A stretch of DNA of 64,000 nt from Bacteroidota bacterium (GTDB taxonomy: Bacteria; Bacteroidota; Bacteroidia; AKYH767-A; JAHEYN01): assembly GCA_947448795.1 (NCBI GenBank), contig CANFOZ010000004.1, forward strand, positions 4,086-68,085. The letters are read 5' to 3'. Below the pieces are notes generated by a model, which ran no database searches, had not been told where the DNA came from, and saw nothing but the letters and a program-made list of their open reading frames with translations. The position numbers and the translations under genes were made by a program. This document shows positions 1-64,000 of the stretch, in pieces; position 1 is the first letter of the stretch, and the number at the start of each line of letters is the position of its first letter.

Positions 1-1703
1 ACAACAGACTAAATAAACGACAAGATCTGATCCGCTTCTCAGCGCTGATTGCGATTTTGTTATTGACCAATATAATAGCATCCTTCCTTTTCACACGCTT
101 TGACCTAACGGCGGAGAAGCGGTATTCACTTTCCCCAACCACTAAAGACCTTCTGTCGAATCTGCATGATGTGGTGTATGTAAAGGTTTATCTGGAAGGT
201 GAATTTCCGGCTGGTTTTAAGAAATTACGCAACTCAACGCGCGAGATGCTTGATGAGTTTCGCGTATATGCCAATGGTAACATTGAATATGAATTTATTA
301 ACCCTTCGGTAGGAGCCAACGAAAAAGAACGGAACCAGATTTACAATCAGCTGGCTGACAAAGGCTTGCAGCCAACCAATTTAGAAACGAAAGAGGGCGA
401 TGCGGTTTCCTCAAAAATAATTTTCCCTGGTGCAATCATGACCTACATCAACCGGGATTATCCGATTCAGTTGTTAAAAAACCGACTCGGAGCAGGTCCC
501 GATGAGATGCTTAATAATTCCATCGAGTCTTTAGAGTACGAATTGGCGAATGGAATTAGACAGTTGACGCGTCAAAAAAAGCCACGAATCGCTTTCGATA
601 TCGGACACGGCGAGCCAGACTCGATCCTATTTTACGATTTAACCACAACTTTAAAAGCCAACTATGACCTGGATCGAATGACGATAAGCGGAAAGCTAGA
701 AAAGGATTCGTTGGTAAGCTCCTTGTCATCATACGATGTGCTGATCGTTGCTAAACCCACATTGCCTTTTCAAGAGCAGGAGAAGTTTTTGGTTGACCAA
801 TTCGTGATGCGTGGCGGTCGCGTGTTATGGATGATCGACGGAATGGCTGCTTCCATGGATAGTTTGAAAGATGCTCCAACAACCATTGCAATTGAACAGC
901 CACTTAACCTCGAAGATCAGTTGTTTAATTATGGGGTACGCATCAACCCGAATATGGTTTTGGATCTCAAATGCAGTCCTATTCCGATGGTCACCGGAGT
1001 GACAGGCAACCAACCACATACGGAACTGCGACCATGGGTTTACTTCCCTGTATCCTTCCCTGAAAACACGCACCCTATTGTTCGCAGCTTGAATGCTATT
1101 TTGTTAAAATTTGCAAGCAGTATTGACACCGTTGGTGCAAAAAGCATTAAAAAAACCATTCTGCTAAGTAGCTCTCAATACACCAAAACCGTTTTTACAC
1201 CAGCACGAATAAGCCTTTCTGTAGCTCAAGAGCGGCCCGTGATAGAGCAGTATAATAAGCATGGGCAAATCGTATCGGTATTGCTTGAAGGGGAGTTTCG
1301 ATCGGTGTTTACTAACCGCGTACCGCTTGAATTGCAAAATTACCGCATTGGTTTTAAGAACAAAAGTATCTCTAATAAGATGATTGTTGTTTCTGATGGA
1401 GATGTAGCAATGAATGATGTGAAGCGATCAGCTGGGCGGATCTTTCCTTTGGGTTACGATTCATACACCAAGCAGCAGTTTGGCAACAAGAATTTCATGC
1501 TCAACTGTATCGATTACCTTTGCGACGACTCTAACCTCATTGAGCTAAGAGCCAAGGAACTCAAGCTGCGCCTGCTTGACAAGACAAAAATGGAGAACGA
1601 GAAATTATATTGGCAGATTACCAATACAGCTGGCCCAGTGCTGCTACTCATCCTACTAGGACTAGTTCAGTTCTTCCTTAGAAAGAAAAAATACGGAGTA
1701 TAA
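1..1703 (+). CDS. gldG: Gliding-motility ABC transporter auxiliary protein GldG (5' end outside window)
   Basis: The listed start at 57 is a TTG, and the frame stays open back to position 3, so the gene begins left of the window. FDLTAEKRYSLS...VYVKVYLEGEFPAGFKKLRNSTREMLDEF and the C-terminal TM anchor (PVLLLILLGLVQFF) fit GldG. Confidence 0.85.
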   Translation, partial: NRLNKRQDLIRFSALIAILLLTNIIASFLFTRFDLTAEKRYSLSPTTKDLLSNLHDVVYVKVYLEGEFPAGFKKLRNSTREMLDEFRVYANGNIEYEFINPSVGANEKERNQIYNQLADKGLQPTNLETKEGDAVSSKIIFPGAIMTYINRDYPIQLLKNRLGAGPDEMLNNSIESLEYELANGIRQLTRQKKPRIAFDIGHGEPDSILFYDLTTTLKANYDLDRMTISGKLEKDSLVSSLSSYDVLIVAKPTLPFQEQEKFLVDQFVMRGGRVLWMIDGMAASMDSLKDAPTTIAIEQPLNLEDQLFNYGVRINPNMVLDLKCSPIPMVTGVTGNQPHTELRPWVYFPVSFPENTHPIVRSLNAILLKFASSIDTVGAKSIKKTILLSSSQYTKTVFTPARISLSVAQERPVIEQYNKHGQIVSVLLEGEFRSVFTNRVPLELQNYRIGFKNKSISNKMIVVSDGDVAMNDVKRSAGRIFPLGYDSYTKQQFGNKNFMLNCIDYLCDDSNLIELRAKELKLRLLDKTKMENEKLYWQITNTAGPVLLLILLGLVQFFLRKKKYGV

Positions 1704-1714
1704 CATAGCGTTAA

Positions 1715-2749
1715 ATGAAAAACAAGAATCGAATTCTATTTTTAGTAGTGCTGCTTTTTGTAGTTATTGCAGCTGTTCTAATATATACTAAACGCTATGG
1801 CACGATACGCGAAGAATTAAAAGATTTTGCAATCCAAGATTCAGCTGCCGTTGATAAAATTTTCCTAGCCGATAAAACAGGCAAAAGCGTTACTATCACA
1901 AGAAGCGCACAAGGCTGGCTTGTTAATGACTCTTTTCCAGCACGCCAAGAAGCGGTAAACACGATACTTTACACCATGCTTCGTTTGCAGGTTAAGAATC
2001 CTGTAGCAAAGGCAGCATGTGCCAACGTTATAAAAAACATGGCTGCACAAGGAACCAAAGTAGAGATCTATGTGAAAGGTGAGCTCAACAAAACCTACTA
2101 TGTGGGAGGCGCCACGCAAGATCAACTGGGCACCTTCATGCTTATAGAGAACTCCTCTACTCCTTTTGTCATGTTTCTTCCAGGACTCAATGGCTATCTC
2201 ACAACACGCTACTTCACCGATATACGCCAATGGAAAACGAGGAGCATTTTTAAATACACACCCGACGAAATCGCCTCTGTTCAAGTCGTTTATGTAGATT
2301 CAGCCGAGCAATCCTTCCATTTAAATTGCACGACGCATGAGCTCAGTCAAGCCGGACCGATTAAACACATAACCCCTACTTTACACGTTGATTCATTAGC
2401 TTTAAGAGCATATCTTACAGGATTCACCAACATCCAATATGAACTGGTTGTAAATGGCATGAAGCCTGAAAAAAGAGACAGTATTTTACATAGCCAACCG
2501 CTCTGCTTTATGCAAGTGATTGATAAAAAAGGAACTAAAACCGACCTTGTTTTCTATGGGATGGCAATCAATGAGCGCTCCCTCTCTTTTGCTGATGACA
2601 AAGGCAATTTCAAGTATGACCCCGATCGTATGTTCGGGTATTTAAACAATCAAGATTTCTTGGTTGTTCAGCATTTTGTTTTCGACAAATTGCTTCGGAG
2701 GTTCTCCGATTTCGCAAGTGTATCGGCATCCGATAAAAAAGCAAGTTAA
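1715..2749 (+). CDS. DUF4340-like protein (usual gldG neighbour)
   Basis: It starts 11 nt after gldG and has an N-terminal TM helix (ILFLVVLLFVVIAAVLIY). Size and position fit the DUF4340 family that commonly follows gldG. Recognition is by overall resemblance only. Confidence 0.65.
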   Translation: MKNKNRILFLVVLLFVVIAAVLIYTKRYGTIREELKDFAIQDSAAVDKIFLADKTGKSVTITRSAQGWLVNDSFPARQEAVNTILYTMLRLQVKNPVAKAACANVIKNMAAQGTKVEIYVKGELNKTYYVGGATQDQLGTFMLIENSSTPFVMFLPGLNGYLTTRYFTDIRQWKTRSIFKYTPDEIASVQVVYVDSAEQSFHLNCTTHELSQAGPIKHITPTLHVDSLALRAYLTGFTNIQYELVVNGMKPEKRDSILHSQPLCFMQVIDKKGTKTDLVFYGMAINERSLSFADDKGNFKYDPDRMFGYLNNQDFLVVQHFVFDKLLRRFSDFASVSASDKKAS

Positions 2750-2753
2750 AGCA

Positions 2754-3548
2754 TTATCTGCTTTTATAGTACTTCTTGGCCTCTGGCAAAAATGCCTCTA
2801 TTGCTTTAATGCGGGTTTCATCGCTTGGATGCGTACTTAGCCACTCTGGTGGTTTTGGGCCACCTTGCTTAGCCATGCGTCGCCAAAAAGCGATAGCTTC
2901 CTCTGGATTATAACCAGCCATTGCCATAAATACGAGTCCAAGCTTGTCGGCCTCCGACTCATGCAGTCGTGAAAAAGCCAAAAGGCCTAAATTTGAACCA
3001 ATACCATACGCCGCATTATAAATATCGTTGGTTTGCTGCGGCTTTTCAGCCATCGCAACAGCAAGTCCAATAGCGCCCATATTAACCAGCAGTATTTGAC
3101 TCATGCGTTCGTTACCGTGGCGTGCAATGGCGTGCGCTATCTCGTGTCCCATCACGACCGCTAAACCAGCTTCACCTTGAGTAAGCGGCATTATACCTGA
3201 ATAAACAACCACCTTGCCGCCAGGCATACACCACGCATTCACGGTTGGGTCATTAACCAAGTTATATTCCCATTTATAATCTTTGATCCGTTTGTATTTT
3301 TTCTGTTGGCGCATGTAAATGGACACCGCTGTTGCCATTCGCTGACCAACAGTTTTAACGAGTTGAGCATCTGTAGCTGTTGCAGGAGCAGCTGGGTGTT
3401 GGGTTAAAAAAGTATGGTAGTTGGTAATGCTCATACCCACCAGCAGATTCTCAGGCAACATATTCACTTGGTGTCGTCCTGTTATAGGCACCCGAGAACA
3501 AGAAACCAAGCTCAATAATACAGCGGAAATAAGGAATAGTTTCTTCAT
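2754..3548 (-). CDS. M48 family zinc metallopeptidase, lipoprotein
   Basis: HEIAH zinc motif (MGHEIAHAIARH), a downstream ESEAD, and a lipoprotein signal (LLSLVSC). Confidence 0.85.
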   Translation of the reverse strand: MKKLFLISAVLLSLVSCSRVPITGRHQVNMLPENLLVGMSITNYHTFLTQHPAAPATATDAQLVKTVGQRMATAVSIYMRQQKKYKRIKDYKWEYNLVNDPTVNAWCMPGGKVVVYSGIMPLTQGEAGLAVVMGHEIAHAIARHGNERMSQILLVNMGAIGLAVAMAEKPQQTNDIYNAAYGIGSNLGLLAFSRLHESEADKLGLVFMAMAGYNPEEAIAFWRRMAKQGGPKPPEWLSTHPSDETRIKAIEAFLPEAKKYYKSR

Positions 3549-3584
3549 GATTTGTATTAAAAAAAAGAAGGATTTCGATTTTGT

Positions 3585-6080
3585 TTATAAAGGATCAACA
3601 TCAATTTGAATAAGCAAGGCTCGATTTGCCTCAAGGCCTTTAAATCGAAGGATCGTTTGCTCCAATACAGATTTGTAGGTCTGAAGATGATTATCGCGTT
3701 TAAACTTGATTAATATATTTTGGATAAATAGATTCCGAACACGACTAATGACCGGTGCTTGAGGCCCAAGGATATCTTGTCCAACCAAATTCAAACGAAG
3801 CTCTTCGACAAGCTCGTTTGCCGCATGCTCTAAAAATCGCGCATCCGCATGCCGCAGCGACAATTCAGCCAAGCGAACAAAAGGCGGAAATGCAAAACGA
3901 TCACGCTCACTAATTTCCTGCGTGTAAAAAGCATGATAATCGTTGGCCATGACTTGATTGATCACCGGATGATACGCCTGAAAAGCTTGGATAATAACCT
4001 TACCCCTTCGATTGCGCCTTCCGCTTCGGCCGCTTACTTGAGCCATCAGTTGGAAACTACGCTCACAAGCCCTAAAATCAGGATGCTTGAGCATGCTGTC
4101 GGCATTCATAATGCCGACTGTACTAACATGATCAAAGTCCAAGCCTTTAGTAACCATTTGAGTTCCTACCAGTATATCGGTCTTGCGTTTTTCGAAATCG
4201 TAAATTATGTTGTGAAAGGACTCGCGAGAACGAGCGGTATCAATATCCAATCGGCCTATTTTCGCTTTCGGAAAAAACAAAGCTAAATCCTCTTCTATTT
4301 TTTCGGTACCAAAGCCCATCATCTTTATTGCTGGGTCGCTGCAAGCAGGACATGATGATGGCAGTTCCTGTTGAAATCCGCAATAGTGACAACGCAATCG
4401 ATTTGACTGTTTGTGGTAAACCAAGGTTACATCGCAGTTGATGCAGCTTGGACTCCAATCGCAGCTAGGACATTCAAGGTAAGGTGCAAATCCTCTGCGA
4501 TTCTGAAACAAGATCACTTGTTCTTTTGCATCCAAAGCAGCTTGTATCGCATCTAATAAATATTGCGAAAAATGAGTATGCATGAGCTTCTTACGGCTGG
4601 CCTCTTTTAAGTCAACTACGCAAATTTCAGGCATTTCCATACCCCCATAGCGCAAAGGCATCGAGACTAAACCAAACTTACCTGCCACCGCATTGAAATA
4701 GCTCTCGACAGAAGGTGTGGCCGATCCTAAGAGTGTTTTTGCTCCATGTTGTTTAGCTAATACAATGGATGCATCCCTTGCCTGATAACGCGGACTTGGT
4801 GTTTGTTGCTTGAAGGACTGCTCGTGTTCTTCATCAACGATAATCAGTCCTAGATTGTTGTAGGGTAAAAAAAGCGCTGACCGGGCCCCAAGAATAACTT
4901 GGTAATGATTCGGATCAGCATGGCCACGCAACACATTATTCCAAAGCTCTACACGTTCATTACTGCTAAAACGAGAATGATAAACCCCAACTTTGTTGCC
5001 AAAATGCTTCTGCAACCGCCGAATGAGTTGAGATGTAAGAGCAATCTCAGGCAATAGATACAGGACTTGTTTTCCTGCTTGCAAAGCCTTTTCAATGAAA
5101 TGAATATAGACTTCCGTTTTACCACTCGACGTGACACCATGCAATAGCGTAACATCGTGTTTCTCAAAAGCCGATTCAATTTCACCAATTGCACGCTTTT
5201 GCTCTTCTGAATACACAATGCCATCAGAAACAGGAAGCGCTTCAAAGTTACCAAGCCGCCCTACGACACGTTCTTGTTGGCTTAAAATAGCTTTCTTAAT
5301 CAAAGAAGCCAAAGCAGGCGCAGCACCTTTGTCGATTGCAAGCAATCGGGAACGCTGAATCTCGGATTCCTTCTCATCCATGCTTATTTTTAAAAACTGC
5401 ATGAGCAGGTTAAGCTGTTTGGGCGAACGCTTCTCGAGCTTATCGAATTGACTCCGCAACCAAATCTCGTCTTTGGACTGATCAGAGAGGGATATGTAAA
5501 TCTCTTTTTTATCGCGGAACTTCTCAATAAGTGTTTCATCGATGCTGACAAGTCCTTTATCCATCAATATCCGCACGGTTGGGAATATGTTGCTACGTTT
5601 GAGCAAATCCCCAAGCTCCACTAGTGAAATTCTGTTTTTAATTATTAATTGTTCAACAATCTCTTGCTCCCGATTAGGCAAGGCGAGCGGCACTGAAGTA
5701 TCTTTATCTTTTAGCTCCGGATGATTCGCGTTTAGCCGGATCATTGTCTCACTCGCTAATTTTAATCCCGATGGCAAGGCTGATGACATCACCTCGCCCA
5801 TGCTGCAGAGGTAATAACCCGACATCCAGCTCCAAAAATCGAATTGCTTCCCGTGTACTATCGGAGCTTCATCCAAAAAGGACAGTATATCCTTTACATC
5901 ATAAGCAGGCTTGTTTTGATGTACTTTAAAAACGATTCCCGAATACAGCTTCTTCTTTCCAAACTGAACCACTGCTCGCTTTCCTACTTCTGCTTCTGCA
6001 ATCAATGCCGCTGGCAAGGCATATGTGAATATACGCGGCAGTGCGATTGGGAGAATTATATCTAGATAATAACCAGACAT
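3585..6080 (-). CDS. priA: Primosomal protein N' (replication restart helicase PriA)
   Basis: Walker A GVTSSGKTEVY, a VDEEHE box, and a Cys-rich zinc insert (CPSCDWSPSCINCD...CHYCG...CPAC). 831 aa. Confidence 0.95.
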   Translation of the reverse strand: MSGYYLDIILPIALPRIFTYALPAALIAEAEVGKRAVVQFGKKKLYSGIVFKVHQNKPAYDVKDILSFLDEAPIVHGKQFDFWSWMSGYYLCSMGEVMSSALPSGLKLASETMIRLNANHPELKDKDTSVPLALPNREQEIVEQLIIKNRISLVELGDLLKRSNIFPTVRILMDKGLVSIDETLIEKFRDKKEIYISLSDQSKDEIWLRSQFDKLEKRSPKQLNLLMQFLKISMDEKESEIQRSRLLAIDKGAAPALASLIKKAILSQQERVVGRLGNFEALPVSDGIVYSEEQKRAIGEIESAFEKHDVTLLHGVTSSGKTEVYIHFIEKALQAGKQVLYLLPEIALTSQLIRRLQKHFGNKVGVYHSRFSSNERVELWNNVLRGHADPNHYQVILGARSALFLPYNNLGLIIVDEEHEQSFKQQTPSPRYQARDASIVLAKQHGAKTLLGSATPSVESYFNAVAGKFGLVSMPLRYGGMEMPEICVVDLKEASRKKLMHTHFSQYLLDAIQAALDAKEQVILFQNRRGFAPYLECPSCDWSPSCINCDVTLVYHKQSNRLRCHYCGFQQELPSSCPACSDPAIKMMGFGTEKIEEDLALFFPKAKIGRLDIDTARSRESFHNIIYDFEKRKTDILVGTQMVTKGLDFDHVSTVGIMNADSMLKHPDFRACERSFQLMAQVSGRSGRRNRRGKVIIQAFQAYHPVINQVMANDYHAFYTQEISERDRFAFPPFVRLAELSLRHADARFLEHAANELVEELRLNLVGQDILGPQAPVISRVRNLFIQNILIKFKRDNHLQTYKSVLEQTILRFKGLEANRALLIQIDVDPL

Positions 6081-6129
6081 GGTCGCTGAAAAGGATAAAT
6101 AAATTTAGAAAAAGACGTTTTAATAAAGC

Positions 6130-6711
6130 TTAGCCATGTATGGTTTCCTTTTTACCATATTGGCTAATCAGATCTGCTTCATACGATAAGAACTCCTTCC
6201 AGCGTTGATCAACATCAACACCATTGGCATATTTACGAGCAAATCCAATAAAAAGGGTATAGTGTCCAGCTTCTGAAATCATTAATTCTTTATAAAAGGC
6301 GGCTAGCTCTTGATCTTTAATATTTTCAGAAAGTATCCTAAAACGCTCGCAGCTTCTCGCTTCTACCATCGCAGAAAACAACAGGCGATCAACAAGCACA
6401 ATGTGATGCTGAAACCCAGACCTAACAAATTTGTAGAGCTCGTTTACATAATCATCCTTTCGCTCCCGCCCAAGAATCCATCCGCGTTGAAGAATCAAGT
6501 TATGAACGCGTTGAAAGTGCTCCATTTCTTCCCGAGCCAAGTCTATCATGGCAGAAACAAGATCGGAGCACTCAGGGTATTTAATTAGTAAGGAAATAGC
6601 TGTAGAGGCGGCTTTCTGCTCACAGTAGGCATGATCGGTGAGAATCTCTGGGAGATTCGACTCAGCAATATCCACCCAGCGCGGATCAGTTGGTAATTTA
6701 AGTCCTAACAT
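6130..6711 (-). CDS. miaE: tRNA-(ms2io6A37)-hydroxylase MiaE-like di-iron protein
   Basis: DHAYCEQKAA, EEMEHF, ARSCERF and SEAGHY motifs in the order typical of MiaE. About 190 aa. Confidence 0.8.
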   Translation of the reverse strand: MLGLKLPTDPRWVDIAESNLPEILTDHAYCEQKAASTAISLLIKYPECSDLVSAMIDLAREEMEHFQRVHNLILQRGWILGRERKDDYVNELYKFVRSGFQHHIVLVDRLLFSAMVEARSCERFRILSENIKDQELAAFYKELMISEAGHYTLFIGFARKYANGVDVDQRWKEFLSYEADLISQYGKKETIHG

Positions 6712-6728
6712 TCGTTCTTGCTAATAAA

Positions 6729-7958
6729 TTAATCAATAAAACGCTTCATCAAAGGTCCGCTCGTTAGACTCGTAACTAAAGCCATTACAACCAAGGCTAC
6801 AAACATTTTTTCACCTATAAGACCTGCATTTAATGCGAGGGTTGCGAGAATAATTTCCATCACCCCGCGCGCATTCATTCCAAATCCTACCGCCAAAGAG
6901 TTTCTTCGCGATAAGCCACCCCAATATGCACCGATACTTGCTCCAGCTACCTTGCCAACAAAGGCGAGCACTAAAACAACAAGCACCATCCAGATGTCGA
7001 AGTAGGCAAGGAAGTTTAACTTCAAGCCAATAGAGACAAAAAATAAAGGAGCGAAAATATTTGTTACAAATTGGTGAATGATCTCGCGGGCTCTTTCATG
7101 TAAGTTAACAGAATCACCAAAGGCAATACCCGCAATGAAAGCACCCAGTATAGCATGAATATGCATCGACTCGGTGATGGCAGCGAAGAGGAAGCATACG
7201 CCCAAACAAATTGAAAGAACACCTCCAGGCCAACTCAGTTTTGTTTGAATCCAAGGCAATGCGCGATCAATAATTCGTTTACCAATAATCAGCATAAATA
7301 AACCGAAACCAAGAATTAGGAGAATGCTATACCCCACATTCATTCGACTAGGATCCTTGCCCATCATGCTGAGAATAAAGGAAAAGATGAGCCATCCAAC
7401 AAGATCGTTGAACATCGCTGAAGCCATAATGAGCATGCCAACTTGCGTGCGCATAATTTTTAAATCCATCAAAATTCGAGCAATTACAGGAAGGGCCGAA
7501 ATAGCTAAGGCAGTGCCTAAAAACAAGGCGAATAGCAATTTGCTTTCGCCATCACTCACCAAAAAAAACTCAGGAAAAAACCAAGCCACCGCAAAACCAG
7601 TAACAAATGGAAATAACATGCTTGTGAGACTTGTGTAAACAGCCAATCGACCTTGCTTCAGAACCAATGGAATTTGCACTTCGAGGCCGGCAACAAAGAG
7701 AAGCATAACCACGGAAATCTTGACAATACCATCTAAAGCGATTGCGGATTGTCCTTCTTGAGGGAAGATTGCTTTTGATAAATCCGGAAAGAAGGATCCC
7801 AAAATAGTTGGGCCAAGAACAATACCCACCAGGATTTCCCCGATAACACCAGGCATTTTAAACCGCATGGCTATCTCTGCAGCTGCTCTCGATAAAAGAA
7901 GCATTGCGCTGATAGCCAAAAGCAGCATCATTAAATCGGTATGATTTAAACTGGACAT
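6729..7958 (-). CDS. Cation:proton antiporter (CPA2/Kef-type)
   Basis: A polytopic membrane protein of about 11-12 hydrophobic segments with a Na+/H+ exchanger-like N-terminus (GVIGEILVGIVLGP). Confidence 0.85.
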   Translation of the reverse strand: MSSLNHTDLMMLLLAISAMLLLSRAAAEIAMRFKMPGVIGEILVGIVLGPTILGSFFPDLSKAIFPQEGQSAIALDGIVKISVVMLLFVAGLEVQIPLVLKQGRLAVYTSLTSMLFPFVTGFAVAWFFPEFFLVSDGESKLLFALFLGTALAISALPVIARILMDLKIMRTQVGMLIMASAMFNDLVGWLIFSFILSMMGKDPSRMNVGYSILLILGFGLFMLIIGKRIIDRALPWIQTKLSWPGGVLSICLGVCFLFAAITESMHIHAILGAFIAGIAFGDSVNLHERAREIIHQFVTNIFAPLFFVSIGLKLNFLAYFDIWMVLVVLVLAFVGKVAGASIGAYWGGLSRRNSLAVGFGMNARGVMEIILATLALNAGLIGEKMFVALVVMALVTSLTSGPLMKRFID

Positions 7959-7963
7959 GCTTT

Positions 7964-8860
7964 TTAGTGGGATAGTTTGTTCAGTTCACCTTCAACCCTG
8001 CTGTGCACAATGAGAAGATTGCACGGCAAGTCGGCTAAAATAAATTCAATATCGTGGGTAAATAAACGATCTAAGATTGTAAGGTGGTGGTCTGTCGAGT
8101 TGATCACCAACAAATCAGCCCCCTGTTGTTTGGCATAGCTCGCAATGGCATGCCCCGTTTTTCCAAATACCGACTCCACTCCTATTTTCATGGTCCCAGA
8201 ATCAACCTGTTGTAAGAGGTCGTGAAGACCAGCTGTCTCCTCCTCTATCAGTTCTTGTTTCAATTTATCAGCTTCGGTGCCCGACTCGGCCGAACTCATA
8301 GCCATTGCAGGCATGTGGATTTCGCGAACCAAAGTCACACGATCTGCTTTCTCTTTTTGTGCAAAGTACAACACCGTACCCAGCGTGTGACGCGTTTTAG
8401 GATGCTCAACACCATTCACCACAATGTTTTTAAAGACCGTTCCGGCAATGGATGGCTCTGTTAACATAAGCACCGAACATTTTGCTTTACGGCAAATTTC
8501 GCGCGATACCGAGCCAATGTAAAAACGCAGCATGCTTTCACGCTCTACAGCACCGGCAATGAGCAGATCAACTGCATTGTCTTTGCAAACATGGAGAATA
8601 GTATCCACGGGGTGTCCCTCTTTCCAAATGGGAGTATAGGTGCCCTCAATAAAGCCAAGCTTGGTAATGATTACTTGCAAATCCGCCTCCAAGGAAGCCG
8701 ATTTCTTTCCAACATGAATCAATATTAACTTTGCTGAAAAGAGTTCTGACAAACGCTTTGCCTCCGCTAAAAGCATCTCTAGTCGCGGCGAAAATGCAAT
8801 GGCCACACCAATTGTTTCAAAAGGCCAGGATGGCTTGTTCTTTAAAACTTTCAAATCCAT
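7964..8860 (-). CDS. Universal stress protein (tandem USP domains)
   Basis: Two USP-like halves, each ending in a hydrophobic strand plus a polar tail (CSVLML..., CNLLIVH). It lies 5 nt upstream of the antiporter, a common pairing. Confidence 0.75.
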   Translation of the reverse strand: MDLKVLKNKPSWPFETIGVAIAFSPRLEMLLAEAKRLSELFSAKLILIHVGKKSASLEADLQVIITKLGFIEGTYTPIWKEGHPVDTILHVCKDNAVDLLIAGAVERESMLRFYIGSVSREICRKAKCSVLMLTEPSIAGTVFKNIVVNGVEHPKTRHTLGTVLYFAQKEKADRVTLVREIHMPAMAMSSAESGTEADKLKQELIEEETAGLHDLLQQVDSGTMKIGVESVFGKTGHAIASYAKQQGADLLVINSTDHHLTILDRLFTHDIEFILADLPCNLLIVHSRVEGELNKLSH

Positions 8861-8874
8861 AAAAAGAGTTTTAG

Positions 8875-8882
8875 CAAAGATA
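8875..8882 (-). promoter_or_regulatory. Candidate Bacteroidota -7 promoter box (TATCTTTG) for the usp/antiporter genes
   Basis: The minus strand reads TATCTTTG (TAnnTTTG consensus), 14 nt upstream of the ATG at 8860. Confidence 0.45.
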
Positions 8883-8993
8883 ACAATTTGACCTTCGCTG
8901 TTCGTGCAATCGTCTTCAAATTTACTAACAAAAACAAGGATTAAAACGGCACGCGCTATTTCATTTAAACCCTACCCTTTTCCATAATAAATG

Positions 8994-9001
8994 TACTTTT
9001 G
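8994..9001 (+). promoter_or_regulatory. Candidate -7 promoter box (TACTTTTG) for the sugar dehydrogenase gene
   Basis: TACTTTTG lies 21 nt upstream of the ATG at 9023. This argues against the TTG at 8999 as the start. Confidence 0.45.
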
Positions 9002-9022
9002 TATATCAAATTCAACAAGGCC

Positions 9023-10243
9023 ATGGAGCGATTTAAGTCAAGAATAAAGGATATCGTGCGGCTTCTTGCATTATCCTCTGTGATTTTGTCTTTTTCATTT
9101 GAATGTACAAGCGCTCAACCCGTTTCTGTTCATTTAAAAAAGGTGGCAGACAAGCTGCGGGGGCCGATTGGTATGGCTGTGCCAAACGATGGTAAAGGCC
9201 GTTTATATGTTATAGAGCAAGGCGGAAAAATCCGGATTCTTGCAGGAGATAGTGTTTGGAAGACTAGTTTTTTAGATCTTACAAAGAAGATTGATGCAGG
9301 CAATGCCGCGTATTCTGAGAAAGGCCTTTTAGGACTTGTGTTTCATCCTGATTATAAGTCAAACGGCCGTTTCTTTGTTTACTACAGCGCCCCCTTCAAA
9401 GCCCCTGGTTTTGATCACAAAGGTGTATTGTCCGAGTTTCGATGCAAAGCGGGAAGCAGCTTCGCTGACCCCTTGTCAGAGCGTGTTATTCTTGAGGTTC
9501 CAGAACCTGAATCGAACCACAATGGCGGGCAACTCGCCTTTGGTTTGGATGGCTATTTATACCTCGGTCTCGGCGACGGCGGTGGAGCTGGCGATCAACA
9601 TGGCATCGGAGGCAATGCTCAAAACCTGGCTACATGGCTTGGAAAAATTTTACGTATCGATATCGATGGCCAAGCGCCGTATCAAGTGCCTGCCGATAAT
9701 CCTTTCGTGAAGGACAAAAATGCAAAGCCTGAGATTTGGGCTTATGGCTTGCGAAATCCCTGGAAGTTCTCCTTTGATGAAAGCACCGGTGACTTGTGGT
9801 GTGGTGATGTAGGGCAGAATACCTATGAAGAAATTGACAAAATTGAAAAGGGTAAAAATTACGGTTGGCGCATTCAAGAGGCGATGCATTGTTTCAATCC
9901 CGCTTCCGATTGTAAAACGGCAGGATTAACGCCGCCTTTAGCCGAATACAACCGAACTATTGGTTATTGTGTGATTGGGGGTTATTTGTATCGAGGAAAG
10001 GCCATCCCAACATTGAAAGGAAAATACATTTTTGGAGACTGGAAAGGCGCTTTGTTTTATTTAGATGAGGAGCATGCGAATTACAGCATGCAATATGTAC
10101 TTTGCAGTGAAAAGGGCACAAACGAAACGGGCTTTCATATCAATGCCATGGGCCGCGACTCACAAGGCGAGATTTATGTTATTGGTCAAAAAATCATAGG
10201 CACCGTGTTCGCCACGGGTGTCGTTTACAAAGTTATTCCTTAA
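9023..10243 (+). CDS. PQQ-dependent sugar dehydrogenase (glucose/sorbosone dehydrogenase family)
   Basis: ESNHNGGQLAFGLDGYLYLGLGDGG and GLRNPWKFSFD motifs, with an N-terminal signal-like segment. The start was moved to the first ATG downstream of the promoter box. Confidence 0.8.
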   Translation: MERFKSRIKDIVRLLALSSVILSFSFECTSAQPVSVHLKKVADKLRGPIGMAVPNDGKGRLYVIEQGGKIRILAGDSVWKTSFLDLTKKIDAGNAAYSEKGLLGLVFHPDYKSNGRFFVYYSAPFKAPGFDHKGVLSEFRCKAGSSFADPLSERVILEVPEPESNHNGGQLAFGLDGYLYLGLGDGGGAGDQHGIGGNAQNLATWLGKILRIDIDGQAPYQVPADNPFVKDKNAKPEIWAYGLRNPWKFSFDESTGDLWCGDVGQNTYEEIDKIEKGKNYGWRIQEAMHCFNPASDCKTAGLTPPLAEYNRTIGYCVIGGYLYRGKAIPTLKGKYIFGDWKGALFYLDEEHANYSMQYVLCSEKGTNETGFHINAMGRDSQGEIYVIGQKIIGTVFATGVVYKVIP

Positions 10244-10262
10244 ATCTAGCAACAAAAAAAAC

Positions 10263-10658
10263 ATGCATTTACTCAAAGACAAAATCGCCATGGTGGAAAC
10301 CTTTCATACCACCTTCGGCATTCCTACAAACACGGCTCCAACACATGAAGTACCCGCTAGCATGTACGAATTAAGACATCGTCTGATGCAAGAGGAAAAT
10401 GAAGAATATCTTGAAGCTTGTAAGAACGGTGATTTGACCGAAATCGCGGATGCGCTTGGTGATAAACTATATATCCTCTTTGGAACCATTGTCACCCATG
10501 GCTTACAACATAAAATAGCAGAGATATTCGATGAAATACAACGCAGCAATATGAGCAAGCTTGACGAAGACGGGAAGCCGATTTATCGTGCAGATGGTAA
10601 AATCATGAAAAGCACGTTGTACTTTAAACCTAATATCAAAGCAATTCTTGAAAAATAA
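10263..10658 (+). CDS. MazG-like nucleoside triphosphate pyrophosphohydrolase family protein
   Basis: A small all-helical protein with an EENEEYLEA...EIADALGD acidic metal-binding pattern. The first ATG after the upstream stop was taken as the start. Confidence 0.6.
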   Translation: MHLLKDKIAMVETFHTTFGIPTNTAPTHEVPASMYELRHRLMQEENEEYLEACKNGDLTEIADALGDKLYILFGTIVTHGLQHKIAEIFDEIQRSNMSKLDEDGKPIYRADGKIMKSTLYFKPNIKAILEK

Positions 10659-10662
10659 AGAC

Positions 10663-11802
10663 CTATAAAAACAGGGCTTTGTTTAAAACCACGGCGTCGC
10701 TTTTATTCATAAATTCAAGCGCCGTTTGTCGAGCAGTAGCACGCAGCTGTTCATATTCCTTAGCACTCATTGTTGCGCAAGATTCAATTGCTTCAATAAA
10801 TTGGTGCTGATTTTCAAGAGGAATATCCCAGCCTGCCCCTTGGTTTTTGAGATCCTTCCAGGGCGTACGATCACTAATAATAACGGGGGTGCCGCAATTC
10901 AGACTCTCATAGATGATATGCCCAAAATTCTCACCACGTGTGGGCATGAATAAAAAATGATGCTGACTCAATACGGCGGGAATATCTTGCGGCTCAATAG
11001 CTCCATGGTATTTGACCGTAATATTAGCAGGTAAGGAAGCTATTTCCGCTTGGCATTTAGACCAATACGATTGGTTATAGACAGGACCGTAAAACTCAAA
11101 ATTAACTTTCGCTCGAATAGCTTTCAAAATTGTCAAGGCCCCGAGAAGATTCTTCTCGGGTGCAATACGCGCAATATTAACAAGCCGAAGCCCATCTAAT
11201 GGAGCTGATTGAGCCATGGCAATTAATTGTTCTTTTTTACGAGGCAGATTGGGAGCTATTTGTATTTCGTTATTACTAAAAACAACACGAATATCTTCCC
11301 TTTCGGATGCTGATGAAGCTTGAAACACAACCTTGTTAAAAAGACCAAAAAGACGCGCATTAAGTAAGAAGATGGTCTTTTTAAATCTCTTGATAGCCAA
11401 TGCAGATGGCGCCAACATGCCGCGTGCAGCAAGAATCACCTTTGCTTGCCGACCTCTCAAAAGCCATAGCGGAACGAGTGTAAACCAAAAAGAAAACAGG
11501 CTGTTGAGATAAATAAAGTCGGGGTTAATTTGACTATAAATAGAGCGCAAAGTAGTCACGCGCAATTGATCTTTCGATACATAATAAACGTGAACACCAT
11601 CACCCCTATTTACCCAACAGTTTGGTGTAATTTCCGAATACGGAATAGCGCGTGTGTAATCGGTATCGCGACAGACAATAAAAAAGTCAAATTCACCTGC
11701 CAGATGCTCAACAAGTCCAGCACAAGAAGTAACGGGGCCTCCAGCACGGAATCCAGGCAAGTACCAATCGATAAAAATGAGTATTTTCTTTTTTTCGATC
11801 AT
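10663..11802 (-). CDS. Glycosyltransferase family 4 (GT-B)
   Basis: C-terminal MPTRGENFGHIIYESLNCGTPVI (EX7E-type GT4 motif). The ATG at 11802-11800 overlaps the upstream TGA (ATGA), so it is preferred to the listed start at 11829. Confidence 0.8.
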   Translation of the reverse strand: MIEKKKILIFIDWYLPGFRAGGPVTSCAGLVEHLAGEFDFFIVCRDTDYTRAIPYSEITPNCWVNRGDGVHVYYVSKDQLRVTTLRSIYSQINPDFIYLNSLFSFWFTLVPLWLLRGRQAKVILAARGMLAPSALAIKRFKKTIFLLNARLFGLFNKVVFQASSASEREDIRVVFSNNEIQIAPNLPRKKEQLIAMAQSAPLDGLRLVNIARIAPEKNLLGALTILKAIRAKVNFEFYGPVYNQSYWSKCQAEIASLPANITVKYHGAIEPQDIPAVLSQHHFLFMPTRGENFGHIIYESLNCGTPVIISDRTPWKDLKNQGAGWDIPLENQHQFIEAIESCATMSAKEYEQLRATARQTALEFMNKSDAVVLNKALFL

Positions 11803-12863
11803 AGCAGGTTTGTTATCTGATCGGCCCAATCAGAGGGGTTATATCGGTTAGCGAGTTCGACACTGCTTACCGACATGGCTTTGAAGTCTTCATCGCTCAT
11901 TTTAGTGAAGGCATACAAGTAATCTATAAGCACAGCCTCATCACCTGGAGGAAAAGAAAAACCGTTTATGCCTGCAATTAAAAAGCGCTCGGCAGCACCC
12001 ACTTCATGACTGCAGAGTAATGGAAAACCAGCTGCGGCGAATTCATGAACAACAACTCCCCAAGGCTCAAAATAACTTGGCAAAACCAACACGCTTGTAT
12101 CAGCAATAAGCTGTTTCATTTGTGATGGTTGCACGAAACCTAAATCTTTGATTTTAGGATGCTTGGGAAACGATGCTTGAAGAACACCCGTGCCAGCGCA
12201 CCACAATTCCCAATCGTTGGGATTGTATTCATGTAGTTTGATAAACGCATTCCAAAGTGTTTCAAGCCCTTTTTCCTCCACATATCGCCCAATATAGAGG
12301 AAACGTTTGGGTTTGTTAATAGATTTTCGAGATTTTAGGTCATTATATAACTCAGAAAAATGCGGAATATCACAAGCATAAACACCCGTCAGAATTTTTC
12401 CATTAGCAAAGCCCAATTTGATTGCATACTTTTTTTGACGCTCACCGGCAACCCAGGCATGCGTGAATCCGCTACGCAGCTGTTTGCCTAACAAAACAGC
12501 AAAGTGCTGCCTCCATGAACCTTTCCATGGTGTATCCATGGCAAGCAAAACAGGAATGGTGCTTGTATATGCACGAATTGCCTTTAAATAGCCTTTATCT
12601 ATCCAGCCTGCGCAGTAGATTAGGTCTGGCTGCAAGTTCTGTATGAATGAAAGCAATTGCTTATTATCGAATTGAGAGCGATTATAAAAACGAATCTTCT
12701 CAGGTAAATTAAAATCAAAAGGCGCATCTGGATTTACAGGAAAGTGAATTACATGTACCTCCAAATGCGGCCTGTTTGCCAACTCTAACAAACTCGACAG
12801 CACATAAGAAGCCAACTCAGAGTATAGAAAAAGAACCTTGCGGTTTCTCTTTGTTGAATTCAT
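11799..12863 (-). CDS. Glycosyltransferase family 4 (GT-B)
   Basis: LPSYFEPWGVVVHEFAAAGFPLLCS motif. Same strand as the flanking glycan genes, with overlaps. Confidence 0.8.
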   Translation of the reverse strand: MNSTKRNRKVLFLYSELASYVLSSLLELANRPHLEVHVIHFPVNPDAPFDFNLPEKIRFYNRSQFDNKQLLSFIQNLQPDLIYCAGWIDKGYLKAIRAYTSTIPVLLAMDTPWKGSWRQHFAVLLGKQLRSGFTHAWVAGERQKKYAIKLGFANGKILTGVYACDIPHFSELYNDLKSRKSINKPKRFLYIGRYVEEKGLETLWNAFIKLHEYNPNDWELWCAGTGVLQASFPKHPKIKDLGFVQPSQMKQLIADTSVLVLPSYFEPWGVVVHEFAAAGFPLLCSHEVGAAERFLIAGINGFSFPPGDEAVLIDYLYAFTKMSDEDFKAMSVSSVELANRYNPSDWADQITNLL

Positions 12864-14197
12864 GGCTTGTCATTATAGTTAAGGACATTAGGATAAGAAT
12901 GGTGTATGGATTTAATGATCCAATAAGCCACGATTCAAAAAATGCAGAGAAAAGAATCATAGCTAGAATCGGAAGTGCAATGAACGTATTTTTTGCTGCG
13001 ATCACAAACTTGGAAATGAGAGCATACATAAAGAGTACCAATCCAAATAGGCCTGTACTAAGCCAGATTGAAATAAAGGAGTTGTGGGCCCCACCATCAC
13101 TACCCATTAAATTTAGCATTTGCTGATTGCCTTCGTGATAATAAATATATTCTTCGTGGCCCAAGCCTTTACCAAAGAAAAAATTCAATTGGATTTGCTC
13201 CCATCCAAACTTCCAAGCCACCAAACGGCCTGAGCCAGATTCTAAGGTGTTTTCTCTTAAAAAAGAGGATAATCCCATTTGCTGAATTAATACGTGTGAA
13301 TAGTCAACAACAACTTCATATGTTAAGGCTCCTACTAAAAGAATTATCATACCCAATACCTGTGAAAACTTAAAAAATCGTGAAACAATTAGAAATAAAG
13401 TAATTGAAAAAATGGCGTTTCTAGAACCACTTTCAATGCAGCTATAAGCAATAATCGCATAAATAATCAGGTTCTCTTGGCGAGAAAAAAGCTGAGGGAA
13501 ATACTGTTTTACAACAAGAAAAAAAAACAAAAAAAGTGGTGCAATTTAAGCCTATCGCATTCGGGTTACCCAAAAAGCCATGAAAGCGATTTAATCCAAC
13601 CATCGAGATGCCGGCTAAACGAAAAACAATAGCAACGAGCAGAAACAACGTAATCAAAACAATGAACTGTTTAAATATTGCTGGACCATACTCTTTGAAC
13701 AAGCGCAAGGTGATATTCGGAACGAGGATCACTAAAAGCAAATACGAAATGGTTTTCTGCAAGGCGAATTTCGGCATTTCGCTTTTTCCAATAACAAGAA
13801 AGGCAAACGTTAAAAAGGGAAGAAATACGAAGTAAAATGTGCTACCCTGTCGTAGCTCATTTCGTCCTAAAAAGAAAGCTGCCCCTATGCCAAGTAGATA
13901 ATACGGCTTGATTGGTTTTGCGAAACTGAATTGAGCAAGGTAGCTATCCGAAAAATAGAGCAATAAAAACAAACCAAATAGCATAAAGGCAACCTTGTCT
14001 TTTGAAATAAAGAGCAATAAGGATAAAATAATTGCAAGCTGGGTAAGCGGGGATACAAATCGCCCCAATAACAGCCAAATAATGGCTACAAAAACAAAAT
14101 GTTTATGGGTTCTATAGAAGTCGGCAAACATGATAATCAATAAGCATGAAATCCATAAATAAAGAGATGCTATCTTACATTTCTTTGTGCAGCTCAA
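12817..14197 (-). pseudogene. O-antigen ligase / Wzy-family polymerase-like membrane protein, split by a 1-nt frameshift in a T7-G-T9 tract
   Basis: Two overlapping minus-strand ORFs (13442-14197 and 12817-13530) carry consecutive parts of one polytopic protein. Family motifs are RFHGFLGNPNAIGL, GSGRLVAWKFGWEQI..FFGKGLG and AHNSFISIWLSTGLFG. Removing one T from the T9 run joins ...TTFFVFF to LVVKQYFPQL in frame, giving about 459 aa. Confidence 0.65.
13519..13535 (-). repeat. Homopolymer tract T7-G-T9 (A9-C-A7 on the plus strand) at the frameshift point
   Basis: Read directly: 13519-13527 is A9, 13528 is C, and 13529-13535 is A7. Confidence 0.95.
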
Positions 14198-14217
14198 TAA
14201 AGCAGCGCGAATACCCT

Positions 14218-14225
14218 CAAAAGTA
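14218..14225 (-). promoter_or_regulatory. Candidate internal -7 promoter box (TACTTTTG) ahead of the Wzy-like gene
   Basis: The minus strand reads TACTTTTG, 20 nt upstream of the TTG start at 14197, in the 89-nt gap after the HTTM pair. Confidence 0.4.
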
Positions 14226-14286
14226 ATGAAAATCGAAGTTTGTTTTACACGACAACCAAGCTCAAATTCAAAAATAAATATCGCTA

Positions 14287-16152
14287 TTATAGATCCTCAA
14301 CAGGCAAAATCGAGGAACTGAAGTCGTTACCGTGCCATTCGGCATTTCCTATCACAAACCAAGGTTGAGCAATTTGGCGATTTAAAAAATCATGTTCAAA
14401 ACCTGTAGGACTATCAATTTTTTTACATAATATTTCAAATTGATAACTGCTGTTTAAATTGTCAATGCGGTGCGTTTTATATAACCAAAACAGGGAGTAT
14501 CGCTTTATTCCTGCTTCCATGGCGCGGTTGTTAATATTTGGGCCGTTCACGCAAAATGTCCAATTTACCCAAAGGAAACTTTTCAGATAATCGCCTGGTA
14601 GGCCTTGCTCGTTAATAATAGGCAACACAGTTCGCTTCCCTTTTTCAATATAATCGACCCGTATAATATGGTTATACTTCTTGAAATGACTATCCATAAA
14701 CACTCCATGGTTGGTGATCCCTAGCATATACGTTGATAGCGATGCCACCGGCTGAAGCGCACTATTAAGCGAGTGAAACCAGCTTAGGCCTTTAAATCTA
14801 TTGCTAATCAATGGCGATTTCAAAGAAGTAATAAGCTGCAAAAGTATAATGACAACAAACAACAGTTTCAGGCTAACGCGATAAAGCCTTGTAATGCTCA
14901 GGTTATTAAACAACATTACCTGCTCATTATTCGATTCTGGCGCACCTAGTCTAATTTCAAAGTCTTTTTCAGTGTTCAAAGCGTTGCCGCTATTTAACGT
15001 CAATTTACCATATAACCACCGTGCTATCTGATAAACTCCAGGCACTTTGAGAATCAAAAAAAACGGATAAAAAATTAAGGAGTACCGAAAAGTCTGTATA
15101 TACACATCGATACCATGGTAAACCTTTCCTTCAAAAACGCCTTGTACATTTTTCTTAAAAGCCTCATTAGGGGTTTTATTTAGTAAGTTTCTATTATCGT
15201 GATTGTCTTTTGAATCGATGAATCGAATTCGACCGAACACATCGACGTATTCCAAAACTATTTTCGTTCGGATACAAAATGGATTTTCTGCGTTGTATAT
15301 AAAAAGAAAGGATGGATGGCTATTAGGTCGCGAACGCCTCTTGCCAATAAATGGAGGCAGTAACAGAACATACATAGCTACAACAAGTTGCGCGAATTGC
15401 GGAATCGGATAGAGTATGTATATCCCAATATGTAGACCAAGTCCAATAATAAAAAAAATCAGCCTGAATCGTTTGTTCCAAAACAGAAATAGAAATAACA
15501 CTTCAAAAACCAATGTCAAATACCCTAGCCCCTTCATAAACCACTCCATATTCAGAATTGAAGAAGCATTAAAATTGACTGCGAACGGCATTGATGCAGG
15601 TAGCCAGACCCCTAAGCCTGACATCCATAAAGGCGATTGAAGTTTATAAAAAATAGAGTCAAAATAAACCAGGCCTACGCCCACAAAAACGATTAGATAG
15701 GAATAAAACTCCGAAACCATTTCATCTGGAATATAGGCTGCCTTTGTTTTCGAATTGTTTATTCTTTTTAACAAATTGTCGATAGATAGTGCGCTTGATA
15801 CAGGAGCAATCATCAACAAAAAATTAACCCCCATATAGCCATGGAAAGCATGGTATTCAAATTGCTTTGCAGCACCTATCATAAGCAAGCTTAAGAGGTA
15901 ATTGATGCATGCAAAAAACCGTGTTTTATAACCCAGTATCAAACATAAGATTGATAGTATCCAAGCATAAAATGCAAAAGGAACCGCAATAACTGACGGC
16001 TCCAGAAAAGGCATCGAATCATACACAAGTTCTTTGAAACGGTACAACCTGATAACTTCAAGCAACAAAACAACGCTATAGAGCATTCTAAAAATGGCTA
16101 GATTTCTAGATGATACTTTTCTTTCAATCAGCCCATTTAAAAAACCATTCAT
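14287..16152 (-). CDS. HTTM (vitamin-K-dependent-carboxylase-like) membrane domain fused to a degenerate DCC/DUF393-like module and a conserved C-terminal domain (paralogue B)
   Basis: N-terminal SSRNLAIFRMLYSVVLLLEVIRLYRF HTTM-type signature plus a polytopic region. The middle module aligns with the DCC motif of the neighbour but reads NAENPFC instead of DKECPLC. It is collinear with the upstream 621-aa paralogue. Confidence 0.7.
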   Translation of the reverse strand: MNGFLNGLIERKVSSRNLAIFRMLYSVVLLLEVIRLYRFKELVYDSMPFLEPSVIAVPFAFYAWILSILCLILGYKTRFFACINYLLSLLMIGAAKQFEYHAFHGYMGVNFLLMIAPVSSALSIDNLLKRINNSKTKAAYIPDEMVSEFYSYLIVFVGVGLVYFDSIFYKLQSPLWMSGLGVWLPASMPFAVNFNASSILNMEWFMKGLGYLTLVFEVLFLFLFWNKRFRLIFFIIGLGLHIGIYILYPIPQFAQLVVAMYVLLLPPFIGKRRSRPNSHPSFLFIYNAENPFCIRTKIVLEYVDVFGRIRFIDSKDNHDNRNLLNKTPNEAFKKNVQGVFEGKVYHGIDVYIQTFRYSLIFYPFFLILKVPGVYQIARWLYGKLTLNSGNALNTEKDFEIRLGAPESNNEQVMLFNNLSITRLYRVSLKLLFVVIILLQLITSLKSPLISNRFKGLSWFHSLNSALQPVASLSTYMLGITNHGVFMDSHFKKYNHIIRVDYIEKGKRTVLPIINEQGLPGDYLKSFLWVNWTFCVNGPNINNRAMEAGIKRYSLFWLYKTHRIDNLNSSYQFEILCKKIDSPTGFEHDFLNRQIAQPWFVIGNAEWHGNDFSSSILPVEDL

Positions 16153-16197
16153 GCTTTATTTTTTTATTGTCTCTAGTGTATTTCGGCTGTACATCAT

Positions 16198-18063
16198 TTA
16201 TTGCTGCTCGACTGGCAGAATAGTAGAAGAAAAATCATCATCCTGCCAATCAGCTGTTCCAATAACAAACCAGGGCTTAGTTATTTGGCGTTTTAAAAAA
16301 TCCTTTTGAAAACCGACAGGGGTGTCAATTTTTTTACAAAGCACCTCGAAGTGATGTGCGCCCACCAATTGCTTAGCTCTCTTCGTTTTATACAACCAGA
16401 AAACGGTATATCGTTTGATTCCTGCTTCGAGCTTCGCGTTACTAACGGTTGGTCCGTTAACTCGAAATGTCCAATTTACCCAATTGAAATTATACAAATA
16501 ATCGCTTGGTAGTCCGCGCTGATCGATAATTGGGAGAGTAATGCGTTTGCCATTTTCAATACAATCGATGCGAATAACGTGGTTGTAATTTTTAAAATGG
16601 CTATCCATAAAAACCCCATGGTTTGTGATTCCTAAGAAATGATGGGACAGATTCGCAAGAGGTTGAAGAAATCGTGTTATTGAACTATAAAAGCCAAATC
16701 TGCTTAATGCCTGACTGGGCAATGGCGATTGCAAAGAGACATTGATTTGCAATAGTAGAATTCCAAAAAAAAGAAACTTCAATGTACCTCGAGTAAAAGC
16801 ATTCAAACTCAGATTCTTAAGAAGCCGGACACGCTTAGTAGATACCTCGGGATGGTTGCCTATTCCAATTTCGCAATTTTCAGCTGTGCAGCGCTCAGTG
16901 CTTCTACCTTTGGCTACTGTCGTATAGAACCACCTTGCGATGTGATAAATACCAGGTATACTTAGCAATAAATAAATCGGAAAAAACAAGATAGATTTCC
17001 GAAAAACCTGTCGATAAACATCAATCCCTTTATAAACCTTTTCATTATAAAGACCATGAACATCTCGCACCAGATTATCAAAAGAAAAAGCTTGCAAGGC
17101 TCGATGATTTGCTTGCTGCGTTTGAACATCAAAAAAGCGAATGCGTCCAAAAACATCTAAATACTCAACTACTATTTTTGTTCGTATGCACAATGGACAT
17201 TCCTTATCGTAAAAAAAGAGGAAGGGTTCTTGTTTAATTAATTTTTTAAAATTCAGCCTAATAGGCGGAAGCATTAGCACATATAATACAATACAAAATT
17301 GAGCGAATTGAGGTATTGGAAAAAAGATGTAAATTCCGATGTGTAAGCAAATACCAACCAGTAAAAGGATTAGCTTAAACCTCCTATTCCAAAACAAAAA
17401 AAGAAAAACCGCCTCAAAAATGATCGTTAAATAGCCAAAACCCTTCATCAACCACTCTTGATTTAGAATTGGCGTAGCATCAAAATTAACAGCAAAGGGC
17501 ATTGAAGCTGGAAGCCAAATACCTAAGCCTGATAACCATAATGGGGATTGTAATTTAAACAATATGGAATCAAAGTAAACCAAGCCAACACCAACAAAAA
17601 CCAATAAAAAGGAATAGAATTCAGAAACCTTTTCCTCTGGTAAAAATTCTTTTTTTAAGGTTGATGTGTTTAAGCGTTTAAGCAAATTGTCAACAGATAA
17701 GGAATCAGAAACCGGAGTAAACATCAGCAGAAAGTTAACACCCATGTAACCATAAAATACATGGTATTCGAACTGCGTTGCCGTACCAATCAACAACAAA
17801 CTCAATAAATAATTCACGACTGAAAAAAAGCGTGTTTTATAACCCAATATCAGACAAAAAAGGGTAATAAACCAAGCGTCTAAGGCATACGCCGTTGACA
17901 TCACGGATGGCACTCGGTATGGAATTGCATCATACACCAAATGCTGAAAACGATACAGCCGAATTGCTTCCAATAACAGAACAAGGCAATACAATATGCG
18001 AAAAACCGCTAAGTTTCTCGATGAGATTTTGTTATCGATGAGCTTGTTAAGAAACCTATTCAT
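16198..18063 (-). CDS. HTTM membrane domain fused to a DCC/DUF393 thiol-disulfide oxidoreductase module and a conserved C-terminal domain (paralogue A)
   Basis: SSRNLAVFRILYCLVLLLEAIRLYRF signature; FFYDKECPLC (DxxCxxC, encoded at 17188-17208) followed by GIDVY...IARWFY as in DUF393; an extra TM; and a C-terminal domain of about 175 aa. It starts 12 nt after the aminotransferase gene. Confidence 0.75.
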   Translation of the reverse strand: MNRFLNKLIDNKISSRNLAVFRILYCLVLLLEAIRLYRFQHLVYDAIPYRVPSVMSTAYALDAWFITLFCLILGYKTRFFSVVNYLLSLLLIGTATQFEYHVFYGYMGVNFLLMFTPVSDSLSVDNLLKRLNTSTLKKEFLPEEKVSEFYSFLLVFVGVGLVYFDSILFKLQSPLWLSGLGIWLPASMPFAVNFDATPILNQEWLMKGFGYLTIIFEAVFLFLFWNRRFKLILLLVGICLHIGIYIFFPIPQFAQFCIVLYVLMLPPIRLNFKKLIKQEPFLFFYDKECPLCIRTKIVVEYLDVFGRIRFFDVQTQQANHRALQAFSFDNLVRDVHGLYNEKVYKGIDVYRQVFRKSILFFPIYLLLSIPGIYHIARWFYTTVAKGRSTERCTAENCEIGIGNHPEVSTKRVRLLKNLSLNAFTRGTLKFLFFGILLLQINVSLQSPLPSQALSRFGFYSSITRFLQPLANLSHHFLGITNHGVFMDSHFKNYNHVIRIDCIENGKRITLPIIDQRGLPSDYLYNFNWVNWTFRVNGPTVSNAKLEAGIKRYTVFWLYKTKRAKQLVGAHHFEVLCKKIDTPVGFQKDFLKRQITKPWFVIGTADWQDDDFSSTILPVEQQ

Positions 18064-18075
18064 TGGTGTTTTAAA

Positions 18076-19200
18076 TCAAATGTCATAAAACGCCAATATA
18101 CGCTTTGTGATTTTAATCACATCGTCGTTGGTAAGCTCATAATACATAGGCAAGCGAATTAAGCGATCTGTAAATGCATCGCTATTGGGCAAGTCGCGCC
18201 CATCGTGTTTGGCTTTATAATACGGGCTTTTGTGTAGGGATAAATAATGGAATACAGCATGCATGTCTTGCTCTTTTAAATACGCTATCAGTTTTGTTCG
18301 CTGCTCTAGCGACTCGCAAACTAAGTAAAACATATGGGCATTGTTAGAAGCATAAATTGGCAGCATAGGTAGTCCCACTCCTTTGTCAATTAAGCAGGTT
18401 AATTGCTCAAAATACAGCTCCCAAATTTGCAAGCGTCGCTTTTGAATGCGATCTATATTTTCAAGCTGAGCAAATAGAAATGCTGCAATAATATCGGATG
18501 GAAGAAAGGAAGAACCAATATCCACCCAGCCGTATTTATCAACCTCTCCTCTAAAAAATGCCGAACGATTAGTCCCCTTTTCACGAATAATCTCGGCCCT
18601 ATTAATGAGCCGTTCATCATTCACTATCAACATCCCTCCTTCACCGGAAATAATATTTTTTGTTTCATGAAATGAAAACGCGCCAAGGTGACCAATGCTG
18701 CCAAGTGCTCGTCCTTTGTAGAAACTATCAATAGCTTGGGCTGCATCCTCCACCACAAAAAGCGAGTGTTTATCTGCAATGTCCATCACTCTATCCATAT
18801 CGCAAGCAACCCCAGCATAATGAACAACAACGATTGCTTTCGTTCGATGGTTAATTAATGGCTCAATTGCATCCACATCCATATTCGGATGCTCAGTTGA
18901 TGAATCAACAAATACAATTTTTGCTCCACGCAACACAAAGGCATTAACGGTTGAAACAAAAGTAAAAGAGGGGGCAATAACTTCGTCGCCTTCCTTGATA
19001 TCTAGTAAAATCGCTGCCATCTCCAAGGCATCGGTACAAGAGGTAGTTAAAAGCGCTTTTTTAAAGCCATATCGATCCTGAAAAAACTGATGGCATTTTT
19101 TTGTGAAGATTCCATCGCCTGATATCTTCAGATTGCTAACCGCTTCCTTAATGTAATCCGTTTCTTTTCCCGAAAGATAGGGTTTGTTAAATGTAATCAT
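18076..19200 (-). CDS. wecE: dTDP-4-amino-4,6-dideoxygalactose transaminase family (WecE/RffA, DegT/DnrJ/EryC1 class)
   Basis: LLTTSCTDALEMAAILLDIKEGDEVIAPSFTFVSTVNAFVLRGAKIVFVD closely follows the E. coli WecE core as I recall it. HETKNI holds the PLP lysine. Confidence 0.85.
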   Translation of the reverse strand: MITFNKPYLSGKETDYIKEAVSNLKISGDGIFTKKCHQFFQDRYGFKKALLTTSCTDALEMAAILLDIKEGDEVIAPSFTFVSTVNAFVLRGAKIVFVDSSTEHPNMDVDAIEPLINHRTKAIVVVHYAGVACDMDRVMDIADKHSLFVVEDAAQAIDSFYKGRALGSIGHLGAFSFHETKNIISGEGGMLIVNDERLINRAEIIREKGTNRSAFFRGEVDKYGWVDIGSSFLPSDIIAAFLFAQLENIDRIQKRRLQIWELYFEQLTCLIDKGVGLPMLPIYASNNAHMFYLVCESLEQRTKLIAYLKEQDMHAVFHYLSLHKSPYYKAKHDGRDLPNSDAFTDRLIRLPMYYELTNDDVIKITKRILAFYDI

Positions 19201-19211
19201 ATACTAAAGTA

Positions 19212-19544
19212 TCAAGTCCATAAAATACAAAGGCCAAACCATGTATAGCCAGCCAGTTTTAATGAGCGAATTGGTATTGCACTTGTGACCTCCTGCTTGT
19301 TAATCAACAAATCGGTGATGACCCAGCCAAAGAGAATAGAAAAGAAAAAAACACTTTTTTGACCAAATATGGAGACATAACCTCTCAAAAATGGAATATC
19401 ATTACACGATTCGTTTCCTTCCCTTTTTTTATAAAATTCAACAGGATGCACATAAACTAGCGTTGCAGCTCTTGCGCGAAACAGGGATGGGCTTTTGAAA
19501 TTAAATTTAGTTTTCAACTTCTCTATATTTAGCAGGGCTTCCAA
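19212..19544 (-). CDS. Hypothetical small protein with two C-terminal hydrophobic segments (uncertain)
   Basis: This is the only ORF filling the 306-nt gap between the acetyltransferase and aminotransferase genes on the operon strand. It overlaps the upstream gene by 38 nt and has no recognisable motif. Confidence 0.3.
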   Translation of the reverse strand: MEALLNIEKLKTKFNFKSPSLFRARAATLVYVHPVEFYKKREGNESCNDIPFLRGYVSIFGQKSVFFFSILFGWVITDLLINKQEVTSAIPIRSLKLAGYTWFGLCILWT

Positions 19545-20151
19545 AGTACAAACCGGATTTTGTCAATGTTTTTACAACTAGTGTTCCTGCACCTGTGCGC
19601 ACATAATCGGCAAGCTCGATGTTGTCTATAAGAATGGAGCCTATTCCAATTACACATCCAATCCCAATCTTGGTAAAACCTGCAATTTTAACAGCAGGTG
19701 ATACAAAGGAATGCGCTCCTACTTTTGAATCATGGGCAATCACAACCCCGGTGTTCAATAACACATTCTCTGCTAAAACAACATTGCGATCTAAAACACA
19801 ACCAGGCAAAACAAAGCAGCCAGCGCTAATATGAACCGAAGGGTCTATACTAGCAGAGGGATGAATAACGGTTGCGAATGGAATTCCCTTACTAAAATCA
19901 GTAAATACAGATTCTCGAAAAGACATGTGATTATAACCAATGCCAACCATTAATTCATCAAAAACGCCTGCTGCATAATCAGCACGAAGCTGTGCGATTT
20001 TTCCTAGAATCGGAAAACCAGCACGTAGCTCTGATGAATCAACATAGTCATCATAAAAACCGACGACACGAAAGCTAGGCAATAATGATGCATGATGAGC
20101 AATCAACTGGCCGAGGTCTGATGATCCGATTATCGCTAAGCGCTTATTCAT
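19507..20151 (-). CDS. NeuD/PglD-type sugar acetyltransferase (left-handed beta-helix)
   Basis: N-terminal Rossmann-like MNKRLAIIGSSDLG and C-terminal hexapeptide repeats (GAHSFVSPAVKIAGFTKIGIGCVIGIGSIL). Confidence 0.85.
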   Translation of the reverse strand: MNKRLAIIGSSDLGQLIAHHASLLPSFRVVGFYDDYVDSSELRAGFPILGKIAQLRADYAAGVFDELMVGIGYNHMSFRESVFTDFSKGIPFATVIHPSASIDPSVHISAGCFVLPGCVLDRNVVLAENVLLNTGVVIAHDSKVGAHSFVSPAVKIAGFTKIGIGCVIGIGSILIDNIELADYVRTGAGTLVVKTLTKSGLYFGSPAKYREVEN

Positions 20152-21079
20152 AAAAATTAGTCATTTCTTTTATTGAAAACAAAGGTCTTGCTTTTACCTC
20201 CTTATAAATCTTGCCAATATAAATGGCAGCCAATCCAATAAAAAACAACAGTATTCCAGTTGCACCAATAATGGTAATAATTATGGAGGGCCATCCCAAT
20301 TGAAATTGAATAAAGAAAAGTCGTAAAACAACAATTGTTATAAGCGCAAAAAAAGCAGAGAACATTAAATAAAAACCCAAGCGCACAGCCATCTTTAGTG
20401 GAATTTCTGAAAAGTCAAAAATGGCATCGAAGGCCAACTTCATTTTGCGATTGAAGTTAAACTTGCTTACTCCGGCAAAACGTTCACGCTGTTTTATCTC
20501 TAATGTTGTTTGCTTAAGTCCTATATGCATAAACATACCTTCAATAAAACGACTCTGCTCGTTGTATTTGAGAAAAGACGCAGCAAATCGCCGATTAAAA
20601 ATACGCATGACTGCGATGCCTTTTGGTATGTTCAAACCCGTGAACTTGTCTAATACCCACCAGAAGAGACCTGATAATACTACATTAATAAAAGAGTCTT
20701 TCTTCTCCTGTCTTTTTCCAAAAACCAAATCAAAACCTTTTTCAATCTCCTCAATAAAGCGCGGAATCTCATCTGGTGGATCTTGTAAATCAGGATCCAT
20801 ATATAACAAATAATCTCCTTTTGCATAGGTAATTCCAGCTGTAACCGCCAACTGCTTCCCGTGATTATAAGACAGCTCTATAAGTTTTATATGCGTGTTT
20901 GTTAGTGCAGCTTTTTTAATCAACCCAACCGTATTGTCTCGGCTTCCATCATCCACAAAAATGTACTCGTGTTGATAACGCTCTTTTAGCAGACTAAAAA
21001 CAGCATCCACTTCTTCGATGAAACGCAGTATACATGCTTCTTCAAAATAGACGGGCACAACCAAGGATACCAACTTCAT
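20144..21079 (-). CDS. Family 2 glycosyltransferase, polyprenyl-phosphate sugar transferase type (ArnC/GtrB/DPM1-like)
   Basis: VVPVYFEE, DDGSRDNT and DPDLQDPP (DXD) motifs, plus two C-terminal TM helices (LGFYLMFSAFFALITIVVL, IIITIIGATGILLFFIGLAAIYI). Confidence 0.85.
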   Translation of the reverse strand: MKLVSLVVPVYFEEACILRFIEEVDAVFSLLKERYQHEYIFVDDGSRDNTVGLIKKAALTNTHIKLIELSYNHGKQLAVTAGITYAKGDYLLYMDPDLQDPPDEIPRFIEEIEKGFDLVFGKRQEKKDSFINVVLSGLFWWVLDKFTGLNIPKGIAVMRIFNRRFAASFLKYNEQSRFIEGMFMHIGLKQTTLEIKQRERFAGVSKFNFNRKMKLAFDAIFDFSEIPLKMAVRLGFYLMFSAFFALITIVVLRLFFIQFQLGWPSIIITIIGATGILLFFIGLAAIYIGKIYKEVKARPLFSIKEMTNFYE

Positions 21080-21087
21080 AATTCTGT

Positions 21088-21741
21088 TTATTTTGCGTTT
21101 AATGTATGTAACAAACTTGGCACCTCATGGAATGAAATGATTCGATTTTTGAAGGCAGGATAGAATAAATCCCTATCCATAAGATACGCATGAATTCCAA
21201 GACGCTGAGCTGGCTCAATATCAAGCTTTAACGAATCTCCAATATACAAAACCTCCTCGCCTTGCAAGCCAAGTTTGTTTAATGCATAGTGATAGAATTC
21301 TACATTGGGCTTTCTCAGCTGCTCTTCCTCCGAACTTATAACATACGCTAATTCAAAAGCGAGCAAGCCTTTTAAAAGCGGTGCCAATCCTGTGTTAAAA
21401 TTGGAAAGCACAGAAATTGGTAATTGGTTTTTTTCAAGTCCTTCAACATCCTCGAATACTTTCCAAGGGAGATAGCTACAAGCCTTGAATAGATCTTCTA
21501 AGAGCTCCGCATGCGGAATTATTCCAACAGCAAACAGCAACTCAGTATTGAATAATCGATAAAAATCAGCATCCGTACGATCAGGAAACAGCGTGGATTC
21601 AGATAGCATTTTATGCGCGTGTTTTAACTTTCCGGCATCAACAGAATAACCATGATGCACAATAACCCCATGCATACGCGACCACAAATCGGGTTTGTGA
21701 ATTAGTGTATTGGCGGCGTCAATTAAAAGTGCGCGGATCAT
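21088..21741 (-). CDS. HAD-superfamily hydrolase (subfamily IA-like)
   Basis: LLIDAANTLI (motif I variant), SNFN, and YIGDSLKLDIEPAQRLG (motif IV). Confidence 0.75.
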   Translation of the reverse strand: MIRALLIDAANTLIHKPDLWSRMHGVIVHHGYSVDAGKLKHAHKMLSESTLFPDRTDADFYRLFNTELLFAVGIIPHAELLEDLFKACSYLPWKVFEDVEGLEKNQLPISVLSNFNTGLAPLLKGLLAFELAYVISSEEEQLRKPNVEFYHYALNKLGLQGEEVLYIGDSLKLDIEPAQRLGIHAYLMDRDLFYPAFKNRIISFHEVPSLLHTLNAK

Positions 21742-21743
21742 GA

Positions 21744-22703
21744 TTAAAAGATATAGGATTGAGTATCATCGCCATGCTCTGGATAGATTATGTCCATTAG
21801 AATACGAATAGCTCGGCCTGGCTTTACATTCGGTTTATCGGGTTCTTGTCCGTAAAGATACTCCTGCAAGGTGTAATAAACATCTTTAAAGCCAAACTGC
21901 GAGCGAATGGAATTCGTACCGGATATTCTGCAATTTACCTCAAAAGGAATAATACGGCCATCTTCAGTCACAATGGATTGCAGATTAGCACCTCCCCTAA
22001 TTTCAATGGTTTTAAGCATCGATTCTAAAATAACTTGCACCTGCTTGTCATATTTGCTGATTACTTCGCAATCCATAGTTGTTCCATGCTCCAAGTTTCG
22101 ACTCAACGTTATGTGACCATGTAAAACACCGTTTTTATTTACATAAAAAGCAGATGTAATCTCTTGACCTCTGTGAAACTCTTGTATTACATAGGTATCG
22201 TCTGAAAATGCAGCAGCTTCTGATGGATTAATAACTAATCCTCGAGATCCTCTGCCCTCGCGAGGCTTAGCTATGCATTCTTTAAACTGCCCTTTATAGG
22301 CAGAAGGCAAAATCGAATCAGCAAAAGGTATATTGAACGCACGATGATGCTCAAAACTCTTGTATTTATCAAGATAAATACTAGCCGCATTTGCACCTGA
22401 AACAGCGATAGAACAAGAAATAGATTCCTTTGCTAATGCTAGATGATAGACCTCATAATCCGTCGATGGTATAATTAAGTCAGCCTTTACTTCCTTTACT
22501 ATTGAACTCATTTGTTCTATATAGCCTGGAGCATAAGCTGGCAAAACCGTATACACCTTATCGCAGAAATGATTCCCTGCAGAAAAGGAAATCGTATTTG
22601 TACCAATAAGCTGTATGGGCAAGCCCGAGGCTTTAATATTTCGAAGAATCCCCTGGCCTACATTGCCCCCAATTCCTGTAACTAATACTGTCCTTTTATC
22701 CAT
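21744..22703 (-). CDS. ATP-grasp domain protein (carboxylate-amine ligase type)
   Basis: KPREGRGSRGL and FEVNCRISGT (E-x-N) motifs, with an N-terminal Rossmann-like VLVTGIGGNVGQG. Confidence 0.75.
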   Translation of the reverse strand: MDKRTVLVTGIGGNVGQGILRNIKASGLPIQLIGTNTISFSAGNHFCDKVYTVLPAYAPGYIEQMSSIVKEVKADLIIPSTDYEVYHLALAKESISCSIAVSGANAASIYLDKYKSFEHHRAFNIPFADSILPSAYKGQFKECIAKPREGRGSRGLVINPSEAAAFSDDTYVIQEFHRGQEITSAFYVNKNGVLHGHITLSRNLEHGTTMDCEVISKYDKQVQVILESMLKTIEIRGGANLQSIVTEDGRIIPFEVNCRISGTNSIRSQFGFKDVYYTLQEYLYGQEPDKPNVKPGRAIRILMDIIYPEHGDDTQSYIF

Positions 22704-23536
22704 TGAATAAGTTCTAATAGGCTTTCAACTACATTTTTCTCACTACGCCAATGCAAACGACTTCGCGTTTCGGCTCCATCAAAACTAGAGGAAAAAACCG
22801 GGTCGCTTCCTTGGTGCTCGATGCGAACATCGGATATCATTTTCTGAAGCTCTCGGGCTATTTCAATATTGGAGTATGATGTGCCAGAAACCGCTAAAAA
22901 AACACCGTTCTCGACAGACCTTGCAGCAGCATAAAAACAAGCTGCTACATCGTCAACATGAATGTAATCTTGCTTTCTAGAGCCATCCCCATAGATCACA
23001 ATCTCTTTCTTTTGAAGCGCATTTTGAATAATCAACGGCAAAAACGTGTTGCGTTTCATACCGGGCCCAAACATAGAAGAGATGCGCAAAATAGCATACG
23101 AATCACAAGCTGAAACAATCTTTTCGGCCCATAGTTTACTTAGTCCATAGGCGGAAACTTCATTTTGGACTGCATGTTCATTAACGGTTTGTGTCATAAC
23201 GCCATAAACAGAAACACTAGAGGCATGCACGATGCGTGCAGACGGAAATTGCTTTATAACATTTTCCAATAAGCGAACATTTGTTGCAAAAAGTGCTTCT
23301 TGATTTATATTCTGATTTGTTGGGATATAAGCACTGACAAAACAAACAACGGTATAAACATCGTCAAACTCATGCAGCTCTTCAACGGGCTTGCTTAGGA
23401 CAAAGCTTGGTATTCGATCTTTCTGAATGTGGTGTATACCATGCACATCGAAATGCGTCTTCAGCTTTTCAGCTATAGACACGCCCAAAATACTATTTAT
23501 TCCAACGATTAATGCCTTTTCTCGAGCATTCGACAT
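22682..23536 (-). CDS. NAD-dependent epimerase/dehydratase family (extended SDR)
   Basis: VGINSILG nucleotide-binding turn and a SAYGLSK (YxxxK) catalytic motif. Confidence 0.8.
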   Translation of the reverse strand: MSNAREKALIVGINSILGVSIAEKLKTHFDVHGIHHIQKDRIPSFVLSKPVEELHEFDDVYTVVCFVSAYIPTNQNINQEALFATNVRLLENVIKQFPSARIVHASSVSVYGVMTQTVNEHAVQNEVSAYGLSKLWAEKIVSACDSYAILRISSMFGPGMKRNTFLPLIIQNALQKKEIVIYGDGSRKQDYIHVDDVAACFYAAARSVENGVFLAVSGTSYSNIEIARELQKMISDVRIEHQGSDPVFSSSFDGAETRSRLHWRSEKNVVESLLELIQWIKGQY

Positions 23537-23628
23537 GTAGAGCCAATTAAGACCACAAATTACCGAAAATTACACTAACGGAAATACTTCCATCCAAGAT
23601 AATTACCAACGCTTATCAGTTGGTGGAA

Positions 23629-24198
23629 TTATTTACTTTGATCAAGTGCTAACTGTACCTGCTCTTTTAAATGGTCAAACTCTTCCGGTTTGTATAATCG
23701 TGTTAAAAACAAAACCTTTCCAGATCGGCCTATTAAAACATTTCGCGTAACACCGCTTTTCTTATCGGCAAATAAGCCAAAAACAGCCGCTCCCGGATCC
23801 AAGCCAAGTGGATAGGTGATTTTAGTGGAATTGCGCAGCTCTTCAAGCTTTGCAAGAGGTTCATCTCTATCAACGCCTATGAATAGCAAACCTGCATCCT
23901 TGTGTTTTTGCCAAATATCGGCTTCAAGAAATGGCATTTCTTGCCTGCAAACACTGCACCAACTAGCGGTGAACTGCAAAAGTATCACCTCGCCTTTATG
24001 TTCACTAAGTTTAAACCGCTTTCCTGAATCTAAAACAAGCTCAAAATCAGGTGCTGTATCACCCACCTGAATCATAAAGCCTAAAGAATCAGCAGCGTGT
24101 TTTATTGGCGCAATGGACTGCGCTTGAATAACACACGCAATAAGCAGACCCTGTACTGTAAAAAACAAGGATCGCAGGCTTAATGATCGATTGCACAT
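23629..24198 (-). CDS. TlpA/ResA-family periplasmic thiol-disulfide oxidoreductase
   Basis: Signal peptide and a thioredoxin-fold WCSVC motif (encoded at 23947-23958). 189 aa. Confidence 0.8.
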   Translation of the reverse strand: MCNRSLSLRSLFFTVQGLLIACVIQAQSIAPIKHAADSLGFMIQVGDTAPDFELVLDSGKRFKLSEHKGEVILLQFTASWCSVCRQEMPFLEADIWQKHKDAGLLFIGVDRDEPLAKLEELRNSTKITYPLGLDPGAAVFGLFADKKSGVTRNVLIGRSGKVLFLTRLYKPEEFDHLKEQVQLALDQSK

Positions 24199-24203
24199 AA
24201 TTA

Positions 24204-25790
24204 TCAGTTTGTAATTACAAGTTTTTTCACGCTCTGCTTAAGCCCATCGCTTAATGTTATAAAATAACATCCTGAAGGCAGGCCGCTCACCGAATACTGA
24301 TACTGAAAATCACCCGCTAAAAAGTCCTTTTCATCAAAAAAAACCTTGACCTTTTTACCTAGCATGTCGCTTGCAAACATCGTTAATCGTCTTGGTTTAG
24401 CTAAATAAAAGTGTGAAACAAGCAGCGATTCGGCTGGATTCGGACCTAGCATGAAGTCAAAATCTGGCGCAGGAACGGGATTAACAATCCCCGTTAAATC
24501 AACTAAAGGTGAATTATCAAGACTGATATTTTCATCACCATTCATGTAAACAGAAAACTCAAAAAAAGTAATCATCATCTCATCACCAGTTCCTTCACCT
24601 GCATAAACATTACCCGGAGGGTTAATTGGATTGTTTAAATTGGCAGTCGTATTATCGTAAAAAGCGGCAGACAACAAGCGGGTACCATCAGGAACTCGAA
24701 TCACATTCCGAAATTGATACGCCCCTTGCCAATCAAATTTCCAGTTCGGTATATCAACAAAAGGAATAGTGTCGCCAGACGGTGTAACCCCGCAAGCAGA
24801 AATCGACTTACCAACCCAATGCATGTGAGGGGCAACACCTAAAAGAGCCAAGTCAGCACCTGCATTTATCGTATACGTCTCGTGAAAGCTGCGCGTTGTA
24901 TTTGCAGGTATCATTAATGGCCCATCCGTCATGTTACTTGAGTGATTCAGAGCTGGCGAGAAATACATCGGCCTTGAAAAACCAGCGGTATTGTAAAACA
25001 CATTCATGTGCGAGGCATCAGTTAGACCAAGCGAACCTGGCGCGTAATGAAATTGCAATACAATATCTGCATTGGCCGGAATCTGAAAGGCAAATGCATC
25101 GGGTAAAACAAAAGGGGATGAACCCGGAACCCAAGCGCCAATCAAGTTCGCATTCGGTGTACCTACCCCTCCAAAACCTACATAGCCCGGTGCTGGATCT
25201 GCGGCATCTAAATTGGCGCATGTTCCTGTAGTGTCCCAAAAAACAAGAACATGATGAACAATCGCTTGATTACCTGGAATAAATTCTAAACACTTTATTT
25301 TCTTTTGTTGAGTAAAGCCAGATGGAATAGCGAAACAACGATATTCATCGGTACTCATACCAACGCTGTAAGCCGGTGTATTAATAATAGTGTCGGGTAT
25401 GCCCACTTGACTTGTATTTGAATAAACAGGTACCGACGGAGCTGTCGCTAAATCCCCGGTAGGCATGCCCCCCACCACAAAAGCTTGAATCTTTTGAATC
25501 TCTGCCACACTTAACAAACGCTCGTGAGCCAATCTTCTATATGCCGGGTCTGGAGGCCATGGAGGCATCTTCCGACTCAGCACATTATCGAGTATATGTG
25601 CCGCATTGGATGAAAAATCAGAATACGACTCGATCACAAAGGGCGCAATAGCACCCGCATGGTGACACGATGTGCATTTTGAATAAACAATTGGTGCAAC
25701 ATCGGCACTCCAAGTGGGAGTCTGCCCTTTCACGCTTCCGATAATTAAAAGAAAGACGAAAACTACGGCAACACGAATAGCTTTTTTCAT
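24204..25790 (-). CDS. Secreted haem-c domain / PHM-DBH-like copper monooxygenase-like protein with T9SS C-terminal sorting domain
   Basis: Signal peptide; CTSCH (CXXCH, encoded at 25662-25676) followed by RKMPPWPPD; a His/Met pattern of HH179-180, H248, HMH322-324 and MM405-406 spaced as in two-copper monooxygenases; and a C-terminal GPNPA...YFITL...LVITN sorting domain. Confidence 0.65.
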   Translation of the reverse strand: MKKAIRVAVVFVFLLIIGSVKGQTPTWSADVAPIVYSKCTSCHHAGAIAPFVIESYSDFSSNAAHILDNVLSRKMPPWPPDPAYRRLAHERLLSVAEIQKIQAFVVGGMPTGDLATAPSVPVYSNTSQVGIPDTIINTPAYSVGMSTDEYRCFAIPSGFTQQKKIKCLEFIPGNQAIVHHVLVFWDTTGTCANLDAADPAPGYVGFGGVGTPNANLIGAWVPGSSPFVLPDAFAFQIPANADIVLQFHYAPGSLGLTDASHMNVFYNTAGFSRPMYFSPALNHSSNMTDGPLMIPANTTRSFHETYTINAGADLALLGVAPHMHWVGKSISACGVTPSGDTIPFVDIPNWKFDWQGAYQFRNVIRVPDGTRLLSAAFYDNTTANLNNPINPPGNVYAGEGTGDEMMITFFEFSVYMNGDENISLDNSPLVDLTGIVNPVPAPDFDFMLGPNPAESLLVSHFYLAKPRRLTMFASDMLGKKVKVFFDEKDFLAGDFQYQYSVSGLPSGCYFITLSDGLKQSVKKLVITN

Positions 25791-27304
25791 TCTGTTTTGT
25801 TTTTTTGACTATGGTAAAGATAAAGAATACAATCGTACGAATCAGTCACTCGCTCAGCCCCCTTTAATGAAATCAATGACTGTTTTTTATCAGAAGACAA
25901 ACGCCCTTTTTCTTCTAAATAACCATTCGCAACCAAGCTATTATAAATACTTGCACTTTGGAATATTTGCTTTGCTGGAACTAGTACGTAAATAGTTTTT
26001 TTCGTTTCACCTAATTGATCACACTGCAACACAAGACCGGATGGACCTTCTGTTAACCGAAAATCCGAAGCGCCTAATTTAACAGCATAGTAATAGCGCG
26101 CATCACCTATGACAACCGAAGAAGCGGGTACTTTACTTGACACAAATGCATTAATTTTATTAGGAGATCGTTGATCCCATTCGGCTATCAGCTTGTCCAT
26201 TTTTACTAGAAAAAAACCAATGCCAATAAGGAGAAGAAAACCAGGCACTAGATAACTCCATAAGCTCGAAAAACGAGCCTTGTAATAAACACTTACTTCA
26301 ACAATAAAAAACAAACAGAATGGAATAATATATATATAATAAACACCTACTTCAAAGACCAAAATGTAAAATGCAAAAACATTGAGTATTGCAAGCAAAA
26401 CGGGCTTAGTCAAGATCTTCCTGGGCTCGCCAAAGAGAGTTAGACATAAGCAAAGCAAAAAGGCAGCCATAAGTGCTAATTGCGCCGGAAGGTAATTACT
26501 CACGCGATAACCCAATAGAAAATTGCCACCTATAAATCGGTCGGACGAATGCGCAGCTCCTAATACAGCTGTCAATTTAGCAAGGGAGCCAAAAGCATAC
26601 AGAAACCAAATTAGAAAAGGCACGCTAAAAATAAGAGTAGAAATAAGCACTTCGCGGACTGTCTGCAAATCTCTTCTCTTCACTAAACGAAGCACCATCA
26701 AAATTGCGATGGACAGCAGCAAGAAACCCGAACGGGGTGTTGTTAAAACCCCCATAGCCCCAAAGATTGCTGTCAAGCCCAAATCAAACATGCGAGACAA
26801 GGGTTGCTGCTTGTTTTCAGAACGCAGAAAAAAGTAGGAGGCGCCAAGCATCCAGCACGTTGCCATTAAGTCCATGCGCCCGCCATGCATGCTAGAAAAA
26901 ACACCCGGCTCAAAAAGCAACATAAGCAAACACAATAAAACAGCGAAATCGCCTCCTCGCGAAAAGGCCTTGAAGAAGCGCAATGCAACAAAAATCATAA
27001 CAAAACCTGAAAGCAACGACACCAAACGATATTGAACTATTCCAAAACCAAAAAACCGCTCAAATAGGGATGCTAAAAAGAAAAAATTAGGACCATAAAA
27101 CAAGACCTCTTGACCATGGAGCCTGTTTGGCAAAACCTCACAAACAAAATGCCCCGTTGTTCTTAATGAATGAGCTACACTGGAGAACATGACTTCGTCT
27201 AACCACGGCATCGGTGAAATCGACAAGGTAATACAATGGTATATCCCAAAAAAAAGAATCAAAACAACCGGGAGTAATAACCGGAGCTGGAAGAGGGATT
27301 TCAA
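25787..27304 (-). CDS. GT-C fold glycosyltransferase (ArnT/PMT-like, family 39/83 type)
   Basis: At least 10 hydrophobic segments, a first-loop PWLDEVMF (DE motif) and a soluble C-terminal part. TTG start. Its TGA overlaps the next ATG (ATGA at 25787-25790). Confidence 0.7.
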   Translation of the reverse strand: MKSLFQLRLLLPVVLILFFGIYHCITLSISPMPWLDEVMFSSVAHSLRTTGHFVCEVLPNRLHGQEVLFYGPNFFFLASLFERFFGFGIVQYRLVSLLSGFVMIFVALRFFKAFSRGGDFAVLLCLLMLLFEPGVFSSMHGGRMDLMATCWMLGASYFFLRSENKQQPLSRMFDLGLTAIFGAMGVLTTPRSGFLLLSIAILMVLRLVKRRDLQTVREVLISTLIFSVPFLIWFLYAFGSLAKLTAVLGAAHSSDRFIGGNFLLGYRVSNYLPAQLALMAAFLLCLCLTLFGEPRKILTKPVLLAILNVFAFYILVFEVGVYYIYIIPFCLFFIVEVSVYYKARFSSLWSYLVPGFLLLIGIGFFLVKMDKLIAEWDQRSPNKINAFVSSKVPASSVVIGDARYYYAVKLGASDFRLTEGPSGLVLQCDQLGETKKTIYVLVPAKQIFQSASIYNSLVANGYLEEKGRLSSDKKQSLISLKGAERVTDSYDCILYLYHSQKNKTE

Positions 27305-27332
27305 TTCAATACGTATTTAAAAATAGCTAGCG

Positions 27333-27340
27333 CAAAGTTA
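27333..27340 (-). promoter_or_regulatory. Candidate -7 promoter box (TAACTTTG) heading the long minus-strand cluster
   Basis: The minus strand reads TAACTTTG, 28 nt upstream of the GT-C start, in a divergent intergenic region. Confidence 0.45.
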
Positions 27341-27426
27341 TTAAAATTAAAAAAGCAAGCATCATTGACAAAGCCAAGGAATGGGTATGGATAATAATTA
27401 ATAACTTGCAGAGAGGATCAAGCAAT

Positions 27427-29775
27427 ATGAAAAAACACACCTATCTAAGCATCATTTTTTTTCTGTTTTCATGGATTAACACACAGGCCCAAACGGCAGG
27501 CGATAGCATACATGTTGACCGCTATGAAATTGCTATCGACACCCTCAACTTTTCGTCCTCATCCTTTAAAGCTAGGACATCGGTCTCGTTGCACGCACGT
27601 GTTAACAGCCTCAATTGCATTTCTTTGATGCTTTTGCATCTACAAGTCGATTCAATTGTTTGCCAAGCTCAAACGCTTGCATACAGTTACAACGACACTA
27701 CGCTGCGTATTACCCCAAGCAGCATCTTGAGTCAAAATGACTCCTTAACACTCACCGTTTATTATCAAGGTCAACCAGTGATCGACCCTTCAGGTTGGGG
27801 TGGATTCTACTTCAGTGGAAATTTCGCTTACAACCTTGGCGTGGGCTTTGATGACACGCCACACAATTATGGCCGCGCATGGTTCCCTTGCATCGACGAA
27901 TTTACTGACAAGAGCTTTTATAAATTCCACATTACAACCCCCGCAACCTTTAAAGCGTTTTGCAACGGCATATTAACCGACAGCATCGACAATGGCAATG
28001 GGACTGTCACTTGGTCCTGGTCGATGAACCAACCCATCCCCTCCTACCTTGCCTCCATGGCTGTGGCGCCGTATTATACAATACACCGAAATTACAGCAG
28101 CATTCCTTTTTCATTAGCCTGTCTGCCTGCCGACACAATAAGCGCCATCGGCTCTTTTGCGCATATCGATACCGCAATAGCTACATTTATAAATCGCTTC
28201 GGCCCTTACCCCTTCGATAAAGTCGGATTCGTATTGACCCAACCCTTCGTCTATGGTGGCATGGAGCACGCTTCAAGCATTCACATTTCCAAAGCCTTTG
28301 TTGATGGTTCGCTCAGCTATGAAACCCTCTTTGCACATGAGCTAAGTCACATGTGGTGGGGCGATAATGCAACCTGTGTAAACGAAGGCAACATGTGGCT
28401 TAACGAAGGTTTTGCTACCTTCTGCGAAAGCATATTTACCGAAGCGCTTTATGGCGAAACGGCTTACAAAACGTCTTTCCGCAATAACCACCACAAGGTA
28501 CTCCAATTCAGTCACATCGAAGATGGTGGCTATCAAACCTTGAACACAGTTCCGCACACGTATACCTATGCTAACCTATCTGTTTATGCGAAAGGCGCCC
28601 TCACTGCACATACCTTGCGTAAATACATGGGTGATTCAGCCTTTTTTCAAGCGTGCCGATTCTATCACGCCCAACATGCCTTCGGAAACGCTTCCAGTCA
28701 AGATTTTCGCGATGCTATGGCAACAAGCTCTGGGCAAAACCTGAACGACTTCTTCGACGATTGGGTGCTTACTCCTGGATTCCCGCACTTCTCCATCGAT
28801 TCAACCACGATTGAAGCTGTTGGTAATGCATATCAAGTGCATGTTTGGACCAAGCAAAAAAGAAAAGGTGCAACGCATGTTTCTAAAATGTTGGTCGAAT
28901 TGAACTTTACCAACGGCATACAAGATACAAGCATTACCGTTTTATGCGATGCACCTACTAATTCTTTTGCGCTTATGCTGCCTTTCGAACCCACGTGGAT
29001 AGCGATCGACCGAAACGAAAAAATGATGGATGCGATTGCTGATTTCGAACTTCCAATTACAACAACAGGCACTAAGTATTTTCTAGAAACCAATGTAACA
29101 TGCAATGTTCAGAATAGTGGGTCAGGTGATAATATACTGCGCGTTGAGCACCACTTCGTCGCTCCCGATGACTTCAAATTCAATCCAGGAATTCGGATCT
29201 CCGATTACCACTATTGGTCTGTTGATGGCTTGATCAGTCCGAATTTTAGAACGAAAGCTACTTTCTCCTACGACGGATCCACAAATGGTAGTTCGGGGTA
29301 TCTCGACAACACCCTAATTACAGCAAAAGAGGACAGTTTAGTGCTTTTGTATCGCACCAGTGCTGCAAATGACTGGCAAAAAGAAACTGCTTTAGTCCAT
29401 AATCCAGGAAGTTTGACTGATAAACGTGGTAACTTTATCGTTGACTCGCTGAAAAAAGGAGAATACTGCCTTGGCTACCTTGATTATAGGGTGCAAGGAA
29501 TCAATTGCAAAAACAAGCCTGCAAAGGCGCAACTTGCTGTTTTCCCAAATCCAGCAAACAACCGAATACATATTCGCTTCGACTTGGATGGAGGCGAAAA
29601 GGCCTGGATGCAACTTACAGACCCGCTTGGAAAAATCGCAAATCGAATGGAGGTATTTGCGCACCAACAGGAAGTTAGCATCGACACATTTGGACTACCC
29701 GCAGGTCTTTATTATCTTACCTTACTTCCTTTAAACGGCTTGCCAATAACTCAATCTGTTGTTGTGTTTAAATAA
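27427..29775 (+). CDS. M1 family metallopeptidase (aminopeptidase N-like) with T9SS C-terminal sorting domain
   Basis: HELSHMWWGD with WLNEGFA (HEXXH-18-E), the signal peptide MKKHTYLSIIFFLFSWINTQA, and a C-terminal VFPNPANNRIHIRF...YYLTLL sorting domain. Confidence 0.85.
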   Translation: MKKHTYLSIIFFLFSWINTQAQTAGDSIHVDRYEIAIDTLNFSSSSFKARTSVSLHARVNSLNCISLMLLHLQVDSIVCQAQTLAYSYNDTTLRITPSSILSQNDSLTLTVYYQGQPVIDPSGWGGFYFSGNFAYNLGVGFDDTPHNYGRAWFPCIDEFTDKSFYKFHITTPATFKAFCNGILTDSIDNGNGTVTWSWSMNQPIPSYLASMAVAPYYTIHRNYSSIPFSLACLPADTISAIGSFAHIDTAIATFINRFGPYPFDKVGFVLTQPFVYGGMEHASSIHISKAFVDGSLSYETLFAHELSHMWWGDNATCVNEGNMWLNEGFATFCESIFTEALYGETAYKTSFRNNHHKVLQFSHIEDGGYQTLNTVPHTYTYANLSVYAKGALTAHTLRKYMGDSAFFQACRFYHAQHAFGNASSQDFRDAMATSSGQNLNDFFDDWVLTPGFPHFSIDSTTIEAVGNAYQVHVWTKQKRKGATHVSKMLVELNFTNGIQDTSITVLCDAPTNSFALMLPFEPTWIAIDRNEKMMDAIADFELPITTTGTKYFLETNVTCNVQNSGSGDNILRVEHHFVAPDDFKFNPGIRISDYHYWSVDGLISPNFRTKATFSYDGSTNGSSGYLDNTLITAKEDSLVLLYRTSAANDWQKETALVHNPGSLTDKRGNFIVDSLKKGEYCLGYLDYRVQGINCKNKPAKAQLAVFPNPANNRIHIRFDLDGGEKAWMQLTDPLGKIANRMEVFAHQQEVSIDTFGLPAGLYYLTLLPLNGLPITQSVVVFK

Positions 29776-29778
29776 AGA

Positions 29779-29800
29779 AGCCCCCGTATTAACGGGAGCT
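29779..29800 (+). terminator. Possible weak intrinsic terminator after the M1 peptidase gene
   Basis: A CCCGT-ATTA-ACGGG hairpin extended by AGC/GCT pairs, followed by a T-poor tail. Confidence 0.4.
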
Positions 29801-30096
29801 TGCTTTAAGATTTTAAACTTTATCAGATAACAGTTAAACCGTTATATTTTAAGTACTGATCAACGATTGCTCGTGATCTGTGGACTCGCAAAGGATAAAG
29901 TCAAATCACATTAGCAAAACTATATAAAGACGATCCTCCTTTTTTATACCTTTCCATTAAACATTTATAGCTCTATAAAAAGCAGTACTTAGTAAATTCA
30001 TTTTCGAAATTTTAGATGTATCCTTGTTTTTTATTTTTCTTTTATGGAATCTGAATAACAAATACATCTCCTCCCCATATCTAAAAAAATAATCCT

Positions 30097-31728
30097 ATGA
30101 AAAAAGCCATTTTAACCCTGACTGCAATTTGCCTGCTGGCAACTTGCGTCAACGCTGCGGATCAAGAAATACATGCAAAATCAGACCTGAAGGAAGTAAC
30201 TGTGTTTCTTAGCGGTGCATCCTTAACAAGCAAAGGCAGCTTTTCAGCCGGAAACGGCACACAAGACATTGTCTTTGAAAATCTAAGTCCCTCAATCGAC
30301 CCAAACAGTATTCAAGCTAGTGGCGATGGGGACTTTACTATTTTAGGGGTATTCTTTCGAACCAACTACCTCTTGAATCAACCAAAACCAAAAGAAATTC
30401 TCGCCTTTGAAGATTCCTTAGAGGGTCTTCAATACCGTTGCGACGGTATAAGAAACCAACGCCAGGTATACGAGATTGAACAAAGCATGCTCATAGCCAA
30501 CAAGAATATCGGCGGACAAAACACAGGAGTCAATGCGGCTGAGCTAGAAAAAGTTGCCAATATCCTCCGGACTCGTCTTTCCGATCTTGTCGCGCGCATT
30601 CAAGAAAGCCAGCTAAAAGAGAAAAAGATTCAGAATTCAATCAATTCTATTACCCAGCAACTCACTGAACTGAACAATAAGAGAAACAAGAATACCGGGG
30701 AAATCGTTGTGAGCATTTACTGCAAAACCCCAGTACAAGGCAAAATGGCGCTTACCTACAATGTTCCCAATGCTGGATGGTCACCCGTGTATGACATTCG
30801 CGCCAATGCAGCTGCAACCAATGTAACGCTTGAATACAGAGCCATGATACTCCAAAACACAGGCGTTGATTGGAATAATGTAAAACTCTCCCTTTGCACT
30901 GGCAACCCTTCCCTTCCTGGTACTCAACCTACTCTAAACCCTTGGTGGCTAAGCTACTATCAAACTTATCACGCCGACAAAAAAGCCTACGGAGCTCCTG
31001 CACCTGCAGCAACACGCTCTGCTATGAGCATGAGCGAAACTATCGTTCTTGAAGACATGTCGAAGAATGAAGAACAAGCGGCTGACTATGCCTGGGAATA
31101 CACCGAGGTAAGCGAAGGTCAAACAAGTATCACCTATGACATTAGTATCCCATATAGCATTGGTTCAGATAACAAAGCACATGCAGTGCCCATACAAAAC
31201 TTCACAATTCCAGCTAGCTTCAAGTATTTCGCGATTCCGAAACTCGATAAAGACGCTTTCCTTTTGGCAGAGCTTACAGGTTGGGATCAGTACAATTTGC
31301 TCTCCGGAAACATCAACATCTTCTTCGATGAAACTTTTGTCGGAAAATCCTATCTCAACACGCAATCAACCAACGACACATTGGCCGTGTCTCTTGGTCG
31401 CGATAAAAACATAGTGATAAACCGAACTTTGATGAAAGACAAAAGCGAGAAAAAACTTATGGGCCTAGTTAAAAAGGAAACGAAGTTTTACGAGATTGAA
31501 GTTCGAAACAAAAAGAAAACCGCAATCGACATTGAGATATTGGATCAAATTCCACTTAGCAAAATCGCAGACATCGAGGTTGAAAGTTTAGAAACCTCCG
31601 GTGCGCGCTACGACAAGGAAACAGGTAAGGTAACCTGGAAAATGAAACTCGGCAGTACTGAAGAAAAAAAGGTAAGGCTTGGGTTCTCCATCAAATACCC
31701 GAAAGACAAAGTAATCAACGGCTTATAA
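30097..31728 (+). CDS. DUF4139 / MuiA-like conserved protein of unknown function
   Basis: Signal peptide, EVTVFLSGASLTSKG near the N-terminus, a central coiled-coil stretch and a C-terminal beta-rich region. This matches the DUF4140/DUF4139 family as I recall it. Confidence 0.65.
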   Translation: MKKAILTLTAICLLATCVNAADQEIHAKSDLKEVTVFLSGASLTSKGSFSAGNGTQDIVFENLSPSIDPNSIQASGDGDFTILGVFFRTNYLLNQPKPKEILAFEDSLEGLQYRCDGIRNQRQVYEIEQSMLIANKNIGGQNTGVNAAELEKVANILRTRLSDLVARIQESQLKEKKIQNSINSITQQLTELNNKRNKNTGEIVVSIYCKTPVQGKMALTYNVPNAGWSPVYDIRANAAATNVTLEYRAMILQNTGVDWNNVKLSLCTGNPSLPGTQPTLNPWWLSYYQTYHADKKAYGAPAPAATRSAMSMSETIVLEDMSKNEEQAADYAWEYTEVSEGQTSITYDISIPYSIGSDNKAHAVPIQNFTIPASFKYFAIPKLDKDAFLLAELTGWDQYNLLSGNINIFFDETFVGKSYLNTQSTNDTLAVSLGRDKNIVINRTLMKDKSEKKLMGLVKKETKFYEIEVRNKKKTAIDIEILDQIPLSKIADIEVESLETSGARYDKETGKVTWKMKLGSTEEKKVRLGFSIKYPKDKVINGL

Positions 31729-31745
31729 TTTGATTTGTGTAATAG

Positions 31746-31779
31746 AAAAAAGCGTGTGAATTTTCACACGCTTTTTTTA
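31746..31779 (+). terminator. Intrinsic terminator
   Basis: AGCGTGTG / CACACGCT 8-bp stem (31751-31772) followed by a T7 run. Confidence 0.85.
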
Positions 31780-31825
31780 TGACCTAATGAGGCCTTTTAT
31801 CTGCTGTAATTAATAATGCATTGAG

Positions 31826-31833
31826 TATTTTTG
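31826..31833 (+). promoter_or_regulatory. Candidate -7 promoter box (TATTTTTG)
   Basis: The TAnnTTTG match ends 8 nt before the ATG at 31842. Confidence 0.4.
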
Positions 31834-31841
31834 TGGGATAA

Positions 31842-33707
31842 ATGAATGGTTATTTAAAATCCTTTTTCAAACAATTCCTTTTCTGGCTCTTGCTCTTCCA
31901 GTCGGGTAGGCTCATCTTCCTTGTATATCACGTTAATAAACTTCATGCTGCAAGCAGTTCAGAGCTTTTAGGCGCTTTTTACTACGCGGTACCACTCGAC
32001 ATTTCAGCCGCTTGTTATCTTTCATTCATTCCCTGGATATTGATAACCACGCAGCTTTTTAGTAGTCATACAATTATTTCAAAGGCACTCCGAATATACT
32101 TCCTGTTAATGACAGGACTGGTTTGCACCATCCTCGTTTCTGAATTGGAGATTTATACCCAATGGGGCACAAAACTATCCGTAAAGATTTTTCCTTATCT
32201 CACGCAGCCCACCGAGATGGTAAAATCCTTATCCGGGTTGCTATTCACGATGCTGCTAATCCTAGCAACGCTTTACATATTTGGCACCTATACGGTTTAC
32301 AAACGATTTGTTCATGAAGAGCCCGAGATAAAAAAAGACAGAAGCCTTTTGTTGTATTTGCTCGCCCTTCTTATTCCTGTTTTTTTAATCATAGGACTCC
32401 GTGGAGGAATTCAGCAGATTCCCATTAACCAAAGTGCTGCCTATTATTGCACCAAAGATGTGCTCAATTGCGCTGCTGTAAACCCTTCGTGGAATCTTAT
32501 TCAAAGCATCGATCAAAACAGCAAGATGATGAACACCAACCCGTTCATCTCGATGTCCATGTTGGAGGCAAAAGCCCTGCGCGACTCCCTCTATTTTATT
32601 GAAAAAGACACGAGTATTCAGGTGCTAAGAATTAAAAAGCCAAATATCGTGCTCTTAATTTTGGAAGGATTTTCTGCGGATAACTTAACCACTCTTGGTG
32701 GCTATAAAGATGCCGCTCCTAATCTCGATTCCCTATGTAAAAAAGGATTGCTTTTTTCGAATTGCTATTCCTCTGGCGACCGCTCTGAACAAGGCATGGC
32801 AGCTATTTTTAGCGGCTTCCCTGCACAGCCCACCACCTCCATTTTGCGACAGCCCGATAAGTTTATAAAACTACCGGCGCTTACATCTTCGCTTAAAAAG
32901 GCTGGCTATTCAACCAGCTTTTATTTCGGAGGTCAACTGAGCTATGGCAATATCAAAGCCTTTATGATCTATAATGGCATCGACCAAATTGTGGAGCTTG
33001 ATCAATTCGCAGATCAATCAAAGGAAGGAAAGCTAGGCATCCACGATGAAGTGGTATTAAAGCGTCAATTAACTGGTCTTCAGAATACACCCCAACCCTT
33101 CTTCTCTACCCTCTTCACGCTAAGTACGCATACTCCGTACGACATACCAACCGCACATAAATCTATTTCTTGGGCAGGAGAAAATGAGGGATATATCAAT
33201 GGCGTAATGTATTCCGACAGCTGTATCGGCGCTTATTTTAACGAAGCGAAAAAACAAGCTTGGTATAAAAACACTGTGTTTGTAATCGTTGCCGACCACA
33301 GTCATGCAAACCCGCGCAACAACGATTTCTATTCACCTGCACACCGCAAGATTCCCTTACTCTTTTTTGGCCCTGCCTTGGATGATGCTTATGCTGGCAA
33401 ACAAATCACACATACCCTGTCGCAAGTTGATTTGCCGGCAACTCTTTTAAATCAGCTAGGACTTGATAACAAAGCCTATCGCTGGAGCAAGAATGCCCTT
33501 AACCCCTACAGCAAAGAGTTTGCCTTTAATGCGTATTTGGATGGCTCAACAGGCTTGATTCTCAACGATTCAAACTACTACGCCTACAACAAAACCATGA
33601 ACCTCTATCATCTTGATCATTTTACGGATACGAGTCGAAGGGCTAAAACCATCAAGACCGGTTCTGCATATATTCAAACGCTCATTCAACAGTATCTAGA
33701 GTATTAA
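31842..33707 (+). CDS. LTA synthase family / sulfatase-fold phosphotransferase membrane protein
   Basis: Five N-terminal TM segments followed by an alkaline-phosphatase/sulfatase-like domain (VLLILEGFSADN, GDRSEQG, IVADHSH). Confidence 0.8.
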   Translation: MNGYLKSFFKQFLFWLLLFQSGRLIFLVYHVNKLHAASSSELLGAFYYAVPLDISAACYLSFIPWILITTQLFSSHTIISKALRIYFLLMTGLVCTILVSELEIYTQWGTKLSVKIFPYLTQPTEMVKSLSGLLFTMLLILATLYIFGTYTVYKRFVHEEPEIKKDRSLLLYLLALLIPVFLIIGLRGGIQQIPINQSAAYYCTKDVLNCAAVNPSWNLIQSIDQNSKMMNTNPFISMSMLEAKALRDSLYFIEKDTSIQVLRIKKPNIVLLILEGFSADNLTTLGGYKDAAPNLDSLCKKGLLFSNCYSSGDRSEQGMAAIFSGFPAQPTTSILRQPDKFIKLPALTSSLKKAGYSTSFYFGGQLSYGNIKAFMIYNGIDQIVELDQFADQSKEGKLGIHDEVVLKRQLTGLQNTPQPFFSTLFTLSTHTPYDIPTAHKSISWAGENEGYINGVMYSDSCIGAYFNEAKKQAWYKNTVFVIVADHSHANPRNNDFYSPAHRKIPLLFFGPALDDAYAGKQITHTLSQVDLPATLLNQLGLDNKAYRWSKNALNPYSKEFAFNAYLDGSTGLILNDSNYYAYNKTMNLYHLDHFTDTSRRAKTIKTGSAYIQTLIQQYLEY

Positions 33708-33718
33708 ATCAAACACCA

Positions 33719-34519
33719 ATGATTAAAAAAGTAACGGAAAGCGATTCTCATTATGAGAAGTTAGATCGAATGAGTGTAAAAAAGCTTTTGCAAGGCATGA
33801 ATAAAGAAGACCAAACAGTACCTATCGCTGTCGGGAAGCTTATACCTAAAATAGAAAAGCTCGTTAATGAAATCGTGCCTCGAATGCAGAAAGGCGGGCG
33901 GCTTTTCTACCTGGGTGCTGGCACAAGTGGTCGATTAGGTATAGTGGATGCATCCGAATGTCCGCCTACCTTTGGTGTATCGCAAGGGCTTGTAATTGGT
34001 CTTATTGCTGGCGGAGACAAGGCCATTCGAAAAGCCGTTGAATTTGCAGAAGATGATGAGCAACAAGGATGGCTTGATCTAAGTGAACACAAGGTAAACT
34101 CAAAAGATATCGTTATTGGCATCGCCGCTTCTGGCTCAACTCCATATGTATTAGGAGCTTTAAAAAAGTGCAACAGCAAGAAAATACTTACGGGAGGAAT
34201 TACCTGTAATCCTGGATCACCGCTTGCAGAGTTGGCCAAACACCCGCTCGTTGCAATTGTTGGCCCTGAGTTTGTTACCGGCAGTACCCGCATGAAATCG
34301 GGCACCGCTCAGAAACTGCTGTTAAACATGATCTCAACAGCTGTCATGATTCGTTTAGGTCGTGTTAAAGGAAATAAAATGGTAGATATGCAGCTGAGCA
34401 ACAACAAGCTTATTGAGCGTGGCATTGGGATGATTATGAAAGCTCTTAAAGTGGAACATAAAGTAGCAGCTGCATTGCTTAAGAAGCACGGCAGTGTGCG
34501 TAAAGCCATTAGCGCGTAA
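33719..34519 (+). CDS. murQ: N-acetylmuramic acid 6-phosphate etherase
   Basis: SIS domain with GAGTSGRLGIVDASECPPTFG and GIAASGSTPYV motifs. About 266 aa. Confidence 0.9.
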   Translation: MIKKVTESDSHYEKLDRMSVKKLLQGMNKEDQTVPIAVGKLIPKIEKLVNEIVPRMQKGGRLFYLGAGTSGRLGIVDASECPPTFGVSQGLVIGLIAGGDKAIRKAVEFAEDDEQQGWLDLSEHKVNSKDIVIGIAASGSTPYVLGALKKCNSKKILTGGITCNPGSPLAELAKHPLVAIVGPEFVTGSTRMKSGTAQKLLLNMISTAVMIRLGRVKGNKMVDMQLSNNKLIERGIGMIMKALKVEHKVAAALLKKHGSVRKAISA

Positions 34520-34524
34520 TTACC

Positions 34525-35091
34525 ATGCAGGACCTAGAACCCTATTATTCCTGGAGGGATTATTACATAGCCTCAGAGGACGAGCAATCTGTCTTTTATG
34601 GACGAGAGTACAGCGAATTCGAATACAGCAATACGATCTACAATTTTTACATCCATCCCCAATGGGATGAGTTTGGATCGAATACCTTGTACATTAAAGT
34701 AATCTTCGCCGAATACGAACATGGTTATGCGGTGATTGAGCTTATTGGTGAGTGGAACGATGCTTTGTATAACGATATCATGTTGTTGAAGAGAGAGGTT
34801 ATCGAAGACATGATAAACAAGGGAATTAACAAGTTCATTTTAATAGGCGAAAACATTCTTAATTTTCATGCTTCCGACGACTGCTACTATGAAGAGTGGT
34901 TTCAAGAAGTAGAAGATGGCTGGATTGCGATGATTAATTTCCGAGAACATGTTCTCGAAGAGTTTCGCAAGCACAACATTGACTACTATGTAGTTTTTGG
35001 TGGTGAATTAGACGACCTCAACTGGAGAACCTTTAACCCAACCTCCATTTTCGAAAAGGTGAATCGGATAATAAGTCTGCGTTTGGGTTAA
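34525..35091 (+). CDS. Conserved hypothetical acidic protein
   Basis: It starts 5 nt after murQ. The ORF is clean, uninterrupted and Asp/Glu/Tyr-rich, and I recognise no motif. Confidence 0.55.
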   Translation: MQDLEPYYSWRDYYIASEDEQSVFYGREYSEFEYSNTIYNFYIHPQWDEFGSNTLYIKVIFAEYEHGYAVIELIGEWNDALYNDIMLLKREVIEDMINKGINKFILIGENILNFHASDDCYYEEWFQEVEDGWIAMINFREHVLEEFRKHNIDYYVVFGGELDDLNWRTFNPTSIFEKVNRIISLRLG

Positions 35092-35096
35092 ACAAA

Positions 35097-35123
35097 AAAG
35101 ACCGGACACAAGGCCCGGTCTTT
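35097..35123. terminator. Bidirectional intrinsic terminator between convergent genes
   Basis: AAGACCGG / CCGGTCTT stem flanked by an A run on the left and a T-rich tail on the right. Confidence 0.75.
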
Positions 35124-35141
35124 CAAATAAAGCATTGATAA

Positions 35142-35702
35142 TTACTTTACACGCTCTACATAAGAGTTGGTGCGCGTATCGACTTTGATTTTTTCGCCTT
35201 GATTAACAAACAAAGGCACATTGATGATTGCACCCGTTTCCAAGGTAGCTGGCTTCATGGCGTTGGTTGCTGTATCGCCTTTAACACCTGGCTCTGCATA
35301 GGTGATTTCCAATTCAACGAAAATTGGACCTTCTGCAGTAATAGGCAGATCGCCTTCGAAAGCTACCTTCACGCTCATTCCTTCCTTTAAAAAGGTTTGA
35401 CCATCGCCTAATAAAAAGGTTGGTATATATACCTGCTCAAAGGTTTCATTATCCATACAGACAAAGAAATCGCCTTCTTTGAAAATATACTGCAACTCGC
35501 GATATTCCAAACGAATAACATCAACAGCTTCTCCAGCTCTGAAACGAGTTTCAGCGAGTTTACCATTACGGATGTTACGCATTTTTGCTTGATAAAAAGC
35601 ACGCAAATTACCAGGTGTGCGGTGTTGGTATTCAACAATAAGTACCAATTCGCCATTAAATTTGATCACTGAGCCTACATTAATATCGCCTGATGTTGCC
35701 AT
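35142..35702 (-). CDS. efp: Elongation factor P
   Basis: 186 aa, with KPATLETGAIINVPLFVNQGEKIKVDTR and N-terminal G..I...G patterns. Confidence 0.95.
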   Translation of the reverse strand: MATSGDINVGSVIKFNGELVLIVEYQHRTPGNLRAFYQAKMRNIRNGKLAETRFRAGEAVDVIRLEYRELQYIFKEGDFFVCMDNETFEQVYIPTFLLGDGQTFLKEGMSVKVAFEGDLPITAEGPIFVELEITYAEPGVKGDTATNAMKPATLETGAIINVPLFVNQGEKIKVDTRTNSYVERVK

Positions 35703-35755
35703 TGTTATTTGGGGTTTTGTTTTTGTTGTTGCGAAAATACGAAAAATCCTAAAAA

Positions 35756-36388
35756 TCAGGAAACTACTTGTTTATACTGCATGAGATCTATTACTTCTTC
35801 GCAAAAACCATACTCGTCTTGAACATGGTTTGAGCAAACAATAATGGTTCTGTCTTTTCGATGCTGACGCACCAAATCTTTATACCACTTTATACCTTGT
35901 TCATCAAGATTGGTAAGGGGTTCATCCAAAAAGACAACAGGAACATCGGAAAGCAAAGCGATTGCTAAGCGAACACGCTGCTTCATGCCGGATGAGAAAT
36001 TCTTGATTTGTTTTTCGGACGATTGATTAAGCCCCGTTATTTCAACAACGGCCTGCGCCGTTAACCCAGCTCTGAAGGGCTTTAAAACACAATGAAAATC
36101 GAGCATCTCTAACAAGGTAAATTCCTCAATCAACTCCATGTATGGCGTTGACATTGCCAATTTTTTATAAACCTCTTCAACCGGTATCTCGACCTCCTTT
36201 TCATGAAATGAAACACGACCGGTTGAGGGTGTTAAGAAGCAAGCTATAACCTGCATTAATGTTGACTTACCGGAACCGTTGGCGCCTAGAATTGCATACG
36301 CTCGATCAGCACAAAAATGATGAGAAACATCTTTAAAAATCCAAGTTTTGTTGAATTTCTTTCCGAGCCCCTCTATCCTGATTTGCAT
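35756..36388 (-). CDS. ABC transporter ATP-binding protein
   Basis: Walker A GANGSGKST, signature SSGMKQR and Walker B VVFLDEP. Confidence 0.85.
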   Translation of the reverse strand: MQIRIEGLGKKFNKTWIFKDVSHHFCADRAYAILGANGSGKSTLMQVIACFLTPSTGRVSFHEKEVEIPVEEVYKKLAMSTPYMELIEEFTLLEMLDFHCVLKPFRAGLTAQAVVEITGLNQSSEKQIKNFSSGMKQRVRLAIALLSDVPVVFLDEPLTNLDEQGIKWYKDLVRQHRKDRTIIVCSNHVQDEYGFCEEVIDLMQYKQVVS

Positions 36389-36399
36389 GCTGTAAACGA

Positions 36400-37185
36400 T
36401 TAATCGGCGCTTGCGCCACGCATAATGCCGTCCACCGAGCTCCGAATGAAATCAATAATTTGATTTCGCTCCAAAGAGTCAGGCACTTCCTTTTCAACGA
36501 TGTTGAGTGCATTGGATACGTTGTAACCACGCACATACAAGGTGCGATAGATTTCTTCGATCTGCAAAACGATATCGTTCGAGAACCCGCGGCGGCGAAG
36601 GCCTACGGAATTGATGCCAACATACGAAAGAGGCTCTCGAGCCGCTTTAACGAATGGAGGAACATTCTTGCGAACCCGTGATCCACCAGTAATGAAAGCA
36701 TGCGCACCGATTCGAACAAATTGCTGAACTGCGGCAAGTCCTTCAATAATGGCGTAATCCTCAATGATCACATGCCCGGCCAGATTCACGCAATTGGCTA
36801 ATATAACATAATCGCCAAGGATACAGTCGTGCGCAACATGCACATAGGCCATAAGTAGACAGTTATTGCCAATCACCGTCTTTTGCTTATCAATTGTTCC
36901 GCGATTTATAGTAACACATTCACGGATTGTACAATTGTCACCAATTTCGGTGGTGGTTACTTCTCCATGAAATTTAAGATCTTGCGGAATGCCAGAAATA
37001 ACGGCTCCAGAAAATATTTTACAGTTTTTGCCAATGCGGGCACCTTCGAGGATGGTTACATTGGGGCCAATCCAGCAATTATCGCCGATAACCACATTTT
37101 TGTCAATGAAGACAAAAGGCCCAATCTCCACATTATTGCCTATGATGGCCTCTGGATGTATGCTTGCGAGGGGTTGATTTGCCAT
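36400..37185 (-). CDS. lpxA: Acyl-ACP--UDP-N-acetylglucosamine O-acyltransferase
   Basis: Hexapeptide repeats throughout, with the expected size and position after lpxC/fabZ. Confidence 0.93.
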   Translation of the reverse strand: MANQPLASIHPEAIIGNNVEIGPFVFIDKNVVIGDNCWIGPNVTILEGARIGKNCKIFSGAVISGIPQDLKFHGEVTTTEIGDNCTIRECVTINRGTIDKQKTVIGNNCLLMAYVHVAHDCILGDYVILANCVNLAGHVIIEDYAIIEGLAAVQQFVRIGAHAFITGGSRVRKNVPPFVKAAREPLSYVGINSVGLRRRGFSNDIVLQIEEIYRTLYVRGYNVSNALNIVEKEVPDSLERNQIIDFIRSSVDGIMRGASAD

Positions 37186-37196
37186 GCGAGACGAAA

Positions 37197-38588
37197 TTAA
37201 ACGTTGTCTTTTTTAACGATCTGAGCCATCATTTCGGCTTGAATGACCATTTTGTCACCAACATAACCTTCACCACGCATGTGGCAAAGACCGCGGCGAA
37301 TAGGACTGGCTAATCGCATATGATAAACAAGTGAATCGCCAGGAATAACTTTTTGCTTGAATTTCACATTGTCAATCTTAGCAAAGTAGGTCCAATAGTT
37401 CTCTGGATCCTCGAGGCTATTCATAATAAGAATACCACCTGTTTGCGCCATGCCTTCAATCATTAGTACCCCTGGCATAACAGGATTTCCAGGAAAGTGT
37501 CCTTGAAAGAACCATTCGTTCATGGATACATTTTTCACACCCACAACGTAATCCTGCCCCATCTCAATAATTTTATCGATGAGCAAAAACGGCTGTCTGT
37601 GCGGAAGGAGCTTTTCAATCTTGTTGATATCGATAATAGCTGGTTTACGAGCATCAAAAACCTGCACTTTCTTTAATTTCTCGGCACGAATATGCGCCTT
37701 AATTTTCTTGGCAAACTCAACATTGCCGGCATGCCCGGGGCGAGCCGCAAGAATATGCATTTTCAAAGGCGTGCCAACCAATGCAAAATCACCCACGATA
37801 TCAAGCAGCTTATGTCGGGCCGGTTCATTCTGAAAACGCAGCTGGGTGTTGTTCAAGAACCCGCGCTCTTTAACCTGCACTTTGGGTTTATTAAAAAGGA
37901 TAGCCAGCTCATCAAGCTTTTCCTGACCAACAACTTTGTCAACAATAACGATTGCATTATCGAGATCACCGCCTTTAATGAGATTGCCTTTTATTAAATA
38001 TTCGAGCTCGTGCAAAAAGCAAAATGTGCGTGAGGTCGAAATCTCATCTTTAAACTCCGAAGGCTTGTACATCGAAGCATGCTGAGTTCCGAGTACTGGC
38101 GAATTATAATCGACCATTACAGTAACCCTAAAATCTTCACTTGGTACAGCCAGCATCTCCACCTTCTTTACTGTATCTTCGAAGGTCATGGTTTTATCCA
38201 ACACGAAATATTCTCTTTCGCTCTCCTGCTCAACGATTCCGGCAGCTAAAAGGGCTTCAACAAAAGGGGCTGCGCTACCATCCATTATTGGTATCTCTGG
38301 CCCATCAACCTGAATAAGTACGTTGTCTATCTCTAAGCCTACCAAAGCTGCTAGAACATGCTCGACTGTATTAACAGTAACGCCGTTCAAACCAAGGGTG
38401 GTTCCTCTTGATGTGTCTACTACATAATCAGCATCAGCATCAATTATCGGCTGACCTTCTACATCAATTCGCTGAAACTTATAGCCATGATTATCAGCTG
38501 CAGGCAGGATGGTCAAGATGGCTTTCATGCCCGTATGCAAGCCAACGCCAGCGACGGATGCAGCTGTTTTTATGGTGCGTTGCTTCAT
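37197..38588 (-). CDS. lpxC/fabZ: Bifunctional UDP-3-O-acyl-GlcNAc deacetylase / 3-hydroxyacyl-ACP dehydratase
   Basis: LpxC N-terminal GVGLHTG, and a FabZ C-terminus FFQGHFPGNPVMPGVLMIEGMAQ. Start placed at MKQRTIK; the ORF is open to 38642. Confidence 0.93.
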   Translation of the reverse strand: MKQRTIKTAASVAGVGLHTGMKAILTILPAADNHGYKFQRIDVEGQPIIDADADYVVDTSRGTTLGLNGVTVNTVEHVLAALVGLEIDNVLIQVDGPEIPIMDGSAAPFVEALLAAGIVEQESEREYFVLDKTMTFEDTVKKVEMLAVPSEDFRVTVMVDYNSPVLGTQHASMYKPSEFKDEISTSRTFCFLHELEYLIKGNLIKGGDLDNAIVIVDKVVGQEKLDELAILFNKPKVQVKERGFLNNTQLRFQNEPARHKLLDIVGDFALVGTPLKMHILAARPGHAGNVEFAKKIKAHIRAEKLKKVQVFDARKPAIIDINKIEKLLPHRQPFLLIDKIIEMGQDYVVGVKNVSMNEWFFQGHFPGNPVMPGVLMIEGMAQTGGILIMNSLEDPENYWTYFAKIDNVKFKQKVIPGDSLVYHMRLASPIRRGLCHMRGEGYVGDKMVIQAEMMAQIVKKDNV

Positions 38589-38625
38589 TACTTGATCCGA
38601 AACCGCTGTCGTGTTGGTCATTTCA

Positions 38626-39678
38626 CTAGTCTCTTGTTGCATTGTGTATAGGGTTGGTATCGAATTGTTTTTGTTCTAAATCAGATATTCGCTTTTCTAA
38701 ATCAGGCAATTTGCGGAACATGACATAGCTACGCTTGTAAATGCCAACGGAGAAAGCTGGTGAGCCTTGAACGACTTCACCATCGATGAGGCTGTGTCCT
38801 ACTCCAGATTGAGCAGCCACTTTAACATTATCACCAATTGTAATATGGCCGAGAATACCAACCTGACCTCCAATCATGCAATTGCTACCAATTTTTGTTG
38901 AGCCAGCAATGCCTGTTTGAGCGGCTATAACGGTATTCTGCCCTATTTCAACATTGTGTGCAACCTGAATAAGGTTGTCGAGCTTAACACCATTTCTTAT
39001 AAACGTGGAACCAAGCGTGGCGCGATCGATGGTCGTATTCGGACCGATTTCTACGTGGTCCTCAATCACCACATTACCTATCTGAGCCACCTTTTTGAAC
39101 GCTGATCCTTGTTGGGGAGCAAAACCAAAACCATCGGCTCCAATAACCACTCCTGCATGAAGCGTGCAATTTGCACCAATCTGGCAGTTGTGATATACTT
39201 TAACACCAGCAAAAAGGGTTGTATCCGCGCCTACAGAGGCATTGTCACCAATGTATGTATTTGGATAAATACGCGCCCCTTTACCAATGCTGACGTTCTT
39301 GCCTATATAGGCAAAGGCACCAATGTAGGCGTCATCGGCTACACGCGCCGTTGGATCAATGAAACAGGGTTGCTCAATGCCACTTTTTGCAAGCTGCATA
39401 TCGTTGTACATCGACAGCAGCTTTGCAAATGACTCGTATGGATTTTCAACCCTAATCAAAGTGGCTTTAATAGGAGATTCCGCTTTAAAATCAGAGGCGA
39501 TAATGACAACCGATGCCTTGGTGGTATAAACGAACGGAGTGTACTTTGGATTGGCTAAAAAACTCAATGCACCTGCCTCTCCTTCTTCGATTTTAGCCAG
39601 TTTACTGACTTTAATCTCCGAATTACCATCCACCTTACCACCTAATAAATCGGCTATCTGTTTAGCAGTGAATTCCAT
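38626..39678 (-). CDS. lpxD: UDP-3-O-(3-hydroxyacyl)glucosamine N-acyltransferase
   Basis: N-terminal FTAKQIADLLGG domain followed by long hexapeptide repeats. Confidence 0.93.
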   Translation of the reverse strand: MEFTAKQIADLLGGKVDGNSEIKVSKLAKIEEGEAGALSFLANPKYTPFVYTTKASVVIIASDFKAESPIKATLIRVENPYESFAKLLSMYNDMQLAKSGIEQPCFIDPTARVADDAYIGAFAYIGKNVSIGKGARIYPNTYIGDNASVGADTTLFAGVKVYHNCQIGANCTLHAGVVIGADGFGFAPQQGSAFKKVAQIGNVVIEDHVEIGPNTTIDRATLGSTFIRNGVKLDNLIQVAHNVEIGQNTVIAAQTGIAGSTKIGSNCMIGGQVGILGHITIGDNVKVAAQSGVGHSLIDGEVVQGSPAFSVGIYKRSYVMFRKLPDLEKRISDLEQKQFDTNPIHNATRD

Positions 39679-39682
39679 CTTT

Positions 39683-39690
39683 CAAATTTA
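39683..39690 (-). promoter_or_regulatory. Candidate -7 promoter box (TAAATTTG) 4 nt from the lpxD ATG
   Basis: The minus strand reads TAAATTTG-AAAG-ATG. Confidence 0.35.
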
Positions 39691-39725
39691 CGAATATATC
39701 AAGATTGGGACAAATCCTGTAAAAC

Positions 39726-40610
39726 CTACTTCTTTACATCAATCAGCTCCACTTCAAACACAAGAGCAGAATATGGAGGGATGATGTATTCGTTATGCTT
39801 GCGCGGATCTGGTGCACCACGCTCTCCATAGGCCAAAGATGATGGAATAACAAAGGTAGCTTTGCCGCCTTTTTTCATAAGCAAAATACCTTCTTCCCAA
39901 CCTGGAATAACTTGATTGCGACCGAGAATCAAATCGATAGGCTTGCCCGATTGAAGTGAACTATCGAATACTTTACCATCAAGAAATTTACCCGTGTAAT
40001 GGATTGAAACGGTCATGCCTGTGTCTACTTTACTTCCTTTGCCGGCAAGCGTTTCGATATAATACAAGCCCGTTGCAGATGGTTGTACCGTAATGGCGTT
40101 ATCAGCAATATACTTAGCTGTTTCAGTTACTTCAGCGTTTTTGTTCTTTTCACGCAAGGCCTGATCAGCAGCTTCGGCCGCAGCCTTGGTAGTAAATTTT
40201 TGCATCTTCACCACGAAGGTCAACATGCTGCCTTTTTTTATAAAATCAGGCATTTTCTCCATGTGAAAAGTCTTTTCGAAGAGTGAATCAGCAGACACAA
40301 GAAAAGTTGCACTATCGCCGGCACTTAACATCGCAAATCCTTCTTCAACACTGCCTTTATAACTTGGCTCTTGAAGTGGCATCTCCAAGGGAGTACCTTT
40401 TGTATAGGTGCTAAACAACACAGAATCCTTGTCTGTCTTGTAAATCATGTCCATTACAACGATGTCGCCAACAACTGGCTTTGCACCCTCATTCTTCGTA
40501 TGCATTTTATATTGAAGACCGCTTTCTGTTTTGTCGAAGCCTCCAGATTTACATGCATAAAAATTAACACTAACAATGGCCGCCAGGGCTGTGATTTTAA
40601 AGTAATTCAT
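39726..40610 (-). CDS. FKBP-type peptidyl-prolyl cis-trans isomerase, lipoprotein
   Basis: C-terminal FKBP domain (HYTGKFLDGKVFDSS...GWEEG...IPSSLAYG) and a lipobox (VNFYAC). Confidence 0.85.
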   Translation of the reverse strand: MNYFKITALAAIVSVNFYACKSGGFDKTESGLQYKMHTKNEGAKPVVGDIVVMDMIYKTDKDSVLFSTYTKGTPLEMPLQEPSYKGSVEEGFAMLSAGDSATFLVSADSLFEKTFHMEKMPDFIKKGSMLTFVVKMQKFTTKAAAEAADQALREKNKNAEVTETAKYIADNAITVQPSATGLYYIETLAGKGSKVDTGMTVSIHYTGKFLDGKVFDSSLQSGKPIDLILGRNQVIPGWEEGILLMKKGGKATFVIPSSLAYGERGAPDPRKHNEYIIPPYSALVFEVELIDVKK

Positions 40611-40648
40611 GGTTTTGATAATAGAATGTTGGTTATAATTAAAAATGA

Positions 40649-41173
40649 CTATTCAATTTTTAAGAGTTGCAATTTGCAAAGCAAAATGCACGATGGTGGT
40701 ACTTTCTTTTTGTCGCCGTTTTTACCGTAGCCCATGTGTGCAGGAATTATTAATGTGGCCTCATCGCCTGGATTCATATATATAACGGCCTCTTGAATAC
40801 CACGAATCAGTTCACTTCTGCCTGGGTTAAAAACAAAGGGCTCACTAGCATTAATTGTATAGAAGACCTTTCCTTTTAAATCACCAAGCGTATAAGCGAT
40901 CGATACTTTTTCACTCTCTTTGTGTTTAATCGGCGCGCCTTTCCCCTTTTTTACAACATAACGAAGTCCTGACCCGGTGCGTTGCATGGTTAAGTCATGC
41001 GCTTTAATATAGGCATCAATCTCAGCCGACTCGTTGCTTAAAAGACGCTTGTTCATCATAATCAAGCGTTCTTTTTGCTCAGCAGCAACTTTGGGATCAA
41101 CTGTATGTTTCTTCGTCTGCGCTTCGCTCGAAAAAACAATAAATACTAGTGCTATTGCTGCAAGTGACTTCAT
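40649..41173 (-). CDS. FKBP-type peptidyl-prolyl cis-trans isomerase
   Basis: Signal peptide and an FKBP domain (IRGIQEAVIYMNPGDEATLIIPAHMGYG). Confidence 0.8.
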   Translation of the reverse strand: MKSLAAIALVFIVFSSEAQTKKHTVDPKVAAEQKERLIMMNKRLLSNESAEIDAYIKAHDLTMQRTGSGLRYVVKKGKGAPIKHKESEKVSIAYTLGDLKGKVFYTINASEPFVFNPGRSELIRGIQEAVIYMNPGDEATLIIPAHMGYGKNGDKKKVPPSCILLCKLQLLKIE

Positions 41174-41175
41174 GA

Positions 41176-42180
41176 TTATCGAGTTAATTCAGCTTTATAT
41201 TCAGGCAAGAGCGAGATAAATCGTTTAATCGTATCTTCTAAAGACAAGGACGATCGACCGCCAGAAGCATTTTTATGACCTCCTCCTTCAAAATACTTGT
41301 CCGAAAAGTCCCTGACACTGAAATCATCCTTTGAGCGAAAAGAAATTTTCACTTCGCCTTTACGCTCAACAAACAAAACGGATAAACGGATGTTTTTAAT
41401 GCTTAAAGGAATATTTACAATTCCTTCAGTATCGCCTGTTTTGTGATGAAAGCGATTTAACTCCGCATTAGACAAACCAATGATTGCGGTGTTGAATTCG
41501 TTCAGCACCATCATTTTTTCTTGTGTACAGTATCCCACTAAACGAATACGGTCTTCGCTCCAAACATCATAAATAGCCTCGTGTGCAATGTAGTTGCGCG
41601 CTCCCGCACGAATCAAATCGGCAGCCACTTCATACGTTTCGGCTGTTGCCGAAACGAAACGAAACGAAGCAGTATCGGTCATTATGCCCGTATAAATACA
41701 CTCGGCGATATCCTGATCAAGCAGGGCGCGATCACCCATTGCTACAATGAAACGATAAATCAGCTCCGCTGTCGACGACGCGGTAGGATCCGTAAGTTCA
41801 AGGTCGCAGAATGATTCTGGCTCCAGATGATGGTCAATATTTACTTTGAAACCTTTGGCGGCAGCAATATGTGGTGCTACAGATTCGCAGCGAGAGATGC
41901 GATTAAAGTCTAAACAAAAGATAATCTCGGCGGCTTCAATTGCAGTTGCAGATCCAACCGGATCTTTCTGAATTTCGATTACATGCTCATTTCCAGCCAT
42001 CCATTGCAAAAAGTCAGGATAATCACTAGGAGCGATAAAGGTAACAGCATGCCCCTTTTTAAGCAGGTAATTATATAAGCCAAGCGAAGATCCGATCGCA
42101 TCACCATCGGGTTTATAGTGCGTCGTAATTACAACTTTACGGGGTACTTCAAGTAACTCTTTAATCTTCGCTACAATCAT
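41176..42180 (-). CDS. nrnA: DHH-family oligoribonuclease / pAp phosphatase NrnA
   Basis: PDGDAIGS, IDHH and GGGHKNASGG motifs. Confidence 0.85.
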   Translation of the reverse strand: MIVAKIKELLEVPRKVVITTHYKPDGDAIGSSLGLYNYLLKKGHAVTFIAPSDYPDFLQWMAGNEHVIEIQKDPVGSATAIEAAEIIFCLDFNRISRCESVAPHIAAAKGFKVNIDHHLEPESFCDLELTDPTASSTAELIYRFIVAMGDRALLDQDIAECIYTGIMTDTASFRFVSATAETYEVAADLIRAGARNYIAHEAIYDVWSEDRIRLVGYCTQEKMMVLNEFNTAIIGLSNAELNRFHHKTGDTEGIVNIPLSIKNIRLSVLFVERKGEVKISFRSKDDFSVRDFSDKYFEGGGHKNASGGRSSLSLEDTIKRFISLLPEYKAELTR

Positions 42181-42199
42181 TTTATGAATAAATGAACGG

Positions 42200-42207
42200 C
42201 AAAATTA
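42200..42207 (-). promoter_or_regulatory. Candidate -7 promoter box (TAATTTTG) for nrnA
   Basis: The minus strand reads TAATTTTG, 19 nt upstream of the ATG at 42180. Confidence 0.4.
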
Positions 42208-42349
42208 GGAAAATAAAGGAAATAGAAGGCATCGGTATGCATGAGCTTATGAACAGAGTTTTAAGCATTCCGTGAAGATAAATGCCTCCGTTTTTGTTTT
42301 ATTACGGTACCCTTCCCAACAACTCGTAGACTATTGTTGATATTATGCG

Positions 42350-42357
42350 TACTTTTG
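42350..42357 (+). promoter_or_regulatory. Candidate -7 promoter box (TACTTTTG) for ndk
   Basis: TACTTTTG lies 21 nt upstream of the ATG at 42379. This supports the internal ATG over the listed start at 42334. Confidence 0.45.
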
Positions 42358-42378
42358 CACTCCCAAATAAAAAAAGAA

Positions 42379-42798
42379 ATGGCTACTAACAGAACTTTTA
42401 CCATGATTAAGCCCGATGCCGTTGCAAACGGACACATCGGCGCAATTATTAACAAAATTACCGAGGCAGGATTTAAAATCATTGCCATGAAGTACACACA
42501 TCTAAGCAATGAAAAAGCTGGCGAGTTTTATGAAGTTCATAAGAGTCGTCCTTTTTACAATGACCTGGTGTCGTATATGTCTAAAGGAAACATCGTTCCG
42601 ATGATTCTTGAGAAAGACAACGCGGTAGAAGATTTTCGCAAACTGATTGGCGCAACTGACCCTTCGAAAGCGGAACAAGGCACCATTCGTAACCTGTATG
42701 CAAAATCGATTGACGCTAACGCCATTCACGGTTCAGACAGCGATGATAATGCAGCCATCGAAGGAAGTTTCTTCTTCTCGATGTTAGAGCGATTCTAG
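42379..42798 (+). CDS. ndk: Nucleoside diphosphate kinase
   Basis: [11 protein letters not shown] and NAIHGSDS motifs. About 139 aa from the MATNRTF start. Confidence 0.95.
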
Positions 42799-42838
42799 TT
42801 TAAGTCAGAAAAACCTGCTCTGCCTTTCGCAAACACAC

Positions 42839-43816
42839 TTAATGGTGATGCGGAGCGTCGAGCAGGTTGTTCTTTCCGGCTATACAAAGGGCATATTGGA
42901 AACCTGCTTCTAATGAATAAGCTCCTGTTTCACCCCTTTTATTCATAGCTAAAAAACCCACCTGAAATTCCTTGTAATCGGGTTGTTTTCTAATAATTCG
43001 CTTTACGGCTTCTTCGCATGCCTGTTGTGGGGTTAATCCTGCGCGCATCAGTTCCACCACGATGGCCGAGCCCGCAATTCTTATTACGGCTTCACCTTTG
43101 CCTGTAGCACAAGCGCCACCTACTTCGTTATCAACAAAGAGTCCAGCACCGATGATCGGCGAATCCCCTACTCGTCCGTGAAGTTTCCATGCCATGCCGC
43201 TAGTGGTGCAAGCCCCCGATATATTTCCTTTCGCGTCTATAGCTAGCATGCCAATCGTATCGTGGTTGTTGCGATCAAACTTTACGGGTGTGTATTGATT
43301 GGCCTTCTTCCATTCTTCCCAAGCTTTACGCGCATTTTCAGTAAGCAGGTTCTCCTTTTTGAAACCTTGTTTCAAGGCAAAATCCTGTGCCCCCTCACCA
43401 ACTAGCATTACATGAGGCGTTTTTTCCATAACCTTGCGGGCCACAGAAATAGGGTGCATGATCTCTTGAAGTGCAGCAACCGAACCGGCATTACCAAATT
43501 CATCCATAATACATGCATCCAGCGACATATAACCATCACGATCAGGCATTCCACCATAACCAACACTGGTTACAAGGGGATCTGCCTCAGGCACCATCAC
43601 GCCTTGCTCAACCGCATCCAGTGCGCGCCCATTGGCGACCAACACCTTCCATGCCGCCGCATTAGCAGCAATGCCATGATCCCAGGTTGATAGAACCATC
43701 GGCCCTGGCGCTTTTTGAGCGGAGAGCACACTTTGTGCGATAATAGATGGAGCAGCCAAAACAGCGGCCGAAGCCAAGGTGCCTTTTAGGAGGAATTCTC
43801 GACGGTTGCTTGTCAT
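42839..43816 (-). CDS. Glycosylasparaginase / isoaspartyl peptidase family Ntn-hydrolase with twin-arginine signal
   Basis: RREFLLKG Tat motif, the HDTIGMLAID autoprocessing site, and GAGLFVDNEVGGA. Confidence 0.8.
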   Translation of the reverse strand: MTSNRREFLLKGTLASAAVLAAPSIIAQSVLSAQKAPGPMVLSTWDHGIAANAAAWKVLVANGRALDAVEQGVMVPEADPLVTSVGYGGMPDRDGYMSLDACIMDEFGNAGSVAALQEIMHPISVARKVMEKTPHVMLVGEGAQDFALKQGFKKENLLTENARKAWEEWKKANQYTPVKFDRNNHDTIGMLAIDAKGNISGACTTSGMAWKLHGRVGDSPIIGAGLFVDNEVGGACATGKGEAVIRIAGSAIVVELMRAGLTPQQACEEAVKRIIRKQPDYKEFQVGFLAMNKRGETGAYSLEAGFQYALCIAGKNNLLDAPHHH

Positions 43817-43827
43817 GTTTTTGGGGT

Positions 43828-44118
43828 TTAAAGTAAAGTTACCTCTCGAACTATATTCGCTCCTAACTTTTCATTGACCAATTGAATGATTTTGGCTTTA
43901 GAAAAATGCAGTTCTTCGCGAAGCACCGAAGATATAACTCTAATTTGTAAAGTATCTCCTTTTAACTTTAAATCTTGTGTTCGTTTGGCGATGGCTGGCC
44001 CTACAAGCTCTTCCCACGACTCAATAAGCTGAGCCTCGCGTAGTTTAGGGCGAATCTTATAAGCCTCAACCAATTGCTGTATAGCTTCCTTCAAAGTGTA
44101 ATCGTTTCCTTTTCGCAT
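43828..44118 (-). CDS. DUF721 domain protein (recF-associated)
   Basis: A small basic protein immediately after recF. Start placed at the ATG at 44118, one nt after the recF stop. Confidence 0.7.
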   Translation of the reverse strand: MRKGNDYTLKEAIQQLVEAYKIRPKLREAQLIESWEELVGPAIAKRTQDLKLKGDTLQIRVISSVLREELHFSKAKIIQLVNEKLGANIVREVTLL

Positions 44119-44119
44119 A

Positions 44120-45235
44120 TCAACGGCTTTTGTTAGTCTCGGATACTTCTCCGTTTTGAACAAAAAAAACTTTCGGCTTTACTTTTATTTTTCGAAAGAT
44201 AGCCACCGCGCGGTCCGGGTGCGAATCGGTTAGAAAAATCTGCCCAAAAGCAGCTCCACTAACAAGCTCCATCAAACGGCTCAGGCGCCGCTCATCAAGC
44301 TTGTCGAACACATCATCTAGCAATAATAAAGGATTGCTTTTTTTAACCGTTTTTATGTACTCAAACTGCGCCAGCTTGAGGGCGGTAAGGAATGATTTCT
44401 GTTGCCCTTGTGAGCCAAATTTTTTAACCGCAAAACCATCCAATTTAAATACAAGATCGTCTTTATGAATACCAACCGTGGTGTATTGAAGAAATCGATC
44501 TTTATCGATGGCTTGACTCAAAAGTGTTGCAAAATCGTGCTCGTTCAAGGACGATTGGTAGTCGACTCCAGCTTCTTCGCGCCCTTCCGATAGATACTCA
44601 AAATATTTTTTAAATATAGGAACAAAGCCCTCTACAAAAGAGGCTCTGCGCTCGAATATCAGCCGACCGAGTTGAACCAACTGCTCGTCCCAAACATCCA
44701 ACATTTGCTTGTCAAAACGACCGCTCGAAGCAAATTGCTTAAGCAAGGTATTTCGTTGCAAAAGCACCTTGTTGTAATTGATCAGATTATCAAGATAGGT
44801 CGAATCAAATTGGGCTATAATACTATCAAAAAGCTTTCTGCGCTCCTCGCTGCCTCCCGTTATCAATATCGAATCTTCCGGCGAAATAAGTACAACCGGA
44901 AAGCGACCGATGTGATCCGCTAAGCGTGGGTATTCTTTTTGATTTAGTTTAAACTGTTTTTTTTCGTTTCGTTTAAAACCACAATAAACCGTGTCGATGT
45001 GATCGCCTTCCGAAAAATGACCTTGCAACACAAAAATATCCTGTTCGTGCTTGACATTCTGACTATCAATCGGGTTGAATGCACTCTTACAAAGAGCCAA
45101 ATAATGTATTGCGTCGAGTAAATTGGTTTTTCCTGAGCCGTTATCGCCTACAAAGCAGTTCACTCCTTCATCGAAGAGAAGTGCAGCGTCCGTATAGTTT
45201 TTGAAATTGACGAGGTGAAGCTTTTGAAGAAACAT
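44120..45235 (-). CDS. recF: DNA replication and repair protein RecF
   Basis: N-terminal L.L.NFKNY, Walker A GDNGSGKTNLLDA, the signature region SQGQQKS and LLLDDV. Confidence 0.95.
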   Translation of the reverse strand: MFLQKLHLVNFKNYTDAALLFDEGVNCFVGDNGSGKTNLLDAIHYLALCKSAFNPIDSQNVKHEQDIFVLQGHFSEGDHIDTVYCGFKRNEKKQFKLNQKEYPRLADHIGRFPVVLISPEDSILITGGSEERRKLFDSIIAQFDSTYLDNLINYNKVLLQRNTLLKQFASSGRFDKQMLDVWDEQLVQLGRLIFERRASFVEGFVPIFKKYFEYLSEGREEAGVDYQSSLNEHDFATLLSQAIDKDRFLQYTTVGIHKDDLVFKLDGFAVKKFGSQGQQKSFLTALKLAQFEYIKTVKKSNPLLLLDDVFDKLDERRLSRLMELVSGAAFGQIFLTDSHPDRAVAIFRKIKVKPKVFFVQNGEVSETNKSR

Positions 45236-45239
45236 TATG

Positions 45240-45247
45240 CAAAGCTA
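45240..45247 (-). promoter_or_regulatory. Candidate -7 promoter box (TAGCTTTG) 4 nt from the recF ATG
   Basis: The minus strand reads TAGCTTTG-CATA-ATG. Confidence 0.35.
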
Positions 45248-45382
45248 CTATTTATGTGCGGCAAAAGAGATAGCCCATCGTGTCATTCTTAAAAAGAACG
45301 AACATAATTGACGCTACGTTTCCTCTAAAAACAAATTTTTCGGCTTTTTACAAGCTAATTTATGTTATTGTATTAAAATTTA

Positions 45383-45390
45383 TACTTTTG
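45383..45390 (+). promoter_or_regulatory. Candidate -7 promoter box (TACTTTTG) for the TPR gene / ribH
   Basis: TACTTTTG lies 33 nt upstream of the ATG at 45424. This argues against the listed start at 45280. Confidence 0.4.
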
Positions 45391-45423
45391 CAGTCCAATT
45401 TCAAAACCCAAACAAACCTCGTC

Positions 45424-46104
45424 ATGACTTCAGAAAAAGAAGAATCAGGTAATTTAGACATCACCGAAACGCTTGGAAAAACTGAGCTTTTTATCGATAA
45501 AAACAAAAAGAACATAGCCATCGTACTTGGTGCATTGGTTGTTGTATTAGGTGGTTACTTTGGTTATAAGAAATTTGTTTTAGAGCCGAAAGACAAAGAA
45601 GCGCAAGCGCAGATGTTTGTTGCTGAGCGTTATTTTGAAATGGACTCTCTTAAATTGGCTATCAACGGAGACGGCAACTACAAAGGCTTTGAAGCCATCA
45701 TCAGCGATTACGGCATGACCAAATCAGCCAATCTTGCTCACTACTATCTGGGCATGTCTTACTTAAAGACAGGTGAGTTTGACAAAGCCATTGAACATCT
45801 TAAGAACTTCAGCAGCGATGACGAAGTGCTAAAACCAATTGCCATCGGTGCGATCGGAGATGCCCTTATGGAGCAAGGCAAATTGGATGAAGCGGCTGCT
45901 CAATACAAGCTTGCAGCAGATGCTAAAACAAACGATTTTACAAGCCCAATATACCTCATGAAAGCAGGTCTTGCTTTTGAAAAAGCAAGCAAGTTTAACG
46001 AAGCGGTTGCCATCTATGAAAAGGTGAAAACAGACTTCTCTAAAACCAACGAAGCTGCTAACATTGACAAGTACATTGAGCGCGCAAAAGGCAGCAGCAA
46101 GTAA
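45424..46104 (+). CDS. Membrane-anchored tetratricopeptide repeat protein (YfgM-like)
   Basis: One TM helix (IAIVLGALVVVLGGYFGY) followed by TPR-like helices (AHYYLGMSYLKTGEFDKAIEHL). Confidence 0.7.
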   Translation: MTSEKEESGNLDITETLGKTELFIDKNKKNIAIVLGALVVVLGGYFGYKKFVLEPKDKEAQAQMFVAERYFEMDSLKLAINGDGNYKGFEAIISDYGMTKSANLAHYYLGMSYLKTGEFDKAIEHLKNFSSDDEVLKPIAIGAIGDALMEQGKLDEAAAQYKLAADAKTNDFTSPIYLMKAGLAFEKASKFNEAVAIYEKVKTDFSKTNEAANIDKYIERAKGSSK

Positions 46105-46127
46105 TCGGCGTTTTTTCGCACCCTCTC

Positions 46128-46616
46128 TTGGCCTCAGCACTTAAAAATCTTTCTTCACACCGCGCCCTTACTCTGAACGGTGCTTCTAATGTTCGTGTTT
46201 GTGTTGTGGTGTCCGAATGGAACCACAAAATAACCGGAGCATTAAGCCGCGGCGCTGTGAGCACTTTGCTTGACCATGGCATAAAGGAAAAGAACATCTT
46301 GGTTCATACCGTTCCTGGAAGTTTTGAATTGACTTTGGGCGCGAGTTTAGTTAACCAGAAATACAAACCGGATGCCGTAATTTGTCTTGGGTGCGTTATT
46401 ACTGGCGAAACTAGACATGCTGAATACATTTGTAACGCAGTGGCTCAGGGATTAACAATTCTTAGTTTACAACACCAAATCCCTTTTATCTTCGGTGTCT
46501 TAACGCCCGATACTCAAAAGCAAGCGGAAGAGCGTTCAGGCGGTAAGCATGGCAATAAAGGTATTGAAGCCGCCATGACCGCATTGGAGCTTATCAAATT
46601 AAAAAAGAGTTTGTAG
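46128..46616 (+). CDS. ribH: 6,7-dimethyl-8-ribityllumazine synthase
   Basis: VVVSEWNHKIT and ITGETRHAEYI motifs. TTG start; there is no in-frame ATG upstream of the conserved core. Confidence 0.9.
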   Translation: MASALKNLSSHRALTLNGASNVRVCVVVSEWNHKITGALSRGAVSTLLDHGIKEKNILVHTVPGSFELTLGASLVNQKYKPDAVICLGCVITGETRHAEYICNAVAQGLTILSLQHQIPFIFGVLTPDTQKQAEERSGGKHGNKGIEAAMTALELIKLKKSL

Positions 46617-46660
46617 CTTTACAACATCCTTTTTATTTGGTATTTTTGATAAAAAAAACA

Positions 46661-47257
46661 ATGAATTTTACAATCCGCATTGTCCTTGGTTTATCCATTC
46701 TCGTTTCCTTTTTTTCTTCGTGTAAAAAGAAAGGCAAAGTAGAGACACTAACCTTCGACTATACATATCCAGATATTAGTTGCACCGTGTCTGACACAGC
46801 CAATTTTGGCAGCACGTTCGAAGGTTGGACATATATTGAAGTGGAGAAAATAGACAACAGTGGATTTTTGAAGCTGCTGTCTGATAAACACATTCTTTCA
46901 AGCGATGTTCACAGCGCGAAACTGAAAAGTTTAACGCTTTCGATGATCACACCAAGTGATAGTAGCTTCAACATGTTCGATAGTGTTTTTGTGAAGCTTG
47001 GCGGCACTTTCTTTTACAACAACACGCCTTACCTTTCAGCATCCGACGACATGCTTGCTGGACAGTTTTACCCGATTCAAAAAACGGGCGCACGAAGTTT
47101 AACAATGACGCTTACCGACAGCAGTCTCATTCATCAGCTTTGTGTGGATGCAGCTGTTGCCTATCGCATGAAAGTTGTGTCGTATCCCTACATTGCGATA
47201 CCTAGCACCACGATTAAAGCATCGATTACCTTATCCGTTGAAGGAAACACCCATTAG
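46661..47257 (+). CDS. Hypothetical lipoprotein
   Basis: The MNFTIRIVLGLSILVSFFSSC lipobox begins at the ATG at 46661. No recognisable domain. Confidence 0.55.
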   Translation: MNFTIRIVLGLSILVSFFSSCKKKGKVETLTFDYTYPDISCTVSDTANFGSTFEGWTYIEVEKIDNSGFLKLLSDKHILSSDVHSAKLKSLTLSMITPSDSSFNMFDSVFVKLGGTFFYNNTPYLSASDDMLAGQFYPIQKTGARSLTMTLTDSSLIHQLCVDAAVAYRMKVVSYPYIAIPSTTIKASITLSVEGNTH

Positions 47258-47271
47258 GCAAGAACACTTGT

Positions 47272-49881
47272 TTATTGGCTTGCTTTTTCTGGATGCCTGA
47301 ATACCAATTGTTGTTCAAAAACATCCAACAGTACCACATCGCCCGCTTGCGCTTTTCCTGCTAATATTTCCTTCGCAAACTCATTGAGCACCTTTTTCTG
47401 CAATACCCGCTTAAGTGGTCGAGCTCCAAATTGAGGATCATACCCTAGTTGCGCCAACCAATCAAGCGCCTCTTCTGTTGCCGAGAGCGCTACACCATTC
47501 TGCGCAGCCATTTTTATAATACCATCAAACTGCAGATTTACAATTTGGCGAACTTCCTCGCGATTCAGCGGCGTAAACATGATGATGTCGTCGATGCGAT
47601 TAAGAAACTCTGGTCGAATGGTTTTCTTGAGTAATTCAAAAACTAAGAGTCGCGTTTTAGCAGCCACTGCCTCACTGTTAGCATCCGTTATCTGCTCGTA
47701 CTGCTCTTGAATAATACCAGAACCAAGATTGGATGTCATGATGATGATGGTGTTCTTGAAGTTCGCCATTCGCCCTTTGTTATCGGTAAGCCGACCATCA
47801 TCTAGCACCTGCAAGAGGATATTGAACACATCCGGATGCGCTTTCTCGATTTCATCAAGAAGCACCACGGAATAGGGCCTTCTTCGAACCGATTCTGTCA
47901 ACTGCCCTCCTTCCTCATAACCCACATACCCTGGAGGCGGACCAACCAAGCGCGAAACGCTGTGCCGTTCTTGATATTCCGACATGTCTATTCGCGTCAT
48001 CGCTTGTTCATCGTTGAATAAATAGTCGGCTAAAGCTTTGGCTAGCTCTGTTTTTCCTACACCGGTTGTTCCAAGAAAAATGAAGGATCCGATTGGTTTT
48101 CTAGGATCATGCATACCTGCCCTGCTGCGGCGAATGGCATCTGCTAATGCGGATATTGCTTCTGTTTGTCCGACAACGCGTTGATGCAACTCCTCTTCAA
48201 GGCGCAAGAGTTTTTGACGCTCACTCTGCAGCATCTTGGTAACGGGGATACCGGTCCAACGGGAAACCACATCAGCGATATCTTCCGAGTCTACAACTTC
48301 CTTAATCATGGGCTCACCGCTTGTGTCATCTCGCAAGTCAGCCATCAAACCCTCAAGTTTCAGTTCCGCTTCTTTAATGCGCCCGTAGCGAATTTCAGCA
48401 ACCTTGCCATAATCACCAGAACGCTCTGCCTGATCGGCCTCTAGCTTCATGTGCTCGATAGCCTCTTTCAAGTTCTGAATACCTTCCACCAGTTCCTTTT
48501 CTCTTGTCCAGCGCGATTTCAGCTCATTCCGTTTTTCAGAAAGATTAGCAATCTCGGCACTTAAGCCTTCTACTTTTTGTGTTCCGCTTTCTCGTTTGAT
48601 AGCTTCACGCTCGATTTCCAGCTGCATGATACGGCGTTGTATCTCATCCAGCTCCTCGGGTACCGAGTCTATTTCCATACGAAGCTTGGCTGCCGCCTCA
48701 TCCATAAGGTCGATGGCTTTATCCGGTAAAAAACGATCGGAGATATAGCGCTGCGAAAGCTCCACACAAGCGATAATCGCCTCGTCCATGATGCGAACCT
48801 TGTGGTGCGTCTCGTAGCGCTCTTTTAACCCACGCAAAATAGAGATAGCATCTTCGGTATTGGGCTCATCTACTAGCACCTTTTGAAAACGACGCTCAAG
48901 CGCCTTGTCCTTTTCGATATACTTCTGATACTCGTTAAGCGTTGTGGCACCGATGGCACGCAGCTCCCCTCTCGCCAAGGCAGGCTTGAGAATATTGGCG
49001 GCATCCATAGCGCCTTCTCCACCACCGCCTGCACCTACCAAGAGATGTATCTCATCAATAAAAAGAACGATATCACCATTGGAATCAATAACTTCTTTAA
49101 CAACAGATTTGAGTCGCTCCTCAAATTCCCCTTTGTATTTTGCACCAGCAACCAAAGCGCCCATATCGAGCGAAAACACCAACTTCGACTTCAAGTTTTC
49201 AGGCACATCGCCATCGATGATTCGATGCGCTAAGCCTTCTGCTATAGCTGTTTTACCAACACCTGGCTCTCCTATCAAGACGGGATTGTTTTTGGTTCGG
49301 CGCGACAGAATTTGAAGCACTCTGCGAATTTCATCATCACGACCGATGACTGGATCCAATTTACCGTTGCGAGCCATTTCATTTAGATTACGGGCGTATT
49401 TAGCCAAGGCTTGATAGGTGTCTTCAGCGGTCTGCGATGTAACGCGTCCACCTTTTCGCAACTCCATAATGGCTTGTCGTAAGGCTTTATCAGTTAGACC
49501 GCATTCGCGAAGAAGTCGACCCGTTTTATCACTGCCTGCTAATAAGCCCAGCAGCACATGTTCGATCGATACAAATTCGTCTTTGAACTCGCCCAGCAGC
49601 TGCACTGCCTTCTGTAAAGCAGCGTTCGCATCTTTGGATAAATAGGGCGAACCACCACTAACCTTAGGCAAGGCGGCAACAATTTTGTCGAGCCCGGCTT
49701 CTAATTCTGGAATGGCAACGTTTGATTTTTTTAACAGGAATGGCGCAACCGTCTCGTCGCCTTGAAGGATGGCTTGTAAAATATGCGAAGAATCTATCTC
49801 TTGTTGACCAGCAGCGACGGTTAATTCCTGTGCCTTTTGTATGGCTTCTTGCGACTTTATCGTGTATTGATTGAAGTTCAT
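47272..49881 (-). CDS. clpB: ATP-dependent chaperone ClpB
   Basis: Two AAA modules ([22 protein letters not shown]) and a middle coiled-coil domain. Start placed at [13 protein letters not shown], giving 869 aa. The listed ORF extends 79 codons further and would overlap the upstream gene. Confidence 0.95.
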
Positions 49882-50030
49882 TTTGTAGGATTTGAAAGCC
49901 GGCTTGCAAAGATGCAGCCAATTAAAAACCCAGCCTGATTGCAGAAAAAATGTCACAAAACCCTTGCAAACAAAGACTATTTGACTGATGAAGCATAAAT
50001 AGACAACAATCTTGACCGAAAAGCGCGACT

Positions 50031-50888
50031 CTATTTTAAACCTTCGCGATGATAAAGCAGAAGTCCGGCAATTGGCGATTCGGTAACCGTGCCGATTGAG
50101 AGACCTTGCTTCGTGCAAGCATGTTTTAAGATATCCAAAAAATAGAAGCCTACTGAACCCGTACTGTGCAATCGCATAGTTGGCTGACCAGCATATGGCA
50201 ATACCTGATGTTTTAAAAAGGAAGTAAACGATTGAAACACCAAGTCAACCACAAAGGAGTCGTTTTTGTGTGCATAAAGAAATGGAACGAAGGATGCGAG
50301 GTAACGATTGGCGTTTGGAGTGCGATACACACGCTCTAGCATCTGTTCACGCGAAAGCTGATACATTGCCTCGAAAGCAGCATTTAGATGATCCGGCAGC
50401 TCCTTATAAAAATACCTGTTTACTAATTGCTTGCCGAGATGAGCTCCACTGCCCTCGTCGCCTACTATAAAACCCAATGATGGCGTATTTTGAAGGATAT
50501 GCTGGCCGTCGTAATAACAGGAATTAGAACCGGTTCCCAAAATGCAGGCAATACCCGCCTGGCGTCCACAAAGCGCACGAGCAGCGGCAAGTAGATCGTG
50601 CTCGACGATGCAGTCGGCTGAAGGAAAAACAGACCTCAATGCATTAGCCACGCGGCCTTTCTTTTCTTCGCCAGCACAGCCCGCACCATAAAAATGAATG
50701 GTCGTTATCGACGCTGGCTTCAATTCCGTCAAGAGCGGCACTAACTCCTCTCGAAGTGAACGTTCTATATCCTCTGCTGTATGGAATACAGGATTGATTC
50801 CTGCAGACTTAAACTGCTCCACACGGCCTTGCTTATCCACAAGGCGCCAATCGGTTTTGGTAGATCCGCTGTCAGCAACGAGCATCAT
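50031..50888 (-). CDS. BadF/BadG/BcrA/BcrD-type ATPase (N-acetylglucosamine kinase-like)
   Basis: N-terminal [10 protein letters not shown], and GTGSNSC and GDEGSG actin-fold ATPase motifs. Confidence 0.75.
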
Positions 50889-51223
50889 AACTTAGTTGGT
50901 TTTGTTTGTAAAACGCTTGGCTCACGCATGCTTAAAATGTAACGCAGTATGTCCTGCTGCTCCTCTTCGGTTATTAGTGCTCGTTGTGCCATTTCCGGAA
51001 TCACCTTCGTCCATTGCTCTTCTGTATAAAGTGCCGGTTTGTATAAGGTATGACAGCCAGCGCATTTATTTACATACAAATGAAAACCAGTGTTTAATTG
51101 ATCGAACGAATAGGACTGCCAGCGCCCGGTCATCTTATCTGCATCTGCATGAACGGGAGTAAAGTAAGGACTTTTACAGCACACAAAAAAGGCAAAGAAC
51201 AGAAGTACGCTTGCAAACCTCAT
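50885..51223 (-). CDS. Small c-type cytochrome-like lipoprotein
   Basis: CAGCH (CXXCH, encoded at 51050-51064) and a lipobox-like FFVCC. Both ends overlap their neighbours by ATGA. Confidence 0.6.
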   Translation of the reverse strand: MRFASVLLFFAFFVCCKSPYFTPVHADADKMTGRWQSYSFDQLNTGFHLYVNKCAGCHTLYKPALYTEEQWTKVIPEMAQRALITEEEQQDILRYILSMREPSVLQTKPTKL

Positions 51224-52026
51224 AATCCATACCCCATTACTAAGCGAATGTTGAAACGCTCATATTCATCGAGGTCAAGCGCCCCAGCTACTTTGGCCTG
51301 ATTTATATTTACTAACTGAGGCAAGAAGTTCAAGATAAAAAACGCCTTTCCACTTGTATATTGAATCGACGGGCCTGCAAGAAAAGCCGCATGTTCAATT
51401 CCTTTCCCTGGGACAATCTCCATATGATTTAGTGTCTCAAAACCTAAACCAAAAGTTGGGCTGAATTGATACATATAAGCGTTGTATAGAGAGATCGGAG
51501 TTGCTTCTAGGTTAGCTTTCAATGTTCCACCCTCTTGTTCCAATTCAAACTCCAACTCGGTAACCGCATTAAAGGCTAATAGGTGTTTACCAAACTGTTT
51601 ATCCAAGATAATCTTAGGCTCAAGCTCCAACTCATCCGGAGCCCAGGTAATTTCACTATAAAAACAAGATCCAATGCCATTAACCACAGGATCAGAAAAT
51701 TTAATTTTCCACTCATTAGAAACTGAAAACGTGGTGCTTTTGAACTTTTGGTTGGTAGAGTCACCAGCGTTGCTGTAAGACTTGTTATCCACGTTTATAT
51801 AGACCGAAGTCTGTACCCTGTTTGTCAATCCTGTTTCAAACTCGATGCGCTGACGCAAAGAAGAATAATAGGAGTTGCGAACCAATCTTACGGTGTTCCA
51901 CGTTTCGATTTCGCGTACACCTTTAGGTAACGTATTAGATTGTTCGGTGCGCGCAAACACACGATCTTGAGCCGAGGCAGGAAACACGCAAAAAGCAGCA
52001 AAAACGAAGATTAGTATATTTTTCAT
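51220..52026 (-). CDS. Hypothetical outer-membrane beta-barrel-like protein
   Basis: Signal peptide (VFPASAQ), alternating amphipathic strands rich in aromatic residues, and no recognised family. Confidence 0.5.
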   Translation of the reverse strand: MKNILIFVFAAFCVFPASAQDRVFARTEQSNTLPKGVREIETWNTVRLVRNSYYSSLRQRIEFETGLTNRVQTSVYINVDNKSYSNAGDSTNQKFKSTTFSVSNEWKIKFSDPVVNGIGSCFYSEITWAPDELELEPKIILDKQFGKHLLAFNAVTELEFELEQEGGTLKANLEATPISLYNAYMYQFSPTFGLGFETLNHMEIVPGKGIEHAAFLAGPSIQYTSGKAFFILNFLPQLVNINQAKVAGALDLDEYERFNIRLVMGYGL

Positions 52027-52096
52027 GCTTGTTTAGAATTATTCTAAACAATGGCAAAGAAAAAACAAAAATCAATTCATGTCAAGTGATGTTCAT

Positions 52097-53005
52097 TTAA
52101 AAGTTATAAACAAGCCCCTCTTCAGCGAGGTAAACAGGCGCAAAAACCGACTTGGTTTCCTCCAATAAAGGATTTAAGTCTTTATAACGAGCCGAAAAAT
52201 GCCCTATGATCAGTTTTTTCACCTGCGCTTTTGAAGCAATTTGACCTGCCTGTAAACTTGTTGTATGGTACGTTTCGTTGGCACGATCCAATAAATCATG
52301 CATAAAAGTTGCTTCGTGATATAGTAGATCCACGCCCTTAAGGATTGGAATCAACGATTCTTGATACAGGGTATCGGAACAATAGGCATACGACTTTGAT
52401 GCGGGTGGGTCAATGGTGAGGTCTTTGTTTTTAAAAACGAGGCCGTTATTATCGCAATAATCCTTTCCAGCCTTAAGCTCCTGATAAAAATCAAGGGGAA
52501 TACCTGCATTCTGAACCTTCTCAATTATTAGGTTTCGTTGCCGTGGCTTTTCACAAAACAGAAAACCCTTGCAAGGCACACGATGATTTAGCTCGAATGC
52601 AATAACCCGAATTTGCTCATCTTCAAAAAGCACTTCTGTACCTGGAGTGAAGAACTGATAGTTGATAACAAAACGAAGGGCAGTATCGGATACTTGAAAT
52701 TGCAGCGCTAGAATGTCTTTTAATTCTGGCTGACAATAGATTGTAAGTTCTCGCTCGCGTCCTTGCAGATGCATAGACGACAACAAACCCATTAAACCAA
52801 GGTAGTGATCGCCGTGCAGATGACTTATAAAGATTTTGTCGATTCGATGCGCTTTAACCTTGTAGCGCTGCATCTGCATCTGTGTGGCTTCACCACAATC
52901 GATGAGGTAGTTTTTGTCGTTAAAGGTTAAAACTTGCGCAGCAGGATTCCTTTGATGTGCGGGCGTGGCAGAACTACTACCAAGAATGAGCAGTTCAAAG
53001 GACAT
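52097..53005 (-). CDS. rnz: Ribonuclease Z
   Basis: Metallo-beta-lactamase HLHGDH motif, LILGSSSATP at the N-terminus, and a C-terminal GHFSARY. Confidence 0.9.
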   Translation of the reverse strand: MSFELLILGSSSATPAHQRNPAAQVLTFNDKNYLIDCGEATQMQMQRYKVKAHRIDKIFISHLHGDHYLGLMGLLSSMHLQGRERELTIYCQPELKDILALQFQVSDTALRFVINYQFFTPGTEVLFEDEQIRVIAFELNHRVPCKGFLFCEKPRQRNLIIEKVQNAGIPLDFYQELKAGKDYCDNNGLVFKNKDLTIDPPASKSYAYCSDTLYQESLIPILKGVDLLYHEATFMHDLLDRANETYHTTSLQAGQIASKAQVKKLIIGHFSARYKDLNPLLEETKSVFAPVYLAEEGLVYNF

Positions 53006-53017
53006 ACATCAAATCAA

Positions 53018-53869
53018 TTACTCGCCTAAAATCATTCGGCGAGTCATTTTTTCTGCACCGCAGGAAACGGTGTAAAAATAAACGCCAGCTTGCAATCCAT
53101 TGCGAGACATCGTTATCGTGTTGCTTCCTTTTACAAGGTTGTGCTCAGTTACTCCAACCACATTACCGAGAATGTCGTTGATGCGAACGGTCGCTTTTCC
53201 GTTAGAAGGCATGCCAACCTTAATGGTGTAATCGCTATGCACGGGATTTGGGAAGTTTTGGGATACCGAAAATACGGCCGGTCCATGCTCGAGTTCAAAA
53301 CCAGTTCCAGCGTTTACAATCTTTATACGGTAATCATCATCAACAGGCAAAGGCCCTGCAAGAGAAGTGATTGTAGAAAGCCAAGTGGCTGTAAGAAAGA
53401 TTCCGGCGGTAACCTTCATATCTATTTTTACAACAATTGGATAGATGCCATCGCTATTGGGTCCGCCATTAGCAGCAGCAGCTACAGCAGCAATAGGTGC
53501 ATACACCTGCACACAGCCTTGCACTGGAATCAAATTGGGAGCGGTACCACCGTTTACCCAACCGCTAGTACCGCTATAACTTGGTGTGAAGGTGAAACCA
53601 GCAGGAAGACCTGTTACATCACCAGCATTAATACGCATAGCATACACTTTTACCGCACCAAGAGAAGATGTTGTATCGGTCAATGTTTTGATATCGATTG
53701 TGGTGTTATAATCGGAGCCAATTACCGCAAGTGGCAAGTTGGTTAAACTATCCGGCCAAATATCATACAGCGAATCTACGTATTGCGGATTCGGGGTGCA
53801 CTGTGCAAAGCTTTGATTACTAAGGTATGATGCCATCAAAATAACGGCGAGAAGTACAAGTTTTTTCAT
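53018..53869 (-). CDS. T9SS C-terminal sorting domain-containing secreted protein
   Basis: Signal peptide and a C-terminal FPNPVHSDYTIKV...GVYFYTV sorting domain. Confidence 0.7.
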   Translation of the reverse strand: MKKLVLLAVILMASYLSNQSFAQCTPNPQYVDSLYDIWPDSLTNLPLAVIGSDYNTTIDIKTLTDTTSSLGAVKVYAMRINAGDVTGLPAGFTFTPSYSGTSGWVNGGTAPNLIPVQGCVQVYAPIAAVAAAANGGPNSDGIYPIVVKIDMKVTAGIFLTATWLSTITSLAGPLPVDDDYRIKIVNAGTGFELEHGPAVFSVSQNFPNPVHSDYTIKVGMPSNGKATVRINDILGNVVGVTEHNLVKGSNTITMSRNGLQAGVYFYTVSCGAEKMTRRMILGE

Positions 53870-53876
53870 GTGGTTG

Positions 53877-54248
53877 TTATTTTATTTCACGTTCAATTTC
53901 TTCCATAATTACCATATCAATGGCCTCTTCTAATTTGGGTACAATGTTCAACACCGATTCTAATTGAGAGATGTTGATGAGCTTCATCACACTGTCTTGG
54001 AGTCCACTAAGCACAAAAGTACCTTTTGAATTCTTACACAGTCTGTTACCAACAAGAATTGCACTAAGACCTGAAGAGTCGCAATATTTTGTTTCCTTTA
54101 AATCCAATACAATGTTGCGCTCTCCTTGATTAGCGAAGAAAACGAACTGCGCTTTAAGCTCCGGCGCAAGGGTGCTGATCAGCTTCTCCTCGTGCAAAAA
54201 GATGACGGTATACTTGTCTTTTTTGTCAACAGTAATTTTCATGGACAT
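53877..54248 (-). CDS. STAS domain protein (anti-sigma-factor antagonist family)
   Basis: 123 aa, with a YCDSSGLSAIL phosphorylatable-serine-type motif. Confidence 0.8.
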   Translation of the reverse strand: MSMKITVDKKDKYTVIFLHEEKLISTLAPELKAQFVFFANQGERNIVLDLKETKYCDSSGLSAILVGNRLCKNSKGTFVLSGLQDSVMKLINISQLESVLNIVPKLEEAIDMVIMEEIEREIK

Positions 54249-54270
54249 GGTTTTTGCTTTAGGCCTTGTA

Positions 54271-54278
54271 CAAATTTA
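54271..54278 (-). promoter_or_regulatory. Candidate -7 promoter box (TAAATTTG) for the STAS gene
   Basis: The minus strand reads TAAATTTG, 22 nt upstream of the ATG at 54248. Confidence 0.4.
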
Positions 54279-54317
54279 CAAAATTTTAGACGAACAAAAG
54301 CAATTCAGGTCTTTTGC

Positions 54318-55250
54318 CTATTTCTCGTTCTTGCCTGCAAGCAGGTAAAGCACTGCCATTCGAACAGCGACTCCATTCTCTACTTGGTCGAGGATGATGG
54401 AATGTTCTGAGTCGGCTACATCGCTTGTTATTTCAACCCCTCTGTTGATAGGGCCCGGATGCATTATCACGATTTGTTTATCGAGGCTATCGAGCAAGGC
54501 TTTATTGATACCGAAGAGCATCGTGTATTCACGCAGTGAAGGAAAGTATTTAATATCTTGTCGCTCCAGCTGAATACGCAGCACATTGGCAACATCGCAC
54601 CATTGAAGCGCCTTCCTTAGATTATGCTCAACGCGGACTCCTAACTCGCTAATGTATTTCGGTATTAAGGTAGTAGGGCCGCACACCATTACTTCGGCAC
54701 CCAGCAACTGCAAGCAAAAGATGTTAGACAAGGCCACACGCGAATGAAGAATATCGCCAATAATAACGACTTTTTTCCCTTTCACAGAACCCAATTTCTC
54801 ACGAATGGAGAAGGCGTCTAAAAGGGCTTGTGTTGGGTGTTCATGCGTACCATCACCTGCGTTGACAATACGTGAACGCACATGCTGCGAAAGAAATGCA
54901 GCAGCACCTGGGCTCGGATGACGCATCACCACCATATCCACCTTCATGGCAAGAATATTATTGACTGTGTCGATCAGTGTCTCGCCCTTGGTCACCGACG
55001 ATGAAGAGGAAGTGAAATTCACAACATCTGCTGATAGGCGTTTCTCCGCTAATTCGAAGGACAAACGTGTGCGTGTTGAATTCTCAAAAAACAGATTCGC
55101 AATGGTAAGGTCGCGCAGCGAAGGCACCTTCTTGATTGGGCGATTGAGCACATCTTTGAAGGTATCGGCGGTGGCGAGAATGAGCTCAACATCGCGAAGC
55201 TGCAAACCCTTTATTCCCAAAAGGTGATTAACCGACAAACTACTCTTCAT
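54318..55250 (-). CDS. pyrB: Aspartate carbamoyltransferase catalytic subunit
   Basis: ENSTRTRLSFE, HEHPTQALLD and MHPGPINRG motifs. Confidence 0.95.
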   Translation of the reverse strand: MKSSLSVNHLLGIKGLQLRDVELILATADTFKDVLNRPIKKVPSLRDLTIANLFFENSTRTRLSFELAEKRLSADVVNFTSSSSSVTKGETLIDTVNNILAMKVDMVVMRHPSPGAAAFLSQHVRSRIVNAGDGTHEHPTQALLDAFSIREKLGSVKGKKVVIIGDILHSRVALSNIFCLQLLGAEVMVCGPTTLIPKYISELGVRVEHNLRKALQWCDVANVLRIQLERQDIKYFPSLREYTMLFGINKALLDSLDKQIVIMHPGPINRGVEITSDVADSEHSIILDQVENGVAVRMAVLYLLAGKNEK

Positions 55251-55277
55251 AGGGTGTAAAATTTATTCGATTGAGAC

Positions 55278-55832
55278 CTATTTTTCAAGCAACCAAACAA
55301 TGTCCTCACCATCCGTTTCCTTCCACTCTACCCGCACCTTTTGCGAATCGATGGTATCCACATCTTTACCTACATAATTGGCTTCCACAGGCAGGTGACG
55401 ACTGAATCGACGGTTGATGAACACTAGTAATTCTATCTTCTCCGGCCTACCTAGTTGCATCAAGGCATCCATTGCAGAGCGTACTGTTCGACCGGTATAT
55501 AAGACATCATCCACGAGGATGATCTTTTTGTTTTCTACTTCAAATTCGATGTCCGTAGCACTTGGAATCAAAGGAGAATCGTGTGAACGAAAATCGTCGC
55601 GAAAAAAAGTAAAGTCAAGATCGCCATATGGGATCTTATGCTTCAGAATTTTTTCCAGCATAGCATGAAGGCGTCTTGCTAAAAAGACACCGCGCGGCTG
55701 CAAGCCGACGATGGCAGAGGACGAAAAATCGGTGTGGTTTTCTATCAGTTGATGACAAAGACGCAGAAGCGTTATCTCGAAGTGCTTCTGTCTAAGAATT
55801 GGTTTTGGTTTCACCGCTGACATGTTGTGCAC
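55278..55832 (-). CDS. pyrR: Bifunctional pyr operon regulator / uracil phosphoribosyltransferase PyrR
   Basis: PRPP-binding IILVDDVLYTGRT. The size and position upstream of pyrB also fit. Confidence 0.9.
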   Translation of the reverse strand: MHNMSAVKPKPILRQKHFEITLLRLCHQLIENHTDFSSSAIVGLQPRGVFLARRLHAMLEKILKHKIPYGDLDFTFFRDDFRSHDSPLIPSATDIEFEVENKKIILVDDVLYTGRTVRSAMDALMQLGRPEKIELLVFINRRFSRHLPVEANYVGKDVDTIDSQKVRVEWKETDGEDIVWLLEK

Positions 55833-55912
55833 GAAATTACTAAATTTCCTATCATCCTTCTAGCTTCTGTTTTCTTTCCTTTGATTAATTGTTCATGCAA
55901 TGCGGAAAGGGC

Positions 55913-55946
55913 AAAAAAAATCCCCCGACCAGCGGGGGATTTTTTT
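55913..55946. terminator. Bidirectional intrinsic terminator (rpsA terminator, lying in the pyrR leader)
   Basis: ATCCCCCG / CGGGGGAT 8-bp GC-rich stem (55920-55940) flanked by A8 on the left and T7 on the right. Confidence 0.85.
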
Positions 55947-55948
55947 AC

Positions 55949-57853
55949 TTACTCTTCAGACTTCTTTGTGGCTCGTTTTGCTTTCGGCTTTTTCTCCGCT
56001 TCTCCTTCTACTGGAGCATCTTCGGATTTTGCTTTTGCATTAGCGGCTTTCTCTTCCATGTCATTCTTAAGGTTAGAGAGGGAAGACAGATCACCTAGTG
56101 TTGTCTTCTCCACAGAATCCTTAATCTTTTTCATAGAGTCTTTGGTGCTTTTCACCTCAGTAGTCTTACGAACGGTCTCCACTTCTTCATGAATAGAAGC
56201 ATGTGAAACACCAATCTTTCTATTTTCTTTAGAGAACTCAGTTACTTTGAAATCAACTGTTTCATCAGCTTTAGCGGCAACTCCGCCTTCTTTCTGAAGG
56301 TGACGGGTTGGGCAGAAAGCTTCTACGCCGTGTGGCATGGTGATGATAGCGCCTTTCTCAGTGATCTTGGCAACGGTGCCCGGGTGAACAGAACCGATTG
56401 TAAAGATGGTTTCATACACTTCCCAAGGATTTTCGTCGATTTGCTTATGACCGAGGCTAAGGCGACGGTTTGCAGCATCCACATCCAATACAACTACATC
56501 AATCTTCTCGCCTACTTTAGTTACATCAGAAGGATGTTTGATTTTCTTAGACCAAGAAAGGTCAGAGATATGGATCAGACCATCGATACCTTCTTCAAGT
56601 TCAACGAACACACCGAAGTTGGTGAAGTTACGAACGGTAGACGTATGACGAGAGCCTATTGCATATTTTTCAGCTACAACACTCCATGGATCAGGTTTGA
56701 GTTGTTTCATTCCGAGAGACATCTTGCGATCTTGTCTGTCGAGTGTAAGAACAACCGCTTCGATCTCGTCGCCCACTTTCAGGAAGTCTTGCGGGCTACG
56801 GAGGTGCTGTGAGTATGACATTTCAGAAACGTGGAGCAAACCTTCGATACCTGGCTTGATCTCAACGAATGCGCCGTAATCAGCAATGACTACTACTTTA
56901 CCTTTTACTTTATCACCAACATTGAGACCTTCTTCGAGAGAATCCCATGGATGTGAAGAAAGTTGTTTAAGACCAAGTGCGATACGCTTCTTCTCGTTGT
57001 CGAAGTCGAGGATAACCACATTGACTTTTTGATCCAATTTAAGGAGTTCTTCTGGGTGACCGATACGGCCCCAAGCGATATCCGTGATATGCAACAGACC
57101 ATCGACACCGCCGAGATCCATGAACACACCGTATGAAGTGATGTTTTTAACAGTTCCTTCAAGTACTTGACCTTTTTCGAGTTTAGAGATAATCTCTGAT
57201 TTTTGGCTTTCCAGTTCTTGCTCGATAAGTACTTTGTGGGATACAACTACGTTTTTAAATTCGTTGTTGATCTTCACAACTTTAAACTCCATTGTTTTGC
57301 CTACGAATACATCGTAGTCACGGATCGGCTTAACATCGATCTGAGAACCTGGAAGGAAGGCTTCGATACCGAAGACATCCACGATAAGACCACCTTTAGT
57401 GCGGCATTTAACAAAACCTTGAATGATTTCGTTTTTGTCGAGGGCGGCATTAACGCGATCCCAAGAATGCATTGCACGAGCAGTCTTGTGAGACAGCACG
57501 AGTTGGCCATTCTTGTCTTCTTGTGTTTCTATGTAAACCTCAACCTTGTCGCCTACCTTAAGATCAGGCATGTGACGAAATTCGGTAAGAGGAACTAATC
57601 CATCTGATTTAAAGCCGATGTTGATAATCACGTCTTTTGTAGTGATCGCAGCAACGGAACCTTCCACCACTTGGTGCTCGGCAACCGTATTCATCGTCTT
57701 TTCGTAAAGCGCTTCCATTTTGGCGAACTCTTCGCTGCTGTAGCTGTTCCAGCCTTTGCCTGAGTCATCCCAGTTGAAATCGTTTGCGTTTGTCATTTTT
57801 GTGCTTGTTTTCGGAGCCGTTTCAGCGCCGATTGTTGTTGTTGATTCAGTCAT
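55949..57853 (-). CDS. rpsA: 30S ribosomal protein S1
   Basis: Six S1 repeats (G..V.G.V..I...G.FV) and a Lys-rich C-terminal tail. 634 aa. Confidence 0.95.
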   Translation of the reverse strand: MTESTTTIGAETAPKTSTKMTNANDFNWDDSGKGWNSYSSEEFAKMEALYEKTMNTVAEHQVVEGSVAAITTKDVIINIGFKSDGLVPLTEFRHMPDLKVGDKVEVYIETQEDKNGQLVLSHKTARAMHSWDRVNAALDKNEIIQGFVKCRTKGGLIVDVFGIEAFLPGSQIDVKPIRDYDVFVGKTMEFKVVKINNEFKNVVVSHKVLIEQELESQKSEIISKLEKGQVLEGTVKNITSYGVFMDLGGVDGLLHITDIAWGRIGHPEELLKLDQKVNVVILDFDNEKKRIALGLKQLSSHPWDSLEEGLNVGDKVKGKVVVIADYGAFVEIKPGIEGLLHVSEMSYSQHLRSPQDFLKVGDEIEAVVLTLDRQDRKMSLGMKQLKPDPWSVVAEKYAIGSRHTSTVRNFTNFGVFVELEEGIDGLIHISDLSWSKKIKHPSDVTKVGEKIDVVVLDVDAANRRLSLGHKQIDENPWEVYETIFTIGSVHPGTVAKITEKGAIITMPHGVEAFCPTRHLQKEGGVAAKADETVDFKVTEFSKENRKIGVSHASIHEEVETVRKTTEVKSTKDSMKKIKDSVEKTTLGDLSSLSNLKNDMEEKAANAKAKSEDAPVEGEAEKKPKAKRATKKSEE

Positions 57854-57917
57854 GATAATTTTTAAAATGTGTTTTTTTGATGGGGTTAGTAAATATATTT
57901 TTTAGTCAATTGGGCTG

Positions 57918-57925
57918 CAAAGATA
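57918..57925 (-). promoter_or_regulatory. Candidate -7 promoter box (TATCTTTG) for rpsA
   Basis: The minus strand reads TATCTTTG, 64 nt upstream of the ATG at 57853. Confidence 0.45.
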
Positions 57926-58026
57926 AGGAAATTCTTAGATATTCTAATTTTTCGCCGAATTCAAATCGAAAAAGGCAAAAAAAGAAAATTCAATCCTGAA
58001 AAAAACAGAAAGCGAAGGCTTGAAAA

Positions 58027-58413
58027 TTAGATGCTATTTGTATAATAAGGCACCTCGTCATTGGAGATGGTGTCGAGCTGGTTCCAATAGGCCAATGTAA
58101 CGACATGCCCGTTGGCTGTATGGAGTAGTCGTCCAAAAACAGCATTGACCGAATTAAACATAAGATTGGTAACCCCCAGAGAGAAAGTAATTGGAGCCGC
58201 TGGCACTTCCACCACAGGTGCCACCTCACCTTCGGCAACAGGCTTAGGAGCCGCTGCTTTGGGTGGAGCGCTTTTTGCAACTACCACAGTATATCCATTG
58301 AGTTCCAGCAGAGGCTTTAGAAAATCCACACGGTCTTGGCTACAGTTTTTTTCTACGACGGCGCATTTTACGCCTTCAAGGTCTTCAAAAGGATGATTTG
58401 CGTTGATTGCCAT
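58027..58413 (-). CDS. Hypothetical protein tightly coupled to nuoN
   Basis: Its start codon lies 2 nt after the nuoN stop. Two short globular parts are joined by an Ala/Pro/Val-rich linker (APPKAAAPKPVAEGEVAPVVEVPAAP). Confidence 0.55.
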   Translation of the reverse strand: MAINANHPFEDLEGVKCAVVEKNCSQDRVDFLKPLLELNGYTVVVAKSAPPKAAAPKPVAEGEVAPVVEVPAAPITFSLGVTNLMFNSVNAVFGRLLHTANGHVVTLAYWNQLDTISNDEVPYYTNSI

Positions 58414-58415
58414 GA

Positions 58416-59843
58416 TTAAAAACCTAAACTAAGGGTGTGAATATATTCATAAATCTGTCCGAAGAATCCAGTTAACAGCACGCCAGCCACACAAACGACA
58501 AGCGCGATACGGGCATAAAATGGAACAGCAATAGTTGGAAGTGGTTCATCTTGCTGCTCAACGAGCATGGCTCTTACTACTTTCAAGTAATAGAAAAGGG
58601 AGATGACCATATTTAGTGCAGCGATAACCAAAAAAGGCATGTTGAATCGAGAGGCACCAGCAGTGATTAGAAACAGCTTACCAAAGAAGCCGGCCGTTGG
58701 TGGGATTCCAGCAAGCGAAAACAAAGACAATGCGAACACCCAGCTTAGCACTGGGTTATTTTTATAGAAGCCTTTGAAATCATGGATCTCTTCTTTCCCT
58801 GTTGCAGCAGAAACTAAAGCCAAGACACCAAAAGCACCGAGATTCGAAAAGATGTAGACGAGCATGAAATAAACTACCGATGTAGCGCCTTCAGCGGAAG
58901 CCCCAGATAGGCCGAGCAAGAGGTATCCAGCTTGTGTTATGGATGAGAAAGCCAAGAATCGCTTGATATTCATTTGGCGCATCGCGAAGAGATTACCTAG
59001 CGTCATGGTAATAGCAGAAGCAACAAAGAGGATGTTATACCACATGGCAGCATACGCGCCAAATACTTTGTAGAGCATGGTCGTTAATGCAAAAATCATT
59101 GCCCCTTTGGATATCACCGATAGAAAAGCGGTAACAGGAATAGGCGCTCCTTCATACACATCAGCAGTCCAGAAGTGAAAGGGAACCACGGCGATTTTAA
59201 AAGCGAAACCAGAGAAGATAAAGATGAGCGCTAGCATTTCCATCTCTGTACCCATAAAACTGCGGGAGATCTCAATGAAATTGAGCGAGCCAGTAGCTCC
59301 ATACAACATGGAGATACCAAAAAGCAGAATGCCTGAAGAAAATGCAGACGACAGGATCAGTTTCATAGCTGATTCAGACGACCTTCTCTTCTCTAGATCG
59401 AAGTTGCAAAGCGCTGCCAAAGGAATGGTTGATAATTCAAGTGCGAGATAGAACATCAGCAGATTACCAGCAGATAGCAGGTAATCCATACCCATTAGCG
59501 TTGCGATAAGCAGCATAATAAACTCGGTGCTGTGTTTGTGATTTTTAAGCCAAGTTCCGGCTTGCAAGCAGATTAGCAAAGTGCCTAAGCCCAGAATCCC
59601 CTTCTCCATCCCGATAAGCGGCGTATTTACATACATACCACTAAACAGCATACCCGTGGTGTTTCCGTCAAAAGAGATAAGTACATGACCAAGCAACAAC
59701 ACCATTACTAAAGGATAGAGCATAGGAGATGTTTTCTCACCTTCCATCAATTTAGCAAAGAGAAGTACAATCAGGATAGCTGTAAGACCCAGCTCCTGAA
59801 GCATCACGAGCAGAAAGTTGAGTAGATTATTTTCCAAGAGCAT
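58416..59843 (-). CDS. nuoN: NADH-quinone oxidoreductase subunit N
   Basis: An antiporter-like polytopic subunit, last in the nuo gene order. Confidence 0.9.
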   Translation of the reverse strand: MLLENNLLNFLLVMLQELGLTAILIVLLFAKLMEGEKTSPMLYPLVMVLLLGHVLISFDGNTTGMLFSGMYVNTPLIGMEKGILGLGTLLICLQAGTWLKNHKHSTEFIMLLIATLMGMDYLLSAGNLLMFYLALELSTIPLAALCNFDLEKRRSSESAMKLILSSAFSSGILLFGISMLYGATGSLNFIEISRSFMGTEMEMLALIFIFSGFAFKIAVVPFHFWTADVYEGAPIPVTAFLSVISKGAMIFALTTMLYKVFGAYAAMWYNILFVASAITMTLGNLFAMRQMNIKRFLAFSSITQAGYLLLGLSGASAEGATSVVYFMLVYIFSNLGAFGVLALVSAATGKEEIHDFKGFYKNNPVLSWVFALSLFSLAGIPPTAGFFGKLFLITAGASRFNMPFLVIAALNMVISLFYYLKVVRAMLVEQQDEPLPTIAVPFYARIALVVCVAGVLLTGFFGQIYEYIHTLSLGF

Positions 59844-61302
59844 GAATAATTAAAGTTGCATCAGGAGTGATGAGGTTGTTGAGCCAAAAAGGCGCGAATC
59901 CTAAGGCCATGATGGATACGATTAATAGCGCAGAGGCAATCTTTTCGTTCCATGTAGCATCAGCCAAGTGATTAAAGTGTTCGTTTTTTATTGGTCCGAG
60001 CAAAGACGCCCCCAATGCGCGCAGGATATACACGGCAGTGACGACGATAGATGCACATGCGATTATCGTAGCCACGCGATGAAATGTATCGGCATTTTCC
60101 CAAGAGCCCATAAAGACGGTCATTTCAGCCACAAAACCACTAAACCCAGGCAAGCCTAGTGAGCAGAGACCGGCAATAAACATGACGCAAGAGATGAAGG
60201 GCATGGTTTTCATCAAACCACCCAGCTCCCCTATTTGACGGGTATGCGAGCGTTCGTAGAGCATGCCAATTGCGGCAAAAAAGAGAGCCGTCATGAGTCC
60301 GTGTGAAAACATCTGCAGCACTGCACCGGTAACCGATGTACGCGTGAGCATACCGATACCTAAAATTACAAAACCACAATGCGAAACAGAGGAGTATGCG
60401 TTGATGTACTTCAAATCTTTCTGCATCATGGTAGCAAAAGCACCGTAAAGTATGGCAATTGAAGCGAGGATAATAATTAGCGGAGAATAATACTGTGCAG
60501 CTTCAGGCATAAGATAGACAGCCATTCGCAAAGCACCGTACCCACCTAGCTTCATGGATATACCAGCAAGAAACATCGATGCTGCTGTTGGCGCAGATGA
60601 GTGTCCATCGGGAGCCCATGTGTGAAAAGGAAAAATTGCGGTGAACACACCGAAGCCCATAAAAACAAATGGGAATAGCAGCTTTTGAACCTCCAATGGG
60701 AGATGCGCTTGAGCAAGCTGGAGCATGTCGAAGGTTTTGCCTGCATACTCATACATACCCAAGAACCCAACGAGCACAAGGGCCGAGCCGCCCATGAGCA
60801 TCAAGGCTAGCTTCGTGGCGCTGTATTCTTTTTTACCACTTCCCCAGATAGCGATGAGTAAATATTTTGGTATAACAGCCAGTTCGAGAAAGAAGAACAG
60901 GCTAAAAAGATCAAGAGAAATAAAGAATCCGTAGGCCCCCATGCTCAACAGGACGAGCAGAAGAAAAAACTCTTTGCCTTGGAAGGACATTTTCCAAGAG
61001 AATAGAATACCGGCAACCACCACGATTGCGGTAAGAAGGATCATAGCAATGGAGATTCCATCCACCCCAAAGTGCCATTGGATACCAAGAGAAGGATACC
61101 ACGCATACTTAAACTGAAAGAGCATTTGCGAAGTATCACCAAGCAAACGAGCGGTTTGATAGGCAAGGAGTAATTTAATGGCAAGTCCCAATTGGCAAAT
61201 AGAGCCTATGGCAGCCATAAGCCGTATATGCTTTACATCGCGCAGCAGGATAATACCCAGGGCTGTGCTTAGCGGAACAAGTAATAATAGCGTGAGATTC
61301 AT
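59827..61302 (-). CDS. nuoM: NADH-quinone oxidoreductase subunit M
   Basis: Antiporter-like subunit with HTWAPDGHSSAPTAASMFLAG. Start placed at the ATG at 61302, just after the nuoL stop. Confidence 0.9.
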   Translation of the reverse strand: MNLTLLLLVPLSTALGIILLRDVKHIRLMAAIGSICQLGLAIKLLLAYQTARLLGDTSQMLFQFKYAWYPSLGIQWHFGVDGISIAMILLTAIVVVAGILFSWKMSFQGKEFFLLLVLLSMGAYGFFISLDLFSLFFFLELAVIPKYLLIAIWGSGKKEYSATKLALMLMGGSALVLVGFLGMYEYAGKTFDMLQLAQAHLPLEVQKLLFPFVFMGFGVFTAIFPFHTWAPDGHSSAPTAASMFLAGISMKLGGYGALRMAVYLMPEAAQYYSPLIIILASIAILYGAFATMMQKDLKYINAYSSVSHCGFVILGIGMLTRTSVTGAVLQMFSHGLMTALFFAAIGMLYERSHTRQIGELGGLMKTMPFISCVMFIAGLCSLGLPGFSGFVAEMTVFMGSWENADTFHRVATIIACASIVVTAVYILRALGASLLGPIKNEHFNHLADATWNEKIASALLIVSIMALGFAPFWLNNLITPDATLIIHALGK

Positions 61303-61315
61303 TTTGCGAAGCGAA

Positions 61316-63256
61316 TTACCAGAGATAAATAAAAAGCACAGCAAAACCGAGCACACCGGCAAAGAACCAGATAGCATAGCTCTGCACCTTACCCGATTGC
61401 AGTCCCCGAATCATTTCGGCGAAGCCTGATGTTAGTCCACCAATAAGATTCATCAAACCATCAACGATGGTGCGATCAAACCAAGCGGCGGGACGACCGA
61501 GCAGATTGAAAATAAGACGTTTGGTTACGAAGAGATAAACTTCGTCGATGTAGAATTTGCGATAAGCCGAAGCATAAAGTACGGACATGGAGACCGCCAA
61601 TTTAGCAGGGAGTTCGTTGGCGTTTTTATAGAACAACATGGCAAGAAAGATGCCTCCCAAGGCCAAAGAAACTGGAGCGATTGAAAACATCGGATGGAAT
61701 TCATTAGCCAGAAACTGTCCATCGGCAGTAACAAATTGACCAAATGGAATGAAGCCCACAGAAATCGAACATAAAGCCAAAATGAATAGCGGCAGCATCA
61801 TCGTAAAAGGTCCTTCGCCGTGGTGATGATGATCATGACCTGCGGATGGAGTTGGCTTATTCCAGAAGATGGAGAAATAGAGTCGGAACATATAGAACGC
61901 AGTCATGGCTGCCGTAATAAGTCCGACATAAAAAATAACGGGGTTCTTATGGAAAGCCGCGGCAAGAATTTCTTCTTTTGAGAAGAAGCCAGCGAAAGGC
62001 GGAATTCCAGCAATAGCAAGACAAGCGATTAGGAAGGTTATATGAGTTATTGGCATTGCTTTTCGCAATCCTCCCATGTCTTTCATTTCGTTGGAATGTA
62101 TGTAATGAATCACCGAACCAGCCCCAAGGAATAGGAGTGCTTTAAACATGGCATGGGTAAAAAGGTGGAACATGGATCCCATATAACCGAGACCAGCTTC
62201 ACCTTCATATCCAGATACGCCCAAAGCAAACATCATGTACCCTATCTGGGACATCGTAGAATAGGCTAACACACGTTTTATATCGGTTTGCGTACATGCA
62301 ATAATGGCTGCAAAAAGGGAAGAAAAGATACCCACGTATGCCACCACATCCAAAGCCACCGGACAGGATAAAATGAAGATTGGAAAAAGTCGAGCTACTA
62401 AGAATACACCCGCAACAACCATTGTGGCTGCGTGAATCAAAGCAGACACTGGAGTAGGCCCTTCCATTGCATCAGGCAACCAAACGTGCAGCGGGAACAT
62501 TGCAGATTTTCCAGCACCACCAACAAATATGAGCAACAAGCCCCAGGTTAATGCGCTAACACCCATAAAAGACGATGCAATAGCTGTTTGTAGATACGGA
62601 CTTTCAACATGAATCAAGCGCTCAATAAGAAGACCGAAGTCTAGCGTTTTTGCGTTAAAGCCAAGAATAAGAATACCGATCAGAAAACCGAGATCAGCAA
62701 AACGGGTAACGATGAACGCTTTTTTGGATGCTGATACAGCAGACGGTTTCGTATAGTAAAAGCCAATCAAAAGAAAAGAAGAAACACCTACAAGCTCCCA
62801 AAAAATATAGGTTTGGAAAAGATTAGCTGAAAGCACGAGCCCCAACATCGAAAAGGTAAAAAGCGATAGAAAGGAATAGAAAACAGAGAAGCGCTCCTCC
62901 CCTTTCATGTAACCAAGACTATAGATATGCACCATTAAAGACACGAAGGTTACCACCACAAGCATCATCACGGATATGGGATCCAGGAGCATGCCCATGT
63001 TGATGCTAATTTCAGGCGTAAACTGAAGCCAGTGGTAGTTGAACACGACCATCTTTTGAAAAACACCATCAATTTTACCTACATGAAAAAAGTATTGATA
63101 AGCGGTGAGCGCTGCAAAGCCAGCCGATACAGCCATTGAGGCGGTTCCAAGCAGGCCTGAAAAAGCGCCTAGCTTCTTTCCAGTGAGACCTAGTAAAAGG
63201 AAACAGAGAAAAGGAATTATGGGTATGAGAGCAATCAGAATCGTATCTGGCATCAT
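61316..63256 (-). CDS. nuoL: NADH-quinone oxidoreductase subunit L
   Basis: 646 aa with WLPDAMEGPTPVSALIHAATMV and a long C-terminal extension. Confidence 0.92.
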   Translation of the reverse strand: MMPDTILIALIPIIPFLCFLLLGLTGKKLGAFSGLLGTASMAVSAGFAALTAYQYFFHVGKIDGVFQKMVVFNYHWLQFTPEISINMGMLLDPISVMMLVVVTFVSLMVHIYSLGYMKGEERFSVFYSFLSLFTFSMLGLVLSANLFQTYIFWELVGVSSFLLIGFYYTKPSAVSASKKAFIVTRFADLGFLIGILILGFNAKTLDFGLLIERLIHVESPYLQTAIASSFMGVSALTWGLLLIFVGGAGKSAMFPLHVWLPDAMEGPTPVSALIHAATMVVAGVFLVARLFPIFILSCPVALDVVAYVGIFSSLFAAIIACTQTDIKRVLAYSTMSQIGYMMFALGVSGYEGEAGLGYMGSMFHLFTHAMFKALLFLGAGSVIHYIHSNEMKDMGGLRKAMPITHITFLIACLAIAGIPPFAGFFSKEEILAAAFHKNPVIFYVGLITAAMTAFYMFRLYFSIFWNKPTPSAGHDHHHHGEGPFTMMLPLFILALCSISVGFIPFGQFVTADGQFLANEFHPMFSIAPVSLALGGIFLAMLFYKNANELPAKLAVSMSVLYASAYRKFYIDEVYLFVTKRLIFNLLGRPAAWFDRTIVDGLMNLIGGLTSGFAEMIRGLQSGKVQSYAIWFFAGVLGFAVLFIYLW

Positions 63257-63273
63257 GATGGGCTGTATCGGGA

Positions 63274-63588
63274 TTAATATTTCATGTCGTTCACCTCATC
63301 CACATCGATGGATTTATGGCTGCGGTACAAATTGATGATGATGGCAATAGCCACGGCAGCCTCTGCAGCCGCTATAGCGATGATGAAGATGGTAAAAAAA
63401 AGTCCGTCCAATTTACCCGGAAAAAGGTATTTATTAAAAGCCACGAAGTTGATGTTCACTGCATTGAGAATAAGCTCAACGGCCATCAACATGGTGATCA
63501 TATTTTTACGAGAAAGGAAGCCATACACTCCAATGAAAAAGAGTGCTGTGCTAAGAAAAAGGATATGGTTAATTGGAATTTCGTGCAT
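63274..63588 (-). CDS. nuoK: NADH-quinone oxidoreductase subunit K
   Basis: 104 aa, three TM helices, AAAEAAVAIAIII motif. Confidence 0.9.
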   Translation of the reverse strand: MHEIPINHILFLSTALFFIGVYGFLSRKNMITMLMAVELILNAVNINFVAFNKYLFPGKLDGLFFTIFIIAIAAAEAAVAIAIIINLYRSHKSIDVDEVNDMKY

Positions 63589-63599
63589 AGCTGATTGCG

Positions 63600-64000
63600 T
63601 TAGATTTTTTCAGATTTTGACGGAATCGCTTTGTCTTTAATTGCTATGACAATGGCTCCAATCATGGCCGCCAACAATAGGATACTCACCACTTCGAAAG
63701 GCAGGAGAAACCCGAAGCTTTGAGTATCGAGCATCTGAGCACCAATATTCTGAACGGTTGGCGCTACTGCTGGCGCTTCAGATTCGCCCATTCCAGAGCG
63801 ATTCAGAATAAGGTAAGTTAAAGAGAAACCGATGAATGCTAGGGCAAAAACGATAAACTCTTTTATCCGTGAAGGCACAGGAAGATCTTCGCCTGAGCGG
63901 TGAGTAAGAAAAATGGAGAACAGCACCAGCACGACGATACCACCAACATAGACTACAATTTGAACGGCTGCAAGGAACTCGTATGCCAAGGCAAAATAGA
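63600..64000 (-). CDS. nuoJ: NADH-quinone oxidoreductase subunit J (5' end outside window)
   Basis: FLAAVQIVVYVGGIVVLVLF motif. The listed start is a TTG and the frame stays open to the right window edge. Confidence 0.85.
   Translation of the reverse strand, partial: YFALAYEFLAAVQIVVYVGGIVVLVLFSIFLTHRSGEDLPVPSRIKEFIVFALAFIGFSLTYLILNRSGMGESEAPAVAPTVQNIGAQMLDTQSFGFLLPFEVVSILLLAAMIGAIVIAIKDKAIPSKSEKI

What the first reader, a model, noticed from the sequence alone, without database searches (positions are those of the whole stretch)
14287..18063. Tandem pair of 621-aa HTTM (vitamin-K-carboxylase-like) + DCC thiol-oxidoreductase + unknown-domain fusion proteins inside a glycan operon
Two same-strand ORFs of identical length lie 45 nt apart. 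By eye, 38 of the first 60 residues are identical, and similarity continues to the C-terminus, so this looks like an old tandem duplication.

Each protein reads as a three-part fusion:
- Residues about 10-270 form a polytopic membrane domain opening with SSRNLA[IV]FR[MI]LY..LLLE.IRLYRF. I recognise this as the HTTM / vitamin-K-dependent gamma-carboxylase signature (compare vertebrate VKGC ...SLAVFRFLFG...).
- Residues about 280-385 form a DUF393/DCC-type module (FFYDKECPLC ... GIDVY ... IARWFY).
- One more TM helix is followed by a conserved C-terminal domain of about 175 aa.

In animals the HTTM enzyme depends on a separate CxxC membrane enzyme (VKOR) to re-reduce its quinone cofactor. Here an HTTM module is covalently joined to a CxxC module in a menaquinone-using phylum. 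The pair starts 12 nt downstream of a WecE-type aminotransferase within a surface-glycan operon.

To my knowledge no bacterial HTTM protein has a defined substrate, and I know of no described role for one in LPS or glycan loci. This is the best candidate here for an undescribed envelope modification or redox system.
Basis: partly seen in the sequence, partly recalled or inferred. Interest (0 to 1): 0.85.

Follow-up and report, generated by a model that had tools for sequence, protein, structure and literature searches.

The report
GGCX-like membrane enzymes in glycan locus
Two neighbouring genes encode bacterial relatives of the human vitamin-K-dependent carboxylase, each with a thioredoxin-like module inserted on the cytoplasmic side, and across Bacteroidota this gene type is almost always wired to genes that build an N-acylated 4-amino-6-deoxy sugar, which suggests an undescribed quinone-dependent modification of a surface glycan.

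Summary
Two 621-aa ORFs lie on the minus strand (16198-18063 and 14287-16152), 45 nt apart and 59% identical. The pair starts 12 nt after a WecE-type aminotransferase gene.

The reading is largely right but needs correcting.
- **HTTM domain.** Pfam HTTM does not hit either window protein directly. It does hit 22 of 40 homologues. The AlphaFold model's top 16 PDB matches are all human GGCX. GGCX residues K218, W223, D263, F299 and H160 have counterparts in this family.
- **DCC module.** It is an optional insert in the predicted cytoplasmic TM8-TM9 loop. About half the family lacks it. Copy B has lost its cysteines.
- **C-terminal domain.** The predicted periplasmic domain matches nothing known.
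- **Earlier work.** A bacterial HTTM enzyme with a defined substrate exists (MloH). A 2026 preprint already describes HTTM-DCC plus DUF5819 as GGCX-like.

What appears to be new: in 56 of 70 species-representative loci the gene sits beside a WecE-like aminotransferase, a VioB/PglD-like acetyltransferase and an ATP-grasp or WbqC gene.

Best guess: a menaquinol- and O2-dependent modification, possibly carboxylation, of an N-acyl amino sugar at the periplasmic face. The chemistry and substrate are inferred, not shown.

The parts
16198..18063 (-). Copy A, 621 aa: GGCX-like HTTM membrane domain, redox-intact DCC insert, TM9, C-terminal domain
   Evidence: ORF. AF2 model pLDDT 87.6. Top 16 Foldseek PDB hits are all human GGCX. 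Pfam DCC1-like at 4e-17.
14287..16152 (-). Copy B, 621 aa: same architecture, but the DCC insert has lost the CxxC (NPFC) and the C-x4-C pair
   Evidence: dN/dS 0.16 against its orthologue. All HTTM residues invariant in the family are kept.
17254..18063 (-). Copy A residues 1-270: HTTM domain with eight predicted helices
   Evidence: Family profile aligns collinearly to GGCX 51-317 at 12.1 bits; 0 of 500 shuffles reach this. 22 of 40 family members hit Pfam PF05090.
17554..17556 (-). Codon for K170 of copy A, aligned to the GGCX catalytic base K218
   Evidence: Invariant in 40 of 40 family members. Alignment. The role of K218 is taken from PMC12647623.
16900..17223 (-). Copy A residues 281-388: DCC1-like thioredoxin-fold insert in the TM8-TM9 loop, predicted cytoplasmic
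   Evidence: Pfam PF04134 63.9 bits. Flanking linkers carry net charge +3.3 and +2.5. DCC-less relatives join TM8 almost directly to TM9.
17188..17199 (-). Copy A C289-P-L-C292 redox motif; a second pair, C392/C397, lies at 16873-16890
   Evidence: C289 present in 34 of 40, C292 in 36, C392 in 32, C397 in 33. Both pairs are missing from copy B.
16735..16806 (-). Copy A residues 420-443: ninth TM helix, positional equivalent of GGCX TM9
   Evidence: AF2 helix 420-443. Hydropathy and charge profile. GGCX has nine TM helices.
16201..16734 (-). Copy A residues 444-621: conserved alpha/beta C-terminal domain, predicted periplasmic, no known relative
   Evidence: Invariant G478, H482, H489, P511, G517, W598, G602. 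No Pfam hit. No PDB fold match, best E 0.32. No HMM signal to the GGCX lumenal part.
18076..19200 (-). WecE-type dTDP-4-amino-4,6-dideoxyhexose transaminase; core partner of the module
   Evidence: NCBIfam NF008687 570 bits (cutoff 375) and TIGR02379 535 bits (cutoff 435). 60-73% identical copies lie next to the HTTM gene in 59 of 70 loci.
19507..20151 (-). NeuD/PglB/VioB-type sugar N-acetyltransferase; core partner
   Evidence: Pfam PglD_N plus Hexapep. TIGR03570 155 bits, cutoff 160.8. Present in 62 of 70 loci.
21744..22703 (-). PylC-like ATP-grasp ligase; core partner, replaced elsewhere by an ATP-grasp_4 or WbqC gene
   Evidence: One of the three ligase-type genes is present in 64 of 70 loci.
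21088..21741 (-). HAD-family hydrolase; travels with the PylC-like ATP-grasp
   Evidence: Present in 27 of 70 loci.
22682..23536 (-). Short NAD-dependent epimerase/reductase; travels with the ATP-grasp and HAD genes
20144..21079 (-). GT2 resembling ArnC/PgfS polyprenyl-phosphate glycosyltransferases; accessory
   Evidence: Present in 26 of 70 loci.
19212..19544 (-). Remnant of an Acyl_transf_3 gene, about 810 nt deleted relative to the close relative L001
12817..14197 (-). Wzy_C (O-antigen polymerase/ligase family) gene, split by a +1 frameshift in a T-run near 13527
10663..12863 (-). Two GT4 glycosyltransferase genes closing the locus

Best explanation
A and B are bacterial GGCX-type (HTTM) membrane enzymes.

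**Architecture**
- The core is a nine-helix membrane domain. It keeps counterparts of the GGCX residues that deprotonate vitamin K hydroquinone and hold CO2.
- The core is followed by a periplasmic domain that probably recognises the substrate.
- A DCC thioredoxin-like module is inserted in the cytoplasmic loop between helices 8 and 9.

**Proposed mechanism (inferred)**
- The enzyme uses menaquinol and O2 at the periplasmic membrane face to generate a strong base.
- That base deprotonates, and probably carboxylates, a substituent of the glycan made by the surrounding genes.
- The most likely target is the N-acyl or N-aminoacyl group on a 4-amino-4,6-dideoxyhexose. That sugar is built by the WecE-like aminotransferase, the ATP-grasp or WbqC gene (I take these for amide-forming ligases) and the VioB/PglD-like acetyltransferase.
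- The modification would happen after the unit is flipped across the membrane.
- The DCC module, with its CPLC and C-x4-C pairs, would feed cytoplasmic reducing power to the quinone or quinone epoxide. It is an accessory, not a necessity.
- In this genome a duplication gave a redox-competent copy (A) and a redox-dead copy (B). B either uses A or another reductase, or modifies a second site.

**How sure each step is**
- Shown: homology, conserved residues, gene linkage.
- Inferred: topology, cofactor.
- Speculative: substrate, reaction.

Approximate confidence by sub-claim:

| Sub-claim | Confidence |
|---|---|
| GGCX-like enzyme | 0.9 |
| Function tied to the amino-sugar module | 0.8 |
| Reaction is carboxylation of a glycan substituent | 0.25 |

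The overall confidence of 0.5 is for the composite statement: a quinol-dependent GGCX-type enzyme that modifies this glycan or its lipid-linked unit at the periplasmic face.
For: **Fold**
- The AF2 model has pLDDT 87.6.
- Its top 16 PDB matches are all human GGCX, with E from 2.5e-5 to 3.5e-2 and about 300 columns at roughly 5 A rmsd. The next hits have E above 0.4.

**Sequence**
- Pfam HTTM hits 22 of 40 family members.
- The N-terminal family profile aligns collinearly to GGCX 51-317 at 12.1 bits. None of 500 shuffles reach this; the best shuffle scores 6.2.

**Catalytic residues** (mapping; GGCX roles from PMC12647623)

| This family | GGCX | Conservation in 40 members |
|---|---|---|
| K170 | K218 | 40 |
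| W176 | W223 | 40 |
| F253 | F299 | 40 |
| H241 | H287 | 40 |
| E217 | D263 | 36 E, 4 Q |
| H101 | H160 | 35 |

**Topology**
- GGCX has nine TM helices with a lumenal active site.
- Loop charges across the family alternate as expected for an N-in protein with the DCC module inside and the C-domain outside.
- DCC-less relatives consist of HTTM, TM9 and the C-domain only.

**Gene linkage**
- Of 70 GTDB species-representative loci with at least 8 kb of flank, 56 carry a same-strand WecE-like transaminase and PglD-like acetyltransferase within 8 kb.
- All 56 also carry an ATP-grasp or WbqC gene.
- The linkage holds with rearranged gene order and in Planctomycetota.

**Precedent**
- MloH is a bacterial HTTM carboxylase that acts on a non-protein intermediate (PMC12186529; 10.64898/2026.08.19.745780).
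- Amide-linked amino acids and varied N-acyl groups on Qui4N are well known in O-antigens (PMC7685785, PMC3210612).

**Distribution**
- By my own knowledge of these taxa, the lineages found are almost all aerobic (Flavobacteriia, Sphingobacteriia, Chitinophagia, Cytophagia, Planctomycetota, methanotrophs). The one exception is a MAG binned as Akkermansia (L030). That fits an O2-dependent reaction.
Against: - No experiment bears on cofactor, substrate or product.
- Pfam HTTM does not reach E<=1 on the window proteins themselves. A family profile finds no GGCX sequence in the PDB sequence search.
- The C-terminal domain shows no similarity to the GGCX lumenal clamps or to anything else. A shared mode of substrate recognition is therefore not shown.
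- H101 (equivalent to H160) is Gly in 5 of 40 members.
- The gammaproteobacterial clade of the family (29-32% identity) is not in glycan loci in the three places examined. The glycan link is clade-specific.
- Gene linkage shows a shared pathway, not that the glycan is the direct substrate.
- A cytoplasmic DCC module lies on the opposite membrane face from the predicted quinone site. How it would serve that site is unclear.
Confidence: 0.5

Rival explanations
1. Protein-directed redox or maturation factor. Like SdpB (with SdpA) for the SdpC toxin, or LMF1 for lipases, the HTTM-DCC protein would handle disulfides or maturation of an exported protein. Candidates include a glycan-assembly enzyme or a glycosylated surface protein. 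The glycan itself would not be modified.
For: - Weak but near full-length match to the NCBIfam SdpB family (E 0.002, profile positions 76-274 of 276).
- A thiol-disulfide module is fused in most members.
- The roles of SdpB and LMF1 in protein maturation are my own background knowledge, not tested here.
Against: - The SdpB score is 17.9 bits against a cutoff of 178.
- GGCX counterparts for quinol deprotonation and CO2 holding are invariant, including in cysteine-free members.
- The DCC module is predicted cytoplasmic, so it cannot oxidise exported proteins.
- About half the family lacks the DCC module.
- The tight partners are sugar-nucleotide enzymes, not a candidate substrate protein.
Confidence: 0.12
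2. Quinol-driven base catalysis without carboxylation. The enzyme would use the vitamin-K-derived strong base only to abstract a proton, for example to epimerise an aminoacyl alpha-carbon or a sugar carbon on the exported unit. Alternatively it would act only as a quinol epoxidase or oxygenase.
For: - The same structural and residue evidence as the main explanation.
- From my own knowledge, a Leptospira GGCX orthologue was reported to have epoxidase but no carboxylase activity. This was not checked here.
- D-configured amide-linked amino acids occur in O-antigens (PMC7685785).
Against: - The counterpart of F299, which stacks on CO2 in GGCX, is invariant in 40 of 40 members (PMC12647623).
- MloH, the only characterised bacterial member, is a carboxylase (PMC12186529).
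Confidence: 0.15
3. Membrane transferase. The polytopic protein with its periplasmic domain would transfer a lipid-linked sugar, made by the ArnC-like GT2, or an acyl group onto the glycan in the periplasm. This would be functionally like ArnT/GtrC or AT3-SGNH enzymes.
For: - An ArnC/PgfS-like GT2 lies in the window locus, and no GT-C enzyme was seen there.
- An Acyl_transf_3 gene often neighbours the HTTM gene.
Against: - There are no Pfam hits to GT-C, AT3 or SGNH families.
- The fold matches only GGCX.
- The GT2 is present in only 26 of 70 loci and the AT3 in 15 of 70, so neither is a core partner.
- The conserved residues are those of quinol chemistry.
Confidence: 0.06
4. Quinone-linked thiol oxidoreductase for envelope redox balance. 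The HTTM domain would be only a quinone-binding anchor of the DoxX-clan type. The DCC CxxC would be the real catalytic centre, passing electrons between cytoplasmic thiols and the menaquinone pool. Co-location with glycan genes would be incidental.
For: - The DCC module passes Pfam thresholds.
- Two conserved cysteine pairs are present in most members.
- JGI labels some homologues DoxX/SURF4 family.
Against: - About half of the family has no DCC module.
- Copy B and L004 copy 1 have lost the cysteines yet stay under purifying selection or keep every HTTM invariant residue.
- The linkage to the WecE/PglD/ligase trio in 56 of 70 loci is far beyond chance.
Confidence: 0.07

Closest known systems
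[quoted passage not shown]
   Same: - It is the only significant structural match.
- The HTTM sequence alignment is collinear.
- Counterparts of K218, W223, D263, F299, H160 and H287 are conserved.
- Both have nine membrane helices followed by an extracytoplasmic domain.
   Different: - About 16% identity over the HTTM part.
- No detectable similarity to the lumenal clamp domains.
- A thioredoxin-like DCC domain sits in the loop that is short in GGCX.
- The genomic partners are sugar-nucleotide enzymes, not Gla-protein substrates.
MloH, the vitamin-K-dependent carboxylase orthologue of malonomycin biosynthesis (Streptomyces; Law et al. 2018, cited in PMC12186529 and PMC12647623)
   Same: - It is a bacterial HTTM enzyme fused to an extracytoplasmic-type domain.
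- It acts on a small, non-ribosomal substrate: alpha-carboxylation of an aspartyl unit.
- It shows that bacterial HTTM enzymes can be true carboxylases embedded in biosynthetic gene clusters.
   Different: - MloH belongs to a PKS-NRPS cluster, not a glycan locus.
- No DCC insert is reported for it.
HTTM-DCC protein plus adjacent DUF5819 protein of Firmicutes (Melghirimyces thermohalophilus; preprint 10.64898/2026.08.19.745780)
   Same: - The order of parts is the same: HTTM, DCC1-like, then one TM helix plus an extracytoplasmic domain of about 160-180 aa.
- The preprint's AF3 complex resembles whole GGCX, with conserved Lys, Trp and Phe residues near the modelled menaquinol.
   Different: - Here all three parts form one polypeptide.
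- The C-terminal domain gives no Pfam DUF5819 hit in 40 full-length and 23 domain-only scans.
- No glycan context is mentioned in the passages of the preprint that I read.
SdpB (Bacillus subtilis) and LMF1, HTTM-related maturation factors
   Same: Polytopic HTTM-type membrane domain; weak profile match to the SdpB family.
   Different: - The score is far below the family cutoff (17.9 against 178 bits).
- The gene partners differ.
- No Pfam SdpA-type match to the C-terminal domain.
- No toxin gene was seen among the Pfam-annotated neighbours.
VKOR and VKOR-thioredoxin fusions (quinone/epoxide reduction by CxxC)
   Same: A CxxC thioredoxin-fold module is physically coupled to a quinone-using membrane enzyme.
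   Different: - The DCC fold is unrelated to VKOR.
- Its cysteines are predicted on the cytoplasmic side, whereas VKOR's face the lumen or periplasm (the VKOR side is my own knowledge).
- The module is optional in this family.

Membership tests
HTTM / GGCX-like (Pfam PF05090) | Pfam PF05090 profile match | tested here: inconclusive
   No hit at E<=1 on A or B. 22 of 40 full-length homologues at 29-59% identity hit at E<=0.01, best 2.3e-9.
HTTM / GGCX-like (Pfam PF05090) | GGCX-type membrane fold | tested here: met
   The top 16 Foldseek PDB hits are all GGCX, probability 1.0, E down to 2.5e-5. The next hits have E above 0.4.
HTTM / GGCX-like (Pfam PF05090) | Catalytic base Lys (K218) with stacking Trp (W223), adjacent acidic residue (D263) and CO2-stacking Phe (F299) | tested here: met
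   K170, W176 and F253 are invariant in 40 of 40. E217 is Glu in 36 and Gln in 4. The mapping comes from a collinear profile alignment that beats all 500 shuffles.
HTTM / GGCX-like (Pfam PF05090) | Lumenal/periplasmic clamp domains homologous to those of GGCX | tested here: not met
   The C-terminal profile against GGCX 331-625 is no better than shuffles. The domain model has no PDB match, best E 0.32.
HTTM / GGCX-like (Pfam PF05090) | Vitamin K hydroquinone- and O2-dependent epoxidase/carboxylase activity | not testable with these tools
   Needs biochemistry.
DCC1-like thiol-disulfide oxidoreductase (Pfam PF04134) | Profile match above the gathering score | tested here: met
   A scores 63.9 bits and B 30.1 bits against a cutoff of 27.8. 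37 of 40 homologues hit.
DCC1-like thiol-disulfide oxidoreductase (Pfam PF04134) | DxxCxxC redox motif | tested here: met
   Met in A (D-K-E-C-P-L-C). Not met in B (N-A-E-N-P-F-C). Also lost in L004 copy 1 and in P0091, P0095, P0101 and P0105.
HTTM-DCC + DUF5819 system (2026 preprint) | Pfam DUF5819 match in the third component | tested here: not met
   No DUF5819 hit in A or B, in 40 homologues, or in 23 isolated C-terminal domains at E<=10.
HTTM-DCC + DUF5819 system (2026 preprint) | One TM helix plus an extracytoplasmic domain of about 160-180 aa immediately after the DCC module | tested here: met
   TM 420-443 followed by a domain at 444-621. This is positional only; homology is not shown.
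VKOR-like quinone recycling partner | Redox cysteines on the same membrane face as the quinone head-group site | tested here: not met
   From the charge distribution across 40 sequences and from GGCX topology, the DCC module is cytoplasmic and the K170 site periplasmic. This is a prediction, not an experiment.
SdpB family (NCBIfam TIGR04033) | Score above the curated cutoff | tested here: not met
   17.9 bits against a cutoff of 178.4.
   No such hit for A, B or any homologue.

The most novel reading that the evidence does not exclude
This subfamily is a menaquinone-dependent carboxylase whose substrate is a glycan. It would add CO2 to the N-acyl or N-aminoacyl substituent of a 4-amino-4,6-dideoxyhexose on the exported repeat unit. 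Examples would be acetyl to malonyl, or Glu/Asp/Gly to Gla-like or aminomalonyl groups. The product would be a calcium-binding surface polysaccharide. That would be the first vitamin-K-dependent modification of a carbohydrate polymer, and a cellular role for GGCX-type enzymes in free-living aerobic bacteria.
Probability: 0.2. Interest if true: 0.85.

Novelty: new variant of a known kind. Interest (0 to 1): 0.62.

Why it matters
GGCX-type enzymes are known from animal protein carboxylation and from a single bacterial antibiotic pathway. What the hundreds of other bacterial HTTM proteins do is open.

This survey ties one clade to a specific four-gene amino-sugar module in 56 of 70 species. The question becomes testable in culturable Chryseobacterium, Flavobacterium, Pedobacter and Chitinophaga strains: compare the repeat-unit mass and NMR spectrum of wild type and deletion mutants.

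If the product is a carboxylated glycan substituent, three things would follow.
- A new chemical class of surface-glycan modification.
- A new use of menaquinone outside respiration.
- A bacterial model for GGCX chemistry.

The optional cytoplasmic DCC insert also offers a natural experiment on how the quinone cofactor is recycled without VKOR.

Tried and rejected
- **Direct Pfam and NCBIfam scans of A and B.** These gave only DCC1-like and a sub-threshold SdpB match.
- **PDB sequence searches.** Neither the single protein nor the 40-sequence profile found GGCX. GGCX similarity appeared only by fold and by a filter-free profile-to-sequence alignment with a shuffle control.
- **A by-eye alignment of the motif FLGITNHGVFMDSHF to the GGCX LL9 loop (M486 to M401).** HMMER did not support it: 243 of 500 shuffles scored as well. 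I dropped it.
- **The C-terminal domain.**
  - Its isolated model has no PDB neighbour.
  - There is no Pfam hit.
  - A profile search of the big protein collection returned only fragments of the same family, none labelled DUF5819.
  - Homology to DUF5819 or to GGCX clamps therefore stays open.
- **First attempt to scan genomes with the 40-sequence alignment.** It failed for lack of a conserved stretch. A 12-sequence alignment worked.
- **Literature searches.**
  - HTTM with glycosyltransferase, and gamma-glutamyl carboxylase with O-antigen, each found nothing.
  - One broad search was badly posed and uninformative.
  - A search on DUF393/YuxK found no functional study.
- **Heterodimer prediction for A plus B.** Not possible with the single-chain predictor.
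- **Upstream ResA-like redoxin (23629-24198) as a partner.** Rejected. It is shared only with the 94%-identical relative.

Full report
**1. The observation**

Two minus-strand ORFs of 621 aa occupy 16198-18063 (copy A, upstream) and 14287-16152 (copy B). They are 45 nt apart, and A starts 12 nt after the preceding gene. BLASTP gives 59% identity over the full length with two gaps. Identity by region is 68% in the membrane domain, 48% in the DCC module and 61% in the C-terminal domain.

Both copies are under purifying selection. dN/dS against the orthologues in a close relative is 0.15 for A and 0.16 for B. This is therefore an old, maintained duplication and not a decaying copy.

**2. The domains**

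*DCC module.* Pfam finds only the DCC1-like domain directly. A scores 4e-17 at residues 284-388. B scores 1e-6, just above the gathering score.

*HTTM domain.* Pfam HTTM does not hit either window protein, and NCBIfam gives only a far sub-threshold SdpB match. The HTTM assignment is nevertheless sound, for four reasons.
- 22 of 40 full-length homologues hit PF05090.
- An AlphaFold2 model of A (pLDDT 87.6, pTM 0.87) has human GGCX as its top 16 PDB matches and nothing else of significance.
- I recovered the real GGCX sequence from PDB hits. A profile of the family's first 275 residues aligns collinearly to GGCX 51-317 at 12.1 bits. None of 500 shuffles exceed 6.2 bits.
- That alignment places family-invariant residues on the residues the 2025 cryo-EM work identifies as catalytic (PMC12647623).

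| This family | GGCX | Role in GGCX | Conservation |
|---|---|---|---|
| K170 | K218 | General base for hydroquinone deprotonation | invariant |
| W176 | W223 | Stacks on the base | invariant |
| E217 | D263 | Adjacent acidic residue | 36 of 40 (4 Gln) |
| F253 | F299 | CO2 stacking | invariant |
| H101 | H160 | Binds the substrate carboxyl | 35 of 40 |

Copy B keeps all of these.

*The C-terminal 200 residues.* These comprise one more TM helix (420-443) and a well-predicted alpha/beta domain with invariant His, Gly, Pro and Trp positions. The domain matches no Pfam family and no PDB structure. It shows no similarity to the GGCX lumenal region.

**3. Architecture and topology**

GGCX has nine TM helices. 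The ninth leads into the lumenal domain. Here the DCC module lies between helix 8 and the ninth helix.

Roughly half of the family's representatives are 470-550 aa proteins. They have the HTTM domain, the ninth helix and the C-terminal domain, but no DCC module at all. The DCC module is therefore an optional insert in a loop of a complete GGCX-like enzyme.

Loop charges averaged over 40 sequences alternate as expected for an N-in protein:

| Region | Net charge | Predicted side |
|---|---|---|
| Loop 4-5 | +2.7 | inside |
| Linker before DCC | +3.3 | inside |
| Loop 1-2 | negative | outside |
| Loop 3-4 | negative | outside |
| Cap after K170 | negative | outside |

Together with the GGCX topology, this puts the DCC module in the cytoplasm, and the K170 site and the C-terminal domain in the periplasm. 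This is a prediction.

Most members carry two cysteine pairs: CPLC in the DCC fold and a C-x4-C pair just after it. Copy B has lost three of these four cysteines. The only other tandem pair found (L004/L008) also has one intact copy and one copy with no cysteines, in the opposite gene order. Cross-identities of 39-49% suggest the two duplications were independent.

**4. Genomic context**

The window locus reads, all on the minus strand: epimerase, PylC-like ATP-grasp, HAD hydrolase, ArnC-like GT2, PglD/VioB-like acetyltransferase, a remnant ORF, aminotransferase, A, B, Wzy, GT4, GT4. The aminotransferase passes the NCBIfam cutoffs for dTDP-4-amino-4,6-dideoxygalactose transaminase and for WecE.

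A scan of one genome per species returned 76 loci. Nearly all are Bacteroidota, including Chryseobacterium, Flavobacterium, Pedobacter, Sphingobacterium, Chitinophaga and Maribacter. Some are Planctomycetota.

Of the 70 loci with at least 8 kb of flank:
- 56 have a same-strand WecE-like transaminase (60-73% identical, more conserved than the HTTM protein itself) and a PglD-like acetyltransferase within 8 kb.
- All 56 also have a candidate ligase gene. Across the 70 loci the counts are 30 PylC-like ATP-grasp, 22 ATP-grasp_4 and 13 WbqC.

Gene order varies, and the linkage also holds in Rhodopirellula. RmlA, a WecF-like GT56, the GT2 and an Acyl_transf_3 gene are frequent but not constant. DCC-less forms sit in the same context (L064, L070, L080).

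The gammaproteobacterial clade, at 29-32% identity, is not in glycan loci in the three places checked.

For this clade the linkage is strongly conserved.

**5. Mechanism**

*Shown.* This is a GGCX-type enzyme with counterparts of the GGCX quinol and CO2 residues. It is genetically bound to a module that makes an N-acylated 4-amino-4,6-dideoxyhexose.

*Inferred.*
- Menaquinol and O2 are the cofactors. By my own knowledge the lineages found are almost all aerobic, the exception being one MAG binned as Akkermansia (L030).
- The active site faces the periplasm.
- The C-terminal domain selects the substrate.

*Speculative.* The target is the acyl or aminoacyl group on the amino sugar after flipping, and the reaction is carboxylation. 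Two lines of background make this plausible.
- O-antigens commonly carry amide-linked amino acids and diverse N-acyl groups on Qui4N (PMC7685785, PMC3210612).
- MloH shows that a bacterial HTTM enzyme can carboxylate a small non-protein substrate (PMC12186529).

The DCC module would be a cytoplasmic redox accessory. Its position and dispensability argue against a strict VKOR-like role.

Rivals are listed separately: a protein maturation factor, a base-only epimerase or epoxidase, a membrane transferase, and a stand-alone quinone-thiol oxidoreductase.

**6. What is known and what is new**

Public databases already name these proteins as DCC1-like thiol-disulfide oxidoreductase family proteins. 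A 2026 preprint models a Firmicute HTTM-DCC protein with its DUF5819 neighbour as a GGCX-like complex.

The statement that no bacterial HTTM protein has a defined substrate is incorrect, because of MloH.

I found no paper linking HTTM or GGCX-type proteins to glycan loci. What looks new:
- the single-chain three-part form;
- the insert interpretation of the DCC module;
- the redox-dead paralogues;
- above all, the conserved amino-sugar module.

I class this as a new variant of a known kind, with moderate to high interest because it makes the function of bacterial GGCX homologues directly testable.

**7. Side observations**

- Relative to a 94%-identical metagenomic relative, the window lacks about 810 nt of an Acyl_transf_3 gene. 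At that junction, identity falls from 98.8% to 93.3%.
- The Wzy gene is split by one extra T in a T-run.
- Copy B is three times more diverged at synonymous sites than copy A.

Noticed in passing
window 19207-19544 (compare L001 7709-8857): About 810 nt of an Acyl_transf_3 gene that is intact in the 94%-identical relative (and in L003 and L005) is missing here. The 110-aa ORF keeps only the first ~52 codons. At the same junction, identity to the relative drops from 98.8% (27252-19388) to 93.3% (19206-7000), which suggests a recombination breakpoint inside the glycan locus.
   Followed up: partly
window 12817-14197, frameshift near 13527: The Wzy_C (O-antigen polymerase/ligase family) gene is split into two overlapping ORFs by one extra base in a run of T's, relative to the intact 388-aa gene of the relative. 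This could be phase variation, a pseudogene or a sequencing error.
   Followed up: partly
window 14287-16152 versus 16198-18063: Synonymous divergence from the orthologue in the close relative is 0.60 for copy B, but 0.20 for copy A and 0.14 for the flanking aminotransferase and GT4 genes. Copy B has a different history from its neighbours, or it mutates faster.
   Followed up: no
L004 8109-9980 and 10001-11872 (same place as L008): A second tandem pair occurs in a Bacteroidota MAG. The upstream copy has no cysteines at all and the downstream copy is intact, which is the opposite order to the window. Cross-identities suggest an independent duplication with convergent loss of the redox cysteines.
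   Followed up: partly
proteins P0090-P0119 and loci L064, L070, L080: DCC-less forms of the family (470-550 aa: HTTM, ninth helix, C-terminal domain) are about as common as DCC-bearing forms. They lie next to the same aminotransferase and acetyltransferase genes.
   Followed up: partly
L007, L084, L085: The gammaproteobacterial clade (Nitrosacidococcus, methanotroph-type; 29-32% identity) has the same three-part architecture but is not in glycan loci. Its partners and substrate are likely different.
   Followed up: no
window 20144-21079: The GT2 resembles ArnC/PgfS polyprenyl-phosphate glycosyltransferases (below the curated cutoffs). That hints that the modified sugar is carried on undecaprenyl phosphate to the periplasm. 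No GT-C transferase was seen in the locus.
   Followed up: no
window 23629-25790: A ResA-like periplasmic thiol-disulfide oxidoreductase and a protein with a type IX secretion C-terminal sorting domain lie just upstream of the glycan genes. They are shared only with the closest relative, not with other loci.
   Followed up: partly
L054 11761-12441, L006 11947-12690 and 11 other loci: A WbqC-family gene of unknown function takes the place of the ATP-grasp gene between the HTTM gene and the acetyltransferase. WbqC may therefore be a functional substitute for the ATP-grasp gene at this position.
   Followed up: no

Follow-up and report, generated by a model that had tools for sequence, protein, structure and literature searches.

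What kind of protein is encoded by a Bacteroidota gene in which a haem-attachment motif, the apparent ligands of a two-copper monooxygenase and a T9SS sorting signal stand on one chain? The gene occupies 24204..25790 on the minus strand of the window (the whole stretch of 64,000 nucleotides that was analysed), and all features described below lie on this same strand (-). According to the open reading frame list it starts with ATG and encodes 528 amino acids, the precursor of a putative haem-c/two-copper monooxygenase with a T9SS sorting domain; reading the DNA and its translation placed the frame and every motif exactly where the original prediction had put them. The predicted overlap of its start codon with the stop codon of the upstream gene is likewise real: the end of the upstream frame (ACA GAA TGA) and the monooxygenase start (ATG AAA) share a 4-nt ATGA at 25787-25790. 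A sigma-70 promoter scan returned no sites above those in shuffled sequence, with a model that does not represent Bacteroidota promoters. A database search retrieved at least 519 homologues of the monooxygenase, and the best-scoring ones listed are of equal length and architecture.

We then performed a detailed investigation of the predicted copper core, for which a relationship to peptidylglycine alpha-hydroxylating monooxygenase (PHM) and dopamine beta-hydroxylase (DBH) had been claimed; in animals, these copper enzymes produce amidated peptide hormones and noradrenaline, respectively. Two domains were delimited, a CuH (N-terminal jelly-roll) domain at approximately residues 131-270 (24981..25400; PF01082), which aligns to DBH and PHM, and a CuM (C-terminal jelly-roll) domain at approximately residues 271-430 (24501..24980; PF03712). 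The direct profile check split: the protein itself scored below both cut-offs (PF01082, 17.7 bits against 30; PF03712, 13.3 bits against 23, over residues 294-409), whereas its relatives matched, 34 of 36 homologues hitting PF01082 (best E 7.5e-10) and 35 of 36 hitting PF03712 (best E 4.4e-9) at E <= 0.01. Several homologues exceeded the Pfam cut-offs (PF01082: P0149 at 34.1 and P0158 at 32.9 bits; PF03712: P0168 at 26.5 and P0178 at 25.9 bits), and the protein is thus placed in the PHM/DBH/TBM group by transitive and profile evidence.

Searches against solved structures pointed in the same direction. A family profile run against the PDB with hmmsearch found DBH (E 4.7e-7, the best sequence-profile match) and PHM (E 2.4e-5), with the HH, H and HxH motifs falling on the ligand histidines. 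The protein alone gave only a marginal DBH match among PDB sequences (E 0.066); the profile of the C-terminal copper domain alone reached DBH at E 0.64, in an alignment that stops short of the methionine, and a 54-residue peptide around DEMM had no match in the PDB. Profile-profile alignment by hhalign against a rat PHMcc sequence that was partly entered by hand, including the DEMC stretch, covered 245 columns with a probability of 94.7% (E 5.6e-8). The AF2 model of the monooxygenase has a mean pLDDT of 83.6, and its best 31 Foldseek matches were all PHM or DBH (E 1.8e-13 to 3.4e-10, target TM-score <=0.69), the PHM matches spanning both domains. Together, the profile, profile-profile and fold searches support a PHM/DBH-type double jelly-roll as the predicted catalytic core.

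The motifs D148EYRCF, IVH179H180VLVF, LQFH248Y, APH322MH324WVG and GDEM405M406 were all found at the predicted positions, and the HH/H/HxH/M series is spaced 68, 74 and 81 residues apart, exactly as first described. In PHM the ligands are H107/H108/H172 and H242/H244/M314, corresponding to spacings of 64, 70 and 70. By alignment, H179 and H180 (25251..25256, CAT CAT in the DNA) correspond to PHM H107/H108 in the pairing VHH/VHH, H248 (25047..25049) to the third CuH ligand H172 (QFHY/QVHY), H322 and H324 (24819..24827) to the CuM ligands H242/H244 (PHMH/VHTH), and M405 (24576..24578) to the CuM thioether ligand M314; this last pairing (DEMM/DEMC) comes from hhalign with the PHM stretch entered by hand. 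The assignment of H107/H108/H172 as PHM CuH ligands is confirmed in the literature (PMC6123673). In 36 Bacteroidota homologues with 42-54% identity to the protein, H179, H180, H248, H322, H324 and M405 are invariant, as are C39, C42, H43 and M75-P80 of the N-terminal module. The haem and copper ligand residues remained invariant after the addition of Planctomycetota relatives at 26-29% identity, with E404, M405 and M406 invariant across phyla, and at least 90% of the members keep a cysteine at the position of PHM C81.

This conservation bears on the proposal that the protein is a non-catalytic surface protein, with a double jelly-roll of the PHM/PNGase F type that binds, for example, glycans, and with histidines and methionine that are structural or metal-scavenging. 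PNGase F (1pgs) and jelly-roll carbohydrate-active enzymes do appear as weak Foldseek matches, and PHM and PNGase F belong to one Pfam clan (PMC8812541). The PHM/DBH fold, however, matches at least 8 orders of magnitude better than any other, and the six metal ligands, the DEM motif and the full haem motif are invariant in two phyla, the pattern expected of a working redox enzyme. SusC/SusD-type or other polysaccharide-utilisation genes were not among the recurrent neighbour clusters of 84 loci, and a link to polysaccharide utilisation was on this basis not supported. We consider a purely binding role very improbable.

The comparison with PHM also indicates where the likeness ends. PHM, the catalytic core of PAM (PDB 1PHM, 1OPM, 1SDW), has the same two-domain double jelly-roll (Foldseek E ~1e-13, target TM-score ~0.65) and carries its CuH (HH...H) and CuM (HxH...M in DEM) ligands at aligned positions with similar spacing, but identity is only 15-18%. 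The bacterial protein has a c-type cytochrome domain added at its N-terminus and a T9SS sorting domain at its C-terminus, and it has no PAL lyase partner; PHM resides in secretory granules and is ascorbate-dependent, whereas the protein described here is bacterial and predicted to be extracellular. In the hhalign alignment, PHM R240, N316 and Y318 fall on A320, I407 and F409. These three are the carboxylate-anchoring residues of PHM, with R240 as the anchor of the peptide carboxylate. Since Arg240 has no counterpart, the substrate is probably not a peptidyl-glycine and the target probably not a C-terminal glycine; with R240 and N316 replaced by A320 and I407, homology proposes no substrate. 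As judged from the alignment, the parallel with PHM concerns mechanism, not substrate.

We investigated the N-terminal module, predicted to be cytochrome-c-like, at approximately residues 24-110 (25461..25721). It contains the CXXCH haem-attachment motif C39-T-S-C42-H43 (25662..25676; TGC ACA TCG TGT CAC in the DNA) and R73KMPPWPPD81 at the predicted residues, within which M75-P-P-W-P-P (25551..25568) offers M75 as a candidate sixth haem ligand; M75-P80 is unchanged in all 36 Bacteroidota sequences, and M75PPW across phyla. Cytochrome profiles again gave a divided outcome. The monooxygenase itself stayed below the Cytochrome_CBB3 cut-off of 27 bits (15.1 bits for the whole protein, 20.5 for the isolated domain), and among 22 isolated domains of the family Cytochrome_CBB3 matched 22, Haem_bd 21 and Cytochrom_C 16, all below cut-offs; the equivalent domains of the distant relatives P0148 and P0238 passed Cytochrome_CBB3 at 34.1 and 37.1 bits. 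A profile of the domain found haem-c domains as its top matches in the PDB, at E of only ~0.1, and its alignment with the haem domain of hydrazine synthase alpha spans both domain ends. AF2 places helices at residues 27-38 and 95-106, that is, an N-terminal helix before CXXCH and a C-terminal helix, in the region modelled with the lowest confidence of the whole chain (pLDDT <50 at residues 43-52 and 78-80). These results uphold the cytochrome-c-like prediction and point to a monohaem cytochrome c domain of class I.

Both ends of the precursor carry export signals. A predicted signal peptide covers residues 1-22 (25725..25790), MKKAIRVAVVFVFLLIIGSVKG followed by QTP, with a basic N-terminus, a hydrophobic core and a probable cleavage site before Q23; the family consensus around this point is ...AQTP. 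The glutamine at +1 fits the Bacteroidetes 'Q-rule' (PMC5837995). At the C-terminus, residues 450-528 (24207..24443) form a type-A T9SS sorting domain, as originally proposed, with the motif GPNPA...YFITL...LVITN. PF18962 matched above its curated cut-off (29.6 bits against 27, residues 450-526 of 528), TIGR04183 fell slightly short (21.2 against 23), and the family profile matched the solved sorting domains 5jvk and 8glk_D and the mirolase domain 8qb1. Longer relatives have PKD, Ig, BiPBP_C or CHU_C-type spacers between the copper core and the sorting domain, insertions of a kind that we regard as usual in T9SS enzymes displayed at the cell surface. The monooxygenase is accordingly a predicted T9SS cargo that would reside on or outside the cell surface. 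The neighbouring M1 peptidase likewise carries a sorting domain.

An additional N-terminal domain ahead of the copper core is also found in DBH, which forms a group with tyramine beta-monooxygenase and MOXD1 (PDB 4ZEL). The DOMON domain of DBH shares its fold with the haem-binding cytochrome domain of cellobiose dehydrogenase, and is a beta-sandwich without haem ligands (PMC4846438). The extra domain described here, unlike that beta-sandwich, would be helical, a class I cytochrome c carrying CXXCH, and the protein is without the dimerisation domain of DBH. In fungi, the mobile haem domain of cellobiose dehydrogenase (AA8) passes single electrons to an extracellular copper monooxygenase, LPMO (AA9), and by analogy the bacterial protein may share this electron-delivery logic. 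The folds of the two systems are unrelated, and the fungal haem is of b type in contrast to the haem c proposed here. Furthermore, the haem and copper modules of the bacterial protein are on one chain, with no dehydrogenase domain to recharge the haem.

The reading we favour, and consider probable, is a Sec-exported, T9SS-secreted monooxygenase in which a class I monohaem cytochrome c is joined to a PHM/DBH-type two-copper core and passes electrons from haem c to CuH. The comparisons described here show the domain identities, the conservation of the ligands, the sorting signal and the link to a redoxin; the binding of the cofactors, the direction in which electrons flow, the reaction and the place of the enzyme in the cell are inferred, in the following sequence of events. 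The precursor would be exported to the periplasm and then receive covalent haem on C39/C42, axially ligated by H43 and probably by M75; copper would be loaded into CuH (H179, H180, H248) and CuM (H322, H324, M405); an adjacent TlpA-like redoxin may assist during cofactor loading or serve as a redox partner. The folded holo-protein would then cross the outer membrane via the T9SS to be surface-displayed or released. There, the haem would take single electrons from an external reductant and hand them to CuH, in the role that ascorbate has in the eukaryotic enzymes, and CuM would bind O2 and hydroxylate a C-H bond of the substrate. Each PHM copper accepts one electron from ascorbate (PMC6123673), which makes a one-electron haem carrier a chemically sensible substitute; haem may stand in place of ascorbate as electron donor. 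Against this reading, it is not obvious which physiological reductant could serve the haem of an enzyme that lies beyond the outer membrane.

The redoxin assigned a part in this scheme is encoded immediately downstream (23629..24198), starting 5 nt past the monooxygenase stop, and is an exported TlpA/ResA-like thiol-disulfide oxidoreductase with a WCSVC motif (Redoxin 67.1 bits, AhpC-TSA 63.3 bits, ResA subfamily E 2.7e-19). This gene had not been mentioned in the original prediction. In relatives at 98% and 81% identity the two genes are likewise 5 nt apart, and a divergent redoxin is a neighbour at one further locus (L004). Among the 84 Bacteroidota loci, neighbour clustering and phmmer with redoxin domains found no redoxin or other partner that is consistently adjacent.

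Fusions provide a second line of evidence. Planctomycetota proteins named 'redoxin domain-containing' or 'peroxiredoxin/mono/diheme cytochrome c family protein' (e.g. P0274-P0393, P0238) contain the same haem-c and two-copper module with every ligand kept, and differ from the window protein in an N-terminal AhpC/TSA-type redoxin domain (ECPLA). In P0238 the redoxin, cytochrome c and copper-core fusion is present twice, and the C-terminus is a hydrophobic stretch, in contrast to the T9SS sorting domain of the window protein. With the first P0238 unit as query, no fewer than 7,029 clusters matched at E <= 1e-10, and the 120 listed among them are Planctomycetota proteins of 579-775 aa with redoxin Pfam domains. 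The copper domains are missing from the precomputed Pfam annotation of the listed proteins and were not detected in P0238 at E <= 0.001, and these haem-copper-redoxin proteins also appear to be uncharacterised. Because of the gene fusions elsewhere, the redoxin is a better-supported partner than the upstream membrane protein, and we regard the TlpA-like protein as a probable functional partner of the monooxygenase. The fused domains have a single active-site cysteine (ECPLA) as against the WCSVC of the window redoxin, and the two may therefore differ in job.

The same fusions bring in a different role for the haem. It might not be the point of electron entry at all but part of a peroxide-driven peroxygenase or oxidase, or a redox/O2 sensor, with a redoxin or peroxiredoxin-like partner handling H2O2. 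The single-Cys AhpC/TSA-type domain (ECPLA) of the Planctomycetota fusions and the JGI name 'peroxiredoxin' are in keeping with such chemistry, and copper monooxygenases, PHM and LPMOs included, can use H2O2 in shunt reactions. The window redoxin, on the other hand, has a standard CXXC reductase motif, and carrying electrons is the typical task of His/Met monohaem class I cytochromes c. Furthermore, all three CuH ligands, which have no known role besides storing and transferring electrons, are strictly conserved. A peroxide-driven enzyme or sensor is in our judgement unlikely, and we retain electron delivery from haem c to CuH as the working interpretation.

Upstream, the overlapping gene (25787..27304, start codon uncertain) was predicted to encode a GT-C membrane glycosyltransferase of the ArnT/PMT type. 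The protein itself matched no Pfam family and no PDB sequence; its database cluster P0121, which holds this very GT-C-like protein at 100% identity, has a 474-aa representative. Three of six homologues matched PMT_2 or PMT (E 4.5e-10 and 2e-9), and D36 in the first loop is invariant among the homologues. In a Foldseek search with a low-confidence model (pLDDT 54), ArnT (5ezm) came first (E 6.4e-6), followed by PglB, STT3, AftA and Pmt4. These matches favour a GT-C-like character of the upstream gene, with the fold comparison used only as supporting evidence.

We considered whether the monooxygenase works with this glycosyltransferase and the Arn-like sugar-modification genes, oxidising or hydroxylating the glycan, lipid-linked sugar or glycoprotein made by the cluster, with the gene overlap reflecting a stoichiometric complex. 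The cluster does encode DegT, a PglD-like acetyltransferase, GT2, a HAD hydrolase, an ATP-grasp protein, an SDR epimerase and the GT-C protein; the 4-nt ATGA overlap is kept in a relative at 98% identity (L087), and at another locus (L005) two monooxygenase paralogues in tandem have a GT-C homologue ~1 kb upstream. Yet tblastn with the GT-C protein found such a neighbour near only 1 of 85 related loci, a pairing that says little about function. The sugar-modification genes had no convincing neighbour in the 85 loci (four gave no match and the epimerase one marginal partial match, at L043), no partner is common to more than 10 of 84 loci, and the GT-C family is tiny, with 5 database matches where the monooxygenase has thousands. 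An enzyme secreted by the T9SS and a GT-C protein of the inner membrane would, moreover, act in separate compartments. The pairing is lineage-specific rather than a property of the family, and a joint function with the glycosyltransferase is quite improbable.

A conserved gene neighbourhood was rejected more generally: tblastn of the window neighbours (85 loci), neighbour clustering and phmmer with redoxin domains recovered clade-specific synteny only. The commonest neighbour clusters occurred at no more than 10 of 84 loci each and represent housekeeping synteny, e.g. ValRS. Neighbours specific to the clade were ValRS, DUF4199, an upstream ~297-aa protein and a ~625-aa protein whose sequence looks, by eye, like that of a PQQ-dependent sugar dehydrogenase.

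The family of haem-copper monooxygenases comprises ~4,150 clusters at 50% identity. Relatives of the protein are Chitinophagales and Saprospiraceae, and the family is abundant in soil and freshwater members of these groups and in Planctomycetota. Homologues are present in the cultured Flavipsychrobacter stenotrophus RB1R16 (L020) and Polluticoccus soli (P0059). Database names are generic only, given by the sorting domain or the redoxin domain. A literature search for bacterial members of the family found no paper, consistent with the initial claim that they are essentially uncharacterised, and to our knowledge the non-coupled two-copper enzymes (PHM, DBH, TBM) have been studied only in eukaryotes. 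A more far-reaching reading, which we consider less likely than not, is that the haem-c and two-copper module marks a bacterial branch of the PHM/DBH superfamily that is very large, with thousands of sequence clusters in Bacteroidota and Planctomycetota, and has gone unrecognised. In this branch an electron path from a thioredoxin-fold partner through haem c and CuH to CuM would replace ascorbate; the Bacteroidota form would be a self-contained, T9SS-exported extracellular C-H hydroxylase acting on a substrate class new to copper monooxygenases.

For the eukaryotic PHM, DBH and TBM, the entry of electrons at CuH and their passage to CuM remain under debate. A bacterial enzyme that carries its own one-electron donor in the same chain, visible by spectroscopy, would give a soluble, triggerable system for following electron entry and inter-copper transfer, and such an enzyme might operate without ascorbate. 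Since databases label the family only by its sorting or redoxin domain, correct naming affects thousands of annotations, and it draws attention to extracellular oxidative chemistry of an unexplored kind.

The monooxygenase ORF (24204..25790, minus strand, ATG start) encodes a 528-aa protein with the motifs C39TSC42H43, R73KMPPWPPD81, D148EYRCF, H179H180, H248, H322xH324 and M405M406, and a C-terminal sequence reading GPNPA...YFITL...LVITN. All motifs named in the original prediction were found at the residues given there, and the HH / H / HxH / M series is indeed spaced 68, 74 and 81 residues apart. At least 519 homologues came up in a database search; the listed ones that score best are nearly all 510–535 aa long, most with precomputed Pfam PF01082, PF03712 and PF18962. 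Alignment of 36 homologues (42–54% identity to the window's protein) revealed that C39, C42, H43, M75-P-P-W-P-P80, H179, H180, H248, H322, H324, E404 and M405 are invariant (36/36). With 10 Planctomycetota relatives added, only 26–29% identical to the window's protein, C39, C42, H43, M75PPW, H179, H180, H248, H322, H324, E404, M405 and M406 were still invariant. Judged from these alignments, the motif pattern is not due to chance.

The profile check proposed with the original prediction came out differently for the protein and for its family: on the window's protein alone, PF01082 (17.7 bits, residues 149–250) and PF03712 (13.3 bits, residues 294–409) scored under the Pfam cut-offs, whereas PF01082 matched 34/36 family members (best E 7.5e-10) and PF03712 matched 35/36 (best E 4.4e-9). 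Likewise, DBH was a marginal match (E 0.066) in a PDB search with the single sequence, and the family profile recovered human DBH (4ZEL, E 4.7e-7) and rat PHM (E 2.4e-5), in alignments pairing VHH with VHH, HY with HY and PHMH with HTH. Comparison with rat PHMcc by hhalign (94.7% probability, E 5.6e-8, 245 columns) pairs DEM405M with DEM314C; the PHMcc sequence used was confirmed over positions 27–217, where it agrees with the PDB-search alignment. An AlphaFold model built from the family alignment (mean pLDDT 83.6) was searched against the PDB by Foldseek, and the best 31 matches were all PHM or DBH (E 1.8e-13 to 3.4e-10, target TM-score about 0.6–0.69), the following matches having E > 3e-5. 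This family-level evidence for a PHM/DBH core is decisive, and we assign a PHM/DBH-type fold and metal sites to the window's protein with high confidence; family profile, hhalign and ligand invariance support the proposed series of CuH (H179/H180/H248) and CuM (H322/H324/M405) ligands.

R240, N316 and Y318 of PHM hold the C-terminal carboxylate of the substrate. In the hhalign alignment, whose PHM sequence was confirmed over positions 27–217, R240 is paired with A320 and N316 with I407, so the window's protein differs from PHM at these substrate-anchor positions. Given both replacements, the enzyme would resemble PHM/DBH in mechanism and yet probably act on a substrate other than that of PHM.

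We scanned residues 24–128 from 22 family members as isolated domains. Cytochrome_CBB3 matched 22/22 (best E 9.8e-6), Haem_bd PF14376 21/22 (best E 6.8e-6) and Cytochrom_C 16/22, in line with the claim of a cytochrome-c-like CXXCH domain. The homologous domain of two distant relatives, P0148 (34.1) and P0238 (37.1), passed the Cytochrome_CBB3 cut-off (27 bits); in the PDB, the best matches to the haem-domain profile were the haem-c domains of hydrazine synthase alpha and CcoP, only at E ~0.1. Given the invariant CXXCH and M75 together with the cytochrome profile matches, we read the N-terminal domain as a predicted monohaem His/Met class I cytochrome c. Low pLDDT near residues 43–52 and 78–80 of the AlphaFold model is not surprising, since a cofactor pocket was modelled without its cofactor. 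Haem binding by this domain is predicted with fairly high confidence. In PHM, CuH is ligated by H107, H108 and H172, and ascorbate gives one electron per copper (PMC6123673); the haem is a putative electron donor to CuH in the window's protein, a role in which our confidence is moderate.

The C-terminus, residues 450–526, matched PF18962 (29.6 bits vs the cut-off of 27) and scored just below the cut-off of TIGR04183, and the family profile also matched solved T9SS sorting domains, in agreement with the type-A sorting domain originally proposed. The N-terminus reads as a typical signal peptide, and the predicted mature protein starts with Gln. Longer relatives carry PKD, Ig, BiPBP_C or CHU_C-type Ig domains between core and sorting domain, spacers that we take to be typical of surface-displayed enzymes. 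An M1-family peptidase (27406..29775, plus strand), divergent from the GT-C gene, has its own T9SS sorting domain, which indicates T9SS use for further enzymes in this organism. We predict T9SS export of the monooxygenase with fairly high confidence.

The stop of the upstream GT-C ORF (25787..27304, minus strand, 505 aa) overlaps the monooxygenase start as ATGA, as had been noted. This membrane protein gave no direct Pfam or PDB sequence match and has only 5 database relatives; 3/6 aligned homologues matched PMT_2 or PMT (E 4.5e-10 and 2e-9), and a low-confidence model (pLDDT 54) had ArnT, PglB, STT3, AftA and Pmt4 as top structural matches. The homologue matches and the model's ranking make the earlier GT-C assignment reasonable. 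Within the monooxygenase, D340-T341 (24768–24773) is invariant among the 36 homologues and D186-T187-T188 (25227–25235) is well conserved; both fit D-(S/T)-(A/I/L/V/M/T), which we take to be the Bacteroidota O-glycosylation motif, and are of possible interest because the PMT-like GT-C gene adjoins.

Beginning 5 nt past the monooxygenase stop, a 189-aa redoxin ORF (23629..24198, minus strand), on which the original prediction was silent, is followed by a run of sugar-modification genes (18076–23536, minus strand: SDR epimerase, ATP-grasp, HAD hydrolase, GT2, PglD-like hexapeptide acetyltransferase and DegT aminotransferase). By our reading, this run and the GT-C gene resemble an Arn-type periplasmic glycosylation cluster, one that could make a polyprenyl-phosphate-linked amino sugar and then transfer it in the periplasm. 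The monooxygenase and redoxin genes separate the GT-C gene from the remainder of the sugar cluster. Directly 3' of the redoxin stop is a hairpin that resembles a terminator and has a weak T-run (23605–23624, minus strand); GT-C, monooxygenase and redoxin may therefore be transcribed together, as a unit that excludes the sugar genes downstream. Farther along are tandem 621-aa paralogues (14287–16152 and 16198–18063, minus strand, 59% identical), each with a central DCC1-like thiol-disulfide oxidoreductase domain; a third 621-aa ORF (31842–33707) is unrelated to them.

Among 85 related loci, a GT-C homologue neighbours a family member only in L005, four sugar-modification genes had no neighbour match, and the SDR epimerase had one marginal partial match (L043). 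In L005, two tandem monooxygenase paralogues (4364–7590; 41% identity to the window's protein) keep all ligands and lie about 1 kb downstream of that GT-C homologue (1767–3293). When every ORF up to 3.5 kb away was clustered without preselection at 84 loci, no partner was common to more than 10 of them, the recurrences being clade-specific synteny; individually inspected homologues are mostly standalone genes. GT-C pairing is therefore not a property of the monooxygenase family: the overlap is real, but the stress laid on coupling is unsupported. In one subclade (L019, L032, L034, L037, L048, L054, L069, L075, L082), a gene for a ~297-aa protein precedes the monooxygenase, and a ~625-aa protein is encoded further upstream on the opposite strand. 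By eye, the latter resembles PQQ-dependent soluble sugar dehydrogenases; it is a possible source of extracellular electrons, or its position may reflect nothing more than synteny.

The redoxin gene encodes a TlpA/ResA-like thiol-disulfide oxidoreductase that carries WCSVC and is exported (Redoxin 67 bits; ResA subfamily E 2.7e-19). The 5-nt gap before it recurs in two relatives, one 98% and the other 81% identical; in the latter (L086:24-1573), the monooxygenase is called as 391-aa and 125-aa ORFs with a 4-nt overlap, owing either to a frameshift or to an error in sequencing or assembly. Among 84 Bacteroidota loci, a redoxin lies nearby only in L004, where it is divergent. In P0238, from the exhaustive representative search, a unit made up of AhpC-TSA/Redoxin, cytochrome c and copper core occurs twice in tandem, with a hydrophobic stretch after each copy; P0148 instead has two cytochrome c and copper-core units with EF-hand motifs. 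Searching with one P0238 unit gave no fewer than 7,029 clusters (E <= 1e-10), and the 120 listed matches are 579–775 aa long and from Planctomycetota wherever a source name exists. Their annotation goes no further than 'redoxin domain-containing protein' or 'peroxiredoxin/mono/diheme cytochrome c family protein'; the precomputed Pfam lists for them include no copper domains, and none was detected in P0238, yet the ligands are all conserved in these fusions. This very large Planctomycetota 'redoxin domain-containing' set (P0274–P0393, P0238) contains an unannotated PHM/DBH-like two-copper core behind cytochrome c. In the fused redoxin domains the active site has one Cys (ECPLA) in place of CXXC, whereas the window's redoxin is a separate gene product with WCSVC. 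Recurrent fusion supports a putative functional link of a thioredoxin-fold protein with the haem-copper module; the partner might reduce the CXXCH cysteines so that haem can be attached, handle copper, supply electrons or deal with peroxide. The redoxin is a better lead than GT-C coupling.

Species-representative genomes hold at least 581 loci, nearly all in Chitinophagales, Flavipsychrobacter, Saprospiraceae or other Bacteroidota, and even the nearest shares only 53% identity with the window's protein; among 1.84 billion cluster representatives, the profile matched 4,154 proteins at E <= 1e-30, a figure that rises to 11,930 at E <= 1e-10. Source annotations are generic, a few reading 'Copper type ascorbate-dependent monooxygenase' or 'mono/diheme cytochrome c family protein', and full-text literature searches found nothing on bacterial PHM/DBH-type enzymes. 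One paper treats PHM as the eukaryotic equivalent of the bacterial enzyme PNGase F in their common clan (PMC8812541). Hydroxylases of the PHM/DBH kind join a common core to differing extra domains, and the DOMON domain of DBH shares its fold with the CDH cytochrome domain but lacks the haem ligands (PMC4846438), whereas the extra domain of the window's protein is a predicted genuine cytochrome. The protein would in effect be a bacterial version of the DBH-like design with a genuine cytochrome as its extra domain. These results support the original reading of the protein, and indicate that the monooxygenase is a variant of a known enzyme kind rather than a categorically new system, and a worthwhile experimental target.
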